Below the pieces are notes generated by a model. The model ran no database searches and was not told where the DNA came from. It saw only the letters and a list, made by a program, of their open reading frames with translations. From the NCBI GenBank assembly GCA_002437945.1, contig DJSB01000007.1:1-57111 (forward strand): a stretch of DNA of 57,111 nucleotides, in the 5' to 3' direction. Source of the DNA: Christensenella sp. UBA6345. GTDB taxonomy: Bacteria; Bacillota; Clostridia; Christensenellales; UBA1242. Below, piece by piece: positions 1 through 57,111 of this stretch (the first letter of the stretch is position 1; every line of letters starts with the position of its first letter). The translations under genes and the position numbers were made by a program.

Positions 1-197
1 GCCTTTACTCTTTTTCTTCTATATATTCCTTTCAATACCTTTCATTCTTTTTTCTATCTATTCTTCTTATTCCTTTTTCTTTTTTTATATATTTCAATGT
101 CTTTTAACTTTTTCACTATTGATATTATTATTACTTTAGTGTATAATAATATTGAAAATATGTGATTATTTAGTCGATATTTCGATTTTGTAGCATA

Positions 198-225
198 TTG
201 ACATTTAGCATTAATATGGTATAAT
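198..225 (+). promoter_or_regulatory. Sigma-A-type promoter upstream of the large surface protein gene
   Basis: TTGACA (198-203), 16-nt spacer, TATAAT (220-225) preceded by TGG (extended -10 TGnTATAAT). About 65 nt upstream of the start codon. Confidence 0.5.
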
Positions 226-288
226 ATAGTATATAATATATACTATGTGCTAAATTTAATTTATCCTAATATGAAAGGGAGAATAAGT

Positions 289-3200
289 ATGAAGAAATTT
301 TTAGTTTATTTAGTCGTAATACTTGTTGCTGTAAGTGTAGGCTTTACAGTTTTTTATCTTGTAAGAGACAATGAAACTATATCAATTTCTACATCAAGCA
401 TTTACATGCGTGAAGGCGATGTTATTGATGATCTAGGGATTGTATATAATAATAAAAAGTCTTTTTCAGATTATGAAGTATTTTCAAGTAACGATAATAT
501 TGCAAAATATGATAAAGATAAGAAGACTTTGACTGGTGTTTCTGGTGGTATTGCAACAATTACTTTCCGTACAACTAATGCAAAGTTTAGAAACTTATCA
601 TGTCAGGTTTATGTAGGTAATGGTACAATTACTAGTCCATATTATATACAGACTGCATCTGAATTAAGAGATATTGGTGCTGTAGAAGGGACTGATGATG
701 ATGCTAAAGTTAAATACGGACTAGATAAATGTTATAAACTTGTTAATAATATTAACTTGGCTGATGGTTATAACCAAACAGGTTATTGGCTACCTATCGG
801 AACAGGCAATGAAAATGGTTTTACTGGTAACTTTGATGGTAATGGTTATACAATTAGCAATATTAACATAAACAAACAAAAATATGTTGATGCAATTGAT
901 GCTATAGAAAACTTTGTTGAAGAGATACCTAACTGCCGTACTTTTGTTAATGCAGGTTTGTTTAGCAAAATAGGACCTAATGGTAGAGTATGTAACTTAA
1001 AAATCGACAACTACAATATTTCTGGTGAATATTCAGGTGGTCATATTGGTACAGTCGCTGGTGCTAACTATGGTACTATCGAACGTGTAGAAGTACTATC
1101 TGCTTATATTGATACTACTAATAATAGTTCTGCCGGTGGTATTGCTGGTACTAGTGTAAGTATGGATACTACAATTTCAGTAGAAAATGAAGATGGTACA
1201 ACAACTAATGAATATGTAAGATATACATCAAGAATTGATAGATGTGCTACTAATGTTAATTTAGGTATTAGCAAAGAAAATGAGTCTTCTTTTATTATGG
1301 GTTTAACAAATTATGTTGGTGGTATAGTTGGAAGCAACTATGGTGGTATAATTATTAACTCATATGCAAAAGGTGAAGCATATCTATGTAGAGATTATAC
1401 ACCATATTATGGTGGTATAGTTGGTTATAATAGTTATGCTGACTTCCAAGAAAAAGATGAATATGTTTATCCATATGCTGGTGGTAACATCAAAGATTGT
1501 TATACTTTAGTTAAATTAAGAAAAATTAAAGAACTTAATAGAGCATATATTGGTGGTATTGCTGGATATGTTAAGGACAGAACTGAACTTGATAGTGAAA
1601 TCAATAGTATTACTGGCGAAGTAGGAACTGCTAATAGAATTATGGGTAACTTCTATTCAGCAAGCAATCTTAACTATGCAGAGAATGGTGGTACAGAAAC
1701 TAATTATACCGGTATTGGGAAATATTGTTTAGGTTTAATAGAAAAAGATTATCCAGATAAACAATATGTTGTATTAGGTAAAACAGATAGTGAACTTAAA
1801 GTTGAACCAACTTATATATCTCATGAAAAGATTGAAAGAGTTAAAAATGAACAAACTGGTGATTATGAAATAATCAAAAAAGAAATTCCTTGGAAATTTG
1901 GTACAGTATGGTACTTTAATGAAAGTTTAAATGAAGGTTATCCTGTATTAAACTATGCAAATATACCTAATTCTGATGATTTTGATAAAGATTCTTCATC
2001 AGGTACAATTACTAATGTAAATGAATTACAAAATATGAAACCTGATGGTAACTATATATTATCTAAAGATATAGTATTCGGTGAAGATGATGTATGGACT
2101 CCTATTGGAACAAAAAATACCCCATTTAGAGGCTCTCTAAAAGCAGGTGCTTATATTAATAAAGATGGAAATAAAGATTATTATAAAATCTATAATTTAA
2201 AGACTACTAAATCAACTAATGAAGAAGATATAGTTCGTGGTGAATTACCTTATGCTGGACTATTCGGTGTAACTAGTGGTGCTAGTAGCGGATATATCCA
2301 AGATATCATTCTTGTTAATCCATTTATTGTTAATGGTAAAAAGACAGGCGGTATCGTTGGATCTAATGGTTGTGTTGATAATGGTAGTGCATCATATCAA
2401 GGTATGACTATTGACAACTGCCATATATCTGGTGGCACATTAATGGGTACACTTGGTGTAGGTGGTATTGCTGGAGACAACTTCGGTACAATCAAAAATT
2501 GTTATGTTGAAGATTATGAAGATAAAGATTTAAACAGAACTGGTACTACTATAAAATTATATGGTAGTGCAGAAGGTTATGCTGGTGGTATTTCTGGTTA
2601 CAATGCTACTGATTCAACTATCGCTAACAGTATGGCTGGCGGAATTGGCTCGGTTGTTGCAGAATCTGGACAAAACCAAAAATTCATTGTACATGTAGGT
2701 GGTATTGCTGGTAAAAATGATGCTTCAATTAATAATTGTCGCTCATCTATGGAAAATGGTGTATATATCAACAACTTGCAAGGCTATATTGGTGGTGTAG
2801 TTGGTACTAACCAAGGTTCAATTAGCAATGTATTAGTAAGTAACACATCAGTTAATGCTTCAGTAGAAAATTCTGAAATTTATGCTGGTGGTATCGTTGG
2901 TACTGCAATTTCTCAATCAAGTATTAGTAATGTATTGGTAGAGTTATCATCTATTAGAGGTTACAATGCCGGTGGTCTTGCTGGTAGAATTAATTATTCT
3001 AGACCTAATGGTGCTAGATATGAGTTCTCTGCAAAGAGTATTGATGAATATCAATTAGGCAAGAACGAACCAAACACATTCTCAATTTGCGGTGTTAATG
3101 AAAATGTTGCTATTGAAGGTAAATATGCTGGTGGTTTCTCTGCTGTTATAGATAATGGTATTATTAGAAACTCATATACTCGTGCTGTATTACGTGGTGT

Positions 3201-4674
3201 AGATTCTGGTAGTATAAAAGCAGGTTTTGCTGTAGACTTTAAATACACACCTTCTACAGGCGATGTAGGTATTATCATCAATTGTTATAGTACTTGTACT
3301 TTTGATAGTAGCAATGGTAAAAATTACGCTGTTGCTAAACAACAAATTTTACAAAATCCTGCAGTTGATTTTGGTATAGAAGCACTTAAACGTGACGCTG
3401 GTTACTGCTTCAATTATGCATATGCTAAACGTGAAGGCGCAGAAACTCCTATCTATAAGGATTCATTGTATAATCTAATAATTAGTAAAGACCCATCAGG
3501 TACTAATGAATCTGATTTAAAGGGAACAAGTCCTAAACATTTAACAAGTAGAAAGTTTGATGATACTATTTGGAAATTTAATCAAGGTGCTTTACCTACA
3601 TTACATGCGTTAGACAACTTATCAAGTAACTTATCTGATGCATTTGATAGAAAAGTATCTGTATCAATATCATCTAACAATGTTAAAATAACATGTAATG
3701 GTAAAGACATAACTAATGGTTCTTTAGTTTCTAAAGGTGATATTCTTAATATCACTATCCAAGAATCAGAAAAATATGAAATGTCAAGTCTACTTATTTG
3801 TAATGTTGAATATTCTAAAGACGAAGCCGGAAATTTAAGATACAATTTCAATTATGTTGTTGGTGGTCAAGATGTTATTATTAAATATTTTGAAAAACAA
3901 GTTAAATTTGATATTGAATTTGTAAGTTCTGATAATGGTAGAGTAAGTAATAATAGTGGACTTAACTATGCTAAAGTTGACGACTGGGTATTCCTAGATA
4001 TCATACCTAATGCAGGCTATGATCTAGAGAATATTCACGTTGTTACTGCTAGTGGTAAAGAACTAGATTTTAGTCAACCATATATATTAGATAGTAAAGC
4101 AAGACCATATTTCATAATGGTTAATGAAAATGTAAAAATTACTGCTACATTTGTTCCTACACGCAATATTACTAAAGATAAAAATGTTATTTTAAAAACC
4201 ATGAGAAAATATGGTAATAAAGAATCATTAGAAAGTCTAAATAGTTCTAATAAAGAAAATCGTGTAAGAGTAGGCGAAGAAGTAACTATTGTAGTTCCAG
4301 ATAAAACTGGTTATGAAATAGATACTGTTACAGTAACAGATGTTGATGGTAATAACATTCAAGTTAACGATAACAAATTTGTTATGCCAGATAAAGATGT
4401 TACAATTGTAGTTACTTATAAACGTTATGGTGTAGCAATCATTAATCAACCTACAACAACTACAATAAGTGTTAACGGTGTTAAAGTTGAAGCCAATGGA
4501 AAAATCCTAGAAGGTTCGGTAGTTAATATGACTATCACTCCAGAAACAGGATATGTAATCGATACTATTTCGGTAGTAGATTCAGATGGTAATGAAGTAA
4601 TTGTTAATGGTACTACATTTGTTATGCCTGATAAAGACGTTACAATTAATGTAACATTTGTACCTAGCGTATAA
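289..4674 (+). CDS. Large membrane-anchored surface protein (1461 aa) with GLUG-type repeats and C-terminal Listeria-Bacteroides (Flg_new)-type repeats
   Basis: The tracked ORF begins at GTG 247. ATG 289 (MKKFLVYLVVILVAV...) follows an AAAGGGAG RBS at 274-281. It has one N-terminal hydrophobic anchor. There are more than 15 recurrences of GGIAG/GGIVG/GGISG/GGLAG spaced 20-40 aa apart, as in GLUG motif domains. The C-terminus has repeated modules GYEIDTVTVTDVDGNNIQVNDNKFVMPDKDVTIVVTYK and GYVIDTISVVDSDGNEVIVNGTTFVMPDKDVTINVTFVP. Confidence 0.8.
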   Translation: MKKFLVYLVVILVAVSVGFTVFYLVRDNETISISTSSIYMREGDVIDDLGIVYNNKKSFSDYEVFSSNDNIAKYDKDKKTLTGVSGGIATITFRTTNAKFRNLSCQVYVGNGTITSPYYIQTASELRDIGAVEGTDDDAKVKYGLDKCYKLVNNINLADGYNQTGYWLPIGTGNENGFTGNFDGNGYTISNININKQKYVDAIDAIENFVEEIPNCRTFVNAGLFSKIGPNGRVCNLKIDNYNISGEYSGGHIGTVAGANYGTIERVEVLSAYIDTTNNSSAGGIAGTSVSMDTTISVENEDGTTTNEYVRYTSRIDRCATNVNLGISKENESSFIMGLTNYVGGIVGSNYGGIIINSYAKGEAYLCRDYTPYYGGIVGYNSYADFQEKDEYVYPYAGGNIKDCYTLVKLRKIKELNRAYIGGIAGYVKDRTELDSEINSITGEVGTANRIMGNFYSASNLNYAENGGTETNYTGIGKYCLGLIEKDYPDKQYVVLGKTDSELKVEPTYISHEKIERVKNEQTGDYEIIKKEIPWKFGTVWYFNESLNEGYPVLNYANIPNSDDFDKDSSSGTITNVNELQNMKPDGNYILSKDIVFGEDDVWTPIGTKNTPFRGSLKAGAYINKDGNKDYYKIYNLKTTKSTNEEDIVRGELPYAGLFGVTSGASSGYIQDIILVNPFIVNGKKTGGIVGSNGCVDNGSASYQGMTIDNCHISGGTLMGTLGVGGIAGDNFGTIKNCYVEDYEDKDLNRTGTTIKLYGSAEGYAGGISGYNATDSTIANSMAGGIGSVVAESGQNQKFIVHVGGIAGKNDASINNCRSSMENGVYINNLQGYIGGVVGTNQGSISNVLVSNTSVNASVENSEIYAGGIVGTAISQSSISNVLVELSSIRGYNAGGLAGRINYSRPNGARYEFSAKSIDEYQLGKNEPNTFSICGVNENVAIEGKYAGGFSAVIDNGIIRNSYTRAVLRGVDSGSIKAGFAVDFKYTPSTGDVGIIINCYSTCTFDSSNGKNYAVAKQQILQNPAVDFGIEALKRDAGYCFNYAYAKREGAETPIYKDSLYNLIISKDPSGTNESDLKGTSPKHLTSRKFDDTIWKFNQGALPTLHALDNLSSNLSDAFDRKVSVSISSNNVKITCNGKDITNGSLVSKGDILNITIQESEKYEMSSLLICNVEYSKDEAGNLRYNFNYVVGGQDVIIKYFEKQVKFDIEFVSSDNGRVSNNSGLNYAKVDDWVFLDIIPNAGYDLENIHVVTASGKELDFSQPYILDSKARPYFIMVNENVKITATFVPTRNITKDKNVILKTMRKYGNKESLESLNSSNKENRVRVGEEVTIVVPDKTGYEIDTVTVTDVDGNNIQVNDNKFVMPDKDVTIVVTYKRYGVAIINQPTTTTISVNGVKVEANGKILEGSVVNMTITPETGYVIDTISVVDSDGNEVIVNGTTFVMPDKDVTINVTFVPSV

Positions 4675-4680
4675 ACAATA

Positions 4681-4747
4681 AAAAGAATGGATTAATTATG
4701 AAGTGATCTCTGCGGGGTTCACTTCATTATATCCATTCTTTTTTTGT
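4681..4747 (+). terminator. Rho-independent terminator of the surface protein gene
   Basis: Long composite hairpin: AAAAGAATGGAT...ATCCATTCTTTT outer stem, TGAAGTGA/TCACTTCA inner stem, followed by a T-run. Confidence 0.7.
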
Positions 4748-4872
4748 TTATAAAACATAATATTTCTAACTAATAATCTTATAAAAAAAGTATAATTCTA
4801 AAAGTAATTTAAGCAATAATACTTATAATTAATTAAAGGTTCTTTTGTGACTATCGAATTATATTTATTTAA

Positions 4873-4904
4873 CAAAAAAGTGATTTAGGTAATCCTAAAT
4901 CACT
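4873..4904 (-). terminator. Rho-independent terminator of spoVG
   Basis: On the minus strand, AGTGATTTAGG-ATTA-CCTAAATCACT is followed by TTTTT. Confidence 0.65.
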
Positions 4905-4992
4905 TTATCGCTTAAAATATTTTGTGTATAACTTATTAAATTGTTATATACGAGAAGATGTTATTAAAATTAAAATATATTAAAAAACTAAA

Positions 4993-5265
4993 TTATTCTT
5001 GTGGATTTGCTTTTGCTTTTTCGAATTCAGCAAGAACTGCTTTGTTTAGTTCTTCACGAGTTGGAGTATTAAGTGGGTGTGCTACATCTTTGTATTGGCC
5101 ATCTGGAGTCTTACGACTTGGCATAGCAACGAAGTAACCTTGATTACCTTCTAATACTTTAATGTCATGAATTACGAAGCAATCGTCAATAACAATAGAA
5201 GCAACTGCTTTAAGTTTACTGTCTTCTTTTTGAATTAAGCGAATACGAATGTCATTGATTTTCAA
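4993..5265 (-). CDS. spoVG: Septation/sporulation regulator SpoVG
   Basis: 90 aa, TTG start. MKINDIRIRL...KAVASIVIDDCFVIHDIKVLEGNQGYFVAMPSRKTPDGQYKDVAHPLN is colinear with the SpoVG family over its full length. Confidence 0.93.
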   Translation of the reverse strand: MKINDIRIRLIQKEDSKLKAVASIVIDDCFVIHDIKVLEGNQGYFVAMPSRKTPDGQYKDVAHPLNTPTREELNKAVLAEFEKAKANPQE

Positions 5266-5359
5266 TTTAGTATACCGTCCTTATTTATAAATTCTATTAA
5301 TATTGTAGCAATTATTATTAAAATACACAACTTTTTTTATTATATTCATATATTATTTT

Positions 5360-6697
5360 ATGAAGAAAAATATAAATATTAAAGCAAAAAGAGTCTTTTT
5401 TATTGGTATAGGTGGCATAAGTATGAGTGCTTTAGCCATGCTTACTAAAACTCAAAATGTCATTGTGGCTGGTAGTGATATGAATGTAAGTCCATTGACT
5501 AAAAACCTAGAGAAGTGTATATCTATATATTATGGACATAAAAAAAGCAATATTATACGTTTTAAACCGGATTTAGTGGTATATACAGGAGCGATACCAA
5601 AAGATAATCCGGAGTTAAAATTTGCACTTGAAAATGGTATACAATGCATAGAAAGGTCGGTCTATTTAGGTGAAATATGCAATAATTATAAGCATGTAAT
5701 AGCCATTAGTGGTACACATGGCAAAACTACTATAACTGCTATGATAGGCGAAATATTTTTAAAAGCCAATTTGAATCCAACAATACATGTGGGTGGAGAA
5801 GTGGTTAATTTAAAAAGTAACCTATATATAGGTGGTTTGGATTATTTTATAACTGAAGCATGTGAGTATAAAAAAAGTTTTGAACATATAAAAAGCGAAA
5901 CAGCAATAGTTACTAATATTGAATGTGACCATATGGATTGTTATAAAGATTATGATGATTTGTTATTATCATTTAATAATTTTGCCAATATGTCAAAACA
6001 GGTACTTATTAAAGGCGATAATGGTTTAGTTAAACAATTAGATAATAAGCATATATTCACTTTTGGTACTGCTGATAGTAATTACTATGTTGATAATTTA
6101 GAAGTTATTAATGATGGATACCAATTTGACGTTGTAAAAGATGATCAATTTTATAGTACATTCTGTATTCATCTAATGGGTGAATATAATGTGTATAATG
6201 CACTTATTGCTATAGCAGTTGCTGATATGTATGGTATATCAGTAGCACATATATACTCGGCTTTATCCAATTTTAAAGGTGTGTTAAGACGCAATGAAAT
6301 GTTGGGATATGTTAATAAAATACCTGTTTATGCTGATTATTGTCATCATCCTACCGAAATTAAAAATTCAATTGTTAGTTTTTTAACTCATTATAAGAAA
6401 ATAATATGTATATTTCAACCACATACTTATACACGAACATTAACCTTATTTAATGATTTTTTAAAGTGTTTTGATGGGGTTAAACAGTTGGTTATTTATA
6501 AAACTTATCCTGCTAGAGAAGAATATATTGAACGTGGTAGCGAGACTTATTTGTATAATCATATTAAACATAGAAACAAAAGACTTATTATGTCTTCACA
6601 AAATTTAATTAAATATGTTAATAATGTAACTGATGGAGATGTTATTATAGTATTGGGTGCAGGAGATGTGTATAGTATAGTAAAAGATAATATTTGA
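5360..6697 (+). CDS. murC: UDP-N-acetylmuramate--L-alanine ligase
   Basis: 445 aa. N-terminal FIGIGGISMSALA Rossmann motif, Mur ligase P-loop SGTHGKTT, typical MurC length. Confidence 0.9.
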   Translation: MKKNINIKAKRVFFIGIGGISMSALAMLTKTQNVIVAGSDMNVSPLTKNLEKCISIYYGHKKSNIIRFKPDLVVYTGAIPKDNPELKFALENGIQCIERSVYLGEICNNYKHVIAISGTHGKTTITAMIGEIFLKANLNPTIHVGGEVVNLKSNLYIGGLDYFITEACEYKKSFEHIKSETAIVTNIECDHMDCYKDYDDLLLSFNNFANMSKQVLIKGDNGLVKQLDNKHIFTFGTADSNYYVDNLEVINDGYQFDVVKDDQFYSTFCIHLMGEYNVYNALIAIAVADMYGISVAHIYSALSNFKGVLRRNEMLGYVNKIPVYADYCHHPTEIKNSIVSFLTHYKKIICIFQPHTYTRTLTLFNDFLKCFDGVKQLVIYKTYPAREEYIERGSETYLYNHIKHRNKRLIMSSQNLIKYVNNVTDGDVIIVLGAGDVYSIVKDNI

Positions 6698-6901
6698 TAT
6701 GTTCAATGTAGCTTAATTTAATATATAATAGTTATTATTTTTTAACTATTTTGTTTTAATAATAAATGTGTATTGTTGATAACATTTTTAAAAAATATTG
6801 GCGATTAAATATAGTTTTAATTCTTATTGGCAATTATAGGTAAAAGTACTTGTTTTCTTTATTTTTTAATGGATAGAATGTATAAAATTTAACAATTTGT
6901 G

Positions 6902-6930
6902 TTGACACAAAGGCTATTTATATATATAAT
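6902..6930 (+). promoter_or_regulatory. Sigma-A-type promoter of the rpmE-prmC-prfA operon
   Basis: TTGACA (6902-6907), exactly 17-nt spacer, TATAAT (6925-6930). Confidence 0.6.
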
Positions 6931-6962
6931 AGTAGAGCAATTAAAAATAGAGGTAAGAAGTC

Positions 6963-7169
6963 ATGAAAGAAAACACACATCCAGATTATCATGAAGTAGA
7001 AGTTGTATGTGCTTGTGGTGAAAAGTTTAAAACTAAATCTACTTATAATGGTAATGTTGTTAAAGTTGATATTTGCAGCAAATGCCATCCATATTATACA
7101 GGAAAATCTAAAGTAGTTGACACCGCTGGTCGTGTAGAAAAATTTAAGAAACGTTACAACTTGGATTAA
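6963..7169 (+). CDS. rpmE: 50S ribosomal protein L31 (Zn-ribbon type A)
   Basis: 68 aa. [22 protein letters not shown]...[11 protein letters not shown] is a typical L31 with CxC...CxxC. RBS GAGGTAAG. Confidence 0.95.
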
Positions 7170-7217
7170 TTCATAAGGAGAAAAATATAGGCTTTTGTCT
7201 ATATTTTTTTATTGTTA

Positions 7218-8033
7218 ATGAAAATACTTGAAGCCAAACAAGAGTTTAATAATATTTTAAAATTAGCCAATATTGACGATATTAACAATAATGTTAATCA
7301 ACTTATAAGATTAGTTACAGGTCTTAATCCTACTCAATTACTGCTTGCTACAGATATAAGTGAAGAAGAGTATAATCATATTAAAGAGTTGGTTAATTTA
7401 CGTGCTACTGGTTATCCATTACAGTATATTATAGGTTGGGTAGAATTTTGTGGTAATAAGATTGAAGTTACACCCAGTGTGCTTATACCACGTAACGAGA
7501 CCGAACAATTATGTGATATTATAAGTAAAGTATCTAGTGGTAAAAAGGTACTTGATTTATGTACAGGTAGCGGTTGTATAGGACTAGGTATTAAAGCCAA
7601 TTCTACTGCTACGGTAGATATGAGCGATATCTCGGAAGATGCTATAAAAATAGCAAAAACCAATGCCGTTAATAACGGACTAGAAGTCAATATAATTAAA
7701 AGCAATCTATTTGATAATATTGTAGATAAGTACGATATTATAGTCTCCAATCCGCCATATTTAACAAGTTTAGATATGTCTCAATTGCAAAAAGAAGTTA
7801 CATTCGAACCAAAAATTGCTTTATGGGGAGAAGATGATGGATTGGCGTTTTATAGAAAAATTATATCTCAATCTGTTAATCATCTTAATAAAAATGGTAT
7901 GATATATCTTGAATATGGTATGGGACAGGCTGATGATATAAAAAAACTGTTGGAAAAAGACTTTGAATGTATTACAATAATAAAAGATTATTACGATATA
8001 GAAAGATTTATATCAGCGAAATTAAAGGATTAA
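7218..8033 (+). CDS. prmC: Peptide chain release factor N5-glutamine methyltransferase
   Basis: SAM motif LDLCTGSGCIG and catalytic NPPY. It sits immediately upstream of prfA. The start could be ATG 7218 or TTG 7212. Confidence 0.9.
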   Translation: MKILEAKQEFNNILKLANIDDINNNVNQLIRLVTGLNPTQLLLATDISEEEYNHIKELVNLRATGYPLQYIIGWVEFCGNKIEVTPSVLIPRNETEQLCDIISKVSSGKKVLDLCTGSGCIGLGIKANSTATVDMSDISEDAIKIAKTNAVNNGLEVNIIKSNLFDNIVDKYDIIVSNPPYLTSLDMSQLQKEVTFEPKIALWGEDDGLAFYRKIISQSVNHLNKNGMIYLEYGMGQADDIKKLLEKDFECITIIKDYYDIERFISAKLKD

Positions 8034-8036
8034 TGT

Positions 8037-9107
8037 ATGTTAGATAAATTAAAAGCGTATAAAGTTAGATATGACGAACTTCAAAAAGAAATAGTTAAAC
8101 CAGAAGTTATATCAGATAATAAACTTTATAAAAAACTTACACAAGAATATACCAATATCACTCCTATTGTTGAACTATATGAACAATATAGTAAGATAGA
8201 CAATGATATATCTTTGGCAGAAGAATTGGTAAAAACCGAAACCGATCCAGAAATGATTAAGATGTTACATGAAGAAATATACGAGAATAAAGACAAATTA
8301 ACTCAATTGGACGAGCAAGCCAAGATACTTTTATTGCCAGTAGATGAGAACGATGATAAGAACGTTATTATGGAAATTAGAGCAGGTGCTGGTGGCGAAG
8401 AAGCCAGTCTTTTTGGTATGGTTCTATTTAGAATGTACACCCGCTATGCCGAACGTAATCGTTGGCATGTAGAAGTTATTGATATGAACGAAACTGAATT
8501 GGGTGGAGTAAAAGAAGCAAGTTTCTTAATCAAAGGTAAAGGTGCTTATAAGAGATTAAAATTCGAAAGTGGTGTTCATCGTGTTCAACGTGTACCAGAA
8601 ACAGAAAGCCAAGGTAGAATTCATACTTCTACAGCAACAGTTGCAGTATTGCCAGAACAAGAAGATGTTGATATAGAAATTGATGAAAAAGACTTAAAAA
8701 TTGACACATATAGAAGTAGTGGTGCTGGTGGTCAACACGTTAATAAGACCGAAAGTGCTATACGTATCACTCACTTGCCAACAGGTATTGTTGTAAGTTG
8801 TCAAGATGAAAGAAGTCAAATAAAAAACCGTGAAAGAGCAATGAGTGTATTAAAGAGTAAATTATACGATTTTTATCAAACTCAAGCCGATGAAGAGTAT
8901 GCTAAAAATAGACGTACACAAGTTGGTACTGGTGACCGTAGTGAACGTATTAGAACATACAATTATCCACAAGGAAGACTTACAGACCATCGTATTAATT
9001 ATACAGTATATAATCTTGATGCGTTCCTTGATGGAGATATTGATGATTTAATTGATAATCTTATTATTGCTGACCAAAAAGCAAAACTTGAACAAGAAAA
9101 TAATTAG
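8037..9107 (+). CDS. prfA: Peptide chain release factor 1
   Basis: 356 aa. [16 protein letters not shown] motif, RF1 length, no internal frameshift. Confidence 0.95.
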
Positions 9108-9114
9108 TATTCAA

Positions 9115-9152
9115 CCATATTTAGTTTTTATCAACTAAATGTGGTTTTTTTT
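9115..9152 (+). terminator. Rho-independent terminator after prfA
   Basis: CCATATTTAGTT-TTTATC-AACTAAATGTGG followed by T8. Confidence 0.75.
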
Positions 9153-9212
9153 AATATAACTTGCTATTTTGCTATGATTTATTATACAATTAATAATGTA
9201 TAAGGAAATATT

Positions 9213-10058
9213 ATGGATATTAAAGAAAGTTTAAATAAATTAATAGAAGAAAATAAATCCAAGTTAAGATTTATTTCTTTTTCTGATCCGGTTATTGTTA
9301 AGGCTCATCAATTGCTTAACGATAAATGTGACGATAATCAAGTATTTATAACAGAAGGTTTATGGTCTGTTCCAAAAATAATATATAATAAGTGTAAAGT
9401 AGAAGCCTTTATTTTTTGTCCAGAAAGTATAAGAAGCCAAGATGGTATAGATGCTATAAAGACTTTCTTAAAGACCACTCCAGTATATGTAATTAGTGAG
9501 AAGGTACTTAACAAACTTACTAAACGTAATGATGATAATGGAATCTATTGTATAGTTAAATTACCTAAATATGATATTAAATCTATTTTGGCTAGACCAA
9601 AAAGCCTAGTGTGTATTTTAGATGGGATAGAGAAGTCAGGTAACATAGGTACAATTTTACGTACAGCAGATGCAACTAATACGGATTTAGTTATGATAGT
9701 TAATCGTAGAGCAAAAGTAACTAATACACAATGTGTTAAAGGAAGTATGGGCGGTATTTTTGATGTGCCAGTGATTACATATGATAATATACAAGATTGT
9801 TGGCAAGACCTTAAATCTAATGGTTATACCGTATATTTGGCTGATACTAGAGCAGAAATTGATTATTTTAACTATAAATATGCTGATAAAGTTGCATTAG
9901 TAATGGGTAGTGAAAGATATGGCATAAGCCGAGATTGGTATAGTCAACCCAACCAATTATTGAAACTTAAAATGCTTGGGCAATGTGATAGCCTTAATGT
10001 TGGGGTTGCTACAAGTGTATTGTTGTATGATATAAAAATGAAACAATTAGGAGAATAA
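9213..10058 (+). CDS. TrmH/SpoU-family RNA 2'-O-methyltransferase
   Basis: 281 aa. SpoU methylase motifs GNIGTILRTADA, LVMGSERYGIS and SLNVGVATSVLLY. Confidence 0.8.
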   Translation: MDIKESLNKLIEENKSKLRFISFSDPVIVKAHQLLNDKCDDNQVFITEGLWSVPKIIYNKCKVEAFIFCPESIRSQDGIDAIKTFLKTTPVYVISEKVLNKLTKRNDDNGIYCIVKLPKYDIKSILARPKSLVCILDGIEKSGNIGTILRTADATNTDLVMIVNRRAKVTNTQCVKGSMGGIFDVPVITYDNIQDCWQDLKSNGYTVYLADTRAEIDYFNYKYADKVALVMGSERYGISRDWYSQPNQLLKLKMLGQCDSLNVGVATSVLLYDIKMKQLGE

Positions 10059-10059
10059 A

Positions 10060-11115
10060 ATGAGTAAAATAATACTTACAGGAGATAGACCTACAGGTAG
10101 ATTGCATATAGGACATTATGTAGGAAGTTTAAAAAATAGAGTTGCTATTCAAAATAAAGGTGACTATGACAAGATGTATATTATGATTGCTGATGCTCAA
10201 GCCTTGGGTGATAATCATGATAATATTAAGAAAGTAAGAGACAATATAGTTGAAGTTGCTATTGATTATTTGTCTTGTGGCATTGACCCTAAAAAGACCA
10301 CTATATTTATACAAAGCGAAGTACCAGAACTTACCGAATTAACATTTTATTATAGTAATTTAGTAACTTTAAGTAGATTAATGCGTAACCCAACAGTTAA
10401 AGAAGAAATCAAATTGCGTAATTTTGAAGCAAGTGTGCCAGTTGGATTTGTTAATTATCCTATAAGCCAGACTGCAGATATTACAGCATTTAAGGCTAAT
10501 ATAGTACCAGTAGGTGATGATCAGTTGCCTATGATAGAGCAAGCCCGTGAAATTGTTAGATCATTTAATAACACTTATGGCGAAACTTTAATCGAACCAG
10601 AACCTGTATTACCAGAAAAAACAGTATGTAGAAGATTGCCAGGTATTGATGGTAATGCAAAAATGGGTAAGAGTTTAGGCAATGGAATATATCTAGCCGA
10701 TGACGAAGCCACTGTTACACAAAAAGTTATGAGTATGTATACTGACCCAGATCACATTAAAGTAAGTGATCCAGGTAAAATAGAAGGTAATGTTGTATTT
10801 ACATATCTAGACGCTTTTGCTACTGATGACCAAATTAAGAAATATGCACCTGAATATAATACTCTAGATGAAGTTAAACAACATTATATGCGTGGTGGAC
10901 TTGGAGATGTTAAAGTTAAAAGACTTCTTAATAGCATACTTAATGAAACATTAGCACCTATAAGAGAAAAACGTGCTTATTATGAACAACATAAAGATGA
11001 AGTATATGATATTTTGTTTAAGGGTAGCGATGAAGCAAGAGTAGTAGCACAACATACTTTACAAGAAGTAAAAAGAGCCATGGGTATTAATTATAGGGAA
11101 CTACTTAATAAATAA
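10060..11115 (+). CDS. trpS: Tryptophan--tRNA ligase
   Basis: 351 aa. HIGH-type motif TGRLHIGHY and KMSKS-type KMGKS. The start is 1 nt after the stop of the preceding gene. Confidence 0.93.
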   Translation: MSKIILTGDRPTGRLHIGHYVGSLKNRVAIQNKGDYDKMYIMIADAQALGDNHDNIKKVRDNIVEVAIDYLSCGIDPKKTTIFIQSEVPELTELTFYYSNLVTLSRLMRNPTVKEEIKLRNFEASVPVGFVNYPISQTADITAFKANIVPVGDDQLPMIEQAREIVRSFNNTYGETLIEPEPVLPEKTVCRRLPGIDGNAKMGKSLGNGIYLADDEATVTQKVMSMYTDPDHIKVSDPGKIEGNVVFTYLDAFATDDQIKKYAPEYNTLDEVKQHYMRGGLGDVKVKRLLNSILNETLAPIREKRAYYEQHKDEVYDILFKGSDEARVVAQHTLQEVKRAMGINYRELLNK

Positions 11116-11167
11116 GTACAGTACTCATATATGATTAGTGCCAATTAAAAAATAATTATATAACAAT

Positions 11168-11197
11168 AAAAAGTTATGCTATTTGCATAACTTTTTT
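11168..11197. terminator. Bidirectional terminator between trpS and the minus-strand sORF
   Basis: AAAA-AGTTATGC-TATTT-GCATAACT-TTTTT, with an A-run and a T-run flanking the stem. Confidence 0.7.
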
Positions 11198-11227
11198 GTA
11201 TTTTATCATTAAGTTTATTATTCTTGT

Positions 11228-11401
11228 TTAACCACCACATCTATTACAGTTACAGCCATAGCCGAAGTTGTTAAATGAGTTGTTGGATAATGCTAAAAGC
11301 AGTAATAATAAGAAATTGGTATTATTGTTAAGATCTGTATTAGTAGCACTAGTAAATATAGATAACAACAATATCAAAAGTATATTATTTGAAAAATTCA
11401 T
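11228..11401 (-). CDS. Untracked small ORF (57 aa): two hydrophobic stretches and a Cys-rich C-terminus
   Basis: Hand translation gives MNFSNNILLILLLSIFTSATNTDLNNNTNFLLLLLLALSNNSFNNFGYGCNCNRCGG*. A GGAGGG RBS lies 6 nt upstream of the ATG and the ORF ends about 30 nt from the bidirectional terminator. It is below the 60-aa cutoff of the ORF track. Function is unknown. The C-terminus is reminiscent of tiny Gly/Cys-rich YjcZ-like sporulation peptides, but that is only an impression. Confidence 0.45.
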   Translation of the reverse strand: MNFSNNILLILLLSIFTSATNTDLNNNTNFLLLLLLALSNNSFNNFGYGCNCNRCGG

Positions 11402-11555
11402 AATAACCCTCCATTTTACAAAATTTGATATTATTAACTAATATGTTTCAAAGATTTTTTTTGTTAATTATTAAAAATTCTTCTATACTATAAATATCGT
11501 ATCAATTAATTTTTGTTAATTAATTAAATAATAAATTCGTAATATAGGTGGGAAA

Positions 11556-11897
11556 ATGAAAGAGATTATAGTATTGCCAAGTACTCAACAAAATACATTA
11601 AAGGAATATATGCCTAATGATAACACTTTAAAGAAATTAGCCAATTTTTTTAGTATGTTTTCGGATTCGACTAGAGTTAAGATAATAACTGCATTATGCT
11701 TAAGTCCTATGTGTGTTAATGACTTATCTGTTATGCTTAACATTAATCAAACAACAGTAAGTCATCAATTAAAATTTTTAAAAACTTTTGGTGCTGTTGC
11801 TAGTGAACGAGATGGTAAAATTATATATTACTCTATAAAAAGTAATACAATTAATGATGTTATGCTTAATGGTGTTAACTATTTATTGCAAGCATAA
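11556..11897 (+). CDS. ArsR/SmtB-family metalloregulator-type transcriptional repressor
   Basis: 113 aa. LANFFSMFSDSTRVKIITALCLSPMCVNDLSVMLNINQTTVSHQLKFL is a winged HTH with the SHQLK recognition motif and Cys residues in the alpha3 region. RBS GGTGGG. Confidence 0.85.
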   Translation: MKEIIVLPSTQQNTLKEYMPNDNTLKKLANFFSMFSDSTRVKIITALCLSPMCVNDLSVMLNINQTTVSHQLKFLKTFGAVASERDGKIIYYSIKSNTINDVMLNGVNYLLQA

Positions 11898-12011
11898 TAT
11901 AGTTAAATATGTTGTAATAGTGTCACTTGTGATATGGTTAAATATTGGGATTTTTTAGTTAAGACTTTAACTTATTTGAATTTCTATCTTTATGTGTGAT
12001 ATAATAAAAGT

Positions 12012-13847
12012 GTGAATAAATATATAGATAGCATCAAGGCTAGAGTAAAAGAATTACCACTTTTACCGGGCGTCTACATTATGAGAGACGAAAGTGGTAC
12101 AATAATATATATTGGTAAGGCTAAAAAATTAAAGAATCGTGTTAGCCAGTATTTTTTTGATACCGTAAAAATACCAAAAGTCCAGATGATGGCGGATAGT
12201 GTAAAAACTTTTGATTATATTATAGTTAATTCGGAATTGGAAGCACTTAACCTTGAAGCCAATTTGATAAAAAAACATCAGCCTTTTTATAATATTTTAT
12301 TAAAAGATGGTAAAGCACACCCATTCTTAAGGATTGATTTAAAACAAGATTTTCCTAAATTTGAAATCACAAGAAAACTTAAACGTGATGGTGCAAGGTA
12401 TTTTGGACCATATTTTGGCAGTGTAAACGCTAGAGATTTGTTGGCATTAATCAATACTACATTTGCTTTAAGAACATGTAATTTAAATTTAAACAACGGA
12501 CATAAGGCCAGACGTGAATGTCTTAATTATCATCTTGGATTATGTTATGCTCCTTGTGTGGGTAAGATAAATAAACAAGAATACAGAAAGGTAATTGATA
12601 ATGTAATAGCATTCTTAAACGGAGATGTTACCCATGCAAAGGAATTGCTTAATAAGAAAATGTTGGCTTGTGCCGAAACAGAAAATTTTGAAAGTGCTAT
12701 AGTATACAGAAACAATCTTAACCTTATCAATCAACTTAATCAAAAACTTATTACCGAACTTAATAGTTATGCTGATATTGATGTTTTTGGCTATAACACC
12801 AATGGGCTTAATACAGTGGTTTCGGTATTGGTAGTTAGAGCAGGTAAAATTATGGGACTTAATAATTTTACTGTAGTGGATTTAACCAATGATGTTGCAG
12901 AAGTGTTGACCAACTTTGTTACGCAGTATTATCCCAATAGTTCTACTGTACCGAGCGAAGTTGTGTTCCCAGTTGAATTGGGGGGAATAGTTAATAATTA
13001 TCTTAACCAGTATTCAAAAAATAAGGTTAAAGTAACTATACCAAAAATAGGTATAAGAAAAAAATTGTTGACTATGGCAGAAGTTAATGCAAAGGAATAT
13101 CTAGAAAAAACCGTGGAAAAACAACACACTATAGTCGAACGTACATTAGGTGCTGTAAAGTTGTTAAAAGATAGACTTAATTTACCCGAGTTACCTATTA
13201 GAATTGAAGGCTACGATATTTCTAATATAAGTGGTACTAATATGGTGGCTAGTATGGTAGTCTTTACTAATGGTGTTCCCAATTATCAACATTATCGTAA
13301 GTTTAAGATTCAATCAGTTGTGGGACAAAATAATGACTTTGAATGTATGAGAGAAGTTCTAACCCGCAGAATAAGTGAACTTAATAGTGATGATGTAAGT
13401 TTTGGTACAAGACCTAATTTAATATTGATAGATGGTGGCAAAGGACAATTAAGTTTTGCATATTCGGTTTTGACTAGCCACAATGTTAATATTCCTATGA
13501 TATCACTTGCGAAGAAAGAAGAAGAAATTTTTAAACCTAATGAGAGTGAGAGTATACGATTAAGTAAAGATGACTATGCACTTAAATTACTTCAAAGAGT
13601 AAGAGATGAAAGCCATAGATTTGCTATTACTTTCCATAGGAGTTTACGTAATAAAAATGCAGTTGTATCACAACTTTCACAGATACCATTAATAGGAAAG
13701 AAAAAAGAGATTGCTTTGTTACAATATTTTAGAGATATTAACAAAATTAAAAATGCTAGTGTAGAAGAGTTAAAGGAAGTAGAAGGTATAAGTGAAAAAT
13801 TGGCTAATAATATCTATAACTACTTTCATAAAGAAACGCAAGAATAA
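12012..13847 (+). CDS. uvrC: Excinuclease ABC subunit C
   Basis: 611 aa, GTG start. GIY-YIG motif GVYIMRDESGTIIYIGKAKKLKNRVSQY and a C-terminal HhH region. Confidence 0.93.
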   Translation: MNKYIDSIKARVKELPLLPGVYIMRDESGTIIYIGKAKKLKNRVSQYFFDTVKIPKVQMMADSVKTFDYIIVNSELEALNLEANLIKKHQPFYNILLKDGKAHPFLRIDLKQDFPKFEITRKLKRDGARYFGPYFGSVNARDLLALINTTFALRTCNLNLNNGHKARRECLNYHLGLCYAPCVGKINKQEYRKVIDNVIAFLNGDVTHAKELLNKKMLACAETENFESAIVYRNNLNLINQLNQKLITELNSYADIDVFGYNTNGLNTVVSVLVVRAGKIMGLNNFTVVDLTNDVAEVLTNFVTQYYPNSSTVPSEVVFPVELGGIVNNYLNQYSKNKVKVTIPKIGIRKKLLTMAEVNAKEYLEKTVEKQHTIVERTLGAVKLLKDRLNLPELPIRIEGYDISNISGTNMVASMVVFTNGVPNYQHYRKFKIQSVVGQNNDFECMREVLTRRISELNSDDVSFGTRPNLILIDGGKGQLSFAYSVLTSHNVNIPMISLAKKEEEIFKPNESESIRLSKDDYALKLLQRVRDESHRFAITFHRSLRNKNAVVSQLSQIPLIGKKKEIALLQYFRDINKIKNASVEELKEVEGISEKLANNIYNYFHKETQE

Positions 13848-13896
13848 TATTTAACATAATTAAAACTTCTAGAATAAATATATCTAGGAGTTTTTT

Positions 13897-14763
13897 ATGT
13901 ATAAGCAGTTAAAAAAAATAGTTAAATATGGTAAAGTTATCCGTAACGAACTTTTATCACAACATACAAGTTATAGGGTGGGTGGCAAAGCGGACTATTT
14001 TGTTATGCCTAGTAATGTTATTGAACTATATGATTTAATACAGTACCTTACCAATAGAAGTATTAAATATTATATTCTAGGTGGCGGAACTAATGTACTT
14101 GCTATGGATAGTGGGTATAAAGGAGTGGTTATTTGCCTAAAACTTATTAATGAAATACGAGAATATGACGATTATATACAAGTGATGGCGGGTACTACAT
14201 TGATGGAAGTATGCAAGTATTATCAAGAACATAATTATTGTGGTTTAGAAGATGCTACTTTAATACCGGGAACTGTGGGTGCTGCAGTAGTGGGTAATGC
14301 GGGTGCATATAAGTTTACTATGGGTAATATAGTTAAAGGCGTTATGGTAATTGAAGATGGTTTGATTAAGTATTATAGTGGTGGTGAATGTGGTTTTGTT
14401 TATAGAGATAGTAGGTTACGTAATAGTATAGTTTTAAGTGTCGACATTATTAAAAATATTGGTTGTGATTATAATCGTATTAATGAAGTAATTGGATTAA
14501 GGTCAAAACAGCCAAAGGGATATAGTGCGGGTAGTGTGTTTAAACGAGTAGATGGTATTATTGTAAGCAAAATGTTGGACGAAATGGGACTAAAAGGATT
14601 AAAAATTGGCGGTGCTAGAGTAAGTGAAGTCCATGCTGGATTTATAATTAATGATGGAACAGCAACATCTCAAGATATTTCTAACCTTATAAGTAATATT
14701 AAAGATAAGGTATATAAAGAAAAAGGTGTAAAGTTGGAAGAAGAAATTAAATATATTGTGTAG
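13897..14763 (+). CDS. murB: UDP-N-acetylenolpyruvoylglucosamine reductase
   Basis: 288 aa. FAD-binding region HTSYRVGGKADYF...LGGGTNVL and C-terminal MurB motifs. RBS AGGAG. Confidence 0.9.
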   Translation: MYKQLKKIVKYGKVIRNELLSQHTSYRVGGKADYFVMPSNVIELYDLIQYLTNRSIKYYILGGGTNVLAMDSGYKGVVICLKLINEIREYDDYIQVMAGTTLMEVCKYYQEHNYCGLEDATLIPGTVGAAVVGNAGAYKFTMGNIVKGVMVIEDGLIKYYSGGECGFVYRDSRLRNSIVLSVDIIKNIGCDYNRINEVIGLRSKQPKGYSAGSVFKRVDGIIVSKMLDEMGLKGLKIGGARVSEVHAGFIINDGTATSQDISNLISNIKDKVYKEKGVKLEEEIKYIV

Positions 14764-15012
14764 TAAAAATCAAGTAACCAATAGATAAAAATTGGTTACT
14801 TTTTACAATAATATTTTAATTACAAAGTAGGTTCAAAAATATTTTAATTAATTAAAATATTATGCTATAATATTACCAGTCTATGTAGTAAATTATGCTG
14901 TATGTAATATATGAGATATTCTTATTTATATATAAAGTAATTTTATTAAATAGACATTATTGAAAGTTAACTATAATCATAGATTATATGTTATTAAAAG
15001 GACAAACTATAT

Positions 15013-15771
15013 ATGAATTTATTGGGTGATTATCATACTCATACTTATTATTCGGACGGTAAGTCTTCTTTAGAAGAAAATGTTGTAAGTGCAAAGAAGA
15101 AAGGACTAAAACAATTGGCAATTACTGACCATTCTTTTTCACATATGGCACATGGAATTACTAGAGAAAAATACGCCGAACAAACAAAAATTATTAATGA
15201 ACTAAAAACTAAATATGATGATATAGAAATATTGCATGGAGTCGAAACTAATCTTATGAGCCTTAATGGAGATATAGATGTTAAGAAATCCGAACGCAAT
15301 AATTTTGACGTGTTGGTTATGGGGTATCATTATTCCTATAAACCTATGAATATAAAAAATTTCTTTAACTTTTGGTTGCCGGGTATATTAAGAATAAAAA
15401 CTAAAAGACGTAGACGTGTAAATACTATGGCTTATATTAATGCTATTAAGAACAATGATATAGACATCGTTGCCCATCTTAATTATGGTATAGAAGTAGA
15501 CCCTGTAGAGATAGCAAAAGTTGCTAAAGAAAGAGAAGTGTACATCGAACTTAACGCAAAGCATCTAGGTTTTACTGACCAGCAAATATTGGATATGGCG
15601 GCTACTGGAGTTAAGTTTATAATAAGTAGTGATGCACATTTATGTGATAATATTGGACGTAATAATACCGCTTATGCGGCTATTACTAGACTTAATATTC
15701 CACTAGAACAGATTGCCAATATTAACAAAATTCCTAAATTTAAAAATTATAATCAAGATAAAAAATATTAG
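15013..15771 (+). CDS. PHP-domain (histidinol-phosphatase-like) metal-dependent phosphoesterase
   Basis: 252 aa. N-terminal GDYHTHTYYSDG PHP motif, then ITDHS and SSDAH motifs. Confidence 0.8.
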   Translation: MNLLGDYHTHTYYSDGKSSLEENVVSAKKKGLKQLAITDHSFSHMAHGITREKYAEQTKIINELKTKYDDIEILHGVETNLMSLNGDIDVKKSERNNFDVLVMGYHYSYKPMNIKNFFNFWLPGILRIKTKRRRRVNTMAYINAIKNNDIDIVAHLNYGIEVDPVEIAKVAKEREVYIELNAKHLGFTDQQILDMAATGVKFIISSDAHLCDNIGRNNTAYAAITRLNIPLEQIANINKIPKFKNYNQDKKY

Positions 15772-15780
15772 AGGTGAATT

Positions 15781-16788
15781 ATGTCATTTGCACTTGATGC
15801 TAAACATGAAGTGTTAAAAAACGAAATAAAAAGTGATTGCTGTGCTATGGCTTACTTAAGTGCGGTTATTAAAGGTGCTGGACAGTTGTCTTTATGCGCG
15901 GGTAAACATACTATATCTATACATACTGATACACCAGAACTTTTTGATGTTATTAATCACATAGTTAAACAGTATTATGGCGAAGAATGTACATTATGCC
16001 TTGCTGAAGAAAATTTAGGATTTAAAATAATCAAATATAAGATTACTATTCCTAGTACAGTAAGCGAACGTATAATGTTTGACTGTGGTATTCTCGAACT
16101 TGATGAGAATAACAATATGACTTTTAACAATGGTATTAGTCCATTTGTTATACAAGATGAATGCTGTAAATTATCATACATAAAAGGTACTTTTGTAAGT
16201 TGTGCGACTAGCAATATTGTTATTAAAAACTATGACAATGGTAAGAGTAACAGTGGTTATCATCTAGAGTTTGTGTTTAATTTTGAACAGACTGCAAGTG
16301 ACTTTTGTAAATTGCTTGAACATTTTGATATTCACGCAAAAACCACAGTTAGGAAAAATAACCCCCTAGTTTATGTCAAAGAGTACCAGGTTATTTGCGA
16401 TATCCTAGCATTAGTGGGTGCTAATAAGGCTGTACTTGAACTTCAAAATGAAGCGGCAATAAGAGATTTAAGAAATAATGTTAATCGTCAGACCAACTGT
16501 CTTAATGCCAATCTTAATAAGATGGTACAGGCTAGTGTTAAACAACTTAATGCGATTAATTATATAAAAGACACTGTAGGACTTGAATCATTAGATGAAG
16601 GATTACAAGAACTTTGTCTTATAAGACTAGCCAATCCGGACGAGCCTTTGGACAAGTTAAGAATGTTGTACTTCGAACCTATAAGTAAAAGTGGTATTAA
16701 TCATAGATTTAGTAAGATATTAAAAATTGCTGAAGAACTTAAAGAAAAAAACGAAGCAAATGAAAATAATAACAAAGATAAAGAATAA
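15781..16788 (+). CDS. whiA: DNA-binding sporulation/cell-division regulator WhiA
   Basis: 335 aa. Conserved central NRQTNCLNANLNK block and a C-terminal HTH region. Typical length for WhiA. Confidence 0.85.
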   Translation: MSFALDAKHEVLKNEIKSDCCAMAYLSAVIKGAGQLSLCAGKHTISIHTDTPELFDVINHIVKQYYGEECTLCLAEENLGFKIIKYKITIPSTVSERIMFDCGILELDENNNMTFNNGISPFVIQDECCKLSYIKGTFVSCATSNIVIKNYDNGKSNSGYHLEFVFNFEQTASDFCKLLEHFDIHAKTTVRKNNPLVYVKEYQVICDILALVGANKAVLELQNEAAIRDLRNNVNRQTNCLNANLNKMVQASVKQLNAINYIKDTVGLESLDEGLQELCLIRLANPDEPLDKLRMLYFEPISKSGINHRFSKILKIAEELKEKNEANENNNKDKE

Positions 16789-16821
16789 AAAGATTTATAA
16801 ACAATTAATAAGGAGCAATTA

Positions 16822-19800
16822 ATGGGTAACTTTGTGCATTTACATGTTCATACCGAATATAGTTTGCTAGATGGTGCTGCACGTATAAAAAAATTGGCTA
16901 AAGTATGTAAAGAATATGGTATGCCTGCTGTAGCAATAACTGACCATGGTAATATGTATGGTGCAGTTGCCTTTTTTGATGCCTGTGAAGAAAATGGTAT
17001 AAAAGCAATATTTGGTTGTGAATTTTATTGTTGTGAAGATTTACATATTAAGCAGGGTAAAACTAAACTTAATCACTTGGTATTACTTGCAAAAGATGAA
17101 GTAGGTTACCACAATTTAAGTAAACTTAATTCAATTGCTTTTGAACAAGGATATTATTATAAACCACGTATAGACTTAAAAACTTTGGCAGAACATAGCG
17201 AAGGTCTTATATGTTTAAGTGCTTGTCTAGCGGGCGAACTCCCACAATTAATTATGCAACGTAGATTCGACGAAGCAGAAAAATTGGTTGTTTGGTTTAA
17301 AGATTTATTTAAAGATGATTATTATCTTGAACTTCAAAATCACGGATTAGAAGAACAAATACTTGTTAATGAAAAATTAAGAGAGTATGCAAAGAAATAT
17401 AATATAAAGACTGTCGCTACTAATGATGCACATTATATATACAAAGAAGATTCAGAAATGCAAGATGTATTGTTGTGTGTGCAGATGCAGAAGACTTTAG
17501 ACGATCCAGACCGTATGAAGTTCCCTAATGATGAGTTTTATTTTAAGACTTATGAAGAGATGGTAAAGGCTTTCCCTAATGATCCTGAAGCGTTGGAGAC
17601 CACTTTAGAAATCGCAGATAAATGTAATTATAGATTAACTTATGGACACTATATGTATCCAAAATATAAACCAGTTACTGGGCAAGAACCTTTTGAATAT
17701 TTTAAAGACCTTATTGAAGCGGGACTAAAGAAAAAATATAAAGTTGTCACTCAAGAGATTAGAGACCGTATTGATTATGAAGTGGCTACAATTTCTAGAC
17801 TAGGGTATGTTGAATATTATTTAATTGTTTGGGATTATATTAATGCTGCTAGACAACGTGGTATTTCTGTAGGTCCAGGTCGTGGTAGTGGTGTAGGTAG
17901 TATTGTCGCTTACCTTATGGGAATAACCGATGTAGACCCTATTAAATATGGTCTGTTCTTCGAAAGATTCCTTAACCCAGAAAGAGTTAGTGCACCAGAC
18001 TTTGATATAGACTTTGAAGATTCTCGCCGTGGCGAAGTTTTTGAATATGTTAAAGAGAAATATGGCGAAGATAGAGTATGTAAGATTATTACTTTTGGTA
18101 CTATGGCTGCCAAGAATGCTTTAAAAGACGTTGCTAGAGTATTAAGAGTCCCTTATGCAGAAGTAGATAAAGTTACAAAGGCTATACCTAATAGTATTAA
18201 ACGTCCCAATATTATTGCTAAATGCTTTGGTATGTATCATGCTAAAGAAGGCGATAAAGATTATGGTGTGGATTATTCGATACCAGAACTTATCGAAATG
18301 TATAATACCAATCCAGAAATTAAAAAAGTAGTTGATATTGCCAATAAACTTGAAGATAGTCCACGTCAAACTGGTATTCATGCCTGCGGAGTTATTATAG
18401 GTGGAGATATATTAGATAAACATATACCACTTGCAAAAAATGGAGATATAATAACAAGTCAATATGTCGGTGGTGAACTTGAACACTTGGGTCTATTAAA
18501 AATGGACTTCTTGGGACTACGTAACTTGTCCGATATTAAACAGGCTATCGAACTTATTAAGATTAATCATAATAAAGAAATTAACTTTGATGAATTGGGC
18601 ACAGATGACCCAGAAGTATATAAACTTATTTCTACAGGTAATACTAAAGCAATATTCCAGATTGAAAGTGGTGGCTTCCAAAAATTTATGAAAGAATTAC
18701 AACCTACCTGCCTTGAAGATATTATAGCGGGAGTGTCACTATATCGTCCGGGTCCTATGGATAGTATACCTACATTTATTAAAAACAAACACAATCCAGA
18801 CCAAATCACATATATTAGTCCAGTTATGGAACCTATACTTAATGTGACTTATGGTTGTATAGTATACCAAGAGCAAGTTATGAAAATCGTTCAAGAATTG
18901 GCAGGCTATACACTAGCACGTGCGGATAGTGTTAGAAAAATGATGGGTAAGAAAAAACTTAAAGACCTACAAAAGGAAAGAGTTGTTTTCCTTAACGGTT
19001 GTCCATCTGAAAATGGCAAGCCAGCCGTTGATGGTGTATTGAAACGTGGTATTGATGAAGCGGTTGCTAATAAACTATGGGACGAAATGGAAAAGTTTGG
19101 TTCATATGCGTTTAATAAATCCCATGCTGCTGCATACGCTCATGTTACTTATCAGACTGCATGGCTAAAGACTTATTATGAACCAGAATTTTTGACAGCC
19201 GTACTTAATAACCGTATTACAATTAGTGATGAAATAAAAAATTACATTACTTATGCTAAAGAAGAAAAAATTGAAATTTTACCACCAGATATTAATAAAT
19301 CATTTACTATGTTTACTTGTAGTAAAGAAGGTTCAATAAGATTTGGACTAGCAGCACTTAAAGGTGTAGGTGTTAACGTTATTGATACAATTATCGCTGA
19401 AAGAGAAGCCCACGGCGAATTTAAGGGAATAGTAGATTTTGTTAATCGTTTTGATAATACTATTCTTAATAAGCGTTGTATGGAAAGTCTTATATTAAGT
19501 GGTGCTTTTGATTGCTTTAAAGTTAAACGTTCTCAATTAATGCAAGTGTATACTACATTACTTGAACGTTCTAGTTCGGACAGAAAAACAAGAGCAAGTG
19601 GACAATTTAGTTTATTTGACGACATACTAAAAACAGATATTGTTAATGAAATATCATATCCCAATATTCCAGAGTTTGATGAACAAACCAAATTAAAACT
19701 TGAAAAAGAAGTTGTGGGAGTGTATATCTCTGGACACCCATTAAGTAACTATACAAAGAGATTCAATGAATACAACTTAACATCTGATATGCTTGGTAGT

Positions 19801-20364
19801 GACGATGAAGACGGCGAAATGAATGATGTGGACGATGAAGAAAGTGTTACTGAATACGAGAATTTAACTGATGGTATGGAAGTTACTTGCGGTGGATTAG
19901 TAGTAGAGATAAAGAAGTTGCTTTCTAAACGTGATAAAAAAGAAATGGCATTTGCTAAAGTGGAAGACTTATATGGAGTTATCGAACTTATGTTATTCCC
20001 ACAAGCATATACTAAATTTAAAAATGTTTTACTCCCAGATTCTTTAGTTACTATTCATGGTAAATTAAGTATAAGAAGTGGAGAAAAACCAGTTGTATTA
20101 GTTGATAATATTACACAATGGGTACTTGATACTAACACTGAAGAAAAGAAAATTCAAACATTGTATTTAAAGTATGATGTTAGTAATATTGCTATACATG
20201 ATGATATTTACAAGACTTTATCCAACTATCCGGGAGAGAGTCCAGTAGTTGTAGTTGATTTAAACAACAAACCATTTAAACTTAACTTAAGAGTTAATGC
20301 AAGTAGTTTCTTAATCAATGAACTTCATGCATTCTTGCAAGATGAATTTATCAAATTAAAATAA
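16822..20364 (+). CDS. dnaE: DNA polymerase III alpha subunit (DnaE type)
   Basis: 1180 aa. N-terminal PHP FVHLHVHTEYSLLDGA, pol III alpha core (GVIIGG, FDIDF) and a C-terminal OB region. Confidence 0.95.
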   Translation: MGNFVHLHVHTEYSLLDGAARIKKLAKVCKEYGMPAVAITDHGNMYGAVAFFDACEENGIKAIFGCEFYCCEDLHIKQGKTKLNHLVLLAKDEVGYHNLSKLNSIAFEQGYYYKPRIDLKTLAEHSEGLICLSACLAGELPQLIMQRRFDEAEKLVVWFKDLFKDDYYLELQNHGLEEQILVNEKLREYAKKYNIKTVATNDAHYIYKEDSEMQDVLLCVQMQKTLDDPDRMKFPNDEFYFKTYEEMVKAFPNDPEALETTLEIADKCNYRLTYGHYMYPKYKPVTGQEPFEYFKDLIEAGLKKKYKVVTQEIRDRIDYEVATISRLGYVEYYLIVWDYINAARQRGISVGPGRGSGVGSIVAYLMGITDVDPIKYGLFFERFLNPERVSAPDFDIDFEDSRRGEVFEYVKEKYGEDRVCKIITFGTMAAKNALKDVARVLRVPYAEVDKVTKAIPNSIKRPNIIAKCFGMYHAKEGDKDYGVDYSIPELIEMYNTNPEIKKVVDIANKLEDSPRQTGIHACGVIIGGDILDKHIPLAKNGDIITSQYVGGELEHLGLLKMDFLGLRNLSDIKQAIELIKINHNKEINFDELGTDDPEVYKLISTGNTKAIFQIESGGFQKFMKELQPTCLEDIIAGVSLYRPGPMDSIPTFIKNKHNPDQITYISPVMEPILNVTYGCIVYQEQVMKIVQELAGYTLARADSVRKMMGKKKLKDLQKERVVFLNGCPSENGKPAVDGVLKRGIDEAVANKLWDEMEKFGSYAFNKSHAAAYAHVTYQTAWLKTYYEPEFLTAVLNNRITISDEIKNYITYAKEEKIEILPPDINKSFTMFTCSKEGSIRFGLAALKGVGVNVIDTIIAEREAHGEFKGIVDFVNRFDNTILNKRCMESLILSGAFDCFKVKRSQLMQVYTTLLERSSSDRKTRASGQFSLFDDILKTDIVNEISYPNIPEFDEQTKLKLEKEVVGVYISGHPLSNYTKRFNEYNLTSDMLGSDDEDGEMNDVDDEESVTEYENLTDGMEVTCGGLVVEIKKLLSKRDKKEMAFAKVEDLYGVIELMLFPQAYTKFKNVLLPDSLVTIHGKLSIRSGEKPVVLVDNITQWVLDTNTEEKKIQTLYLKYDVSNIAIHDDIYKTLSNYPGESPVVVVDLNNKPFKLNLRVNASSFLINELHAFLQDEFIKLK

Positions 20365-20382
20365 TTATGTAGGAGTATAATT

Positions 20383-21369
20383 ATGTTAAAAATAGCAGTT
20401 TTGTGTAGCGGTGGTGATAGCCAAGGTATGAATACTTGTATACATACCATAGTTAATATGGCTGCAGTACATGGTATTAAAGTTATGGGTGTAAGACGTG
20501 GTTATCAAGGGCTTATAGAAAATGACTTAATCGAACTTAATAGTGATATGGTAGCCAATATTGCTTGTTTAGGTGGTTGCTTTTTAAAAGTTGCTCGTTG
20601 TAAAGAGTTTCGTACAAAAGAAGGAGTACAACGTGGCTATGAAGTTTTAAAGCAAAATGGTATAGATTATCTTATAGTTATTGGTGGTGATGGCTCTTAT
20701 AGGGGTGCTATTGAATTAAGTCAATTGGGTGCTAAAGTTATTACTATGCCAGGCACTATTGATAATGATTTATTTTATACTGATCGTACTTTGGGGTTTG
20801 ATACTGCTGTTAATAATGCTGTAAGTGCAATAGACGATATTCGTCAAACTATGGAAGCCAATAATAGAGCACTTATAGTAGAAGTTATGGGTAGGGGCTG
20901 TGGACATATTGCATTAAATGTAGGTGTTGCGGTAGGAGCACATTCTGTGGCTGTAAAAGAGATGGATACCCAAATATCCGATATTGTGGCAGATGTTAAA
21001 CAATGTCTTAATAATGGTATAGATACTCCACCAGTAGTAGTTGTTAGTGAAGCAGTAGATTATAGTGTTGATGATGTACGTAACGCTATAGAAAAAGAAT
21101 GTGGTATTGAATGTCGTACTAGTGTTATTGGTTATCTACAACGTGGTGGTAAACCTACAGTGTTTGATAGATTATTTGCTACCCAGTTGGGTATTAATGC
21201 TATAGAACTTATTAACAAAGATATATATAATGTTGCTTTGGGCATAAGAAATAATAATATCTTCTATATGAAACTTGAAGATGTTTATGCACTAAAGGAC
21301 GAGTTTAATAAGTTATTATTTAGACAACTTCGTAATTTACACAATTTAAGCGATTATAAAAGAAATTAA
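20383..21369 (+). CDS. pfkA: ATP-dependent 6-phosphofructokinase
   Basis: 328 aa. GGDSQGMN, IGGDGSY, PGTIDND and GYLQRGG motifs. Confidence 0.93.
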   Translation: MLKIAVLCSGGDSQGMNTCIHTIVNMAAVHGIKVMGVRRGYQGLIENDLIELNSDMVANIACLGGCFLKVARCKEFRTKEGVQRGYEVLKQNGIDYLIVIGGDGSYRGAIELSQLGAKVITMPGTIDNDLFYTDRTLGFDTAVNNAVSAIDDIRQTMEANNRALIVEVMGRGCGHIALNVGVAVGAHSVAVKEMDTQISDIVADVKQCLNNGIDTPPVVVVSEAVDYSVDDVRNAIEKECGIECRTSVIGYLQRGGKPTVFDRLFATQLGINAIELINKDIYNVALGIRNNNIFYMKLEDVYALKDEFNKLLFRQLRNLHNLSDYKRN

Positions 21370-21427
21370 TAATAAAAAAAGACTTTAACTACTAAATATA
21401 TATAAGTGTTAAAGCCTTTTTTATTAA

Positions 21428-21913
21428 TTAATGTTGTGGGGGATATTCATCATCATGATGATATGGCCTTCTAGATTCATATCTATAGTCATGATAGTCT
21501 TGACTTAAGTCATATGGTTCATTGTTAAATCCATTAAAACTATTGCTGTATGTTGTGCGTTGGTCATATGATGGTCGATTGTCCTGCTGATAGTTATTAT
21601 TAGAGTTAGTGTTATTAGTGTTATTATTTGGATTATATGCAGGACTGGTTTCGCTACTAGCAAGTGATTTTTTATTAGATAACAATTGCTTATCGGTAGA
21701 CCTTTTGCCGTCAATTTTTAATTTGCCTTTACCTTTGATTGTGGCAAAAACTAACCATATAGAACTTAAACCAATTAAGGCATATATTATTCGGGAAAAA
21801 ACATTGGCTTGTGAACCAAACAATCCAGCCACAAAATCATATTGTAATACACCTATGCAAAACCAATTAATTGAACCAGCCAAAGTTAATAAAAAACATA
21901 TTAATGAAATCAT
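21428..21913 (-). CDS. DUF378-family small membrane protein with an N/Y/D/H/P-rich low-complexity C-terminal tail
   Basis: 161 aa. The first ~70 aa (GSINWFCIGVLQYDFVAGLFG...) match the two-TM DUF378/YuzA pattern. The remaining ~90 aa are compositionally biased. Confidence 0.7.
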   Translation of the reverse strand: MISLICFLLTLAGSINWFCIGVLQYDFVAGLFGSQANVFSRIIYALIGLSSIWLVFATIKGKGKLKIDGKRSTDKQLLSNKKSLASSETSPAYNPNNNTNNTNSNNNYQQDNRPSYDQRTTYSNSFNGFNNEPYDLSQDYHDYRYESRRPYHHDDEYPPQH

Positions 21914-22048
21914 ATTGTACTTCCTTTTTTATTTTAGTATACGAATATGATTAAAAATTATACAAAAAAGAAAGTGTAATTAACACTTTCAATAAATATC
22001 AACTAAAATTATTTATTAACAATAACTTCTTTTGTAGAGAGATTATTT

Positions 22049-22300
22049 TTAACCTACATTTTCTAAAACTAATTTTTCAAAAGATACACTTTCTACAAAA
22101 TCTTCTTTTAAGAATCTAGTGCTTTTGTATACGGTAAAGTCAATTATATGTTTGTCTAATACTATAGGAGTAGGTATGTCTAGAGCATAAGCGATTTCTC
22201 TTACGTATTCTTCAAAAATGTGAAAGTCATAATTTACGACATTAATCTCACAACTTTTTATTATTTTGCCATCATCTATTATTTTTGCCCAAATTCTCAT
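22049..22300 (-). CDS. Hypothetical protein (83 aa)
   Basis: Good RBS (AAGGAG 7 nt upstream of the ATG) and a clean ORF in its own intergenic island. I recognise no motif. Confidence 0.55.
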   Translation of the reverse strand: MRIWAKIIDDGKIIKSCEINVVNYDFHIFEEYVREIAYALDIPTPIVLDKHIIDFTVYKSTRFLKEDFVESVSFEKLVLENVG

Positions 22301-22354
22301 ATTTTAACTCCTTATGAAATTAATATACAACAAAAATTTTTTTTAATCAAGTGA

Positions 22355-22383
22355 TTGACAAATGTCTATAAATTATATATAAT
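22355..22383 (+). promoter_or_regulatory. Sigma-A-type promoter giving a ~260-nt greA leader
   Basis: TTGACA (22355-22360), 17-nt spacer, TATAAT (22378-22383). Confidence 0.6.
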
Positions 22384-22401
22384 TATGCGTAAAATTTAAG
22401 G

Positions 22402-22434
22402 GGTTGGAATCAATTGATTGATTTTAACCTTTTT
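22402..22434 (+). terminator. Terminator-like hairpin 1 inside the greA leader
   Basis: GGUUGGAAUCAA-UUGA-UUGAUUUUAACC (12 bp including two G-U pairs) followed by U5. Confidence 0.5.
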
Positions 22435-22473
22435 AATTTGTACTATTTTAACATCAATTGCATATAATATATG

Positions 22474-22515
22474 AGTTTATGTTGGTGAGCAATTACCTTA
22501 CATAAACTTTTATTA
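22474..22515 (+). terminator. Terminator-like hairpin 2 inside the greA leader
   Basis: AGTTTATGT...ACATAAACT 9-bp stem with a 17-nt loop, followed by TTTATTAT. Confidence 0.4.
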
Positions 22516-22648
22516 TCATAATATACTTTTAAGTATTATGATTGTAAAAGTAAATAAGTATTATATGTAATTAATAAAATATGTTGTCCACGACACGTAG
22601 ATTAATATATTCTAACTTACAAATGCTAGTTTATTAGGAGGAAAAATT

Positions 22649-23122
22649 ATGGCAAACGAAGTATTTTTAACCAAAGAAGGATATAAGGAATTAGAAGAAA
22701 GACTTGATTATTTAAAGACAACTGCTAGAGTAGATGTCGCTAATAAGATAGAAGTTGCACGTAGTTTTGGCGATATTAGTGAAAATTCTGAATATGATGC
22801 TGCTAGAGAAGAAGAAGCATTAGTAGAACAAGAAATTCAACAAATTCAGAATACACTTCGTAATGCCAAAATTATTAACAAATCTAAAGTGGATACCAGC
22901 CAAGTAAGTGTTGGTAGCACTGTAGTTGTTGAAGATTTAGAGTTTGGCGATGATTTAACTTTCAAGATTATGGGAAGTTTTGAATCTGATCCTACTAAAG
23001 GTCTTATTTCTAATGAAAGTCCTATCGGTAAAGCATTGTTGGGTGCTAAAAAAGGTCAAATAGTTGAAGTAGTTACCCCACAAGCAACAACAAAATATAA
23101 AGTAGTCGATATTAAGGCTTAA
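22649..23122 (+). CDS. greA: Transcription elongation factor GreA
   Basis: 157 aa. LTKEGYKELEERL...GDISENSEYDAAREE coiled-coil tip motif. RBS AGGAGG. Confidence 0.95.
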   Translation: MANEVFLTKEGYKELEERLDYLKTTARVDVANKIEVARSFGDISENSEYDAAREEEALVEQEIQQIQNTLRNAKIINKSKVDTSQVSVGSTVVVEDLEFGDDLTFKIMGSFESDPTKGLISNESPIGKALLGAKKGQIVEVVTPQATTKYKVVDIKA

Positions 23123-23187
23123 TTATGTTACAAAAAAAGCATATTATATGTTTCAATATAATATGCTTTTTTGTTTTTCATAGATAA

Positions 23188-24645
23188 TTATTGTGAAATA
23201 GTTTCTTTATCCGGATTGTCATTATTTGATTCTGTAGTTTCTTTTGTTGATATATTTTCTTCTACATTATTAGATTCTTCTACTTCATTATTTTCATTTA
23301 GTTTTTTATCTTTTAATTCAATACTTTCATTATTGTTTGTATTTTCAATTGTGTTATTTACATTGTGTACCTTATCTTTTTTTGGTACTTTCACAAATGA
23401 GAATACTACAAGTGCTATTGTCATAAATATAGCAGCATAAGGGAAGTATGCGCGGTAGCCTAAAAAGTCCATAACAAATCCTATAATAATAGGTGTTATA
23501 CTTTGTGCTACTTGACTTGCTGAATAATAATATCCAGTAAATTTACCTAGATTTTTACTACTACTTAATTCCACGAACATAGGGTAGGAGTTAACATTGA
23601 TAATAGCCCAACCCATACCTGCTATAGCGAATAGAATAATCAATAATACACTAAATTTGGTTAAGAAGAAACATGCTGATAGACTTACTATCATAAGTCC
23701 CAAGCCTAGCATTATACTATTCTTTCTTCCAATTTTATCACAAAGTATACCAGAAGGTATAAATGTAATAAGGCTAGATATTGCAAGTATACTTGTTGCT
23801 AGTCCCCAACTATTGGTTTTTAATATGTTTTTTGCGTATAGACTACCAAATGTTTCTACGGCATTGAATGCAAAATACCATAGGAAAACACTAAATATTA
23901 ATAACCATAGATTACGCTTGTCTACTTTTCCTAGTGGTTTATCATCTGTTATGGCTTCATCAGTTTCGCTCATTTCTTCGCCTAGAGCCATCTCATCAGC
24001 CATTTCTTCTACGATTTTGTTTTCTTTAATTTTTAGTACTAATACGATTAATGCTACCAACATAAAGAAACTTACTATCAAGAATGGCCATATAGTAATA
24101 TTTCTAACTAGATGTATACCATCGGCTTGTTTTTTAGTAAATATCATTGTTAGTACCGAACCAATAATAGCACCGATATAACCAACGAAGTTAATTATAG
24201 CATTGGCTTTAGATCTTAAAGGTTTTGGTGTAACGTCTGGCATTAAGGCTACACTTGGACTACGATAAATGTTCATAGCGATAAGTATAAGTGCCATAAG
24301 TACTATAACTCCCCAGAAACTATTTTTGATATAAAGTAGGGAGATGAAAGGGAAGGCTAGCAAAGATACCAGAGTTCCGACTATAATATAAGGCATACGT
24401 TTGCCCAATTTTGTTTCGGTCTTGTCTGACAATGTGCCAAACAATGGTAACATAAACAATGCCAATATATTGTCTAGTGCCATGATTATACCTATAAGAT
24501 AGTTATAATCGCCATTACCAAAAGTGGATTTTAACAATTCTTCCAAGAACATAGGACAGTAATAGTTATATACTTGCCACAACATTAAAATTGTGAAGAA
24601 TGAAAACCCGATATAAAATGTACGTTTTTTATTAAGTTTTAACAT
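23188..24645 (-). CDS. MFS-type transporter (glycoside/oligosaccharide:cation symporter-like) with a low-complexity C-terminal tail
   Basis: 485 aa with about 12 hydrophobic helices and a D-K/R-x-G-R-K/R-like loop (SDKTETKLGKRMP) after TM2. The last ~70 aa are N/E-rich. Confidence 0.75.
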   Translation of the reverse strand: MLKLNKKRTFYIGFSFFTILMLWQVYNYYCPMFLEELLKSTFGNGDYNYLIGIIMALDNILALFMLPLFGTLSDKTETKLGKRMPYIIVGTLVSLLAFPFISLLYIKNSFWGVIVLMALILIAMNIYRSPSVALMPDVTPKPLRSKANAIINFVGYIGAIIGSVLTMIFTKKQADGIHLVRNITIWPFLIVSFFMLVALIVLVLKIKENKIVEEMADEMALGEEMSETDEAITDDKPLGKVDKRNLWLLIFSVFLWYFAFNAVETFGSLYAKNILKTNSWGLATSILAISSLITFIPSGILCDKIGRKNSIMLGLGLMIVSLSACFFLTKFSVLLIILFAIAGMGWAIINVNSYPMFVELSSSKNLGKFTGYYYSASQVAQSITPIIIGFVMDFLGYRAYFPYAAIFMTIALVVFSFVKVPKKDKVHNVNNTIENTNNNESIELKDKKLNENNEVEESNNVEENISTKETTESNNDNPDKETISQ

Positions 24646-24805
24646 ATATACTCCTTTGTAATTACGTACTTATTGTAACAAATTAATATAATTTAGCAAA
24701 ATGATTGTTGAAAGAAAAAATATTTCGAATTATTTTTTAATATTTTAGTGCCTAGAATTAATGTATTATTTGGTAATTAAATATAAATGTGTTAAAATAT
24801 TAACG

Positions 24806-25774
24806 ATGGATTTTTGTAATTTGTACACTAAAAGTGTAGTTAAAGATATTATTAATACTGATATTAAAGAAAACATGCTTAACCATGCTTATCTTTTGTG
24901 TGGTCAAGACCAGATTTATCTAGAGTATTTGGCTAAAGAAATAGCGAAAGATGTTATTAGTGCAGGTAATAGGGACAGCATTGTAGACCAAAAAATTGAT
25001 AAGGGTATACATAGTGATGTATTAATGTACCCTATAGATGTAAAGAAAGGTTTAGTAGTTGATGATGTTAATGAAATAGTGGAAAAGGCTTATGTGTATC
25101 CGCTTGAAGCCAATAAAAAGGTATTTATCATAAATAATATTGATTTATCTACTACACAAGCCCAAAACAAATTATTAAAAACTTTGGAAGAACCACCATT
25201 AACAAGTATGTTTGTTATTACAACCACCAATGCGGGCAATGTGCTTAATACTATAAAAAGTAGAGCAAAAACTATTAATGTACCTTTGCTTGACGATAAT
25301 AGTGTAGAAGATTTTATACTTAAAAATAGTTCGATAAGAGCAAAAAATATGTCTACTTATGTTGTGTCTAGCCAAGGCAATTTAACCAAGGCTATAAAGA
25401 TTGCTGGTGATGATGATTTTGCAAAAATTAAACAATTATGCTTTGATACTATTATTAATCTTAAAGATAGTGGTGAGATATTAAGATATAGTAGTAAATT
25501 GTTAAGTTATAAAGATCGTATTAATGAAGTGTTGGACGAATTAAGTCTTGTAGTACTTGATGTTCTTTACGTAAAAAGCGGATTAGAAGAAAAAGTATAT
25601 GATAAAGAAAAACTTAATGATTATAGAAATTCGACATTTAGTGTTAAGGCACTTAAATATACTTATACAAAAATATTAGATGCCTTGAACAAATTAAATT
25701 GTAATTGTAATGTTAACGTTGTTATTGATGGATTATTAATAGCAATGTTGGAGGGTAAACATAAATGGAAGTAG
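24806..25774 (+). CDS. holB: DNA polymerase III delta-prime subunit
   Basis: The tracked ORF starts at 24761. ATG 24806 (MDFCNLYTK...) is the more likely start. HAYLLCG and KVFIINNIDLSTTQAQNKLLKTLEEPP clamp-loader motifs. Confidence 0.85.
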   Translation: MDFCNLYTKSVVKDIINTDIKENMLNHAYLLCGQDQIYLEYLAKEIAKDVISAGNRDSIVDQKIDKGIHSDVLMYPIDVKKGLVVDDVNEIVEKAYVYPLEANKKVFIINNIDLSTTQAQNKLLKTLEEPPLTSMFVITTTNAGNVLNTIKSRAKTINVPLLDDNSVEDFILKNSSIRAKNMSTYVVSSQGNLTKAIKIAGDDDFAKIKQLCFDTIINLKDSGEILRYSSKLLSYKDRINEVLDELSLVVLDVLYVKSGLEEKVYDKEKLNDYRNSTFSVKALKYTYTKILDALNKLNCNCNVNVVIDGLLIAMLEGKHKWK

Positions 25775-26802
25775 TAGGAATTAGATTTAAAAATAATTGT
25801 AAATTATATTATTTTTCACCTAATGGATTAGAATTAAGTGTAGGACAAAAAGTTGTAGTAGAAACTCCCAACGGTAATACTTTGGCCAATGTTGTAAGTC
25901 CTGTAAGTAATGTTAGTGAAGAAGAAATAGTTGCACCTTTAACCAATGTATTAAGAGTGGCTACTGATGAAGATATAAAAACAATGGAAAAGTTGGAATC
26001 TAAACATGACGAAGTGATTAATATCACCAAAGAACTTGTTGAAAAATTACAACTTGATATGAAACTTGTTGATTGTGAATTTACTTTAGACGGACAAAAA
26101 ATAATAATTTCTTATGTTTGTGAAGATAGGGTAGACTTTAGGGAACTAGTTAAAGAACTTGCAAGTAAATTAAAAAGTCGTATCGAACTTAAACAAATTG
26201 GAATACGTGACCAAGCAAAAACAATCGGCGGTATAGGTTGTTGTGGGCAGGTATGTTGTTGTAGTAGATACCTTAACAATTTTGATAAAGTATCTATTAA
26301 GATGGCAAAAACCCAAGATTTAAGTCTTAATCCTACAAAGATAAGTGGTGTATGTGGTAGACTTATGTGTTGTTTAAGTTATGAGAATGATGTTTATGCT
26401 GAAGCAAGTAAAGTTATGCCAAAGATTAATACTCGAGTAAAAACTCCAGATGGAATGGGTACTGTAGTATATAATAATTTATTGAAATTAATTTGCGATG
26501 TTAAACTTGATGGCGAAGATAATATTGTAGTAAAAAAATATTTTCTTAATGATATTGATTTTGAAGGTAAAAATTATCAGCCAAAACCAGAAGATCCTAC
26601 TAATTATGTTATGGAAAGTTATGAGAGTAAAGATAGTCCTTATGGATATATGCCACATAAATCAGAACCAGTATCGCAAGAACCAGAGCATAATACCGAA
26701 TTAAAAGAAAATATAAACGAAACTGAAAATAATAATAAAAAACCAAGAGATAAAAAAAGAAGATTTAAAAGGTATTTTAACAAGAATGCTACTAGAAGAT
26801 GA
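25765..26802 (+). CDS. ricT: PSP1-domain stage 0 sporulation/RNA-processing protein RicT (YaaT)
   Basis: 345 aa. PSP1 C-terminal block GGIGCCGQVCCCSRYL...VCGRLMCCLSYE. It follows holB as in Bacillus. RBS GGAGGG. Confidence 0.88.
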   Translation: MEVVGIRFKNNCKLYYFSPNGLELSVGQKVVVETPNGNTLANVVSPVSNVSEEEIVAPLTNVLRVATDEDIKTMEKLESKHDEVINITKELVEKLQLDMKLVDCEFTLDGQKIIISYVCEDRVDFRELVKELASKLKSRIELKQIGIRDQAKTIGGIGCCGQVCCCSRYLNNFDKVSIKMAKTQDLSLNPTKISGVCGRLMCCLSYENDVYAEASKVMPKINTRVKTPDGMGTVVYNNLLKLICDVKLDGEDNIVVKKYFLNDIDFEGKNYQPKPEDPTNYVMESYESKDSPYGYMPHKSEPVSQEPEHNTELKENINETENNNKKPRDKKRRFKRYFNKNATRR

Positions 26803-27439
26803 AAGATTAGATGATTTACAATTTAATAATCTTTACATAATCCAGAATCCCAATTTATATTGTTTTACATCTGATGCAGTAGAATTGTGTAATTATGTTA
26901 GGGCGGGCGTCAAAGATAGAATAGTTGACCTTTGTAGTGGTAGCGGAGTAATAGGTATTTTGGCACAAGCAAAAACCAAAGCAAAAGAAGTTATTTTAGT
27001 TGAAATCCAACCAGAACTAGCAGATATGAGTAAGAGAAGTGTTGAATACAATCAACTTAAAAATATAAAAGTTGTTAATGCTCCATTACAAGATATACAT
27101 AAGCAGATTGGTACTGGATATGAAGTAGTTGTATGTAATCCACCATATAAGATTAACAATGGTGGCAAAATTTCAGAAAAAAAAGAAATTGCTATATGTA
27201 AGCACGAAATTACTGTAACTTTAGAAGAAATAATAAAAGAAGCGAGTGTATTATTAAAATCTGGTGGAAGGTTTTATACTGTTAATAAAGAAGAACGTTT
27301 GGTCGATTTGCTATGCTTAATGCGTAAATATCATATCGAACCAAAAAATATAAAAATAAGACCTAGTACCAAAGGCGCTAATATAATTTTGGTAGAAGGT
27401 AAAAAAGATGGAAGGAGTGGATTAAGTATCCAGTTGTAA
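26786..27439 (+). CDS. SAM-dependent N6-adenine-type methyltransferase (YabB/tRNA m6A37-like)
   Basis: 217 aa. DLCSGSGVIG SAM motif and CNPPY catalytic motif. Conserved position between ricT and rsmI. Confidence 0.75.
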   Translation: MLLEDERLDDLQFNNLYIIQNPNLYCFTSDAVELCNYVRAGVKDRIVDLCSGSGVIGILAQAKTKAKEVILVEIQPELADMSKRSVEYNQLKNIKVVNAPLQDIHKQIGTGYEVVVCNPPYKINNGGKISEKKEIAICKHEITVTLEEIIKEASVLLKSGGRFYTVNKEERLVDLLCLMRKYHIEPKNIKIRPSTKGANIILVEGKKDGRSGLSIQL

Positions 27440-27440
27440 T

Positions 27441-28238
27441 ATGTTATATTTAGTAGGTACACCTATAGGTAACTTAAAGGAATTAAGTAGTTATGCAATT
27501 CAAATACTTAATGATGCTGATTATATCTTGTGTGAAGACACACGTACAAGTTCGGTTTTGCTTAATCACTATGATATAAAAAAGCCACTAAAGAGTTATC
27601 ATAAATTTAATGAGAAAAGTATGGTTGATAGTGTACTTGAAGATTTAAGCAATAATAAAAATATTGCATTAATCTCTGATGCTGGTATGCCGGGAATTTC
27701 TGACCCCGGTAATGTGTTGGTTAAGGCCGCTATTGAACATAATATAGAGTATACTGTAGTATCAGGTCCATGTGCGTTAATTAATGCATTTATTATGAGT
27801 GGCTATGATACTCCATTTACTTTTGTAGGGTTTTTACCAGATAAAGTTAATGAACGAAACAACTTGCTTATGCAGTACAAACAATATTATGGTACACTTA
27901 TATTCTATATGTCTTGTCATGATATAGATAAGTATTTTGACTCTTTGTATAGGGTTTTTGGCAATAAACAGGTATGTGTTGTACGTGAACTAACCAAAAT
28001 GTATGAAGAAAAAATATTCACAACACTACAAGAAGGCTATCATGGAGAATTGCGTGGAGAGTTTGTATTAGTACTTAATAACTCAAAAGAAGATAATCAA
28101 CTTAATAGTTTAACTATAAAAGAACATTTACTTCATTATATTAATCTAGGTGCTAGCAAGCAAGATGCAATAAAATATGTATGTGCTGATAGAAACATAA
28201 AAAAACAAGTTGTATATAAAGAAGCAATTGATTTGTAA
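27441..28238 (+). CDS. rsmI: 16S rRNA (cytidine1402-2'-O)-methyltransferase
   Basis: 265 aa. LYLVGTPIGNLKE tetrapyrrole-methylase-fold N-terminus, CEDTR and SDAGMPGISDPG motifs. Confidence 0.9.
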   Translation: MLYLVGTPIGNLKELSSYAIQILNDADYILCEDTRTSSVLLNHYDIKKPLKSYHKFNEKSMVDSVLEDLSNNKNIALISDAGMPGISDPGNVLVKAAIEHNIEYTVVSGPCALINAFIMSGYDTPFTFVGFLPDKVNERNNLLMQYKQYYGTLIFYMSCHDIDKYFDSLYRVFGNKQVCVVRELTKMYEEKIFTTLQEGYHGELRGEFVLVLNNSKEDNQLNSLTIKEHLLHYINLGASKQDAIKYVCADRNIKKQVVYKEAIDL

Positions 28239-28327
28239 TCATTAATGATATTGTTTAACTAATAAGTAAAAATTATAACTAAATAATTATAACAAAAAAG
28301 CATAACACTTTTTAAGTGCTATGCTTT

Positions 28328-29200
28328 TTATCTTTCTTTCCCATTATCTTTATTATTATTTTTTGTATCCTTAAATAATAGTGTACCCAATTCGGTAGTG
28401 TCTAAATCATCAGGCATATTTTTTTCTAGGATTTCACTTGGTATATCAACTGCTTTTGCAGTGTAGTATTTAGTTGGTAATAGATTATTATTTTGTGTTA
28501 TATGACGTGCTCTTATAAAATAATCTTTTGAATAAATAATTTCATCATATATTGGTTTTTTAGATTTATTTATTATAGAAGTAATCTTATTTAATTTTTC
28601 TTCTCTTACTTGTTCGGTAACGGGCATATTTTTAATTAGACTGTAATCTATTAGGTCTGTATAGAATTGTATGTTTTTCCAACTATTAACATGAAGTATA
28701 GAATTTTTGGTCATCTTACTTTTGTTGTTGGGGTCAAAATGCAAGGCAATTATGCCTTTGTGGTCAGCATTAATGCAGTTTTGTTTGTTGTCATCTATAA
28801 GCATAGATATGCCGTACTCTTTACAGAATAAATGTTTATTTCTACATCCCATAACCAATTTGTCGTATTCAACATCAAAATAATCTAGTAAATCCAGAGT
28901 CGCTTTTTTCATAGGAGCAAATTTGCTAGGGCGGTTGGTTAATAATATAACTTCGTGACCTTGGTCTCTCCATTTTTCTAAAGTTTCTAAAGCATCTTTA
29001 AATGCATAATATTTTGATGGATTAAACATAGGGAAAAGAAGTCTTAACAAACTTTTATTATTGTTTGTACCAGGCTCTACTGTTTTGTACACAAGTTTTT
29101 TGGCTTCAGGTTTGCCTACTTTTTGTGTCTTATTAAGTACTTTATATATCACCGATTTACAAGTAAATAAGGTGTTATCTATATCAACTGCTATTTTCAT
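28328..29200 (-). CDS. HAD-superfamily hydrolase-like protein with a C-terminal extension
   Basis: 290 aa. N-terminal DIDNT (DxDxT) motif, LLTNRP and IDDN motifs. The last ~110 aa are unassigned. Confidence 0.55.
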   Translation of the reverse strand: MKIAVDIDNTLFTCKSVIYKVLNKTQKVGKPEAKKLVYKTVEPGTNNNKSLLRLLFPMFNPSKYYAFKDALETLEKWRDQGHEVILLTNRPSKFAPMKKATLDLLDYFDVEYDKLVMGCRNKHLFCKEYGISMLIDDNKQNCINADHKGIIALHFDPNNKSKMTKNSILHVNSWKNIQFYTDLIDYSLIKNMPVTEQVREEKLNKITSIINKSKKPIYDEIIYSKDYFIRARHITQNNNLLPTKYYTAKAVDIPSEILEKNMPDDLDTTELGTLLFKDTKNNNKDNGKER

Positions 29201-29245
29201 ATTTCTATTCTATCACACTTATTATTGTTTGTGAATACCTAAACT

Positions 29246-29758
29246 TTAAATAATTTTGCAAATTAAACAAGCAGCAATTACTCCCAACATATTACTAATA
29301 ATCGCTACAGGTATACCATATGAAAATTTTTTGACTTTAGTTTGTGAAAAATATACTGCTGTAATATAAAATATCGCTTCGCTACTGCCGGCGACAGCAC
29401 AGCCGGCACGTGCTATATAACTGTCAACACCATAAGTTGTAAATATATTTTCTAGTGCGGCTAGACTGCCACAACCTGTTAATGGTTTAAGAATAACCAA
29501 TTGTGTAAGTTCACTAGGTATACCTAGAAGTTTGAATATAGGCGACAATAATTTTATTATTATTTCGCTCAATCCACTAATCGAAAATAATTCGACAGCA
29601 ATAAATATTGCTACAAGATATGGAAAACTTGTCAAGACTAAATCAAAACTTGTTTTTGCACCATATACAAAACTTGAATATGTATTATTACGTTTGATTA
29701 TGGAGTAAATTATAAGCAATATAATAAGTACAGGTATTATAAAATTACTTATTTGCAT
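29246..29758 (-). CDS. spmB: Spore maturation protein B
   Basis: 170 aa polytopic membrane protein. It overlaps the spmA stop, the standard spmA-spmB pair arrangement. Confidence 0.8.
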   Translation of the reverse strand: MQISNFIIPVLIILLIIYSIIKRNNTYSSFVYGAKTSFDLVLTSFPYLVAIFIAVELFSISGLSEIIIKLLSPIFKLLGIPSELTQLVILKPLTGCGSLAALENIFTTYGVDSYIARAGCAVAGSSEAIFYITAVYFSQTKVKKFSYGIPVAIISNMLGVIAACLICKII

Positions 29759-30377
29759 ATATGTTCTCTTTTATATTATTTGTGGGTTGTGTTAATTTTT
29801 TGTGTTTTGATTTACTTATGCGGTTTTTTATTTTTTCACACAATTTACACATTAAAATGCCAGAAAATGTACTTACGAAAGTTGCAATTAAGGTAGGGAT
29901 TATTATATCGTTGGGACTTATACTTCCATGCGACACTCTTAAACCTATAACAGTAGTAGGTAGAAGTTGTAGACTAGATGTATTAAGTATCATGAGCATT
30001 ATCATACTACTTGTAGCAATATTGTTTCCTTTATCCATACCTTTAAGTGCTTTTATACCACTAGGTGTGCAAGCATTGCCCATACCTAGTAGATTGGACG
30101 TTATGTTAATTGCTATTTGATTTTTTGTTTCTTCGTCTTGTTTGCCAAACAGTTTATTGATTATTGGACTTAATAATTTACTAATTTTTGCATTAAGACC
30201 AGTATCTTCTACTATTCGCAATACTCCTAGCCATACAGCATATATTGCCCATAATTTTAAAGTCAAGGCTATTGCTTTTTGTGACCCACTTAACATTGTA
30301 GCAAAGGCAATATCTACATTTTTAAAAAGTAATAATCCTAGTCCTATTATTACAAAACTTGTCCATACTAGATTCAT
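29745..30377 (-). CDS. spmA: Spore maturation protein A (nucleoside-recognition domain)
   Basis: Likely start MNLVWTSFVIIG... at 30377 (tracked ORF starts at 30395). Membrane protein with the SpmA-type N-terminus and NACTPSGIKA region. Confidence 0.8.
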   Translation of the reverse strand: MNLVWTSFVIIGLGLLLFKNVDIAFATMLSGSQKAIALTLKLWAIYAVWLGVLRIVEDTGLNAKISKLLSPIINKLFGKQDEETKNQIAINITSNLLGMGNACTPSGIKALKGMDKGNNIATSSMIMLMILNTSSLQLLPTTVIGLRVSHGSISPNDIIIPTLIATFVSTFSGILMCKLCEKIKNRISKSKHKKLTQPTNNIKENIYANK

Positions 30378-30503
30378 ATTAACTCCTTTGTACATTTTTA
30401 TGTGGTTTATGTGTTTATTATGCCTTTGTTAAACCAAAATTAAATTTACAATATAACGATTGTGTGTTACAATAAACCTAGTATGATAAAAGGAAATAAG
30501 TAT

Positions 30504-32459
30504 ATGAAAGATTATTATATTACTACAGCGATAGCCTATACTTCGGGCAAACCACATATAGGTAACATATATGAAATAATATTGACAGATAGCATTGCTA
30601 GATTTAAACGTTTTCAAGGATACAATGTTTTCTTTCAAACTGGTACTGATGAACATGGACAGAAAATTGAAGAGAAAGCACTTGCAAAAGGTTTAACACC
30701 TAAACAATTTGTAGATGGTGTGGCTAATACCATAAAAGGATTGTGGGATACTGCTAATATCTCTTATGATAAATTTATCCGTACTACCGATGCTGACCAT
30801 GAAGTTCAAGTTCAAAAAATATTTAAAAAACTTTATGATCAAGGCGACATATATAAGGGTAGTTATGAAGGTATGTATTGTACTCCATGTGAGTCTTTTT
30901 GGACTTCTTCACAACTAGTTGATGGTAAATGTCCAGATTGTGGTAGAGAAGTTAAACCAGCAAAAGAAGAAGCATATTTCTTTAAGATGAGTAAATATGC
31001 TGATAGATTATTGGATTATTATAATTCTCACCCAGATTTTATATTGCCAGTATCTAGAAAAAATGAAATGGTTAACAACTTTTTGAAAAAAGGACTTCAA
31101 GATTTGTGCGTATCTCGTACAAGTTTTAAGTGGGGTATTCCAGTTACTTTTGACCCAAAACATGTTGTTTATGTATGGCTAGACGCATTAACCAATTATA
31201 TTACTGGTATTGGTTATGATGTAGATGGTAATAGTAAAGATAGTTTTAATAGATTTTGGCCAGCAGATTTACACGTTATTGGTAAAGATATTGTAAGATT
31301 CCATATTATATATTGGCCTATTTTCTTAATGGCATTAGGTTTGCCTATTCCAAAGAAAATATACGGACATGGTTGGTTGTTACAGAATGGCGAAAAGATG
31401 AGTAAATCAAAAGGTAATGTTATGTACTTTGATGATCTTGCTAGTGTCTTTGGAGTTGATGCTGTAAGATATTATGTCCTTAACGAAATGAGTTTTGATA
31501 ATGATGGCTCTGTAGGTTGGGACTTACTTACAGACAAAACAAACTCTGACCTTGCCAATGTGTACGGTAACTTGGTTAGCCGTACAATCGCTATGACCAA
31601 TAAATATTTTGGTGGTGTGGTTAATAAATCTACAAATTATGAAGATGTAGATAAGGAATTAAAAGAAGTAGTAGAAAATGCTTACGGAAAAGTTTCTAAA
31701 AAGATAGATGATTTACAAATATCTGATTCAATTGCTGAAGTGATGAGTATATTTAGACGTGCTAATAAGTATATTGATGAGACTTGCCCTTGGGTACTAG
31801 CAAAAGAAAATAATACTGAAAGATTAAATACTGTATTATACAATTTATGTGAAGCAATTATGGTAGGTTCAACTTTACTTCAACCATATATGCCTGCTAC
31901 TGCTGAAAAAGTTGCGCATATGATGGGTGCAAAATTAAGAACAGTAGATACAATAGCAACATTTGGTTATGAAGAACAATATCATGTTACAGATACTCCT
32001 GAAGTATTGTTCCCACGTCTTGATATTAAAGATGTAATGAAAAAAGCAGAAGAAATAAAAGAAAAACAAATAAAGGAATACAACTTGGAAAATAAACCTG
32101 TAGAGACTGTAGAAGAAAATACAAGTAAACCAATTATTAATTTTGACGATTTTGAAAAAGTTGAATTAAAAGTTGGTACTATACTTAACAGTGAAAAAGT
32201 AGAAGGTAGTGAGAAACTATTAAAGAATACTGTAAAACTTGGTGATGAAACACGTACTATTGTGAGCGGTATTGCAAAAACATATAAACCAGAAGATATT
32301 ATTGGTAGACAAGTAGTGGTTGTTACCAACCTTGCACCAAGAAAATTAAAGGGCATAATGAGTGAAGGTATGATATTATGTGCTTTCGATGAAAAAACCA
32401 ATGATTTAGCATTGATTAGCCCTATTTCTCAATTTAAAGATGGATGTGAAGTAAGTTAA
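30504..32459 (+). CDS. metG: Methionine--tRNA ligase with a C-terminal tRNA-binding domain
   Basis: Likely start MKDYYITTAIAY at 30504 (tracked ORF starts at 30462). KPHIGN HIGH motif, Zn knuckle CTPC...CPDC, KMSKSKGN, and a C-terminal EMAP/Trbp111-like VELKVGTIL... Confidence 0.95.
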   Translation: MKDYYITTAIAYTSGKPHIGNIYEIILTDSIARFKRFQGYNVFFQTGTDEHGQKIEEKALAKGLTPKQFVDGVANTIKGLWDTANISYDKFIRTTDADHEVQVQKIFKKLYDQGDIYKGSYEGMYCTPCESFWTSSQLVDGKCPDCGREVKPAKEEAYFFKMSKYADRLLDYYNSHPDFILPVSRKNEMVNNFLKKGLQDLCVSRTSFKWGIPVTFDPKHVVYVWLDALTNYITGIGYDVDGNSKDSFNRFWPADLHVIGKDIVRFHIIYWPIFLMALGLPIPKKIYGHGWLLQNGEKMSKSKGNVMYFDDLASVFGVDAVRYYVLNEMSFDNDGSVGWDLLTDKTNSDLANVYGNLVSRTIAMTNKYFGGVVNKSTNYEDVDKELKEVVENAYGKVSKKIDDLQISDSIAEVMSIFRRANKYIDETCPWVLAKENNTERLNTVLYNLCEAIMVGSTLLQPYMPATAEKVAHMMGAKLRTVDTIATFGYEEQYHVTDTPEVLFPRLDIKDVMKKAEEIKEKQIKEYNLENKPVETVEENTSKPIINFDDFEKVELKVGTILNSEKVEGSEKLLKNTVKLGDETRTIVSGIAKTYKPEDIIGRQVVVVTNLAPRKLKGIMSEGMILCAFDEKTNDLALISPISQFKDGCEVS

Positions 32460-33241
32460 TGAAACTAACAGATACTCATTGTCACTTAAATGATGATTAT
32501 TTCTATGACAATGCTTCAACTTATATTAATAACTTTGAAAATGATAACCTACTACGAGTTTTTGTTGTAGGTTATGATTTTATTTCTAGTAAAAGGGCTA
32601 TAGAACTTGCTAATAATTATGATAGTGTATATGCCATTATTGGCATGCACCCAGAAGATTGTGCGAGTTATAATGCAGAATTTAAACAATTCGTGGTCGA
32701 CAATGCTAGTAATCCTAAAGTTATAGGTATAGGTGAGATAGGTCTAGATTATCATTATGGTACTGATGACAAACAATTACAAAAAGATGTATTAATAGAC
32801 CAGATAAAATTGGCTGATAAATTGCACTTGCCTATTGTAATTCATGTAAGAGATGCAATTGGCGATTTAATCGAAATTTTAAAGGATAATATTAAATATA
32901 TTAATAATGGCGGTATTATTCATTGCTTTAATGAAAGTATAGAAAGTTATAAGATTCTAAAGGACCTAGGATTTAAGTTTTCTTTTGGTGGGGCTATAAC
33001 TTTTAGCAATTCGAAGAATGCTCCTAGACTTTTAAAAGAAGTAGATTTAAATGATATATTATTAGAAACAGATAGTCCATATCTTACTCCAGAGCCTTTA
33101 CGCGGTAAGGAACGTAACCAGCCAAAATATGTAAAGTATGTGGCTGAACGTATAGCACAATATAAAGATGTTGATGTAGATACAATTATTAATGCCAACG
33201 AAAACAATATAAAACAAGTATTTAAAAAGATAAAAGGATAA
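32459..33241 (+). CDS. tatD: TatD-family metal-dependent DNase/hydrolase
   Basis: 260 aa. DTHCHLND N-terminus, GEIGLDYHY and ETDSPYLTP motifs. Confidence 0.9.
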   Translation: MKLTDTHCHLNDDYFYDNASTYINNFENDNLLRVFVVGYDFISSKRAIELANNYDSVYAIIGMHPEDCASYNAEFKQFVVDNASNPKVIGIGEIGLDYHYGTDDKQLQKDVLIDQIKLADKLHLPIVIHVRDAIGDLIEILKDNIKYINNGGIIHCFNESIESYKILKDLGFKFSFGGAITFSNSKNAPRLLKEVDLNDILLETDSPYLTPEPLRGKERNQPKYVKYVAERIAQYKDVDVDTIINANENNIKQVFKKIKG

Positions 33242-33243
33242 AT

Positions 33244-34053
33244 ATGGCAGATAAATTAAATATACAATTTAATAAGAACTTTGGACAAAACTTTATCTTT
33301 GATACCAATTTACTTAAGGCTATTGTTAATGATGCTGGTATTAATCAAAATACCGAAGTGTTGGAGATAGGTACTGGGGCAGGGACATTAACTAAAGAAA
33401 TAGCAAAAAGTAGCAAGAAAGTAGTTAGTTATGAGATTGATACCAATCTAGCACCAATAATATCGGATAATCTTCAAGTTGTTAACAATGCTCAAGTGAT
33501 ATTTAGAGATATTATGAAAGAGAGTATGGATAATATTGAAAGCAATTTTGAAGATGAATATACTATGATTGCTAATCTACCTTATTATATTACCACTCCT
33601 ATTATATTTAAGTTTCTCGAGAATGCTACTCGACTTAAATCAATGGTTATTATGGTACAAAAGGAAGTTGCTGATAGATTATGTGCTAGTCCCAATACTG
33701 CCGAATATGGGGCAATTACAGCCATAATTAACGCTGTAGCAGATACAAAAATTACCCGAATTGTTAAAAGAAATATGTTTGTACCAGCACCCAATGTAGA
33801 TAGTGCTGTAGTTAGAATAGACTTTAACAAAACGAAGTATGATATTAACAATTATAATAATTTAAGTTTGCTTATTAAATCTGCTTTCCATATGCGAAGA
33901 AAAACTTTAGTTAATAATTTAAAGAGTAGTTTTAATTTAGATAAAAGCATTATTGACCATGCTTTTGAAGTTATGGGTTTAAGTCAAAATATTCGTGGAG
34001 AAACTTTAAGTTCGGAGCAGTTTGTAAGATTAAGCAATTTGCTTTTCCAATAA
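33244..34053 (+). CDS. rsmA: 16S rRNA (adenine1518/1519-N6)-dimethyltransferase
   Basis: 269 aa. FGQNFI, EIGTGAGTLT and NLPYYITTPI motifs. Confidence 0.93.
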   Translation: MADKLNIQFNKNFGQNFIFDTNLLKAIVNDAGINQNTEVLEIGTGAGTLTKEIAKSSKKVVSYEIDTNLAPIISDNLQVVNNAQVIFRDIMKESMDNIESNFEDEYTMIANLPYYITTPIIFKFLENATRLKSMVIMVQKEVADRLCASPNTAEYGAITAIINAVADTKITRIVKRNMFVPAPNVDSAVVRIDFNKTKYDINNYNNLSLLIKSAFHMRRKTLVNNLKSSFNLDKSIIDHAFEVMGLSQNIRGETLSSEQFVRLSNLLFQ

Positions 34054-34154
34054 TTAAATAATAGTACTATAATCATAACTTATGATTATAAAAAAACTAA
34101 ATAGTAATTGATTGTGTATTAATAAATTGTTTTAATAAATAATCATATAAAAAT

Positions 34155-34189
34155 AAAAAAATCTCACTAATTTTAGTGAGATTTTTTTA
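34155..34189. terminator. Bidirectional terminator between rsmA and the lipoprotein gene
   Basis: A-run, AATCTCACTA-ATTT-TAGTGAGATT, T-run. Confidence 0.75.
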
Positions 34190-34201
34190 TTAATTAAATA
34201 A

Positions 34202-35665
34202 TTATTTAATCCAAGGTTCTTTCTCTGTGTTTGAATCTTCAGTTTCTTCAGGTTCTGCTGGAGTGTGACCTTTAGCAAATACGCCTACAAATTCAGATTT
34301 AACATCGCTAGCCTGTAAATCGGTACGATTTAAGTAATAATTACTATCGGTGCTACCATCTGGAGTATAAGCAGAGTAGAAATATGCATTTCTGCCGTCA
34401 TAATCAAAGAATACATTGTCAGTTTTGATTGTCTTATCGTCAGTTACTACTTCTTTTACTTCTGGATTTTCTGCTTTAACATCAACATATTTTATTTTAC
34501 CATTTTCGGTAAAGAACAATGTTGTGCCATATAATCCTATGCTACTGATAGTAGTAGATGATGTATAAACATTTTTTACATTTTTATTACTATTAACAAC
34601 AGTTACTAGGTTAATACGATTAGAACTATCTATAGTTACGATTTCATTGCCAATATAAGCAGAAGTGTCTTGATTTACTATAATTGAATTAGTGTAAGTT
34701 GCATTAAGTAATTCAGTTTCTTTAGCGTCATTAAATGTTTTGTCTGCACTTAATTCATATCTGCATAATGTAGAAATACTTGAACCACTTCTTGTACGAT
34801 TGTAATATAAACTATTATTTTTAGCATCAACAATACTATAAGTGTCGCCATTAGATGCTACGATTTCTTCATTAGTGTCACCCAATTTAACTCTAGCAAG
34901 TATATTACCATTAATACCACTCAATTTATCATCTTCAGTAATAGCACGTGTATAATATACATAATTATTGATACCATCTAAAGTCTTGTTGGCTATCTTG
35001 TCTGAAGGAATATATTTATCAGTTTTGATAAGTCCTGCAGATGTAGCATTTTTAACTAGGGTAGTGGTTGTAGGCTTTTTAGCATTGGCATTGATAGATA
35101 CTATCTTTGAACCATCTAACATAACGATATATACTGTGTTATCAAGTTCGTACATAGTCCAATTGGTAGAAGTAAGTGTTTGGTCAGTAGTGTATAATAC
35201 TTTATTGTTTGTACCATTAATGTTTACTCTACAAATATTACTTCTTGCATTAAGCAAATTACCATACTCATCTTTTTGCATATTAGGTGTAGCATAATAA
35301 ATATAATCGCCAAATATATAGAAACAAGCATTTTCTGTACCTACGATTTGTGGAACAACAACTTCAGATTTTGTTAAGAAACCATCTTCGTCATGAGAAA
35401 TAGCATTGTTATTCATCTTAACTCTATATATAGCACCAAATACTTGTTTACCCCATACGTTATCTTTGTCTTTTTCAAGATTCTGGTAAGATTTAAAACC
35501 ATTGACATAGTATAGATAATCGCCTTTGACTACAGCCATACCGCCATTGGAAGTAACAGGATCACTTGTTTTTGGGTTGTTTTTAAGACCTTTGTTGCCA
35601 CAACCTGACAAAATTAATGTTGTGGATAAAAATATGGTTAATACCATTAATAAAAACTTTTTCAT
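34202..35665 (-). CDS. Lipoprotein, DUF5050-like beta-propeller-type repeats
   Basis: 487 aa. Signal peptide with lipobox LILSGC. Recurrent Y-Y-x-N / YYTR / YYNR / FFTENGKIKYV strands are typical of DUF5050-like proteins. Confidence 0.65.
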   Translation of the reverse strand: MKKFLLMVLTIFLSTTLILSGCGNKGLKNNPKTSDPVTSNGGMAVVKGDYLYYVNGFKSYQNLEKDKDNVWGKQVFGAIYRVKMNNNAISHDEDGFLTKSEVVVPQIVGTENACFYIFGDYIYYATPNMQKDEYGNLLNARSNICRVNINGTNNKVLYTTDQTLTSTNWTMYELDNTVYIVMLDGSKIVSINANAKKPTTTTLVKNATSAGLIKTDKYIPSDKIANKTLDGINNYVYYTRAITEDDKLSGINGNILARVKLGDTNEEIVASNGDTYSIVDAKNNSLYYNRTRSGSSISTLCRYELSADKTFNDAKETELLNATYTNSIIVNQDTSAYIGNEIVTIDSSNRINLVTVVNSNKNVKNVYTSSTTISSIGLYGTTLFFTENGKIKYVDVKAENPEVKEVVTDDKTIKTDNVFFDYDGRNAYFYSAYTPDGSTDSNYYLNRTDLQASDVKSEFVGVFAKGHTPAEPEETEDSNTEKEPWIK

Positions 35666-35903
35666 TTTTTCTCCGAAAATATATAATTTTAACTACAATA
35701 GATATTACCAAAATAAATATATATAGTCAATTAATATGCCTAAACTAGGCTATACTATTTTAGCAATATTTTTAAAAAAAATCATTTAATTTGTAACAAT
35801 TATTTACTATATTTATTTATATAAACCTAATATGTATGATTTTATGCTATATCATAAGTAAAAAAACCGTCAAACATTTAATTTGGCGATTTTTAAATAA
35901 TTA

Positions 35904-36950
35904 TTAAATTGCGTCTACTTCTATGCTTTCACCAGTAAGTGCGTCTTGATACATAACCCAATATCCTTCTTCAGTAGGATTGTCAATATCTGTAGGCAAC
36001 CACTGACTATAATTGTCTAGCCCATTAGGTGCAATCTCACTATATGTACCAGGTACACCATAACATATATATTTTAGAGTTATGTCTTCATATATTAATC
36101 CCAACACATAATAATTTCCATCATTTTCATAATCAATCTTGACCCATTTACTATTAGGAACTAAATTTTCTAGATTGGTTTCGGCAGGGTATTTGTTGAA
36201 TAAGTCTTCTATCTGTTCACTTAATGCCTCATAGAAAGTTACATTGTCGGGTAAGGGTGTGTTTTCAAGTTCTTGTTCAATAATGTTTTTATTGGCTAAT
36301 ACTTTTGATATACCATCATTTTTCTGTCCATATGGATTAAGTTGTGGCATATTGTCTTCTTGATAATCTGTTTGGATAGATTCATCATCGAATTCAAGAT
36401 TATTATTGATTTCTTCTTCAATTTCTTCATCGCTACTTTCAAACAATTCTTGAGTATCGTCTACTTCTTCGACTTCGTTTAATTCTTGGGTGTCGTTAGT
36501 GTTATTTTTATATGACGATGGTTCTTCAAGTGTCGATATGTTATCTTGTACATAGTTTTGATTAACAGTACTTTTATTATCGTATTTTAAAATATTAAGG
36601 TTATCAATAATTTCATCTTTTAATATACTTCTATCATCGCTTCCCCATATTAAAGGAATAACTTTTGTAGGTTGGTCTTCTACCAATACACAAGTTATGT
36701 TTTGATTAAGATCTATGTTATTAATTCTAAAATTATATGTATTATTGTTAATTAAATTAATGTTTTGTTTAAATACTTGTTTGTTGTTTTGTGCTAGTCC
36801 TAGTACTAGATTGCTGTGGTTGTTTATGTTAAAAGTTTTTATAGTCCCGTAGACACAGTTATTATCTAATGTTAATGTAAGTATTGCACTACCATTATAA
36901 TTGCTGGCTGTAGGATTATTTAATACAATAGTCTTTTTAAATGTTGTCAT
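35904..36950 (-). CDS. Hypothetical protein (348 aa): beta-rich N-domain, strongly acidic linker, conserved-looking C-terminal domain
   Basis: RBS AAGGGAGA. Acidic central region (ELNEVEEVDDTQELFESSDEEIEEE). C-terminal block YICYGVPGTYSEIAPNGLDNYSQWLPTD...GYWVMYQDALTGE. I could not place it in any family. Confidence 0.6.
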   Translation of the reverse strand: MTTFKKTIVLNNPTASNYNGSAILTLTLDNNCVYGTIKTFNINNHSNLVLGLAQNNKQVFKQNINLINNNTYNFRINNIDLNQNITCVLVEDQPTKVIPLIWGSDDRSILKDEIIDNLNILKYDNKSTVNQNYVQDNISTLEEPSSYKNNTNDTQELNEVEEVDDTQELFESSDEEIEEEINNNLEFDDESIQTDYQEDNMPQLNPYGQKNDGISKVLANKNIIEQELENTPLPDNVTFYEALSEQIEDLFNKYPAETNLENLVPNSKWVKIDYENDGNYYVLGLIYEDITLKYICYGVPGTYSEIAPNGLDNYSQWLPTDIDNPTEEGYWVMYQDALTGESIEVDAI

Positions 36951-37249
36951 CGCTTCTCCCTTATGTAAATTGATTACTTATATTTTATATTAAATATCGT
37001 TGTAAAAGTTTAATATAGAATGAGTAATTAACACTATATTTGTATTTTTTAGTCGATTTAAAATATCTATAATTAAAAATTCATAGTTTTTTTGGTTAAT
37101 TAGTTTTTATTTTACAATGAAAGGGTTTAAATTTTAAAAAAGTGGCTTAATTAACCTATTTTTTAGTATATTGTTAAATTACATAGTTTTTGTATATAAA
37201 GAATGAAATTTCTGTATATGCGGCGGTTTTTTATTATAATGACGTCATT

Positions 37250-37256
37250 TTCGACA
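37250..37256 (-). promoter_or_regulatory. Perfect 0A-box heptamer (TGTCGAA on the minus strand) upstream of spo0A
   Basis: TTCGACA on the plus strand, 147 nt upstream of the spo0A start. It matches the Bacillus 0A-box consensus TGTCGAA. A single 7-mer can occur by chance. Confidence 0.35.
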
Positions 37257-37402
37257 TTTTACTGACAAAAACCATCTTAATAGAGTTTTACTTACAAAGT
37301 TTTCAAAGTACTTTAAATGGCTTATGTTGGCTATGATGCTATAATTTTAATTGTTCGGCGGGATAAAACCCAAGATAAAATAAAAATTATGGAGATGTGA
37401 AA

Positions 37403-38185
37403 ATGGAGAGCATAGAAAAAACAAAAATTATTATAGTTGATAACAACGAACAAATGAGAATAAGTATTAAACAACAATTAAACACAAATGAGTTAAACGT
37501 GGTTGCAGATTTTTCAGATGCAATTTCTGCACTTAATTATATAAAAGAAAATGAAGTAGATGTAATTATTACTGATATAGTATTACCCAACATTGATGGA
37601 TACGAATTTATGGAAGCCATTAACAAACAAGGATTAGTAACAAGACCAAAAATATTGGTATTGTCTGCTTTAAGTAATGATAACTTTATTAACAAAGCAT
37701 TACAGTATGGCGCTGATTATTATATGATTAAGCCATGTGATGTTAATGTTCTTAAATCACGAGTTATGGAATTAAAGACAAGTTCAGTTATGATTGATAA
37801 GTCGGTTAACAATATTAAAAATGTTAAACCACGTAATAGACAACTTGAAGAAAAAATTACCAATATATTCATAACAGTTGGTATACCTGCACATATTAAA
37901 GGTTATCAATTCTTAAGGGAAGCCATAAAGATGGCTATAGATAATCCAGAAATTATCAATAGTATTACTAAAAAATTGTATCCAAGTATCGCAGAAAGAT
38001 TTGAGACCACAGCATCAAAAGTTGAACGTGCGATAAGACATGCTATTGAAGTTGCTTGGAATAGGGGTAAGATAGAAAATATTAATGCATTATTCGGAAT
38101 AAGAGTATATTCTAACAATGAAAAACCAACAAATGGTGAGTTTATAGCCTTGGTTGCAGACAAAATGCTTATTGAAGGTGCATAA
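37403..38185 (+). CDS. spo0A: Sporulation master response regulator Spo0A
   Basis: Receiver domain (IIIVDNNEQ..., [16 protein letters not shown]) plus the Spo0A-specific C-terminal DNA-binding domain ([31 protein letters not shown]). ATG 37403 has GGAG 8 nt upstream. The tracked ORF starts at GTG 37397. Confidence 0.95.
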
Positions 38186-38313
38186 TAGTAAAAAAATAAA
38201 ATATTTTATGATTAAAAATTGTTTACAAGATAATAATATCTAACTATAATATATTAGCGTTAAAAAGATATGTTTCATATACTTATTTTAACACTAATAA
38301 ATGTTAGGAGAAC

Positions 38314-38865
38314 ATGGGAAATATGGTTAAAAAACAGACCTATATAAAATGTCCAAGATGTGAACTTAATTATATTTTGAAAAAAGATAAATATTGTGAT
38401 GTTTGCAAACAAGAAATGAAAGCCGGGGCAATAGACGACGATGATTTAGAAATTTATGATGACGAACTAGAACTTTGTCCTGTTTGTCATGTTAATTATA
38501 TCAATGAAGGTGAAACTATGTGTTCGTCTTGTATGGAAGAAAATTTATCTACCAGTAAAGATGACGATGAGCCTGATTGGCGTGAATATGTAGACAAAGA
38601 TGATGAAGACGATGATCTTGATTTATTGCCTACTAACGATGAAGATGAAGAAATTGATGAAGAACTTGATTCTACATTCTCTAAAGACCTTGATGCCGAC
38701 TTTAAAGATGACTTCGATGACGTAGAGGACCTAGACGAAGAATTAGATGATGATCTTGATGATCTAGATTTAGATATGGACGATAGTGACTACGACGAAG
38801 AAGATGAAGAAGACGAAGATGACTATAAAGACGAAGATAATGATGAAGGAGACGATGAAGAATAA
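38314..38865 (+). CDS. Double zinc-ribbon protein with a ~110-aa poly-acidic tail
   Basis: 183 aa. CPRC-x13-CDVC and CPVC-x11-CSSC, then a tail made almost entirely of D/E with scattered L/Y/K. ATG 38323 is an alternative start. Confidence 0.7.
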   Translation: MGNMVKKQTYIKCPRCELNYILKKDKYCDVCKQEMKAGAIDDDDLEIYDDELELCPVCHVNYINEGETMCSSCMEENLSTSKDDDEPDWREYVDKDDEDDDLDLLPTNDEDEEIDEELDSTFSKDLDADFKDDFDDVEDLDEELDDDLDDLDLDMDDSDYDEEDEEDEDDYKDEDNDEGDDEE

Positions 38866-38976
38866 TATTTAAGTTAACTTCTCTAAACACTCAAATGGTA
38901 TAATACTATTTGGGTGTTTTTTTGTATAAAAAATTTTGTTAAGGCAATAATAGTAAAAAAGTAAAGGTGTGTATTA

Positions 38977-39222
38977 TTGGTATCAAGTGTAGAGAAATTA
39001 CAAAATGTTAAAGATGAGATTATGCAATTAAAAGGGCAAGATATTAGACTAATAGTTAATAAAGGTAGAAAAAAGATTGTTAAATTTAATGGTATAATAG
39101 AAAGTGTGTATCCTAGTATGTTTGTGATTAAACCTAAAGAGAATGTGGAACTTGAACGTACAAGTTATTCATATAATGATGTATTGTGTGGGGATATTAG
39201 TTACAAAAAAATAATTAAATAA
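38977..39222 (+). CDS. veg: Veg protein
   Basis: 81 aa, TTG start. GRKKIVKFNGIIESVYPSMFVIKP...ERTSYSYNDVL is colinear with B. subtilis Veg. Confidence 0.88.
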   Translation: MVSSVEKLQNVKDEIMQLKGQDIRLIVNKGRKKIVKFNGIIESVYPSMFVIKPKENVELERTSYSYNDVLCGDISYKKIIK

Positions 39223-39316
39223 TTGGACGAAATGTGATAACTTTTAAAAAGTTGTCATATTTTTTTATTTTCGCAAGTAGAATACTAACGTAAAAATAAA
39301 AAACGGGGGATTTTTT

Positions 39317-40849
39317 ATGGCGATAGAACCAAAGTTTGAAAGGGTGGTTAGTTCGGAAAGAATTAAACTTGGGGTTACACAGGCAGTAATTGAATGTAAA
39401 TTACCAGCCAATGATGAAAGCGAAATAAGAAAAGTACTATGTGCTCATGCGAAAAGTTTTATTACTTCTAGTGAAGCAGTTGATAAAGATATTAACTTTA
39501 GTGGTAATGTTAATTTTCAAGTAATATATGAGAATGCTGACGGTGTTGTTAGTGGCTTGGATTATACTGCTGATTTTAAAGAAAAGTACTCTAATGATAA
39601 TATGTGTAGTCAAGCGACACCAATTGTTAATAGTAGCGTAGTAGATGTTAATACATCAATTAATGGCAATGATATTAAAATTGTTGCTATAGTAGAGATT
39701 ACTATAGATATTATTAAGAATACCGAACTTAATGCACTTGTTAATGTAGAAGGTGGCAATGTTTTTACTAATACAGCCACATTAGATACCTATAACTTTG
39801 TAGGTGTACTAAATAATAAATTTGAAAGTAATTACGATATTGAAATTAAAGACAATATTCAAAAAGTATTGGAAGTATCATGCTCTCCATATATTGAAAG
39901 TGTCACTCCAATGGAAAAGTATGCAGTAGTGGTTGGTGGCGCTAATATTGATATTTGTTATGTAACAAGTGGCGAACAAAATGTGTTACGTACTCATCAG
40001 GTGAAAGTAGACTTTAGCCAAGAAGTTGCTTTAGAACAATTACAAGAGAATAGTTGTATACAAAGTATGCTAGATATTAATAATTCATTAATTAAAATAA
40101 CTACTAATATTGATACTGATTTTGCAGTGGTTAATCTTAATATTCCATATGAATATACTGGCTATGCTTTTAATCAGAATACTTTAGAAGTAATAGATGA
40201 TGCATTCTCTACAGATAATTACTTAAATGTTTGCACCGAGTCATTTAACACTTTAGTTTGTGGTGGACACATTAATTTTGAAGGTAAAGTTAGTGGTAAT
40301 GTCGAAAGTGAAGATAATGCTGTAGATGAAGTGTTGGGAACTTGTTGTAATACAGTAACTGTGGCATCAGCATATGTCGAAGACGGAATGTTTGTGCTAG
40401 AAGGTGTGGCAAGTACAACTGTTATGTATTTGAATAAGGAAACCAATAATACATACTCAATGTTAGTAGAAATGCCATTCTCATTAAGAGAAAATGTTGA
40501 CGTGGACGAAAAATATTATCCTATTGTTAATTTGTCTTTAGGGGAAGTAACTGCTAAAGCCAAACGTGGTAAAGATTTAGATGTAAGTGCTACATTATTT
40601 GTTTATGCTGATTTCTATTCGGTTAACCCAGAAGCGGTAATTACTGAAATTACAGAAACAGAAGAAAAACCAGATAATTTAAGCGTGTTAACAATATATA
40701 TAGTTAAACCTAATGAAACTATATGGGATATATCAAAGTTATTAAATATTAATCCAGATAGTTTGCTAGAACAAAACCCAGATATTGAATTACCACTTCA
40801 AGGTGGAGAAAAACTAGTTGTATATAGACAAAAAGAAGTATTATTTTAA
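39317..40849 (+). CDS. DUF3794-type protein with a C-terminal LysM domain (SipL/SpoVID-functional-analogue-like spore morphogenetic protein)
   Basis: 510 aa. The repeated beta-rich DUF3794-like body and C-terminal LysM (YIVKPNETIWDISKLLNINPDSLLEQNPDIELPLQGGEKLVVY) give the same architecture and size as clostridial SipL. It sits among sporulation genes. Confidence 0.6.
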   Translation: MAIEPKFERVVSSERIKLGVTQAVIECKLPANDESEIRKVLCAHAKSFITSSEAVDKDINFSGNVNFQVIYENADGVVSGLDYTADFKEKYSNDNMCSQATPIVNSSVVDVNTSINGNDIKIVAIVEITIDIIKNTELNALVNVEGGNVFTNTATLDTYNFVGVLNNKFESNYDIEIKDNIQKVLEVSCSPYIESVTPMEKYAVVVGGANIDICYVTSGEQNVLRTHQVKVDFSQEVALEQLQENSCIQSMLDINNSLIKITTNIDTDFAVVNLNIPYEYTGYAFNQNTLEVIDDAFSTDNYLNVCTESFNTLVCGGHINFEGKVSGNVESEDNAVDEVLGTCCNTVTVASAYVEDGMFVLEGVASTTVMYLNKETNNTYSMLVEMPFSLRENVDVDEKYYPIVNLSLGEVTAKAKRGKDLDVSATLFVYADFYSVNPEAVITEITETEEKPDNLSVLTIYIVKPNETIWDISKLLNINPDSLLEQNPDIELPLQGGEKLVVYRQKEVLF

Positions 40850-41087
40850 TGCAATAAATTTCGGTCGCCATTAATCCAAAAAGTCAAAGCAATTTTGCTT
40901 TGGCTTTTTTTTGTTTTGATATAGTTATTAAAAGAATAAATTATACGGCTTTATTAAATATGTGTGATTGATTTTGTTTTAATAATTAGAAACAGAGTAA
41001 TTTAATCTGACATAGTTTTTTAATTATTTTATCAATTATTGTTTTGATTTAAAAATACTGTCAATAATACACTATGGAGTTAATAGT

Positions 41088-41615
41088 ATGAAAAAACTTA
41101 TATCAATAATGATTGCAATTGTATCTATATTTTTATTAGCAGGGTGTGGTAGTAATTCAACTACGCAAGAACAATATTTACGTATACATATAAGAGCCAA
41201 TAGCAATTCTAGAATAGATCAAAATATTAAATATACCATAAAAGACGATTTGGTTAATTATCTTACACCACTAGTTTCTCAATGTAATAGTTTTGATGAA
41301 GTGGTCGATATGATAGACGAAAATATTAATGATATGGAAAATCTATGTGACAATATCTTGACCGATAATGGATTTAGTTACACTTCAAAAATAATGATTA
41401 ATGAAGAATATTTTCCTACTAGAGCATATGGCGAATATGTATTAGAATCGGATTTTTATGATGCAATTATAGTTAATCTGGGAGAAGCAAAAGGAGATAA
41501 TTGGTGGTGTGTCGTATATCCGCCTTTGTGCTTTTTAAATGCTAAAAATGTAGATAAAAACAATATTGTATATAAAAGCAAAATATTAGAACTTATTAAC
41601 AAGTTCTTTGACTAA
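41088..41615 (+). CDS. spoIIR: Stage II sporulation protein R
   Basis: 175 aa. Lipoprotein-type signal (LLAGCG), YLRIHIRANSNS...DQ and GDNWWCVVYPPLCF signature. Confidence 0.9.
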   Translation: MKKLISIMIAIVSIFLLAGCGSNSTTQEQYLRIHIRANSNSRIDQNIKYTIKDDLVNYLTPLVSQCNSFDEVVDMIDENINDMENLCDNILTDNGFSYTSKIMINEEYFPTRAYGEYVLESDFYDAIIVNLGEAKGDNWWCVVYPPLCFLNAKNVDKNNIVYKSKILELINKFFD

Positions 41616-41656
41616 TTGTCAAAAAGTGGTCAATAATTAACAGAAAAGGAGATGTT

Positions 41657-42319
41657 ATGGTTAAAAAAGTATTTATTCCTGTAATTTTGTCATGCATTAC
41701 AATACTTACTACTTTAGGGGTATGTATATATAATTCGTTCTTTAAAGATAGTTCGGTTATGTCGGTTAATGCTTATGCACCAGATATGTATGAAGTGCAA
41801 AGAAGACTTAAAGATTGGGGATACTATGATGGTGCTATAACAGGTGTTAATGATACGGCTACCCAGAATGCGATTATGTATTTTCAACGAGTACATGGAT
41901 TATCACAGACTGGTGAAGTGGATTATGCTACTGCACAGGCTATAGGTGTAAGTCTTAATTCTCGTAATAGTAATGATTTGTATCTACTTGCAAAGTGTAT
42001 TCATGCTGAAGCGCGTGGAGAAATATATGTAGGAAAGGTTGCTGTTGGTGCGGTTATACTTAATAGAGTGGCTAGTCCAGATTTCCCTAATACCATTTAT
42101 GGTGTAATATATCAACCATGGGCTTTTACAGCAGTTCATGATGGACAGATTAATCTTGAACCTGATTCGGAGTCTTATCAGGCAGCACAAGATGCATTAA
42201 GCGGTTGGGACCCTAGTTATGGTAGTTTGTATTACTTTAACCCTAATACTGCTACATCTAGTTGGATATGGTCACGTAAACAAGTCGTTACTATAGGTGG
42301 ACATATTTTTGCAGTGTAA
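41657..42319 (+). CDS. sleB: Spore cortex-lytic enzyme SleB-type (PG-binding domain plus cell wall hydrolase domain)
   Basis: 220 aa. PG_binding_1-like VQRRLKDWGYYDGAITGVNDTATQNAIMYFQ and Hydrolase_2 block LLAKCIHAEARGE...AVILNRVASPDFPNTIYGVIYQPWAFTAV. ypeB follows. Confidence 0.85.
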   Translation: MVKKVFIPVILSCITILTTLGVCIYNSFFKDSSVMSVNAYAPDMYEVQRRLKDWGYYDGAITGVNDTATQNAIMYFQRVHGLSQTGEVDYATAQAIGVSLNSRNSNDLYLLAKCIHAEARGEIYVGKVAVGAVILNRVASPDFPNTIYGVIYQPWAFTAVHDGQINLEPDSESYQAAQDALSGWDPSYGSLYYFNPNTATSSWIWSRKQVVTIGGHIFAV

Positions 42320-42397
42320 TTTTAGATATAAAATGTATTTGATTGATAGAAATATTTTGATGCCATTGTTTTATAACAGTATTTTATTGGAGTTAAT

Positions 42398-43720
42398 ATG
42401 AAAAATAAAAGCATAATAATAACATTATCGGTTGTGATGGGAATAACATTATTAAGTGTTTTTGCAGCGTTAATTGTTTTTATAATTACTACTAATACGT
42501 ATTCGAATCAATTAGAAAATTTGTATAAACGTAATTATTACGAATTAAGTAGCAATATCAACGATATTGAAGTAGATATGAGTAAATTAATTGCTACCAA
42601 TTCCACTACCACAAAACGTGAAGTTTTAACCAATCTTTATGGTAATTGTACTATGGCAAATAATAATCTATCTATGTTGCCCATAAGTAATACCAAGATT
42701 AAAAATGTTAATGATTTTGTTAATAAATTGGGTGGTTATGTATATAGTTTGTTAACAAAAGTTAATAATAATCAATTATTTAGTGATTATGATTATCAAA
42801 CAATTAATGACTTACACAGTGAAAGTCAAAGATTGATGGTTGCGTACAACGAACATATTTCTTCTTTAAAATTCGATTATAAAATATTAAAAGATGTTAA
42901 TTTTTCTGATGGAGATAAATCATCGTTTGATGCGGGACTAGTAAACAGTGATAATTCTAAAGTTCCTACACTCATATATGATGGACCATTTGCTGATTCG
43001 GTAGTTAATAAAGAAATAAAAGGTTTACCTAATAATGAAATTACAAAAGAACAAGCATCTGATATAGTTATGACACAATTAACTATGCTTGATGTAACTT
43101 CTATTAGATATGTTGGAGAAAGTGACGGCAATTTTTATACCTACAATTTTAGTGTTGAAGCAGATAATCGTACATTATTTGTGCAGGTTAGTAAAATGGG
43201 TGGTAAAATAGTTGATATTACAGGATATAGTAATGGTAACACAATTAAATATGACCTTAATCAATGTATAGATATGGCAGAGACTTTAGCAAGAAGTTTA
43301 GGATATGACAATGTATATCAAGTATGGTATGCAGAGAACAATAACATTGTTTATATTAACTTGGCACCTATTATCAATCATGTAATATATTATCCGGATT
43401 TAGTAAAAGTTAAAGTAGATAAATGTGCTGGAGTAATTGCTTTAGAAGGTAAAAATTATTGGTATAATCATGTTGAACGTGATTTAAGTAACATTAATGT
43501 TACATTTGATAAAGCACAAAACAATTTAAGCAAAGCATTAACCGTTAACGAACGTAATTATGCACTTATACCTAATAAGTATAGTGGTGAGACTTTAACA
43601 TATGAATTTGTATGCACTTGGAAAGATTATACTTATTATGTATATATAGATGTAAGTACTGGCGAAGAAGTTAATATTATGAGAGTTATAAAAACCACAT
43701 CAGGGGATTTGATTATTTAG
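42398..43720 (+). CDS. ypeB: Germination protein YpeB
   Basis: 440 aa. N-terminal TM anchor and C-terminal PepSY-like repeats. It lies directly downstream of sleB, as in the sleB-ypeB operon. Confidence 0.8.
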   Translation: MKNKSIIITLSVVMGITLLSVFAALIVFIITTNTYSNQLENLYKRNYYELSSNINDIEVDMSKLIATNSTTTKREVLTNLYGNCTMANNNLSMLPISNTKIKNVNDFVNKLGGYVYSLLTKVNNNQLFSDYDYQTINDLHSESQRLMVAYNEHISSLKFDYKILKDVNFSDGDKSSFDAGLVNSDNSKVPTLIYDGPFADSVVNKEIKGLPNNEITKEQASDIVMTQLTMLDVTSIRYVGESDGNFYTYNFSVEADNRTLFVQVSKMGGKIVDITGYSNGNTIKYDLNQCIDMAETLARSLGYDNVYQVWYAENNNIVYINLAPIINHVIYYPDLVKVKVDKCAGVIALEGKNYWYNHVERDLSNINVTFDKAQNNLSKALTVNERNYALIPNKYSGETLTYEFVCTWKDYTYYVYIDVSTGEEVNIMRVIKTTSGDLII

Positions 43721-43867
43721 TTGATGAAAATAGTGATTTTTAGTTTTTGATGTAAGTAAAAACACATATGTATTATAATTAATTTGTAATAAGTGGTAAT
43801 TTAAGTTAGTTATTTTTCGTTGCAAAGTGATAGGTATTTGGTTATAATTGTTAAATAGGAGATTTAT

Positions 43868-44941
43868 ATGAGCAATAACAAATGGGACGAAACTACACTT
43901 AACAACTTAAGAATTCACGAATTAAGAGATTTGGCTCGAAAAATAGGTGTTAGATCACCTACATCACGCAAGAAAGAAGATTTGATTAATCAAAGTTTAC
44001 AGATATTGAAAGGAGAAGCATCTCCATATGTACCATCTACTAAAAAAGGTAGACCTAATAAAAGTGAAGTAAAAATAAATGATTTAGTTGAATTATTAAT
44101 ACCTAATGAGTTGAATGCAGATTCACATATTGAATATCAACCATATGAGTCAGTTAACTTTTTTGCCAATATGCCTTCATGTGATTATGACTCTGGCGAG
44201 CCAGAACAAGTTAAAGGACTAGTAGAAATATTACCAAGCGATGTTGGGGTAATTAGAGTAGATAATTATGCTACATCTAATAAAGATGTATTTATACATG
44301 GTTCATTAATTAAAAGATATGGATTAAAGACTGGCGATGAAGTCGTAGCCAATGCTAAACTTGTGGTATCAGATAGACCACGTTCGGTTACAGAAATTAT
44401 TAGTGTTAACAAAGATATGCCTAATGGACAACCACTAAACAATGTTGTTGTAGGAGATAGACAGTTTAAATTGGGCGATATTGCATTATTTATGGGTGAT
44501 TATAATGCCCTAGATATGTTTGAGTCTATTGATGGCGGTATTAGATTCTATGTTTCTGCATATGACAAAACAAGTCATGTATCTACTGCTGATAAGATTT
44601 ATGCGACTGTATCACCATTTAAACTATATAAAGATATTTACTGTTGCTATAATTTGGCTTTTAACAGGGCTAAAAGACTATCTTGTACAAATACTGTAAC
44701 TATAGTTGTTAATGCCTTTGAAGCCTATTATAGGGCTTTAGAAGCGGTATATTGTGATAATATTGGTTCACAAGTTAAGTTAGATAAAGTTGTGCAAGAA
44801 GAAATATTAAAAATGTTTGAAGATATAAAGAAAAATAATGTAACTACAATTGTTTATGCTGGTGCAGAATTAGAACCACAAATTAAAAATTTTCTTATGT
44901 ATGAACTTAAAAATGTAGTTGATTATTGTGAAATTCAATAA
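43868..44941 (+). CDS. Rho-derived protein: intact Rho N-terminal and RNA-binding (OB) domains, degenerate and truncated ATPase domain
   Basis: 357 aa. LRIHELRDLARKIGV...KEDLINQ is a Rho_N/SAP-like motif. GLVEILPSDVGVIRVDNY...DVFIHGSLIKRYGLKTGDEV aligns by eye with E. coli GVLEILQDGFGFLRS...DIYVSPSQIRRFNLRTGDTI. At the Walker A position (E. coli PPKAGKT) it reads FMGDYNALD. At Walker B (DERPEEV) it reads YDKTSHV. AKRL and the following beta strand are retained. The protein ends before the Rho C-terminal ~70 aa. Confidence 0.7.
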   Translation: MSNNKWDETTLNNLRIHELRDLARKIGVRSPTSRKKEDLINQSLQILKGEASPYVPSTKKGRPNKSEVKINDLVELLIPNELNADSHIEYQPYESVNFFANMPSCDYDSGEPEQVKGLVEILPSDVGVIRVDNYATSNKDVFIHGSLIKRYGLKTGDEVVANAKLVVSDRPRSVTEIISVNKDMPNGQPLNNVVVGDRQFKLGDIALFMGDYNALDMFESIDGGIRFYVSAYDKTSHVSTADKIYATVSPFKLYKDIYCCYNLAFNRAKRLSCTNTVTIVVNAFEAYYRALEAVYCDNIGSQVKLDKVVQEEILKMFEDIKKNNVTTIVYAGAELEPQIKNFLMYELKNVVDYCEIQ

Positions 44942-45031
44942 TATTTATTATATATAATAATTATTAATATAATATTAACATATTAAATAGTAATTGAAAT
45001 TAATCAATAAAAGTGAAATTTTAATAGAAAT

Positions 45032-45066
45032 AAAAAGTCTTAAGGGTTTTCCTTAAGACTTTTTTG
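45032..45066. terminator. Bidirectional terminator between the Rho-like gene and the giant gene
   Basis: AAAA-AGTCTTAAGG-GTTTT-CCTTAAGACT-TTTTT. Confidence 0.8.
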
Positions 45067-45081
45067 TTAAATATATTAATC

Positions 45082-48000
45082 TTATCTAAACTTCAAGTGA
45101 CGTCTAATAACAATAAATACTACAATCAATCCCACAACTACCACAGATGATACTACTATAATAATAATAGAAGTTGTATTAAGTGGTTCTTGTTTTGTTA
45201 CTTTATATGAATTGACTAATTTATTGTCCGCACTGAATATTTGAATCCAGTATTCTCTATTTTCGGTTAATGTAATAGAAGATATTTCGTTTGGACTTTC
45301 TGCTGTAATATTAATATTAGACATACCAGTAATTGCTATATATCCTACACCTATTTGGTCATAAATGATTTTTGGGTTGTAAGTAATAACAATCTGTTTT
45401 GTTGAGCCTGTTCCAAATGGTATTGAACTATATACATATGGTATTTCGTTGTTTACCCATACTTGGAAAGTAAATTCAACATCTTTGTTAAGTGTTTCGT
45501 TGTATTTAGATAAGGTAATTGTATAATTACCAGTACCTAAACTTTCTGGACTTATCCATAATTCATTTAGACTTTCTAGATTGTGTGTAATATCAGAGTT
45601 TTGCTTGAATACTTGAATTACTGTAAAGTTAGAATTTTGTGGAATGCTGAAACATGGTAAAGCAATGTTTGGATTAATTATGGTGAAACAATATTTAGTA
45701 GTTACAGATTCGTTTTGAGTAATTTTGGTTGTAATTGTTACTTCATAATATCCATGATTCATAAACTTATATTCATAGAAACTTGTTCCAACTTTTTCTG
45801 GAGTGAATTCTTTTCCATTTAAAGTTGCAGTGATTGTTGGGTCAGAGTAGTATAAGTATCTATTAGTAATTTCAATTTCGACATTACCGTTAAATATTTG
45901 GTTATTAATTGGTTCTTCATTGTTTACTTTAAATAATACATTGTTAACCAAGTTAATTGTCATTTCATTAACCGAACCGAAGTTTTGTATATTACCCGCT
46001 AAATCATATAATTTGATACGATGTATGCCTGCAGTGGTTAATGTTAAGGTGTTGGTATCATTAACTTCATCGTAAATTGTTTTTACAAAGTTTCCGTTGA
46101 AGTAGTAGTCAGCATATATTAAGTTGCCCCTTAACTCTGTTAAATTGTTTTCGGTAGTATTATATGCTTTCCAAGTAAGTATTAGTTTATTAACATTAGT
46201 CTTAACATCACTACTTAATGGTAAAGATGTTAATGTACCAGCATCGTCTGAAGGGTATAATGCACTAATATTTGTTAATGCAAGGTCATTGGCTTCATTA
46301 ACTTTATCTACGAATACGATTTGAATATATCTTTCGTATCCATAATTACTTTTACCTACTACTTTATATACTTTCTTTTTAAGTATAGAATCTTCATTGT
46401 CTATTGTAGATTCAATTAATTCACATTCAATACCTTTGTTTTTGTTAGCACGAATTTCTATGTATTTATCAGAGCCTTGTGGGTTGTTGTAATCCATTAA
46501 TGCATAATAACTATACAATATTTTTGTGCTACCTGTACCAGCATCTAAATATGTAGTTGTTTTTGGTGAAGGTCTTAATATAGTTTCTACACCATTATTA
46601 ATTTGAATAACATCATATACTACTATCTCGCCAGATACTAATTTAAAGTAAATGTTAAGGGTAGTGTCAGAGTATCCTAAACTATTACTAATTGTTGCTG
46701 TATATGTACCAGGTAAGTTAACTTCATATCCATTAGCGATATTGTTAATACGTTCGGTTTGTTGTTTGCCACTATTATCGGTATAAGTACGTAACAATGA
46801 TACATTGGCTTCAAACTTATAATCTTTATCCCAAGTAATGTAGAAGTTTTCTGTATGTATGGTTGGATCTTTAGAATTACTTGAACTTATAAGTTTACCA
46901 CCTGATTGGTTGCGAAGTTCAATTTCAGGTAGAGTTTTGTTAATCGCAAATATCTCTGTGTATAGAGTCTTTGTTTTTTCAACCATAAGTTCAACTTTGA
47001 ATTGTCTTATGGTATTTTTAGCATTGTTTTGGAATAATAATGTTCTTACGCCATTATTTAAACTTTGTTCTATAATACCATTAGCAGCATAGTCTGCGGT
47101 GTTAATTATGTTGTATGTGCCACTTGTACTATCGTATAGATATATAGAAATTAAGTATAAATTGGTTTGATATTTTAATGTTACATTATTAGCGGTATTA
47201 ACTACACCATTATCAGTAATAGATGTGCCATAATTGATTGTTCTTACATCATTAACACCCATACCTTTGTAGTAAGGTGGATATAATTCAAGGTCTTTAC
47301 CACGGTCAAATATATCAATTAATTGGAATCTAAATTCGCCTAGTCCAAAGGTGTATTTAGCCCCTTGAAGACTTGTGCCGGTCGAATAAGATTTAATAAT
47401 TGTGTTACCCAATGAATCTTGTGATTGTTCTACCCATGTACTATTAATAAATTTCCATACGTGGAATTCTTTAATATATGTGCTATCGTTGTCATTAGGT
47501 ATAGTAATAGTAAATTGTGTTGAAGATACATCTTCAATTATTGGTTCTAGTCTGTCACCAGGAACTCTATAAGTGATTACATAATCATCACTTAAACGGT
47601 TAACGAATGTAATAATTACTTTGTGACCTGATTTAGTAACTGTTTTTGTAAATTCAAGTGCATCATTGATTTTCTTTAGGAATCCTTCCCAAGATGTAGG
47701 TTCAAGGTTGTCATTAGGATTATTAATTAAAGTTACGGTAGATGTACCATAAGTAATGATACATTTATAGAAATAATCGTTAGAACCATCAATACCTGTA
47801 AAGTTAAGGTTATTACCCAATAATTCGGCAGAATTTATATATCCGTTTTTGGTATCTGGAAGCAATCCAGAAGTCTTTTCGGATTGAAGTTTTGCATTGT
47901 AATCAAAGTGAATTTGATTAATTTTGCCGTTAGGGTTGTAGTATAGGGCATATACTCTATAGTTGCCGGCTTCGTCACGTTCTACTATTTCATAATATCC

Positions 48001-51000
48001 TTCTGTGCTTAATAAGTCATAGATATTAATAATCTTGTTGGTAGAGCCGTCATTGGAATCATGATAGCCTATAGTGTCTTTTGTAAATGTTGAATCACTA
48101 TCCGAGAATCTTATATGACTTGAATTGCCTTCAGTATAGTAATTTTCGTCATCAGGTGTATAAGTCTTATAATATTCAGGGTATGCATGTTGATTAGTGT
48201 CTAATTTTCTATAGAAGAATTCGCTAGAATCTTGTGTGCCACCTAAAGCACTGTTTTGTATAAAAGTAAATGAACTATCAACTGCAAAGAAATAATTATC
48301 CATCTGTTCTTGATTTAGTAAACGACTTGCATTAAATTTTTTGTTATCGTCTTCAATTAATCTTTGATAGTTGTAAGTTGGTTTGATACGGTCTAGAGTA
48401 ATATTAAATGTACTCTTAAAGAAGTTCTTGGTCTTTTGAACTCCATTTTCAGTAACATTAATAACATAATCGCTTTCGTTACCTATATATTGTAAAACTA
48501 CTGTGTAAGTAATATTTTGTGATTTAGCCAACATATAATCACGAGTTGTACCAGAACCGCCTAAATATGTCTTGTTACTGTTTTTGTAATCTACTTCATC
48601 ATAAATAGTGATTATATAATATCCGGTTTCACTACCAGTATAGTCTGGTACAAATGTCATAACATCATCAGATGGTCTAGTACCATTAACTAGGGTAGTT
48701 ACATTGCCATTAACTGTTTTTGTAATAACAATATTGTCAGGATTAATTACTGCTTTATATTGGTCTTCATTCTTTCTAAATCTAAATCTTAATGAGTCAT
48801 TGTTAATACTCTTAAATGTACTATATTGAATACCATTAGTTTCACCATTATTAACAAGGTCTAGCATCATATCTGTACGTGCATTGTCATTGTATTTGCT
48901 ATAGAATTGACCTTCTGGTTGTTGGTGAGTGATTTTAAATTTGAAGTTATAATAATTTCTGTATTCCGCTTCTTTTTCACCAGATAATACTGATGATCTA
49001 TTGTCAGAAGAGTCCCAGATTTTAATATCATATTCGCCTTCATGAATTAATGATATTGCATATACATTGTTATGTATTGTAGAATTTACATATGTTGTAT
49101 TTATATTAACTACAGATTCTGTGTTGTCGAATATAATTGTTTGGTCGCTGTTAGTGCTTATACGCATTTTTAAGCCAAACCCATATGAATTTTCTTTTGT
49201 TGTTTCGGTAGTATATGATCTGTAAGAATTAGAATCAGTTGAGTTAAATAAAGTGTAATCTGTATTATATTTATCTAAAGGTAAATTAACTGTTACTGGT
49301 AATTTGTTTGTATCCACAATTGTAATTGATGGATTGTCAGATATTTTTGAATATCTTAAGTATTGTTGAATTTGTAGGGCAGTGTAGTATGTATCATAAA
49401 CATTGTTTACTGGGTTAGAGAAATCAAATACGATACCAGAACCTGTTTGATATAACATATCTGGAACTGTGCCGGTAAATTGATAAATATTTTCATCGGC
49501 AACATTTGTATCGATTTCAATAATACCTGTGCGGTCTACAACATATGTATAATATCTAATTACACCATCTTTGCTGTAATCCCCACCTTCAACTTTGTCA
49601 TATTCACGTTTAATTACGTAGAAACCTAATTTAGTTTTTATTTTACCATCTTCACTTGTTTGGTTAATAATTTCTGTACATACACGTGGAGAAGGTAGTG
49701 ATAGCGCACTATTGTCTACTTTTAATTTAGCATTGCTTAATGATGGTGTCTTTTTAAATGGATATGTAGGATAAGGAACACCATTTTGTGTATTTGTATT
49801 GTATGTGTCAATATAATCGCTAGTAATTTCCTTATATGCTTCTGGGTCAAATTCATAATAACTATAAGTAATTTCTTTTACATGGTACGAACTTCCTTCG
49901 TCACCAGGTAAATATGTAAATCTTAATTCGGAAGCATTAATTGTTCCTGATATTACATCTTCATAATTTGATGTGCCATTAGTGTTGTTGAAATTAGCAT
50001 ACATAATACCTTGAGCATTGTCTAGGAACATACGTACAAAGCCTTTCTTGGTATTACTATTGCTTATATTAGTTAAACTCTTGATATTTGATGCATCAGA
50101 TATTTGATATGTATATACTTTATCGTCACCAGAGAAGAAACGTTCTACATATGTCGCATTATCTGGAGCAGTAGGGTATATTATAACATTTGTCTGATTA
50201 GTAAGGTTAATACTATTAGAACCTTGATTAAATAAAACATTATTAATTCTAACATTTAAGAAATATGTGTTATTTACTAATGAGAAGTATCCTGTTGCTC
50301 TTTCTATGATGTTTTGCATTTTTGCATTGTTAATACGATTGTCAGTAACAGTGGCATTTATTCTGATAGATTTATAATTACCCCAAGTGATTTGGGCTTT
50401 ATCTGTAATAATTCCGTATGGATTTTCTATATTTTGTATTCCATCTTTAGTTAGGTCAGTATCTACAATAACATATGGTTTGGTTAAATCATAAATCATA
50501 AATTTAGATGCTGTGTTGCCTGCTTCGTCTTTTAATTCAAATACATAAATATTGGATACATCATCTAGAAATGCATTTTCGCTTGATATAAGTCCAGTGT
50601 CTAGGGAAGAGTAGTCAAAATTGTAAGGGCTTCCGCCATCCATATTGTCTACATCTATCATATAGTTGGTTTCAATGTATTCTTTTGAATCGTTGGTAAA
50701 TAATCTACCTGCATTACTGTTAGCGATAAATGGTATCTTGTAGTATATGGTATTGATACTTGCACCGCTAGGCTTTTTTGAATATGTTAATGTAAATGGT
50801 TGATTGATGATAAATGAATTACTAATATCAACTTCATTTCTGTCGTTTGAAATGGCATAACCTATTACCGAACCTGTAATTGGGTTCTTTCTAGCATAAA
50901 TAGGATTAATATTAATGTTTGATATTGGGTCTTTATCAATTACGTACTTATAACCTATATTTATAGGTTCGTTACCAGCGGTGTTGTCTCGGTTAAGATA

Positions 51001-52869
51001 TATCTTGACTTCATATTTACCGCTCTCGCCATCGCCTATAACTTGGTCTTTTGTTACTGGCATATTTCTTGCAAGAACATTACCATTAAAATCATATTTT
51101 GTATATGTAGCACTAATAGGTGCTTCAAAGTATGTAGCATCTGTCCATGTGGCAGATACGCCAGCATTTACAAATGATTCATTTTTAATTTCGCTACCAT
51201 CGTCTACTCTGTTAAGGGTAAGACTTGGTGTAGAATTATGTATCTGGAATACAAATGCTTGTTTATGTATTGTGTTACTTCCGCCAGCATTAGTATCTGT
51301 GTAATCATTGTATGTGTAAGCAATTATAACTTCATAATAACCAGTATTATCAAGACTAGTGTCTTTAGTTATATAACCCGAACCTTTTGTTGCAGGAACG
51401 GAGAATTGACTATCAGTGTACACACGATATACAGATTGTGGACGGTCTCCATTAATAGAATATGTACCATAGCAATCAAAACTAATTGTAGGCATATTGG
51501 TTTTTGGATAATTAAAATTATATATGCGGTTTTCCCCATCTAAAGTAAATAATGGGTTATTGATTGTGCCGTCTGCAGTATTATATGTTTTTGTGCTCAT
51601 GAATCCAGGATTCATTATTTCTGGGGCTTTAGTATATGTATCATATAATAAACTTGTAATATCTGCTTTAGTATCTTCATGTTTTAATTCGGTTTTGCCA
51701 TCTTTACTAAAATATGCTTTTACACCGAATATATGTAATTTTGCTCTACCTTTTTGATTATCACCATTTTCATATCTGTTATTACCATTGGCATCTTTGT
51801 CTTTTATGTCATATGCAAAAATATCTTCTGTAACTACAAACTCGGATTTAGTACCAGTAGAAATATTAACAAGATATCTGATTTCAAAATTATATGTACC
51901 TAGGTCTTCAAAGGTTAGGGTAGTCATATATTCGTCATTTTCATTTTTTACTATTCTAATTCTTTGATTTTTGCTTTCGCCGTTAACTGTCTTGGTTAAA
52001 GTTAAATAACCTTCTTTGGTACTAGTATCTATTTCAAATGAAGAAGTAACTGAATCTGTTTCTTTATTCTTCTCTCTTACATATCTGATATTGTATCTTG
52101 AAGCGTCAAATGTTAATGTAGGTAAAGTATCTTTAGTAAAGTTGTAATAATATTGAACTATGTTGGAATTGTCATTTTTACCTTGTACAGCCGAACTGTT
52201 GAAAACAGGGTAGTTGTCGTATTGGTTTTGGTCAAGTATGTAGAATGAGTATTTGTATGTTTTACCGGTATCTATTTTGTTGTCTACACATACTGCATAG
52301 TCGAATTGGAATTCATAAAGACCTTCGCCCGATACTGTACGTCCATCTTTTGTAGTTAAGTCTTTACCATCAAAGTAGCCATACCAATAACGTGCTTCGG
52401 TATTGTTGTCTGGTAAATTCTCGGTTTCGTAGATAGTAACATCGTTAAGTCTTATGTCTTCGCCATTTACTTTAAGTGTAACAATAAGGTTAGGTAGTAA
52501 CACACCTTCTTCTTGTGCACCAAAGGCTACATATGCATTCTCAATAGGAGCAGTAGATGAAGATGAATTAATTAATTGTTGCTCACTCTTATAGTTTTTA
52601 AGCATAACAAAAGCACCGTCTTCGATAGTCTCCAAGTCACCATTGTATACTTTCTCATCTTCGGTATAACTATAATGATTGGATTTTAACGAACTGGCAC
52701 TACGTTTGGCAATACCTATTTTGAAAGGTACACCAGTAACAAGTTCTTCTGCTTTTGCAGTGTCTTTAGGTTTGTAGAAACAAGAAAGGTAAAGGATTAC
52801 CCCCAATGTACAAATTATAAGAACTGCTATTGATATGTTTAAAAATTTATTCCAACTAAATTTTCTCAT
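45082..52869 (-). CDS. Giant (2595 aa) surface protein of divergent Ig-like beta-sandwich modules, with a TM helix at each terminus
   Basis: One uninterrupted 7.8-kb ORF. RBS AGGAG 7 nt upstream of the ATG. N-terminal anchor FLNISIAVLIICTLGVILYLSCFY. C-terminal anchor TSIIIIVVSSVVVVGLIVVFIVIRRHLKFR, with no LPXTG. A G-x-Y-x-[IV]-x-[IV]...D-x-AGN type signature recurs (GTYNFEIRY, GYYEVIIAYTY, GKYEVKIYL, LKDEAGNTASKF, GEYDIKIWDSSDN, GYYEIVERDEAGNYRVY, GTYTATISNSLGY, GIHRIKLYDLAGNIQNF, GYYEVTITTK, GNYTITLSKY). Confidence 0.85.
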   Translation of the reverse strand: MRKFSWNKFLNISIAVLIICTLGVILYLSCFYKPKDTAKAEELVTGVPFKIGIAKRSASSLKSNHYSYTEDEKVYNGDLETIEDGAFVMLKNYKSEQQLINSSSSTAPIENAYVAFGAQEEGVLLPNLIVTLKVNGEDIRLNDVTIYETENLPDNNTEARYWYGYFDGKDLTTKDGRTVSGEGLYEFQFDYAVCVDNKIDTGKTYKYSFYILDQNQYDNYPVFNSSAVQGKNDNSNIVQYYYNFTKDTLPTLTFDASRYNIRYVREKNKETDSVTSSFEIDTSTKEGYLTLTKTVNGESKNQRIRIVKNENDEYMTTLTFEDLGTYNFEIRYLVNISTGTKSEFVVTEDIFAYDIKDKDANGNNRYENGDNQKGRAKLHIFGVKAYFSKDGKTELKHEDTKADITSLLYDTYTKAPEIMNPGFMSTKTYNTADGTINNPLFTLDGENRIYNFNYPKTNMPTISFDCYGTYSINGDRPQSVYRVYTDSQFSVPATKGSGYITKDTSLDNTGYYEVIIAYTYNDYTDTNAGGSNTIHKQAFVFQIHNSTPSLTLNRVDDGSEIKNESFVNAGVSATWTDATYFEAPISATYTKYDFNGNVLARNMPVTKDQVIGDGESGKYEVKIYLNRDNTAGNEPINIGYKYVIDKDPISNININPIYARKNPITGSVIGYAISNDRNEVDISNSFIINQPFTLTYSKKPSGASINTIYYKIPFIANSNAGRLFTNDSKEYIETNYMIDVDNMDGGSPYNFDYSSLDTGLISSENAFLDDVSNIYVFELKDEAGNTASKFMIYDLTKPYVIVDTDLTKDGIQNIENPYGIITDKAQITWGNYKSIRINATVTDNRINNAKMQNIIERATGYFSLVNNTYFLNVRINNVLFNQGSNSINLTNQTNVIIYPTAPDNATYVERFFSGDDKVYTYQISDASNIKSLTNISNSNTKKGFVRMFLDNAQGIMYANFNNTNGTSNYEDVISGTINASELRFTYLPGDEGSSYHVKEITYSYYEFDPEAYKEITSDYIDTYNTNTQNGVPYPTYPFKKTPSLSNAKLKVDNSALSLPSPRVCTEIINQTSEDGKIKTKLGFYVIKREYDKVEGGDYSKDGVIRYYTYVVDRTGIIEIDTNVADENIYQFTGTVPDMLYQTGSGIVFDFSNPVNNVYDTYYTALQIQQYLRYSKISDNPSITIVDTNKLPVTVNLPLDKYNTDYTLFNSTDSNSYRSYTTETTKENSYGFGLKMRISTNSDQTIIFDNTESVVNINTTYVNSTIHNNVYAISLIHEGEYDIKIWDSSDNRSSVLSGEKEAEYRNYYNFKFKITHQQPEGQFYSKYNDNARTDMMLDLVNNGETNGIQYSTFKSINNDSLRFRFRKNEDQYKAVINPDNIVITKTVNGNVTTLVNGTRPSDDVMTFVPDYTGSETGYYIITIYDEVDYKNSNKTYLGGSGTTRDYMLAKSQNITYTVVLQYIGNESDYVINVTENGVQKTKNFFKSTFNITLDRIKPTYNYQRLIEDDNKKFNASRLLNQEQMDNYFFAVDSSFTFIQNSALGGTQDSSEFFYRKLDTNQHAYPEYYKTYTPDDENYYTEGNSSHIRFSDSDSTFTKDTIGYHDSNDGSTNKIINIYDLLSTEGYYEIVERDEAGNYRVYALYYNPNGKINQIHFDYNAKLQSEKTSGLLPDTKNGYINSAELLGNNLNFTGIDGSNDYFYKCIITYGTSTVTLINNPNDNLEPTSWEGFLKKINDALEFTKTVTKSGHKVIITFVNRLSDDYVITYRVPGDRLEPIIEDVSSTQFTITIPNDNDSTYIKEFHVWKFINSTWVEQSQDSLGNTIIKSYSTGTSLQGAKYTFGLGEFRFQLIDIFDRGKDLELYPPYYKGMGVNDVRTINYGTSITDNGVVNTANNVTLKYQTNLYLISIYLYDSTSGTYNIINTADYAANGIIEQSLNNGVRTLLFQNNAKNTIRQFKVELMVEKTKTLYTEIFAINKTLPEIELRNQSGGKLISSSNSKDPTIHTENFYITWDKDYKFEANVSLLRTYTDNSGKQQTERINNIANGYEVNLPGTYTATISNSLGYSDTTLNIYFKLVSGEIVVYDVIQINNGVETILRPSPKTTTYLDAGTGSTKILYSYYALMDYNNPQGSDKYIEIRANKNKGIECELIESTIDNEDSILKKKVYKVVGKSNYGYERYIQIVFVDKVNEANDLALTNISALYPSDDAGTLTSLPLSSDVKTNVNKLILTWKAYNTTENNLTELRGNLIYADYYFNGNFVKTIYDEVNDTNTLTLTTAGIHRIKLYDLAGNIQNFGSVNEMTINLVNNVLFKVNNEEPINNQIFNGNVEIEITNRYLYYSDPTITATLNGKEFTPEKVGTSFYEYKFMNHGYYEVTITTKITQNESVTTKYCFTIINPNIALPCFSIPQNSNFTVIQVFKQNSDITHNLESLNELWISPESLGTGNYTITLSKYNETLNKDVEFTFQVWVNNEIPYVYSSIPFGTGSTKQIVITYNPKIIYDQIGVGYIAITGMSNINITAESPNEISSITLTENREYWIQIFSADNKLVNSYKVTKQEPLNTTSIIIIVVSSVVVVGLIVVFIVIRRHLKFR

Positions 52870-53052
52870 ATGTTAACTCCTACATTTGCGATTTTGTTAA
52901 GACAATATTTCGCATTTTGACAATTACTAACTAAATTTTAGCATATCAATTTTTTTTTGCCAAATAATATATATTATAATTTAATATATTTTAAGTTATT
53001 TCTTTTACTATTATGTTAAGTAAATAACAATTAAAATATGTGTTTTGTTGGT

Positions 53053-53152
53053 TTAAATTTTTTACATTGTAGATAATTTATCAGCATACTATTCAAAAAT
53101 AATTTATTTTTAATATAAAATTTTATATTGTTAAATTTTTAATTGTAGATAA
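53053..53152. repeat. Direct repeat TTAAATTTTT(T)A(C)ATTGTAGATAA x2 upstream of the giant gene
   Basis: Copies at 53053-53076 and 53131-53152. The exact 11-mer ATTGTAGATAA starts at 53066 and 53142, 76 nt apart. They lie 180-280 nt upstream of the giant gene start. Confidence 0.4.
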
Positions 53153-53232
53153 AAACACATATTAATAATTTGCATATGATAGTATTTTTGTAGTAAATAT
53201 AGCCATTTTTTAACTATATGCTGTAAAGGATA

Positions 53233-53269
53233 TAAAAAAACAACAACGATTTTTCGTTGTTGTTTTTTG
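53233..53269 (-). terminator. Rho-independent terminator after the coupling-protein gene (usable on both strands)
   Basis: A7-ACAACAACG-ATTTTT-CGTTGTTGT-T6. It separates the T4CP gene from the giant gene promoter region. Confidence 0.8.
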
Positions 53270-53277
53270 TGTGTTTA

Positions 53278-55335
53278 TTAAATATCAAAATCTCCAAAAT
53301 CAGTGTTTCCGCCACCAAATGAATTAAATTGGTCGCCTTGACCTTGTGGATTAAGAATTTTCTTATTACGTTCTTTAATATCGTAGTAAATAGCCTTTTC
53401 GTCCAACATCTTTGGTATTACAAATTCGTCAGGTGCAGGTTTCATATCATATATTCTTTGTGCTTCAGGTTTATAACTTGGAGTGGTTTTTACCTTAATA
53501 GGATTTTGTTTTAATATAGATACGATTAACTCGTCTTTTAGACTACCAAGTTCGTTAGGGTAGATAAGTGGACGAGAATCCATATTGACACTTGTTGTTG
53601 TAGTGCTTTGTTCGTCTTTTTTACCTTTTGATGTTGTAGTACTTTCTGTTTCAACTGTTATAGTACCGCATCTGTCACTAAATTTCTTTTGTGTATCAGG
53701 ATCGTTACTACCGATATAAATATGAATGTTACAGTTGTCTTGAATAGTTGCTGCGACTTTTTCGTCATACTTAATAGCAAGTTGGGCATATGATTGAAGC
53801 ATAAGTAGGAAGAATATTTTTCTACTACGTGCAACAGTAATCATGGTTTCAAAGTTTTGAATAGCAGGCATATTAGCAAATTCATCTAGAATGTAATATA
53901 CTGTACGTTTTAACTCACCACCATTTTTGTTGGCAGAGTTAACAAGAATCTTATATAACTGACTAATAAACATACTTGCTATAGCATGTCTAGTAACTTT
54001 TTCATCTGGTATTTTTATAAATAGTGCAGTTGGCTGATCGGTAAATGTTTTTAAATCCATCTCATTGGTGTGAGTACAATAACATACACCAAGGTCACTA
54101 AATAAGTTAAGTCTATCAGAAACAATACCCATATATGATTTTTTAGTATTGTCAGCATTGGTAATAACTTGGTTGGCAAGTTGTGTTGCTTGGCTTAATG
54201 GATCACGTCCAGCAAAATAATCTGTAAGTGATTTCATAGGGTTGAATGGGTCATTATCTTTTAAATTGGCAATTTTTGCTACGTTGTAGAAGTTAAATTT
54301 CTCTTTAGTCATACCTAAAGCAGGATTTTCACTATCTTCAAGCATTGCAAGCATAACTGCAAAAATAAAGTCTTTAGCACCACTTTCCCATATAGGGTCT
54401 GACTTACTTAATACAGGGCATAGTGTCATGGCTATATCTTTTAAGTCTTCTACTGCTTCGGCTTTTAATTGTTGTCTTAAACCATTAATTTGGGCTTTAA
54501 CAGTATTCATATCTGCGAATGCTATGCCATTAAATTCATACCACTCGGAGAAATATTGATTACTTGCTAATCTTAAATTTGGATATTTACGTGGGTCATC
54601 ACCACGGTGTACTAGAATTTCTTTCTCTAGATTTCTTGCTCTTTCATTAAATTCGTATGGACGGGTCATAGGGTTCCAACAAGTACTGTTAAATGGGTCT
54701 TTTAAGTCGAATACTAGAACTCTGTAACCTTGTTTTTTAAGTTTGTTGCTGTGGAAACTATACAACTCGCCTTTAGGGTCGGTAATAACCATACAAGGTT
54801 TGGCTTTTGATTCACTAAATACTTGAATGGTAGGGTTAACGAACTGTGTTGTTTTACCAGTACCAGTAGTACCAATAACAAGTGTATGTATTGGCTTGTA
54901 CATATTAACCAACATTCTACTACCTACAACTTCGGCTCTAATAAGGATACCTATATTAGTGGTATTCTTAAGATTGTCATAATAACAGAATTTGAAGTCA
55001 GGGTTGGTCTTAAGTTCTTGAGCGGTAACCCAGTGACTATCATAATATTTCTTTAATCCGCCTTTAGTTTTAACTTTTGCGCCGTTAGATGAGTCTGAAG
55101 GAGATTTCATCATTTTGGTTAAAATGTATAGTATTGCAAGTAGTCCACCTAAAACCGCTATTATTAAGAATGTGCCACTTGAAAGTATGCTTATATCGAA
55201 TACTAGGGCTTTGTGAGTTATGACACATGCTACGACATAAGCCAATACTAAAATCCCGACTATCATACATAAAAACTTAAACATTCCACCTGCAAGTTTT
55301 TCTGCAAAAGTCTTTTCTTTCTTTTCTTTTTCCAT
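53278..55335 (-). CDS. VirD4/TraG-family type IV secretion coupling protein (T4CP)
   Basis: 685 aa. Two N-terminal TM helices, Walker A LVIGTTGTGKTT, ITDPKGE, Walker B-like VYYILDEFANM, and an acidic C-terminal tail (DFGDFDI). Confidence 0.85.
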   Translation of the reverse strand: MEKEKKEKTFAEKLAGGMFKFLCMIVGILVLAYVVACVITHKALVFDISILSSGTFLIIAVLGGLLAILYILTKMMKSPSDSSNGAKVKTKGGLKKYYDSHWVTAQELKTNPDFKFCYYDNLKNTTNIGILIRAEVVGSRMLVNMYKPIHTLVIGTTGTGKTTQFVNPTIQVFSESKAKPCMVITDPKGELYSFHSNKLKKQGYRVLVFDLKDPFNSTCWNPMTRPYEFNERARNLEKEILVHRGDDPRKYPNLRLASNQYFSEWYEFNGIAFADMNTVKAQINGLRQQLKAEAVEDLKDIAMTLCPVLSKSDPIWESGAKDFIFAVMLAMLEDSENPALGMTKEKFNFYNVAKIANLKDNDPFNPMKSLTDYFAGRDPLSQATQLANQVITNADNTKKSYMGIVSDRLNLFSDLGVCYCTHTNEMDLKTFTDQPTALFIKIPDEKVTRHAIASMFISQLYKILVNSANKNGGELKRTVYYILDEFANMPAIQNFETMITVARSRKIFFLLMLQSYAQLAIKYDEKVAATIQDNCNIHIYIGSNDPDTQKKFSDRCGTITVETESTTTSKGKKDEQSTTTTSVNMDSRPLIYPNELGSLKDELIVSILKQNPIKVKTTPSYKPEAQRIYDMKPAPDEFVIPKMLDEKAIYYDIKERNKKILNPQGQGDQFNSFGGGNTDFGDFDI

Positions 55336-55450
55336 AGTTCACCTTTACAATTTAGTATTAAATTTACATTAGTAGTATATATTTATATTAAAAATTTTAC
55401 AAATAAATTAAATCAATTTAACAATTTTAATATATTTTTTATTATGTTAG

Positions 55451-55479
55451 TTGCCAATAACAATAATTTAATGTATAAT
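55451..55479 (+). promoter_or_regulatory. Sigma-A-type promoter of the pilin-like gene
   Basis: TTGCCA (55451-55456), 17-nt spacer, TATAAT (55474-55479). Confidence 0.5.
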
Positions 55480-55600
55480 GAAATCAGTTAAAGCCAATTA
55501 TTTTTCATATTTTTTATAAAAAATGTGTAAAATATTTGAAATAAGTCAAATATTGTGTTAATATTGACGTAAGATAAGACTAAATGTGGAGGAAAAACTT

Positions 55601-56002
55601 ATGCAAATGTTTTTAATGAATTTAGCACAATCAATCATGGGATTTAAAAGTTTGATAGCAGCAGATTCTTCTAGTGGTATTACCAATGCTACCGGTTTCT
55701 TTGATAGAGTTATGAAACCAGTTGTTGATATCCTAGATGGTATGTTAGTTCCTATTCTTATTTTAGTAGGTACAGCAGGTTCTATTTATGCTATCGTATT
55801 AGGTGTTAACTTTAGTAAGGCTGAAAGTGCTGATAAACGTGAAGAAGCAAAGAAACGTATGATCAATGCAATTATTGGTTTGGTTGTAACTATTGTATTG
55901 TTGATTTTATTGAAACTATTTACTGCTAATGCTCAAGCAATCGCAGACTGGATCAATGGTGTTGCTAAAACTTCATCATCTTCTGCTGCTACACAACAAT
56001 AA
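55601..56002 (+). CDS. VirB2/TrbC/Maff2-like small two-TM membrane protein (putative T4SS pilin-type subunit)
   Basis: Likely start ATG 55601, with GGAGG 8 nt upstream (tracked ORF starts at GTG 55586). The leader-like N-terminus ends in ...LIAADSS. Two hydrophobic helices (MLVPILILVGTAGSIYAIVLGV and INAIIGLVVTIVLLILLKLF) are separated by a short charged loop (SKAESADKREEAKKR), which is the VirB2/TrbC topology. It is divergent from the T4CP gene. Confidence 0.55.
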   Translation: MQMFLMNLAQSIMGFKSLIAADSSSGITNATGFFDRVMKPVVDILDGMLVPILILVGTAGSIYAIVLGVNFSKAESADKREEAKKRMINAIIGLVVTIVLLILLKLFTANAQAIADWINGVAKTSSSSAATQQ

Positions 56003-56051
56003 GATAACAGGTAAATTTACAAATTATTATAATTTGCATAATTTTAATATA

Positions 56052-56086
56052 AAAAGCATGTGTATTAAGTGTACATATGCTTTTTT
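56052..56086 (+). terminator. Rho-independent terminator after the pilin-like gene
   Basis: GCATGTGTA-TTAAGTG-TACATATGC (one mismatch) followed by T6. Confidence 0.7.
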
Positions 56087-56279
56087 ATATTTTCGCTTAC
56101 CCCTGCAGGGCAACAACATAGGTTGTTGGAATCCTAAAACGTGCAGTCAATACTATTTTTATTTATAACGTGCACCTTGTATTTGTCATTCTGAGCGGAA
56201 CGCAGTGCAGTCGAACCCGTAGGGCAACGGCGAAGACGTTGGAATCCCAAAACGTAAAGTAAATATAATAATATTTTTT

Positions 56280-56370
56280 AATCCCGCCTAGATTACGATG
56301 TCGTATACACTCCATCGCCTTTCGTTGTTACTCAAGGTTCGACTGTCGCTCATAATGACAGGCGGGGATT
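56280..56370 (+). other. 91-nt element closed by a 10/11-bp stem (copy 1), containing an inverted X-type module
   Basis: AATCCCGCCT...AGGCGGGGATT closing stem. The interior carries GGTTCGACTGTCGCTCATAATGAC, the reverse complement of GTCATTATGAGCGACAGTCGAACC. Confidence 0.7.
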
Positions 56371-56388
56371 AAACAACTTGACATAATA

Positions 56389-56397
56389 TGCTATAGT
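56389..56397 (+). promoter_or_regulatory. Extended -10-like TGCTATAGT inside repeat unit 1 (identical copy at 56728-56736)
   Basis: TGnTATAGT. The TTGACA at 56378-56383 is only 8 nt upstream, so it is not a canonical -35. Promoter status is speculative. Confidence 0.3.
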
Positions 56398-56502
56398 ATC
56401 TAGCACATATTTGAAAATGGTGTTTAATTTGAAAGTTGCGTGTTGTTATTATTTTTATGATTATTTTAATGGCAGTTGTAAAGCATATACCACTAACAAT
56501 AC

Positions 56503-56841
56503 ATAACATGCACCTTGTATTTGTCATTCTGAGCGGAACGCAGTGTAGTCGAACCCGTAGGGCAACGGCGAAGAAGTTGGAATCTCAAAATGTAAAGCAA
56601 ATATAATAATATTTTTTAATCCCGCCTAGATTACGATGTCGTATACACTCCATCGCCTTTCGTTGTTACTCAAGGTTCGACTGTCGCTCATAATGACAGG
56701 CGGGGATTAAGTTAACTTGACATAATATGCTATAGTATCTAGCACATATTTGAAAATGGTGTTTAATTTGAAAGTTGCGTGTTGTTATTATTATCATAAT
56801 TATTCTAATGCTAGTCGTAAAGCATGTACCACTAACAATAC
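56503..56841 (+). repeat. Tandem repeat unit 2 (339 nt)
   Basis: As unit 1. The next landmark is at 56862. There is a 1-nt length difference at the AAACAAC/AAGTTAAC junction. Confidence 0.85.
56618..56708 (+). other. 91-nt hairpin element (copy 2), 91/91 identical to copy 1
   Basis: Base-by-base comparison with 56280-56370 shows no differences. Confidence 0.8.
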
Positions 56842-57111
56842 ATAACGTACACTTTATATATGTCATTCTGAGCGGAGCGATAGCGAAGTCGAACCTGTAG
56901 GGCAACGGCGAAGACGTTGGAATCCCAAAACGAGCAGTGTATATCTAAAAAAAATACAAAATGAAATAGCACATACATGTCATTCTGAGCGTAGCGGTAG
57001 CGAAGTCGAAATTTGACATCAGTCAAATCGAAAGTGTGCTATGCACCTTTCGGAATCTCAAAATGTAAAGTTGATATTTTATTTGATTTTACTTTACCCC
57101 GCCTAGATTAC
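56842..57111 (+). repeat. Degenerate continuation of the array (two further X modules, then the start of another hairpin element at the window edge)
   Basis: GTCATTCTGAGCG occurs again at 56862 and 56979. The final CCCCGCCTAGATTAC matches the first 15 nt of the 91-nt hairpin element. Confidence 0.7.

What the first reader, a model, noticed from the sequence alone, without database searches (positions are those of the whole stretch)
56165..57111. Non-coding tandem array of 338/339-nt composite units that runs off the window edge
Seen directly. Unit 1 (56165-56502) and unit 2 (56503-56841) are near-identical. A degenerate third unit follows. The last 15 nt of the window restart the 91-nt hairpin element, so the array continues beyond 57111.

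Each full unit contains, in order: a ~70-nt module (X, starting GTCATTCTGAGCG and ending GGAATC[C/T]CAAAA[C/T]G), an AT-rich linker, a 91-nt element closed by AATCCCGCCT/AGGCGGGGATT, a TGCTATAGT extended -10-like box, and an AT-rich tail. No ORF of 60 or more codons with an RBS fits the units, and the tracked ORFs here cut across repeat boundaries.

The landmark motifs (GTCATTCTGAGCG, AATCCCGCCT) did not appear elsewhere in the 57 kb when I read it. The array starts right after the terminator of the VirB2-like gene in the accessory end of the window.

Inference: this is either an array of small structured RNA genes or a nest of MITE-like elements. Its partner genes, if any (recombinase, nuclease, RT), would lie past the window edge.
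Basis: seen in the sequence. Interest (0 to 1): 0.72.

Follow-up and report, generated by a model that had tools for sequence, protein, structure and literature searches.

The report
Cluster of nuclease-linked hairpin DNA repeats
The "array" is a real but short pile-up of small hairpin-forming DNA repeats that are scattered through this gut bacterium's genome and flank a tiny GIY-YIG (Ssn-type) single-strand DNA nuclease gene, so it is a variant of a repeat system described in 2025, not a set of RNA genes.

Summary
Window 56165-56502 and 56503-56841 are 95% identical tandem units, followed by degenerate modules, and independent assemblies span the region. The array ends about 70 nt past the window edge. 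An AT-rich spacer and the next type IV secretion gene follow, so no partner gene lies there.

Each unit is a mosaic. Module X (+ strand) and module H (- strand) share one architecture in opposite orientation: GTCATTMTGAGCG, AGTCGAAC, two swappable inner hairpins, AATC. A linker and a tail complete the unit.

The modules are absent from the same spacer in sister species. They occur at 10 or more other intergenic sites beside housekeeping genes in the same metagenomic population. They also flank a single 93-aa GIY-YIG gene that is 47% identical to the NTS-flanked gonococcal gene.

They are therefore a divergent, extended class of Ssn-related hairpin repeats (Chenal et al. 2025, PMC11893778), piled up like BIME or NIME mosaics. 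They are not sRNA genes. The published SRM search pattern does not match them. Cleavage of X/H single-stranded DNA by this lineage's Ssn is inferred, not shown.

Verdict: new variant of a known kind, moderate interest.

The parts
56051..56085 (+). Terminator-like hairpin of the T4SS pilin gene (55601-56002). It marks the upstream limit of the repeat cluster.
   Evidence: L001 10451-10485 maps to window 56051-56085, I11.
56095..56143 (+). X0, a 5'-truncated X module. It keeps hairpin CCCTGCAGGG, hairpin CAACAAC-ATAG-GTTGTTG and the tail GGAATCCTAAAACG.
   Evidence: Sequence, D3. In strain L002 an H module occupies this position instead.
56184..56254 (+). X1 module: TGTCATTCTGAGCG, an 11-nt spacer, AGTCGAAC, hairpin CCCGTAGGG, hairpin CAACG..CGTTG, then GGAATCCCAAAACG.
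56280..56369 (-). H1 module, read on the minus strand: CCCCGCCT, GTCATTATGAGCG, ACAGTCGAAC, two hairpins, TAATCT, AGGCGGG. It has the same architecture as X plus an outer 7-8-bp GC stem.
   Evidence: The minus strand folds at -30.9 kcal/mol against -23.6 for the plus strand.
56370..56521 (+). Tail T1 of unit 1. It holds TTGACATAATATGCTATAGT (-10-like boxes) and a variable patch at 56454-56487. It is a third repeated module, found after H at other loci.
56522..56592 (+). X2 module.
56618..56707 (-). H2 module.
56708..56860 (+). Tail of unit 2 (TGCTATAGT at 56728-56736).
56861..56932 (+). X3 module. It carries a 12-nt spacer variant with a 1-nt length change relative to X1.
56978..57065 (+). X4 module, the long variant. 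Its inner hairpins are replaced by ATTTGAC-ATCA-GTCAAAT and GAAAGTGTGC-TAT-GCACCTTTC.
57095..57111 (-). Start of H3, cut by the window end. It is complete in L001 11496-11582 and is the last module of the array.

Best explanation
The region is a mosaic cluster of short, non-coding, hairpin-forming interspersed repeats. It is comparable to the BIME clusters of E. coli or the dRS3/NIME arrays of Neisseria.

Architecture (shown here). Two module types, X and H, are versions of one architecture placed in opposite orientation: a GTCAT head, a short closing stem (ATTC/GAAT in X, ATTATGA/TCGTAAT in H), a conserved GAGCG...AGTCGAAC core, two replaceable inner hairpins, and an AATC tail. Together with a linker and a tail segment they form a roughly 300-340-nt composite. 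Unequal recombination between repeated modules has duplicated and reshuffled this composite, which explains why strains differ in module number.

Family link (shown here by sequence and context). The modules belong to the hairpin repeats that accompany the small single-domain GIY-YIG nuclease Ssn. In this lineage a single 93-aa Ssn homologue lies inside an X/H cluster.

Mechanism (taken from Chenal et al. 2025 for Neisseria and Wolbachia homologues, inferred for this organism). Ssn binds its cognate hairpin only in single-stranded DNA and only on the strand carrying the GTCAT head. It cuts a few nucleotides upstream. DNA carrying the repeats is therefore cleaved when it becomes single-stranded, for instance during transformation, and possibly during conjugative entry or replication. 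The same enzyme-repeat pair is the likely cause of the repeats' spread.

The array itself most likely has no dedicated product.
For: Shown here:
1. Tandem units and modules are real.
2. X(+) and H(-) share head, core and tail. The invariant alignment columns are TCATT and AATCTAGG plus the outer stem.
3. The inner hairpins exist as alternative sequences that each pair. H has compensatory UA<->CG and GC<->AU changes. X has CAACGG/CCGTTG versus CAACAAC/GTTGTTG.
4. Strand asymmetry: 24 of 25 distinct H copies fold better on the strand carrying the GTCAT head, by a mean of 6.4 kcal/mol, with conserved G-U pairs. This fits recognition of one DNA strand.
5. Lineage-specific insertion: sister species with the same synteny (pilin 68-79% identical) have a plain AT-rich spacer and no module.
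6. Dispersal: the H pattern finds 10 metagenome contigs. On these contigs modules lie beside typA, dnaA-dnaN-rnpA, glmS, ssb, germination genes and ABC transporter genes. Tandem arrays of other periods also occur there, 293 and 323 nt.
7. A 93-aa GIY-YIG gene (PF01541) lies inside X/H clusters in L148, L151 and L152. These contigs come from the same samples, at matching coverage, as contigs carrying the window's pilin (L004/L151; L007 at 7.9x and L152 at 8.3x).
8. That protein is 47% identical (E 2e-25) to the N. gonorrhoeae gene flanked by four canonical NTS repeats.
9. All 12 GIY-YIG lineages chosen by protein homology alone carry hairpin repeats beside the gene, GTCAT-headed in most. In 10 of these 12 loci the inverted-repeat score of the flanks exceeds all 200 shuffles.

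From the literature: Ssn cleaves ssDNA next to its cognate hairpin, on one strand only, and not dsDNA or RNA. It lowers transformation by repeat-bearing DNA. The authors draw the analogy with REP/RAYT/BIME (PMC11893778).
Against: - No experiment links this lineage's Ssn to X or H.
- X and H do not match the published SRM search pattern: 0 hits in the window, L001, L002, L148, L151 and L152.
- At 70-93 nt with inner hairpins, they are longer than the 20-50-nt repeats described in the paper.
- X copies fold slightly better on the strand opposite their GTCAT head (22 of 27, mean 1.6 kcal/mol). This does not fit simple head-strand recognition.
- In this lineage the ssn gene is not enclosed left arm-gene-right arm as in other lineages. 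It sits between X/H pairs.
- Assignment of the ssn contig and the housekeeping-gene contigs to the window's organism rests on co-occurrence, coverage, GC content and identical repeats. There is no physical linkage.
- Two features are not explained by the model: the -10-like boxes in every tail, and the 12-of-13 co-orientation with flanking genes (counted by eye).
Confidence: 0.7

Rival explanations
1. Array of small structured RNA genes. Each unit would be transcribed from the TGCTATAGT box, giving an sRNA that contains X and H.
For: Extended -10-like boxes recur about 25 nt after H in most copies. X plus H folds with z about -3.4 on either strand.
Against: - No Rfam family matches, even at E<=10.
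- Only one terminator-like site is found, and it belongs to the pilin gene.
- The modules are not conserved in sister species at the same locus.
- Modules occur singly, in pairs or in different orders at unrelated sites.
- H folds markedly better on the strand opposite to the proposed transcript.
- Promoter-like hits are only 25 against 15.3 +/- 4.3 in shuffles of this AT-rich DNA.
Confidence: 0.07
2. Ordinary MITEs mobilised by a DDE transposase. The TG...CA termini and the 13+8-nt inverted similarity between the X 5' end and the H 3' end would be the terminal repeats. The nearby GIY-YIG gene would be coincidental.
For: X-linker-H pairs occur as isolated units of about 175 nt. Their ends read TGTCAT...ATGACA.
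Against: - No target-site duplication is seen at isolated copies.
- No transposase family recurs within 1.5 kb of 129 related elements in 120 loci.
- X-only and H-only runs are common.
- The GIY-YIG association holds in every lineage sampled by protein homology and has been published (PMC11893778).
Confidence: 0.1
3. Small-peptide genes: a type I toxin or a signalling peptide encoded in the tail. Candidates are the 29-31-aa frame MVFNLKVACCYY..TTNNT and the hydrophobic frame starting at 56436.
For: The 29-aa frame keeps its length and stop in four variants, with some synonymous changes. The other frame shows conservative hydrophobic changes between units 1 and 2.
Against: - There is no Shine-Dalgarno sequence.
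- The ATG is lost in the L002/L143 variant.
- Homologous tails of type T2 carry early stops at different places (MQLIIV*, M*).
- X3 shifts the long frame into a stop.
Confidence: 0.03
4. Single-strand DNA signals of a conjugative element (oriT, single-strand origin, or ssDNA promoter) belonging to the T4SS gene cluster.
For: There are two arrays inside the T4SS cluster. The hairpins are strand-asymmetric.
Against: - The same modules lie beside dnaN, ssb, typA and glmS on other contigs.
- Related T4SS clusters in sister species lack them.
- The T4SS cluster sits at the same chromosomal position in those species, so it is not a recent mobile island.
Confidence: 0.03
5. The tandem duplication is a short-read assembly artefact.
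For: The window ends inside the array. Many related contigs also end in such repeats.
Against: L001 reproduces the window's arrangement exactly within a 102-kb contig. Other samples give internally consistent variants.
Confidence: 0.05

Closest known systems
Ssn-related motifs (SRM; NTS in Neisseria) with the GIY-YIG ssDNA nuclease SsnA (Chenal et al., Nat Commun 2025, PMC11893778)
   Same: - GTCAT head, then a hairpin whose stem begins ATT, then a C directly after the stem.
- Directional, with one strand favoured.
- Hundreds of intergenic copies are reported in some genomes in the literature.
- Clusters lie near surface or pilus genes.
- Copies flank a roughly 93-94-aa single-domain GIY-YIG gene, here 47% identical to the gonococcal one.
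   Different: - Modules are 70-93 nt, with a conserved GAGCG..AGTCGAAC core and two extra inner hairpins, instead of a 28-nt simple hairpin.
- They fail the published degenerate pattern.
- The host is a spore-forming Firmicute, whereas the paper stresses Gram-negative hosts.
- The ssn gene sits between X/H pairs rather than inside one inverted pair.
- Cleavage has not been tested.
Neisserial dRS3 repeats and NIMEs (own knowledge; dRS3 is also described in PMC11893778)
   Same: Intergenic arrays are built from repeat units bounded by short hairpin repeats. They are strain-variable and lie near pilin and surface-protein genes.
   Different: The sequences differ. NIME units are bounded by 20-bp dRS3. 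Here the hairpin modules themselves are long and alternate in orientation.
REP / BIME / REPIN elements with RAYT transposases (own knowledge; Bertels & Rainey 2011, PMC3116915, listed)
   Same: - Imperfect palindromes occur singly, as inverted pairs and as tandem mosaics with fixed linker motifs.
- They sit after gene ends.
- A single-copy nuclease gene is flanked by the repeats.
- Distribution is lineage-specific.
   Different: - The associated enzyme is a GIY-YIG nuclease, not a Y1 HUH transposase.
- There is no GTAG or CGTC tag.
- The modules are longer.
- The core motif recurs across many phyla.
Pneumococcal BOX elements and other modular MITEs (own knowledge)
   Same: Modular composition with variable module number. 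Highly structured and intergenic.
   Different: No boxA/B/C homology was tested or expected. No target duplications are seen.
Tandem sRNA gene arrays such as LhrC1-4 of Listeria (own knowledge)
   Same: Tandem units of a few hundred nt with promoter-like boxes.
   Different: No terminator per unit, no conservation in relatives, and the modules are dispersed genome-wide.

Membership tests
Ssn-related hairpin repeats (SRM/NTS) | 5' head HGTCWY directly before the palindrome (nucleotides needed for cleavage) | tested here: met
   All 27 distinct X copies were retrieved with a TGTCAT-anchored pattern, so the head is partly presupposed for X. In H the head was not imposed: 21 of the 23 aligned distinct H copies carry TGTCAT on the minus strand and 2 carry TATCAT.
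Ssn-related hairpin repeats (SRM/NTS) | Hairpin-forming inverted repeat followed at once by a C (the nucleotide most important for binding in Neisseria) | tested here: met
   X has ATTC...GAAT-C. H(-) has ATTATGA...TCGTAAT-C. AATC is invariant in alignment A1.
Ssn-related hairpin repeats (SRM/NTS) | Match to the published search pattern HGTCWYN(0-2)YYVSBRHN(0-5)WNVSBRGN(0-2)RNCYNB (20-50-nt simple hairpin) | tested here: not met
   0 matches in the window, L001, L002, L148, L151 and L152. The same script finds 1-4 matches in L161, L180, L181, L182 and L074. The loop of X/H holds 50-70 nt with two further hairpins.
Ssn-related hairpin repeats (SRM/NTS) | Copies flank an ssn gene (small single-domain GIY-YIG, cd10448) in the same genome | tested here: met
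   The 93-aa GIY-YIG gene has H(-) 28-35 nt after its stop and H/X modules upstream (L148, L151, L152). It is 47% identical to the NTS-flanked gonococcal gene. Assignment to cd10448 itself was not run. Same-genome linkage rests on sample and coverage.
Ssn-related hairpin repeats (SRM/NTS) | Cognate Ssn binds and cleaves the repeat as ssDNA, on one strand only | not testable with these tools
   Only indirect support: 24 of 25 H copies are more stable on the head-bearing strand. X does not show this.
REP/REPIN-RAYT | 20-40-nt imperfect palindrome with a conserved GTAG or CGTC tag | tested here: not met
   Modules are 70-93 nt and the head is TGTCAT.
REP/REPIN-RAYT | Single-copy Y1 (IS200-like) transposase gene flanked by the repeats | tested here: not met
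   The flanked gene in this lineage is GIY-YIG. No recurrent family was found near 129 related elements. A RAYT elsewhere in the genome cannot be excluded.
REP/REPIN-RAYT | Dispersed intergenic copies that occur singly, as inverted pairs and as tandem mosaics | tested here: met
MITE | Terminal inverted repeats plus target-site duplication and a related autonomous IS | tested here: inconclusive
   Inverted similarity exists between the X 5' end and the H 3' end. No duplication is seen at isolated copies. No transposase was found.
sRNA gene array | Promoter and terminator per unit, conservation in relatives, or a known RNA family | tested here: not met

The most novel reading that the evidence does not exclude
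X and H define a distinct, extended class of Ssn targets. They are 70-93-nt multi-hairpin single-strand DNA structures sharing the core GTCATTCTGAGCG...AGTCGAA(GAATC).

Simpler members of this class occur in more than 12 phyla. In four lineages examined here they flank ssn homologues, yet the published SRM pattern misses them. If so, the Ssn-repeat partnership is considerably wider and structurally more varied than reported. It would include Gram-positive gut Clostridia and enzymes that read a three-way-junction-like ssDNA.

A further step, which is speculative: clusters inside a conserved chromosomal T4SS/pilin locus would expose this locus to Ssn cutting whenever it is transferred or taken up as single-stranded DNA.
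Probability: 0.35. Interest if true: 0.6.

Novelty: new variant of a known kind. Interest (0 to 1): 0.4.

Why it matters
For annotation, the region should be labelled as interspersed hairpin repeats and not as RNA genes or a defence or recombination locus. The repeats also explain why contigs of this organism break here.

For biology, this case places the recently described Ssn nuclease/hairpin-repeat system in a spore-forming gut Firmicute. It shows a repeat architecture that the published search pattern cannot find, so current counts of such repeats are probably underestimates.

Each new enzyme-repeat pair is also a candidate site-specific single-strand DNA cutter. That is the applied interest raised by the 2025 paper.

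Tried and rejected
- Rfam, both strands, permissive threshold on the region and gathering threshold on the whole window and on 18 related loci: nothing on the repeats.
- tRNA/tmRNA scan: none.
- BLASTN of the region against the plasmid and phage collections: no match.
- H and X patterns in viral contigs: 0 hits.
- Strict H pattern in GTDB species representatives: 0 hits. The species representative either lacks the repeats or breaks at them.
- Literature search by sequence strings: only unrelated primers.
- Searches for GIY-YIG plus palindromic repeats, and for COG2827/YhbQ: nothing relevant. The 2006 GIY-YIG survey does not mention flanking repeats. The decisive paper was found only through 'dRS3' plus 'GIY-YIG'.
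- Unbiased clustering of ORFs within 1.5 kb of 129 pan-bacterial elements: no recurrent family.
- Orientation of those elements relative to genes: no clear bias.
- Coding test of the tail ORFs: rejected.
- PDB sequence search for the GIY-YIG protein: no hit. NCBIfam gave only sub-threshold matches to group I intron endonuclease and UvrC models, all far below cut-off.
- The paper's supplementary tables are not held.
- My first regular expressions for H were wrong and gave one copy. This was corrected.
Full report
**1. What the window is**

The window has about 30% G+C. Its first 45 kb carry chromosomal housekeeping and sporulation genes: MurC-like ligase, RF1, UvrC, DnaE, MetRS, YpeB and SipL. 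The host is therefore a spore-forming Firmicute. Related proteins come from gut metagenomes and are named only 'Firmicutes/Clostridia bacterium'.

From about 45 kb the window carries:
- a 2595-aa protein with no Pfam match;
- a VirD4/TraG-type coupling protein (53278-55335, minus strand);
- a T4SS pilin (55601-56002, PF18895).

The finding starts about 90 nt after the pilin stop, just past a terminator-like hairpin.

**2. The observation**

The two units are real. They share 322 of 338 identical positions. The landmark motif GTCATTMTGAGCG occurs six times, only in this region, against 0.01 expected.

Looking up the pilin protein gave ten contigs from other assemblies. L001 is identical to the window over 10.7 kb and continues past the window edge. 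The third H element is completed about 70 nt beyond the edge. About 420 nt of AT-rich spacer follows, ending in a promoter-like and leader segment that is conserved in other species. Then come a 758-aa gene and a VirB4-like ATPase.

So the array does not go on, and no recombinase, nuclease or RT lies next to it.

Strains with the identical pilin carry different module orders and numbers (L001, L002, L004, L007). The pattern looks like recombination between repeated modules. For example, L007 lacks exactly the segment between X2 and X3.

A second array of the same modules lies between the VirB4-like gene and the next gene.

**3. Anatomy**

On the minus strand H reads:

CCCCGCCT-GTCATTATGAGCG-(0-3 nt)-AGTCGAAC-hairpin-hairpin-TAATCT-AGGCGGG

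On the plus strand X reads:

GTCATTCTGAGCG-(0-12 nt)-AGTCGAAC-hairpin-hairpin-GGAATCC

X and H are therefore the same kind of module in opposite orientation. H carries an additional outer GC stem.

Across 27 distinct X copies and 25 distinct H copies collected from all loci:
- The head (TCATT), the core and the tail (AATC) are nearly invariant.
- The inner hairpins come in alternative versions that each pair. X uses CCCGTAGGG or ATTTGAC..GTCAAAT, and CAACGG..CCGTTG or CAACAAC..GTTGTTG. H uses CGATG..CATCG or CGACAAAC..GTTTGTCG.
- RNAalifold counts 6-8 sequences with double, pair-preserving changes in three pairs of H.

H is strand-asymmetric. In 24 of 25 copies the head-bearing (minus) strand is more stable, by 6.4 kcal/mol on average, because of conserved G-U(T) pairs. 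X shows a weak opposite tendency, which remains unexplained.

The tail is a third repeated module found after H elsewhere. It exists in two homologous forms, T1 and T2. The small ORFs of T1 are not preserved in T2, so I do not regard the tail as coding.

**4. Not conserved, but dispersed**

Species whose pilin is 68-79% identical keep the whole gene order at the same distance from the contig start. The T4SS cluster is therefore an old chromosomal feature of this clade. Their pilin-downstream spacer is plain AT-rich DNA without any module.

A metagenome scan with an H pattern gave ten contigs of 30-34% G+C, from a small set of gut assemblies, one of which also yielded a T4SS-locus contig. Some of them are the T4SS locus again (L143, L149; 97-98% identical). 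The others carry X, H and tail modules in these settings:
- between typA and its neighbour;
- after dnaN in a recF-dnaA-dnaN-rnpA region;
- after glmS;
- after ssb;
- next to germination and ABC-transporter genes;
- around a 666-aa secreted protein.

On these contigs the modules appear as single X-H pairs, as X runs, as H-H pairs, and as tandem arrays with periods of 293 and 323 nt.

Matching coverage within samples supports one organism: 5.2-5.8x in ERZ808286 and 3.6-4.6x in ERZ808245. In 12 of 13 sites the X-to-H direction follows the flanking genes. This count was made by eye. I cannot separate a transcription-related cause from a replication-related one.

**5. The wider family and the nuclease**

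The phyla include Thermotogota, Verrucomicrobiota, Acidobacteriota, Chloroflexota, Bacteroidota, Fibrobacterota, Patescibacteria, Deinococcota, Latescibacterota and many Clostridia.

Most hits are simple versions: a left half TGTCATTCTGAGCG..AGTCGAAGAATC, a variable loop, and a right half GATCCTTCGAC..CGCTCAGGATGACA. ATTCT/AGAAT in one half is replaced by ATCCT/AGGAT in the other, which is a compensatory change within each half. One Oscillospiraceae genome has the extended form with two inner hairpins and a CCGCCC/GGGCGG closure, like H (L036, L121, L129). No Rfam family covers these elements. No protein family recurs next to them.

Reading the isolated copies showed a 93-aa GIY-YIG gene inside an X/H cluster in L148. 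The same gene (98% identical) is in L151-L153, with H(-) modules on both sides. These contigs come from samples that also hold the window's pilin contigs, at matching coverage.

I then sampled GIY-YIG homologues chosen by protein similarity only:
- five metagenomic lineages (L154, L161, L171, L172, L175);
- seven cultured organisms: Planktothrix, Sinorhizobium, Azospirillum, Neisseria gonorrhoeae, Aeromonas, Spirosoma and Novosphingobium.

All twelve have hairpin repeats next to the gene, GTCAT-headed in most, usually on both sides. In ten of the twelve loci the inverted-repeat score of the flanks exceeds all 200 shuffles.

**6. What is known**

The neisserial repeats beside the gene are dRS3-type. 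That clue led to Chenal et al. 2025 (PMC11893778). The paper reports the following:
- SsnA is a 94-aa single-domain GIY-YIG protein (cd10448).
- It binds the NTS hairpin (CGTCATTCCCGCGMAVGCGGGAATCYRG) only as single-stranded DNA and only in one orientation. It cuts a few nucleotides upstream. It does not act on dsDNA or RNA.
- It lowers transformation about five-fold for DNA carrying NTS.
- 71% of ssnA homologues have such 'Ssn-related motifs' nearby.
- The NTS-ssnA-NTS layout resembles IS elements and the REP/RAYT/BIME system.

The link I had worked out from the data is therefore already published.

The GIY-YIG protein of the window's lineage is 47% identical (E 2e-25) to the gonococcal gene, which is flanked by four matches to the published pattern. 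Tyr, Tyr and Glu lie at positions 5, 16 and 63. This matches the residues mutated in the paper (6, 17, 64) with a one-residue offset in my reading of the alignment.

**7. Membership**

X and H have the head, the stem beginning ATT and the C after the stem, which the paper finds critical. They also flank an ssn homologue.

They fail the published degenerate pattern. So do the simple CTGAGCG-type repeats that flank ssn homologues in L116, L172, L175 and L178. I therefore file the array as a divergent, extended variant of Ssn-related repeats, arranged as a mosaic cluster. I do not file it as a member of the motif as currently defined.

**8. Mechanism and its status**

Shown here: the architecture, the strand asymmetry of H, the lineage-specific insertion, the dispersal, the strain-to-strain reshuffling, and the association with the ssn homologue.

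Taken from the paper: what Ssn enzymes do to their cognate repeats.

Inferred: that this Ssn recognises X and/or H; that it contributed to their spread; and that clusters such as this one make the neighbouring DNA vulnerable when it is single-stranded.

Nothing suggests a product specific to this array.

**9. Verdict**

The feature is real. It is not an RNA-gene array and has no partner gene beyond the edge. It is a new variant of a known kind. Interest is moderate, for three reasons:
- the family's biology is only a year old;
- this is a Gram-positive case;
- the repeat form escapes the published detector.

Noticed in passing
L001 17290-17525; L002 17130-18130: A second X/H array lies between the VirB4-like ATPase gene and the next gene of the T4SS cluster. 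It is much longer in L002. There it includes a roughly 230-nt insert closed by CCCCGCCT...AGGTGGG (L002 about 17745-17975) whose content I did not analyse.
   Followed up: partly
window 45082-57111 and L011, L014, L018: The T4SS gene cluster (giant protein, coupling protein, pilin, 758-837-aa protein, VirB4-like) sits at nearly the same distance (about 45.6-46.8 kb) from the contig start in species whose pilin is only 68-79% identical. It looks like a conserved chromosomal locus of the clade rather than a recently acquired conjugative element.
   Followed up: partly
window 43868-44941 (+): A 357-aa protein has Rho_N and Rho RNA-binding domains but no hit to the Rho ATPase part. It may be a truncated or divergent Rho-like protein.
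   Followed up: no
window 45082-52869 (-): A 2595-aa ORF directly beside the T4SS genes has no Pfam match above threshold, only a faint cadherin-like hit at its C-terminus.
   Followed up: no
window 56454-56487: Half of the 16 differences between unit 1 and unit 2 fall in this 34-nt patch of the tail. It lies in the loop of a possible hairpin (GTGTTGTTA ... TAACAATAC).
   Followed up: partly
L001 11830-11998; L014 10925-11110; L018 11015-11165: The segment ATAACATTTTATTGATTTTTGA..TTTATGTAGTAAAATTA and the leader after it are conserved across species upstream of the 758-837-aa gene. The rest of the spacer is not conserved. This is probably the real promoter and 5' leader of that gene.
   Followed up: no
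L180 (Azospirillum lipoferum 4B plasmid AZO_p3), L178 (Planktothrix agardhii plasmid p1), L183 (Spirosoma oryzicola plasmid): ssn-like GIY-YIG genes with their hairpin repeats are wedged between sufB and sufC, between an MmeI-type enzyme gene and drmA of a DISARM system, and between two glycoside hydrolase genes. This is what one expects of an inserted selfish cassette.
   Followed up: partly
L116, L172, L175, L178 versus L161, L180-L182: The degenerate SRM pattern published in 2025 finds the ATTCCCGCG-type repeats. It finds none of the GTCATTCTGAGCG..GAAGAATC-type repeats that flank ssn homologues in four other lineages. The latter type occurs in more than 12 phyla in the genome scan.
   Followed up: partly
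L145 4866-11115: On this contig recF, dnaA, dnaN, a 333-aa gene, rnpA, yidC, jag and mnmE all point the same way. This is unusual for a Firmicute origin region. An X-H pair sits just after dnaN.
   Followed up: no
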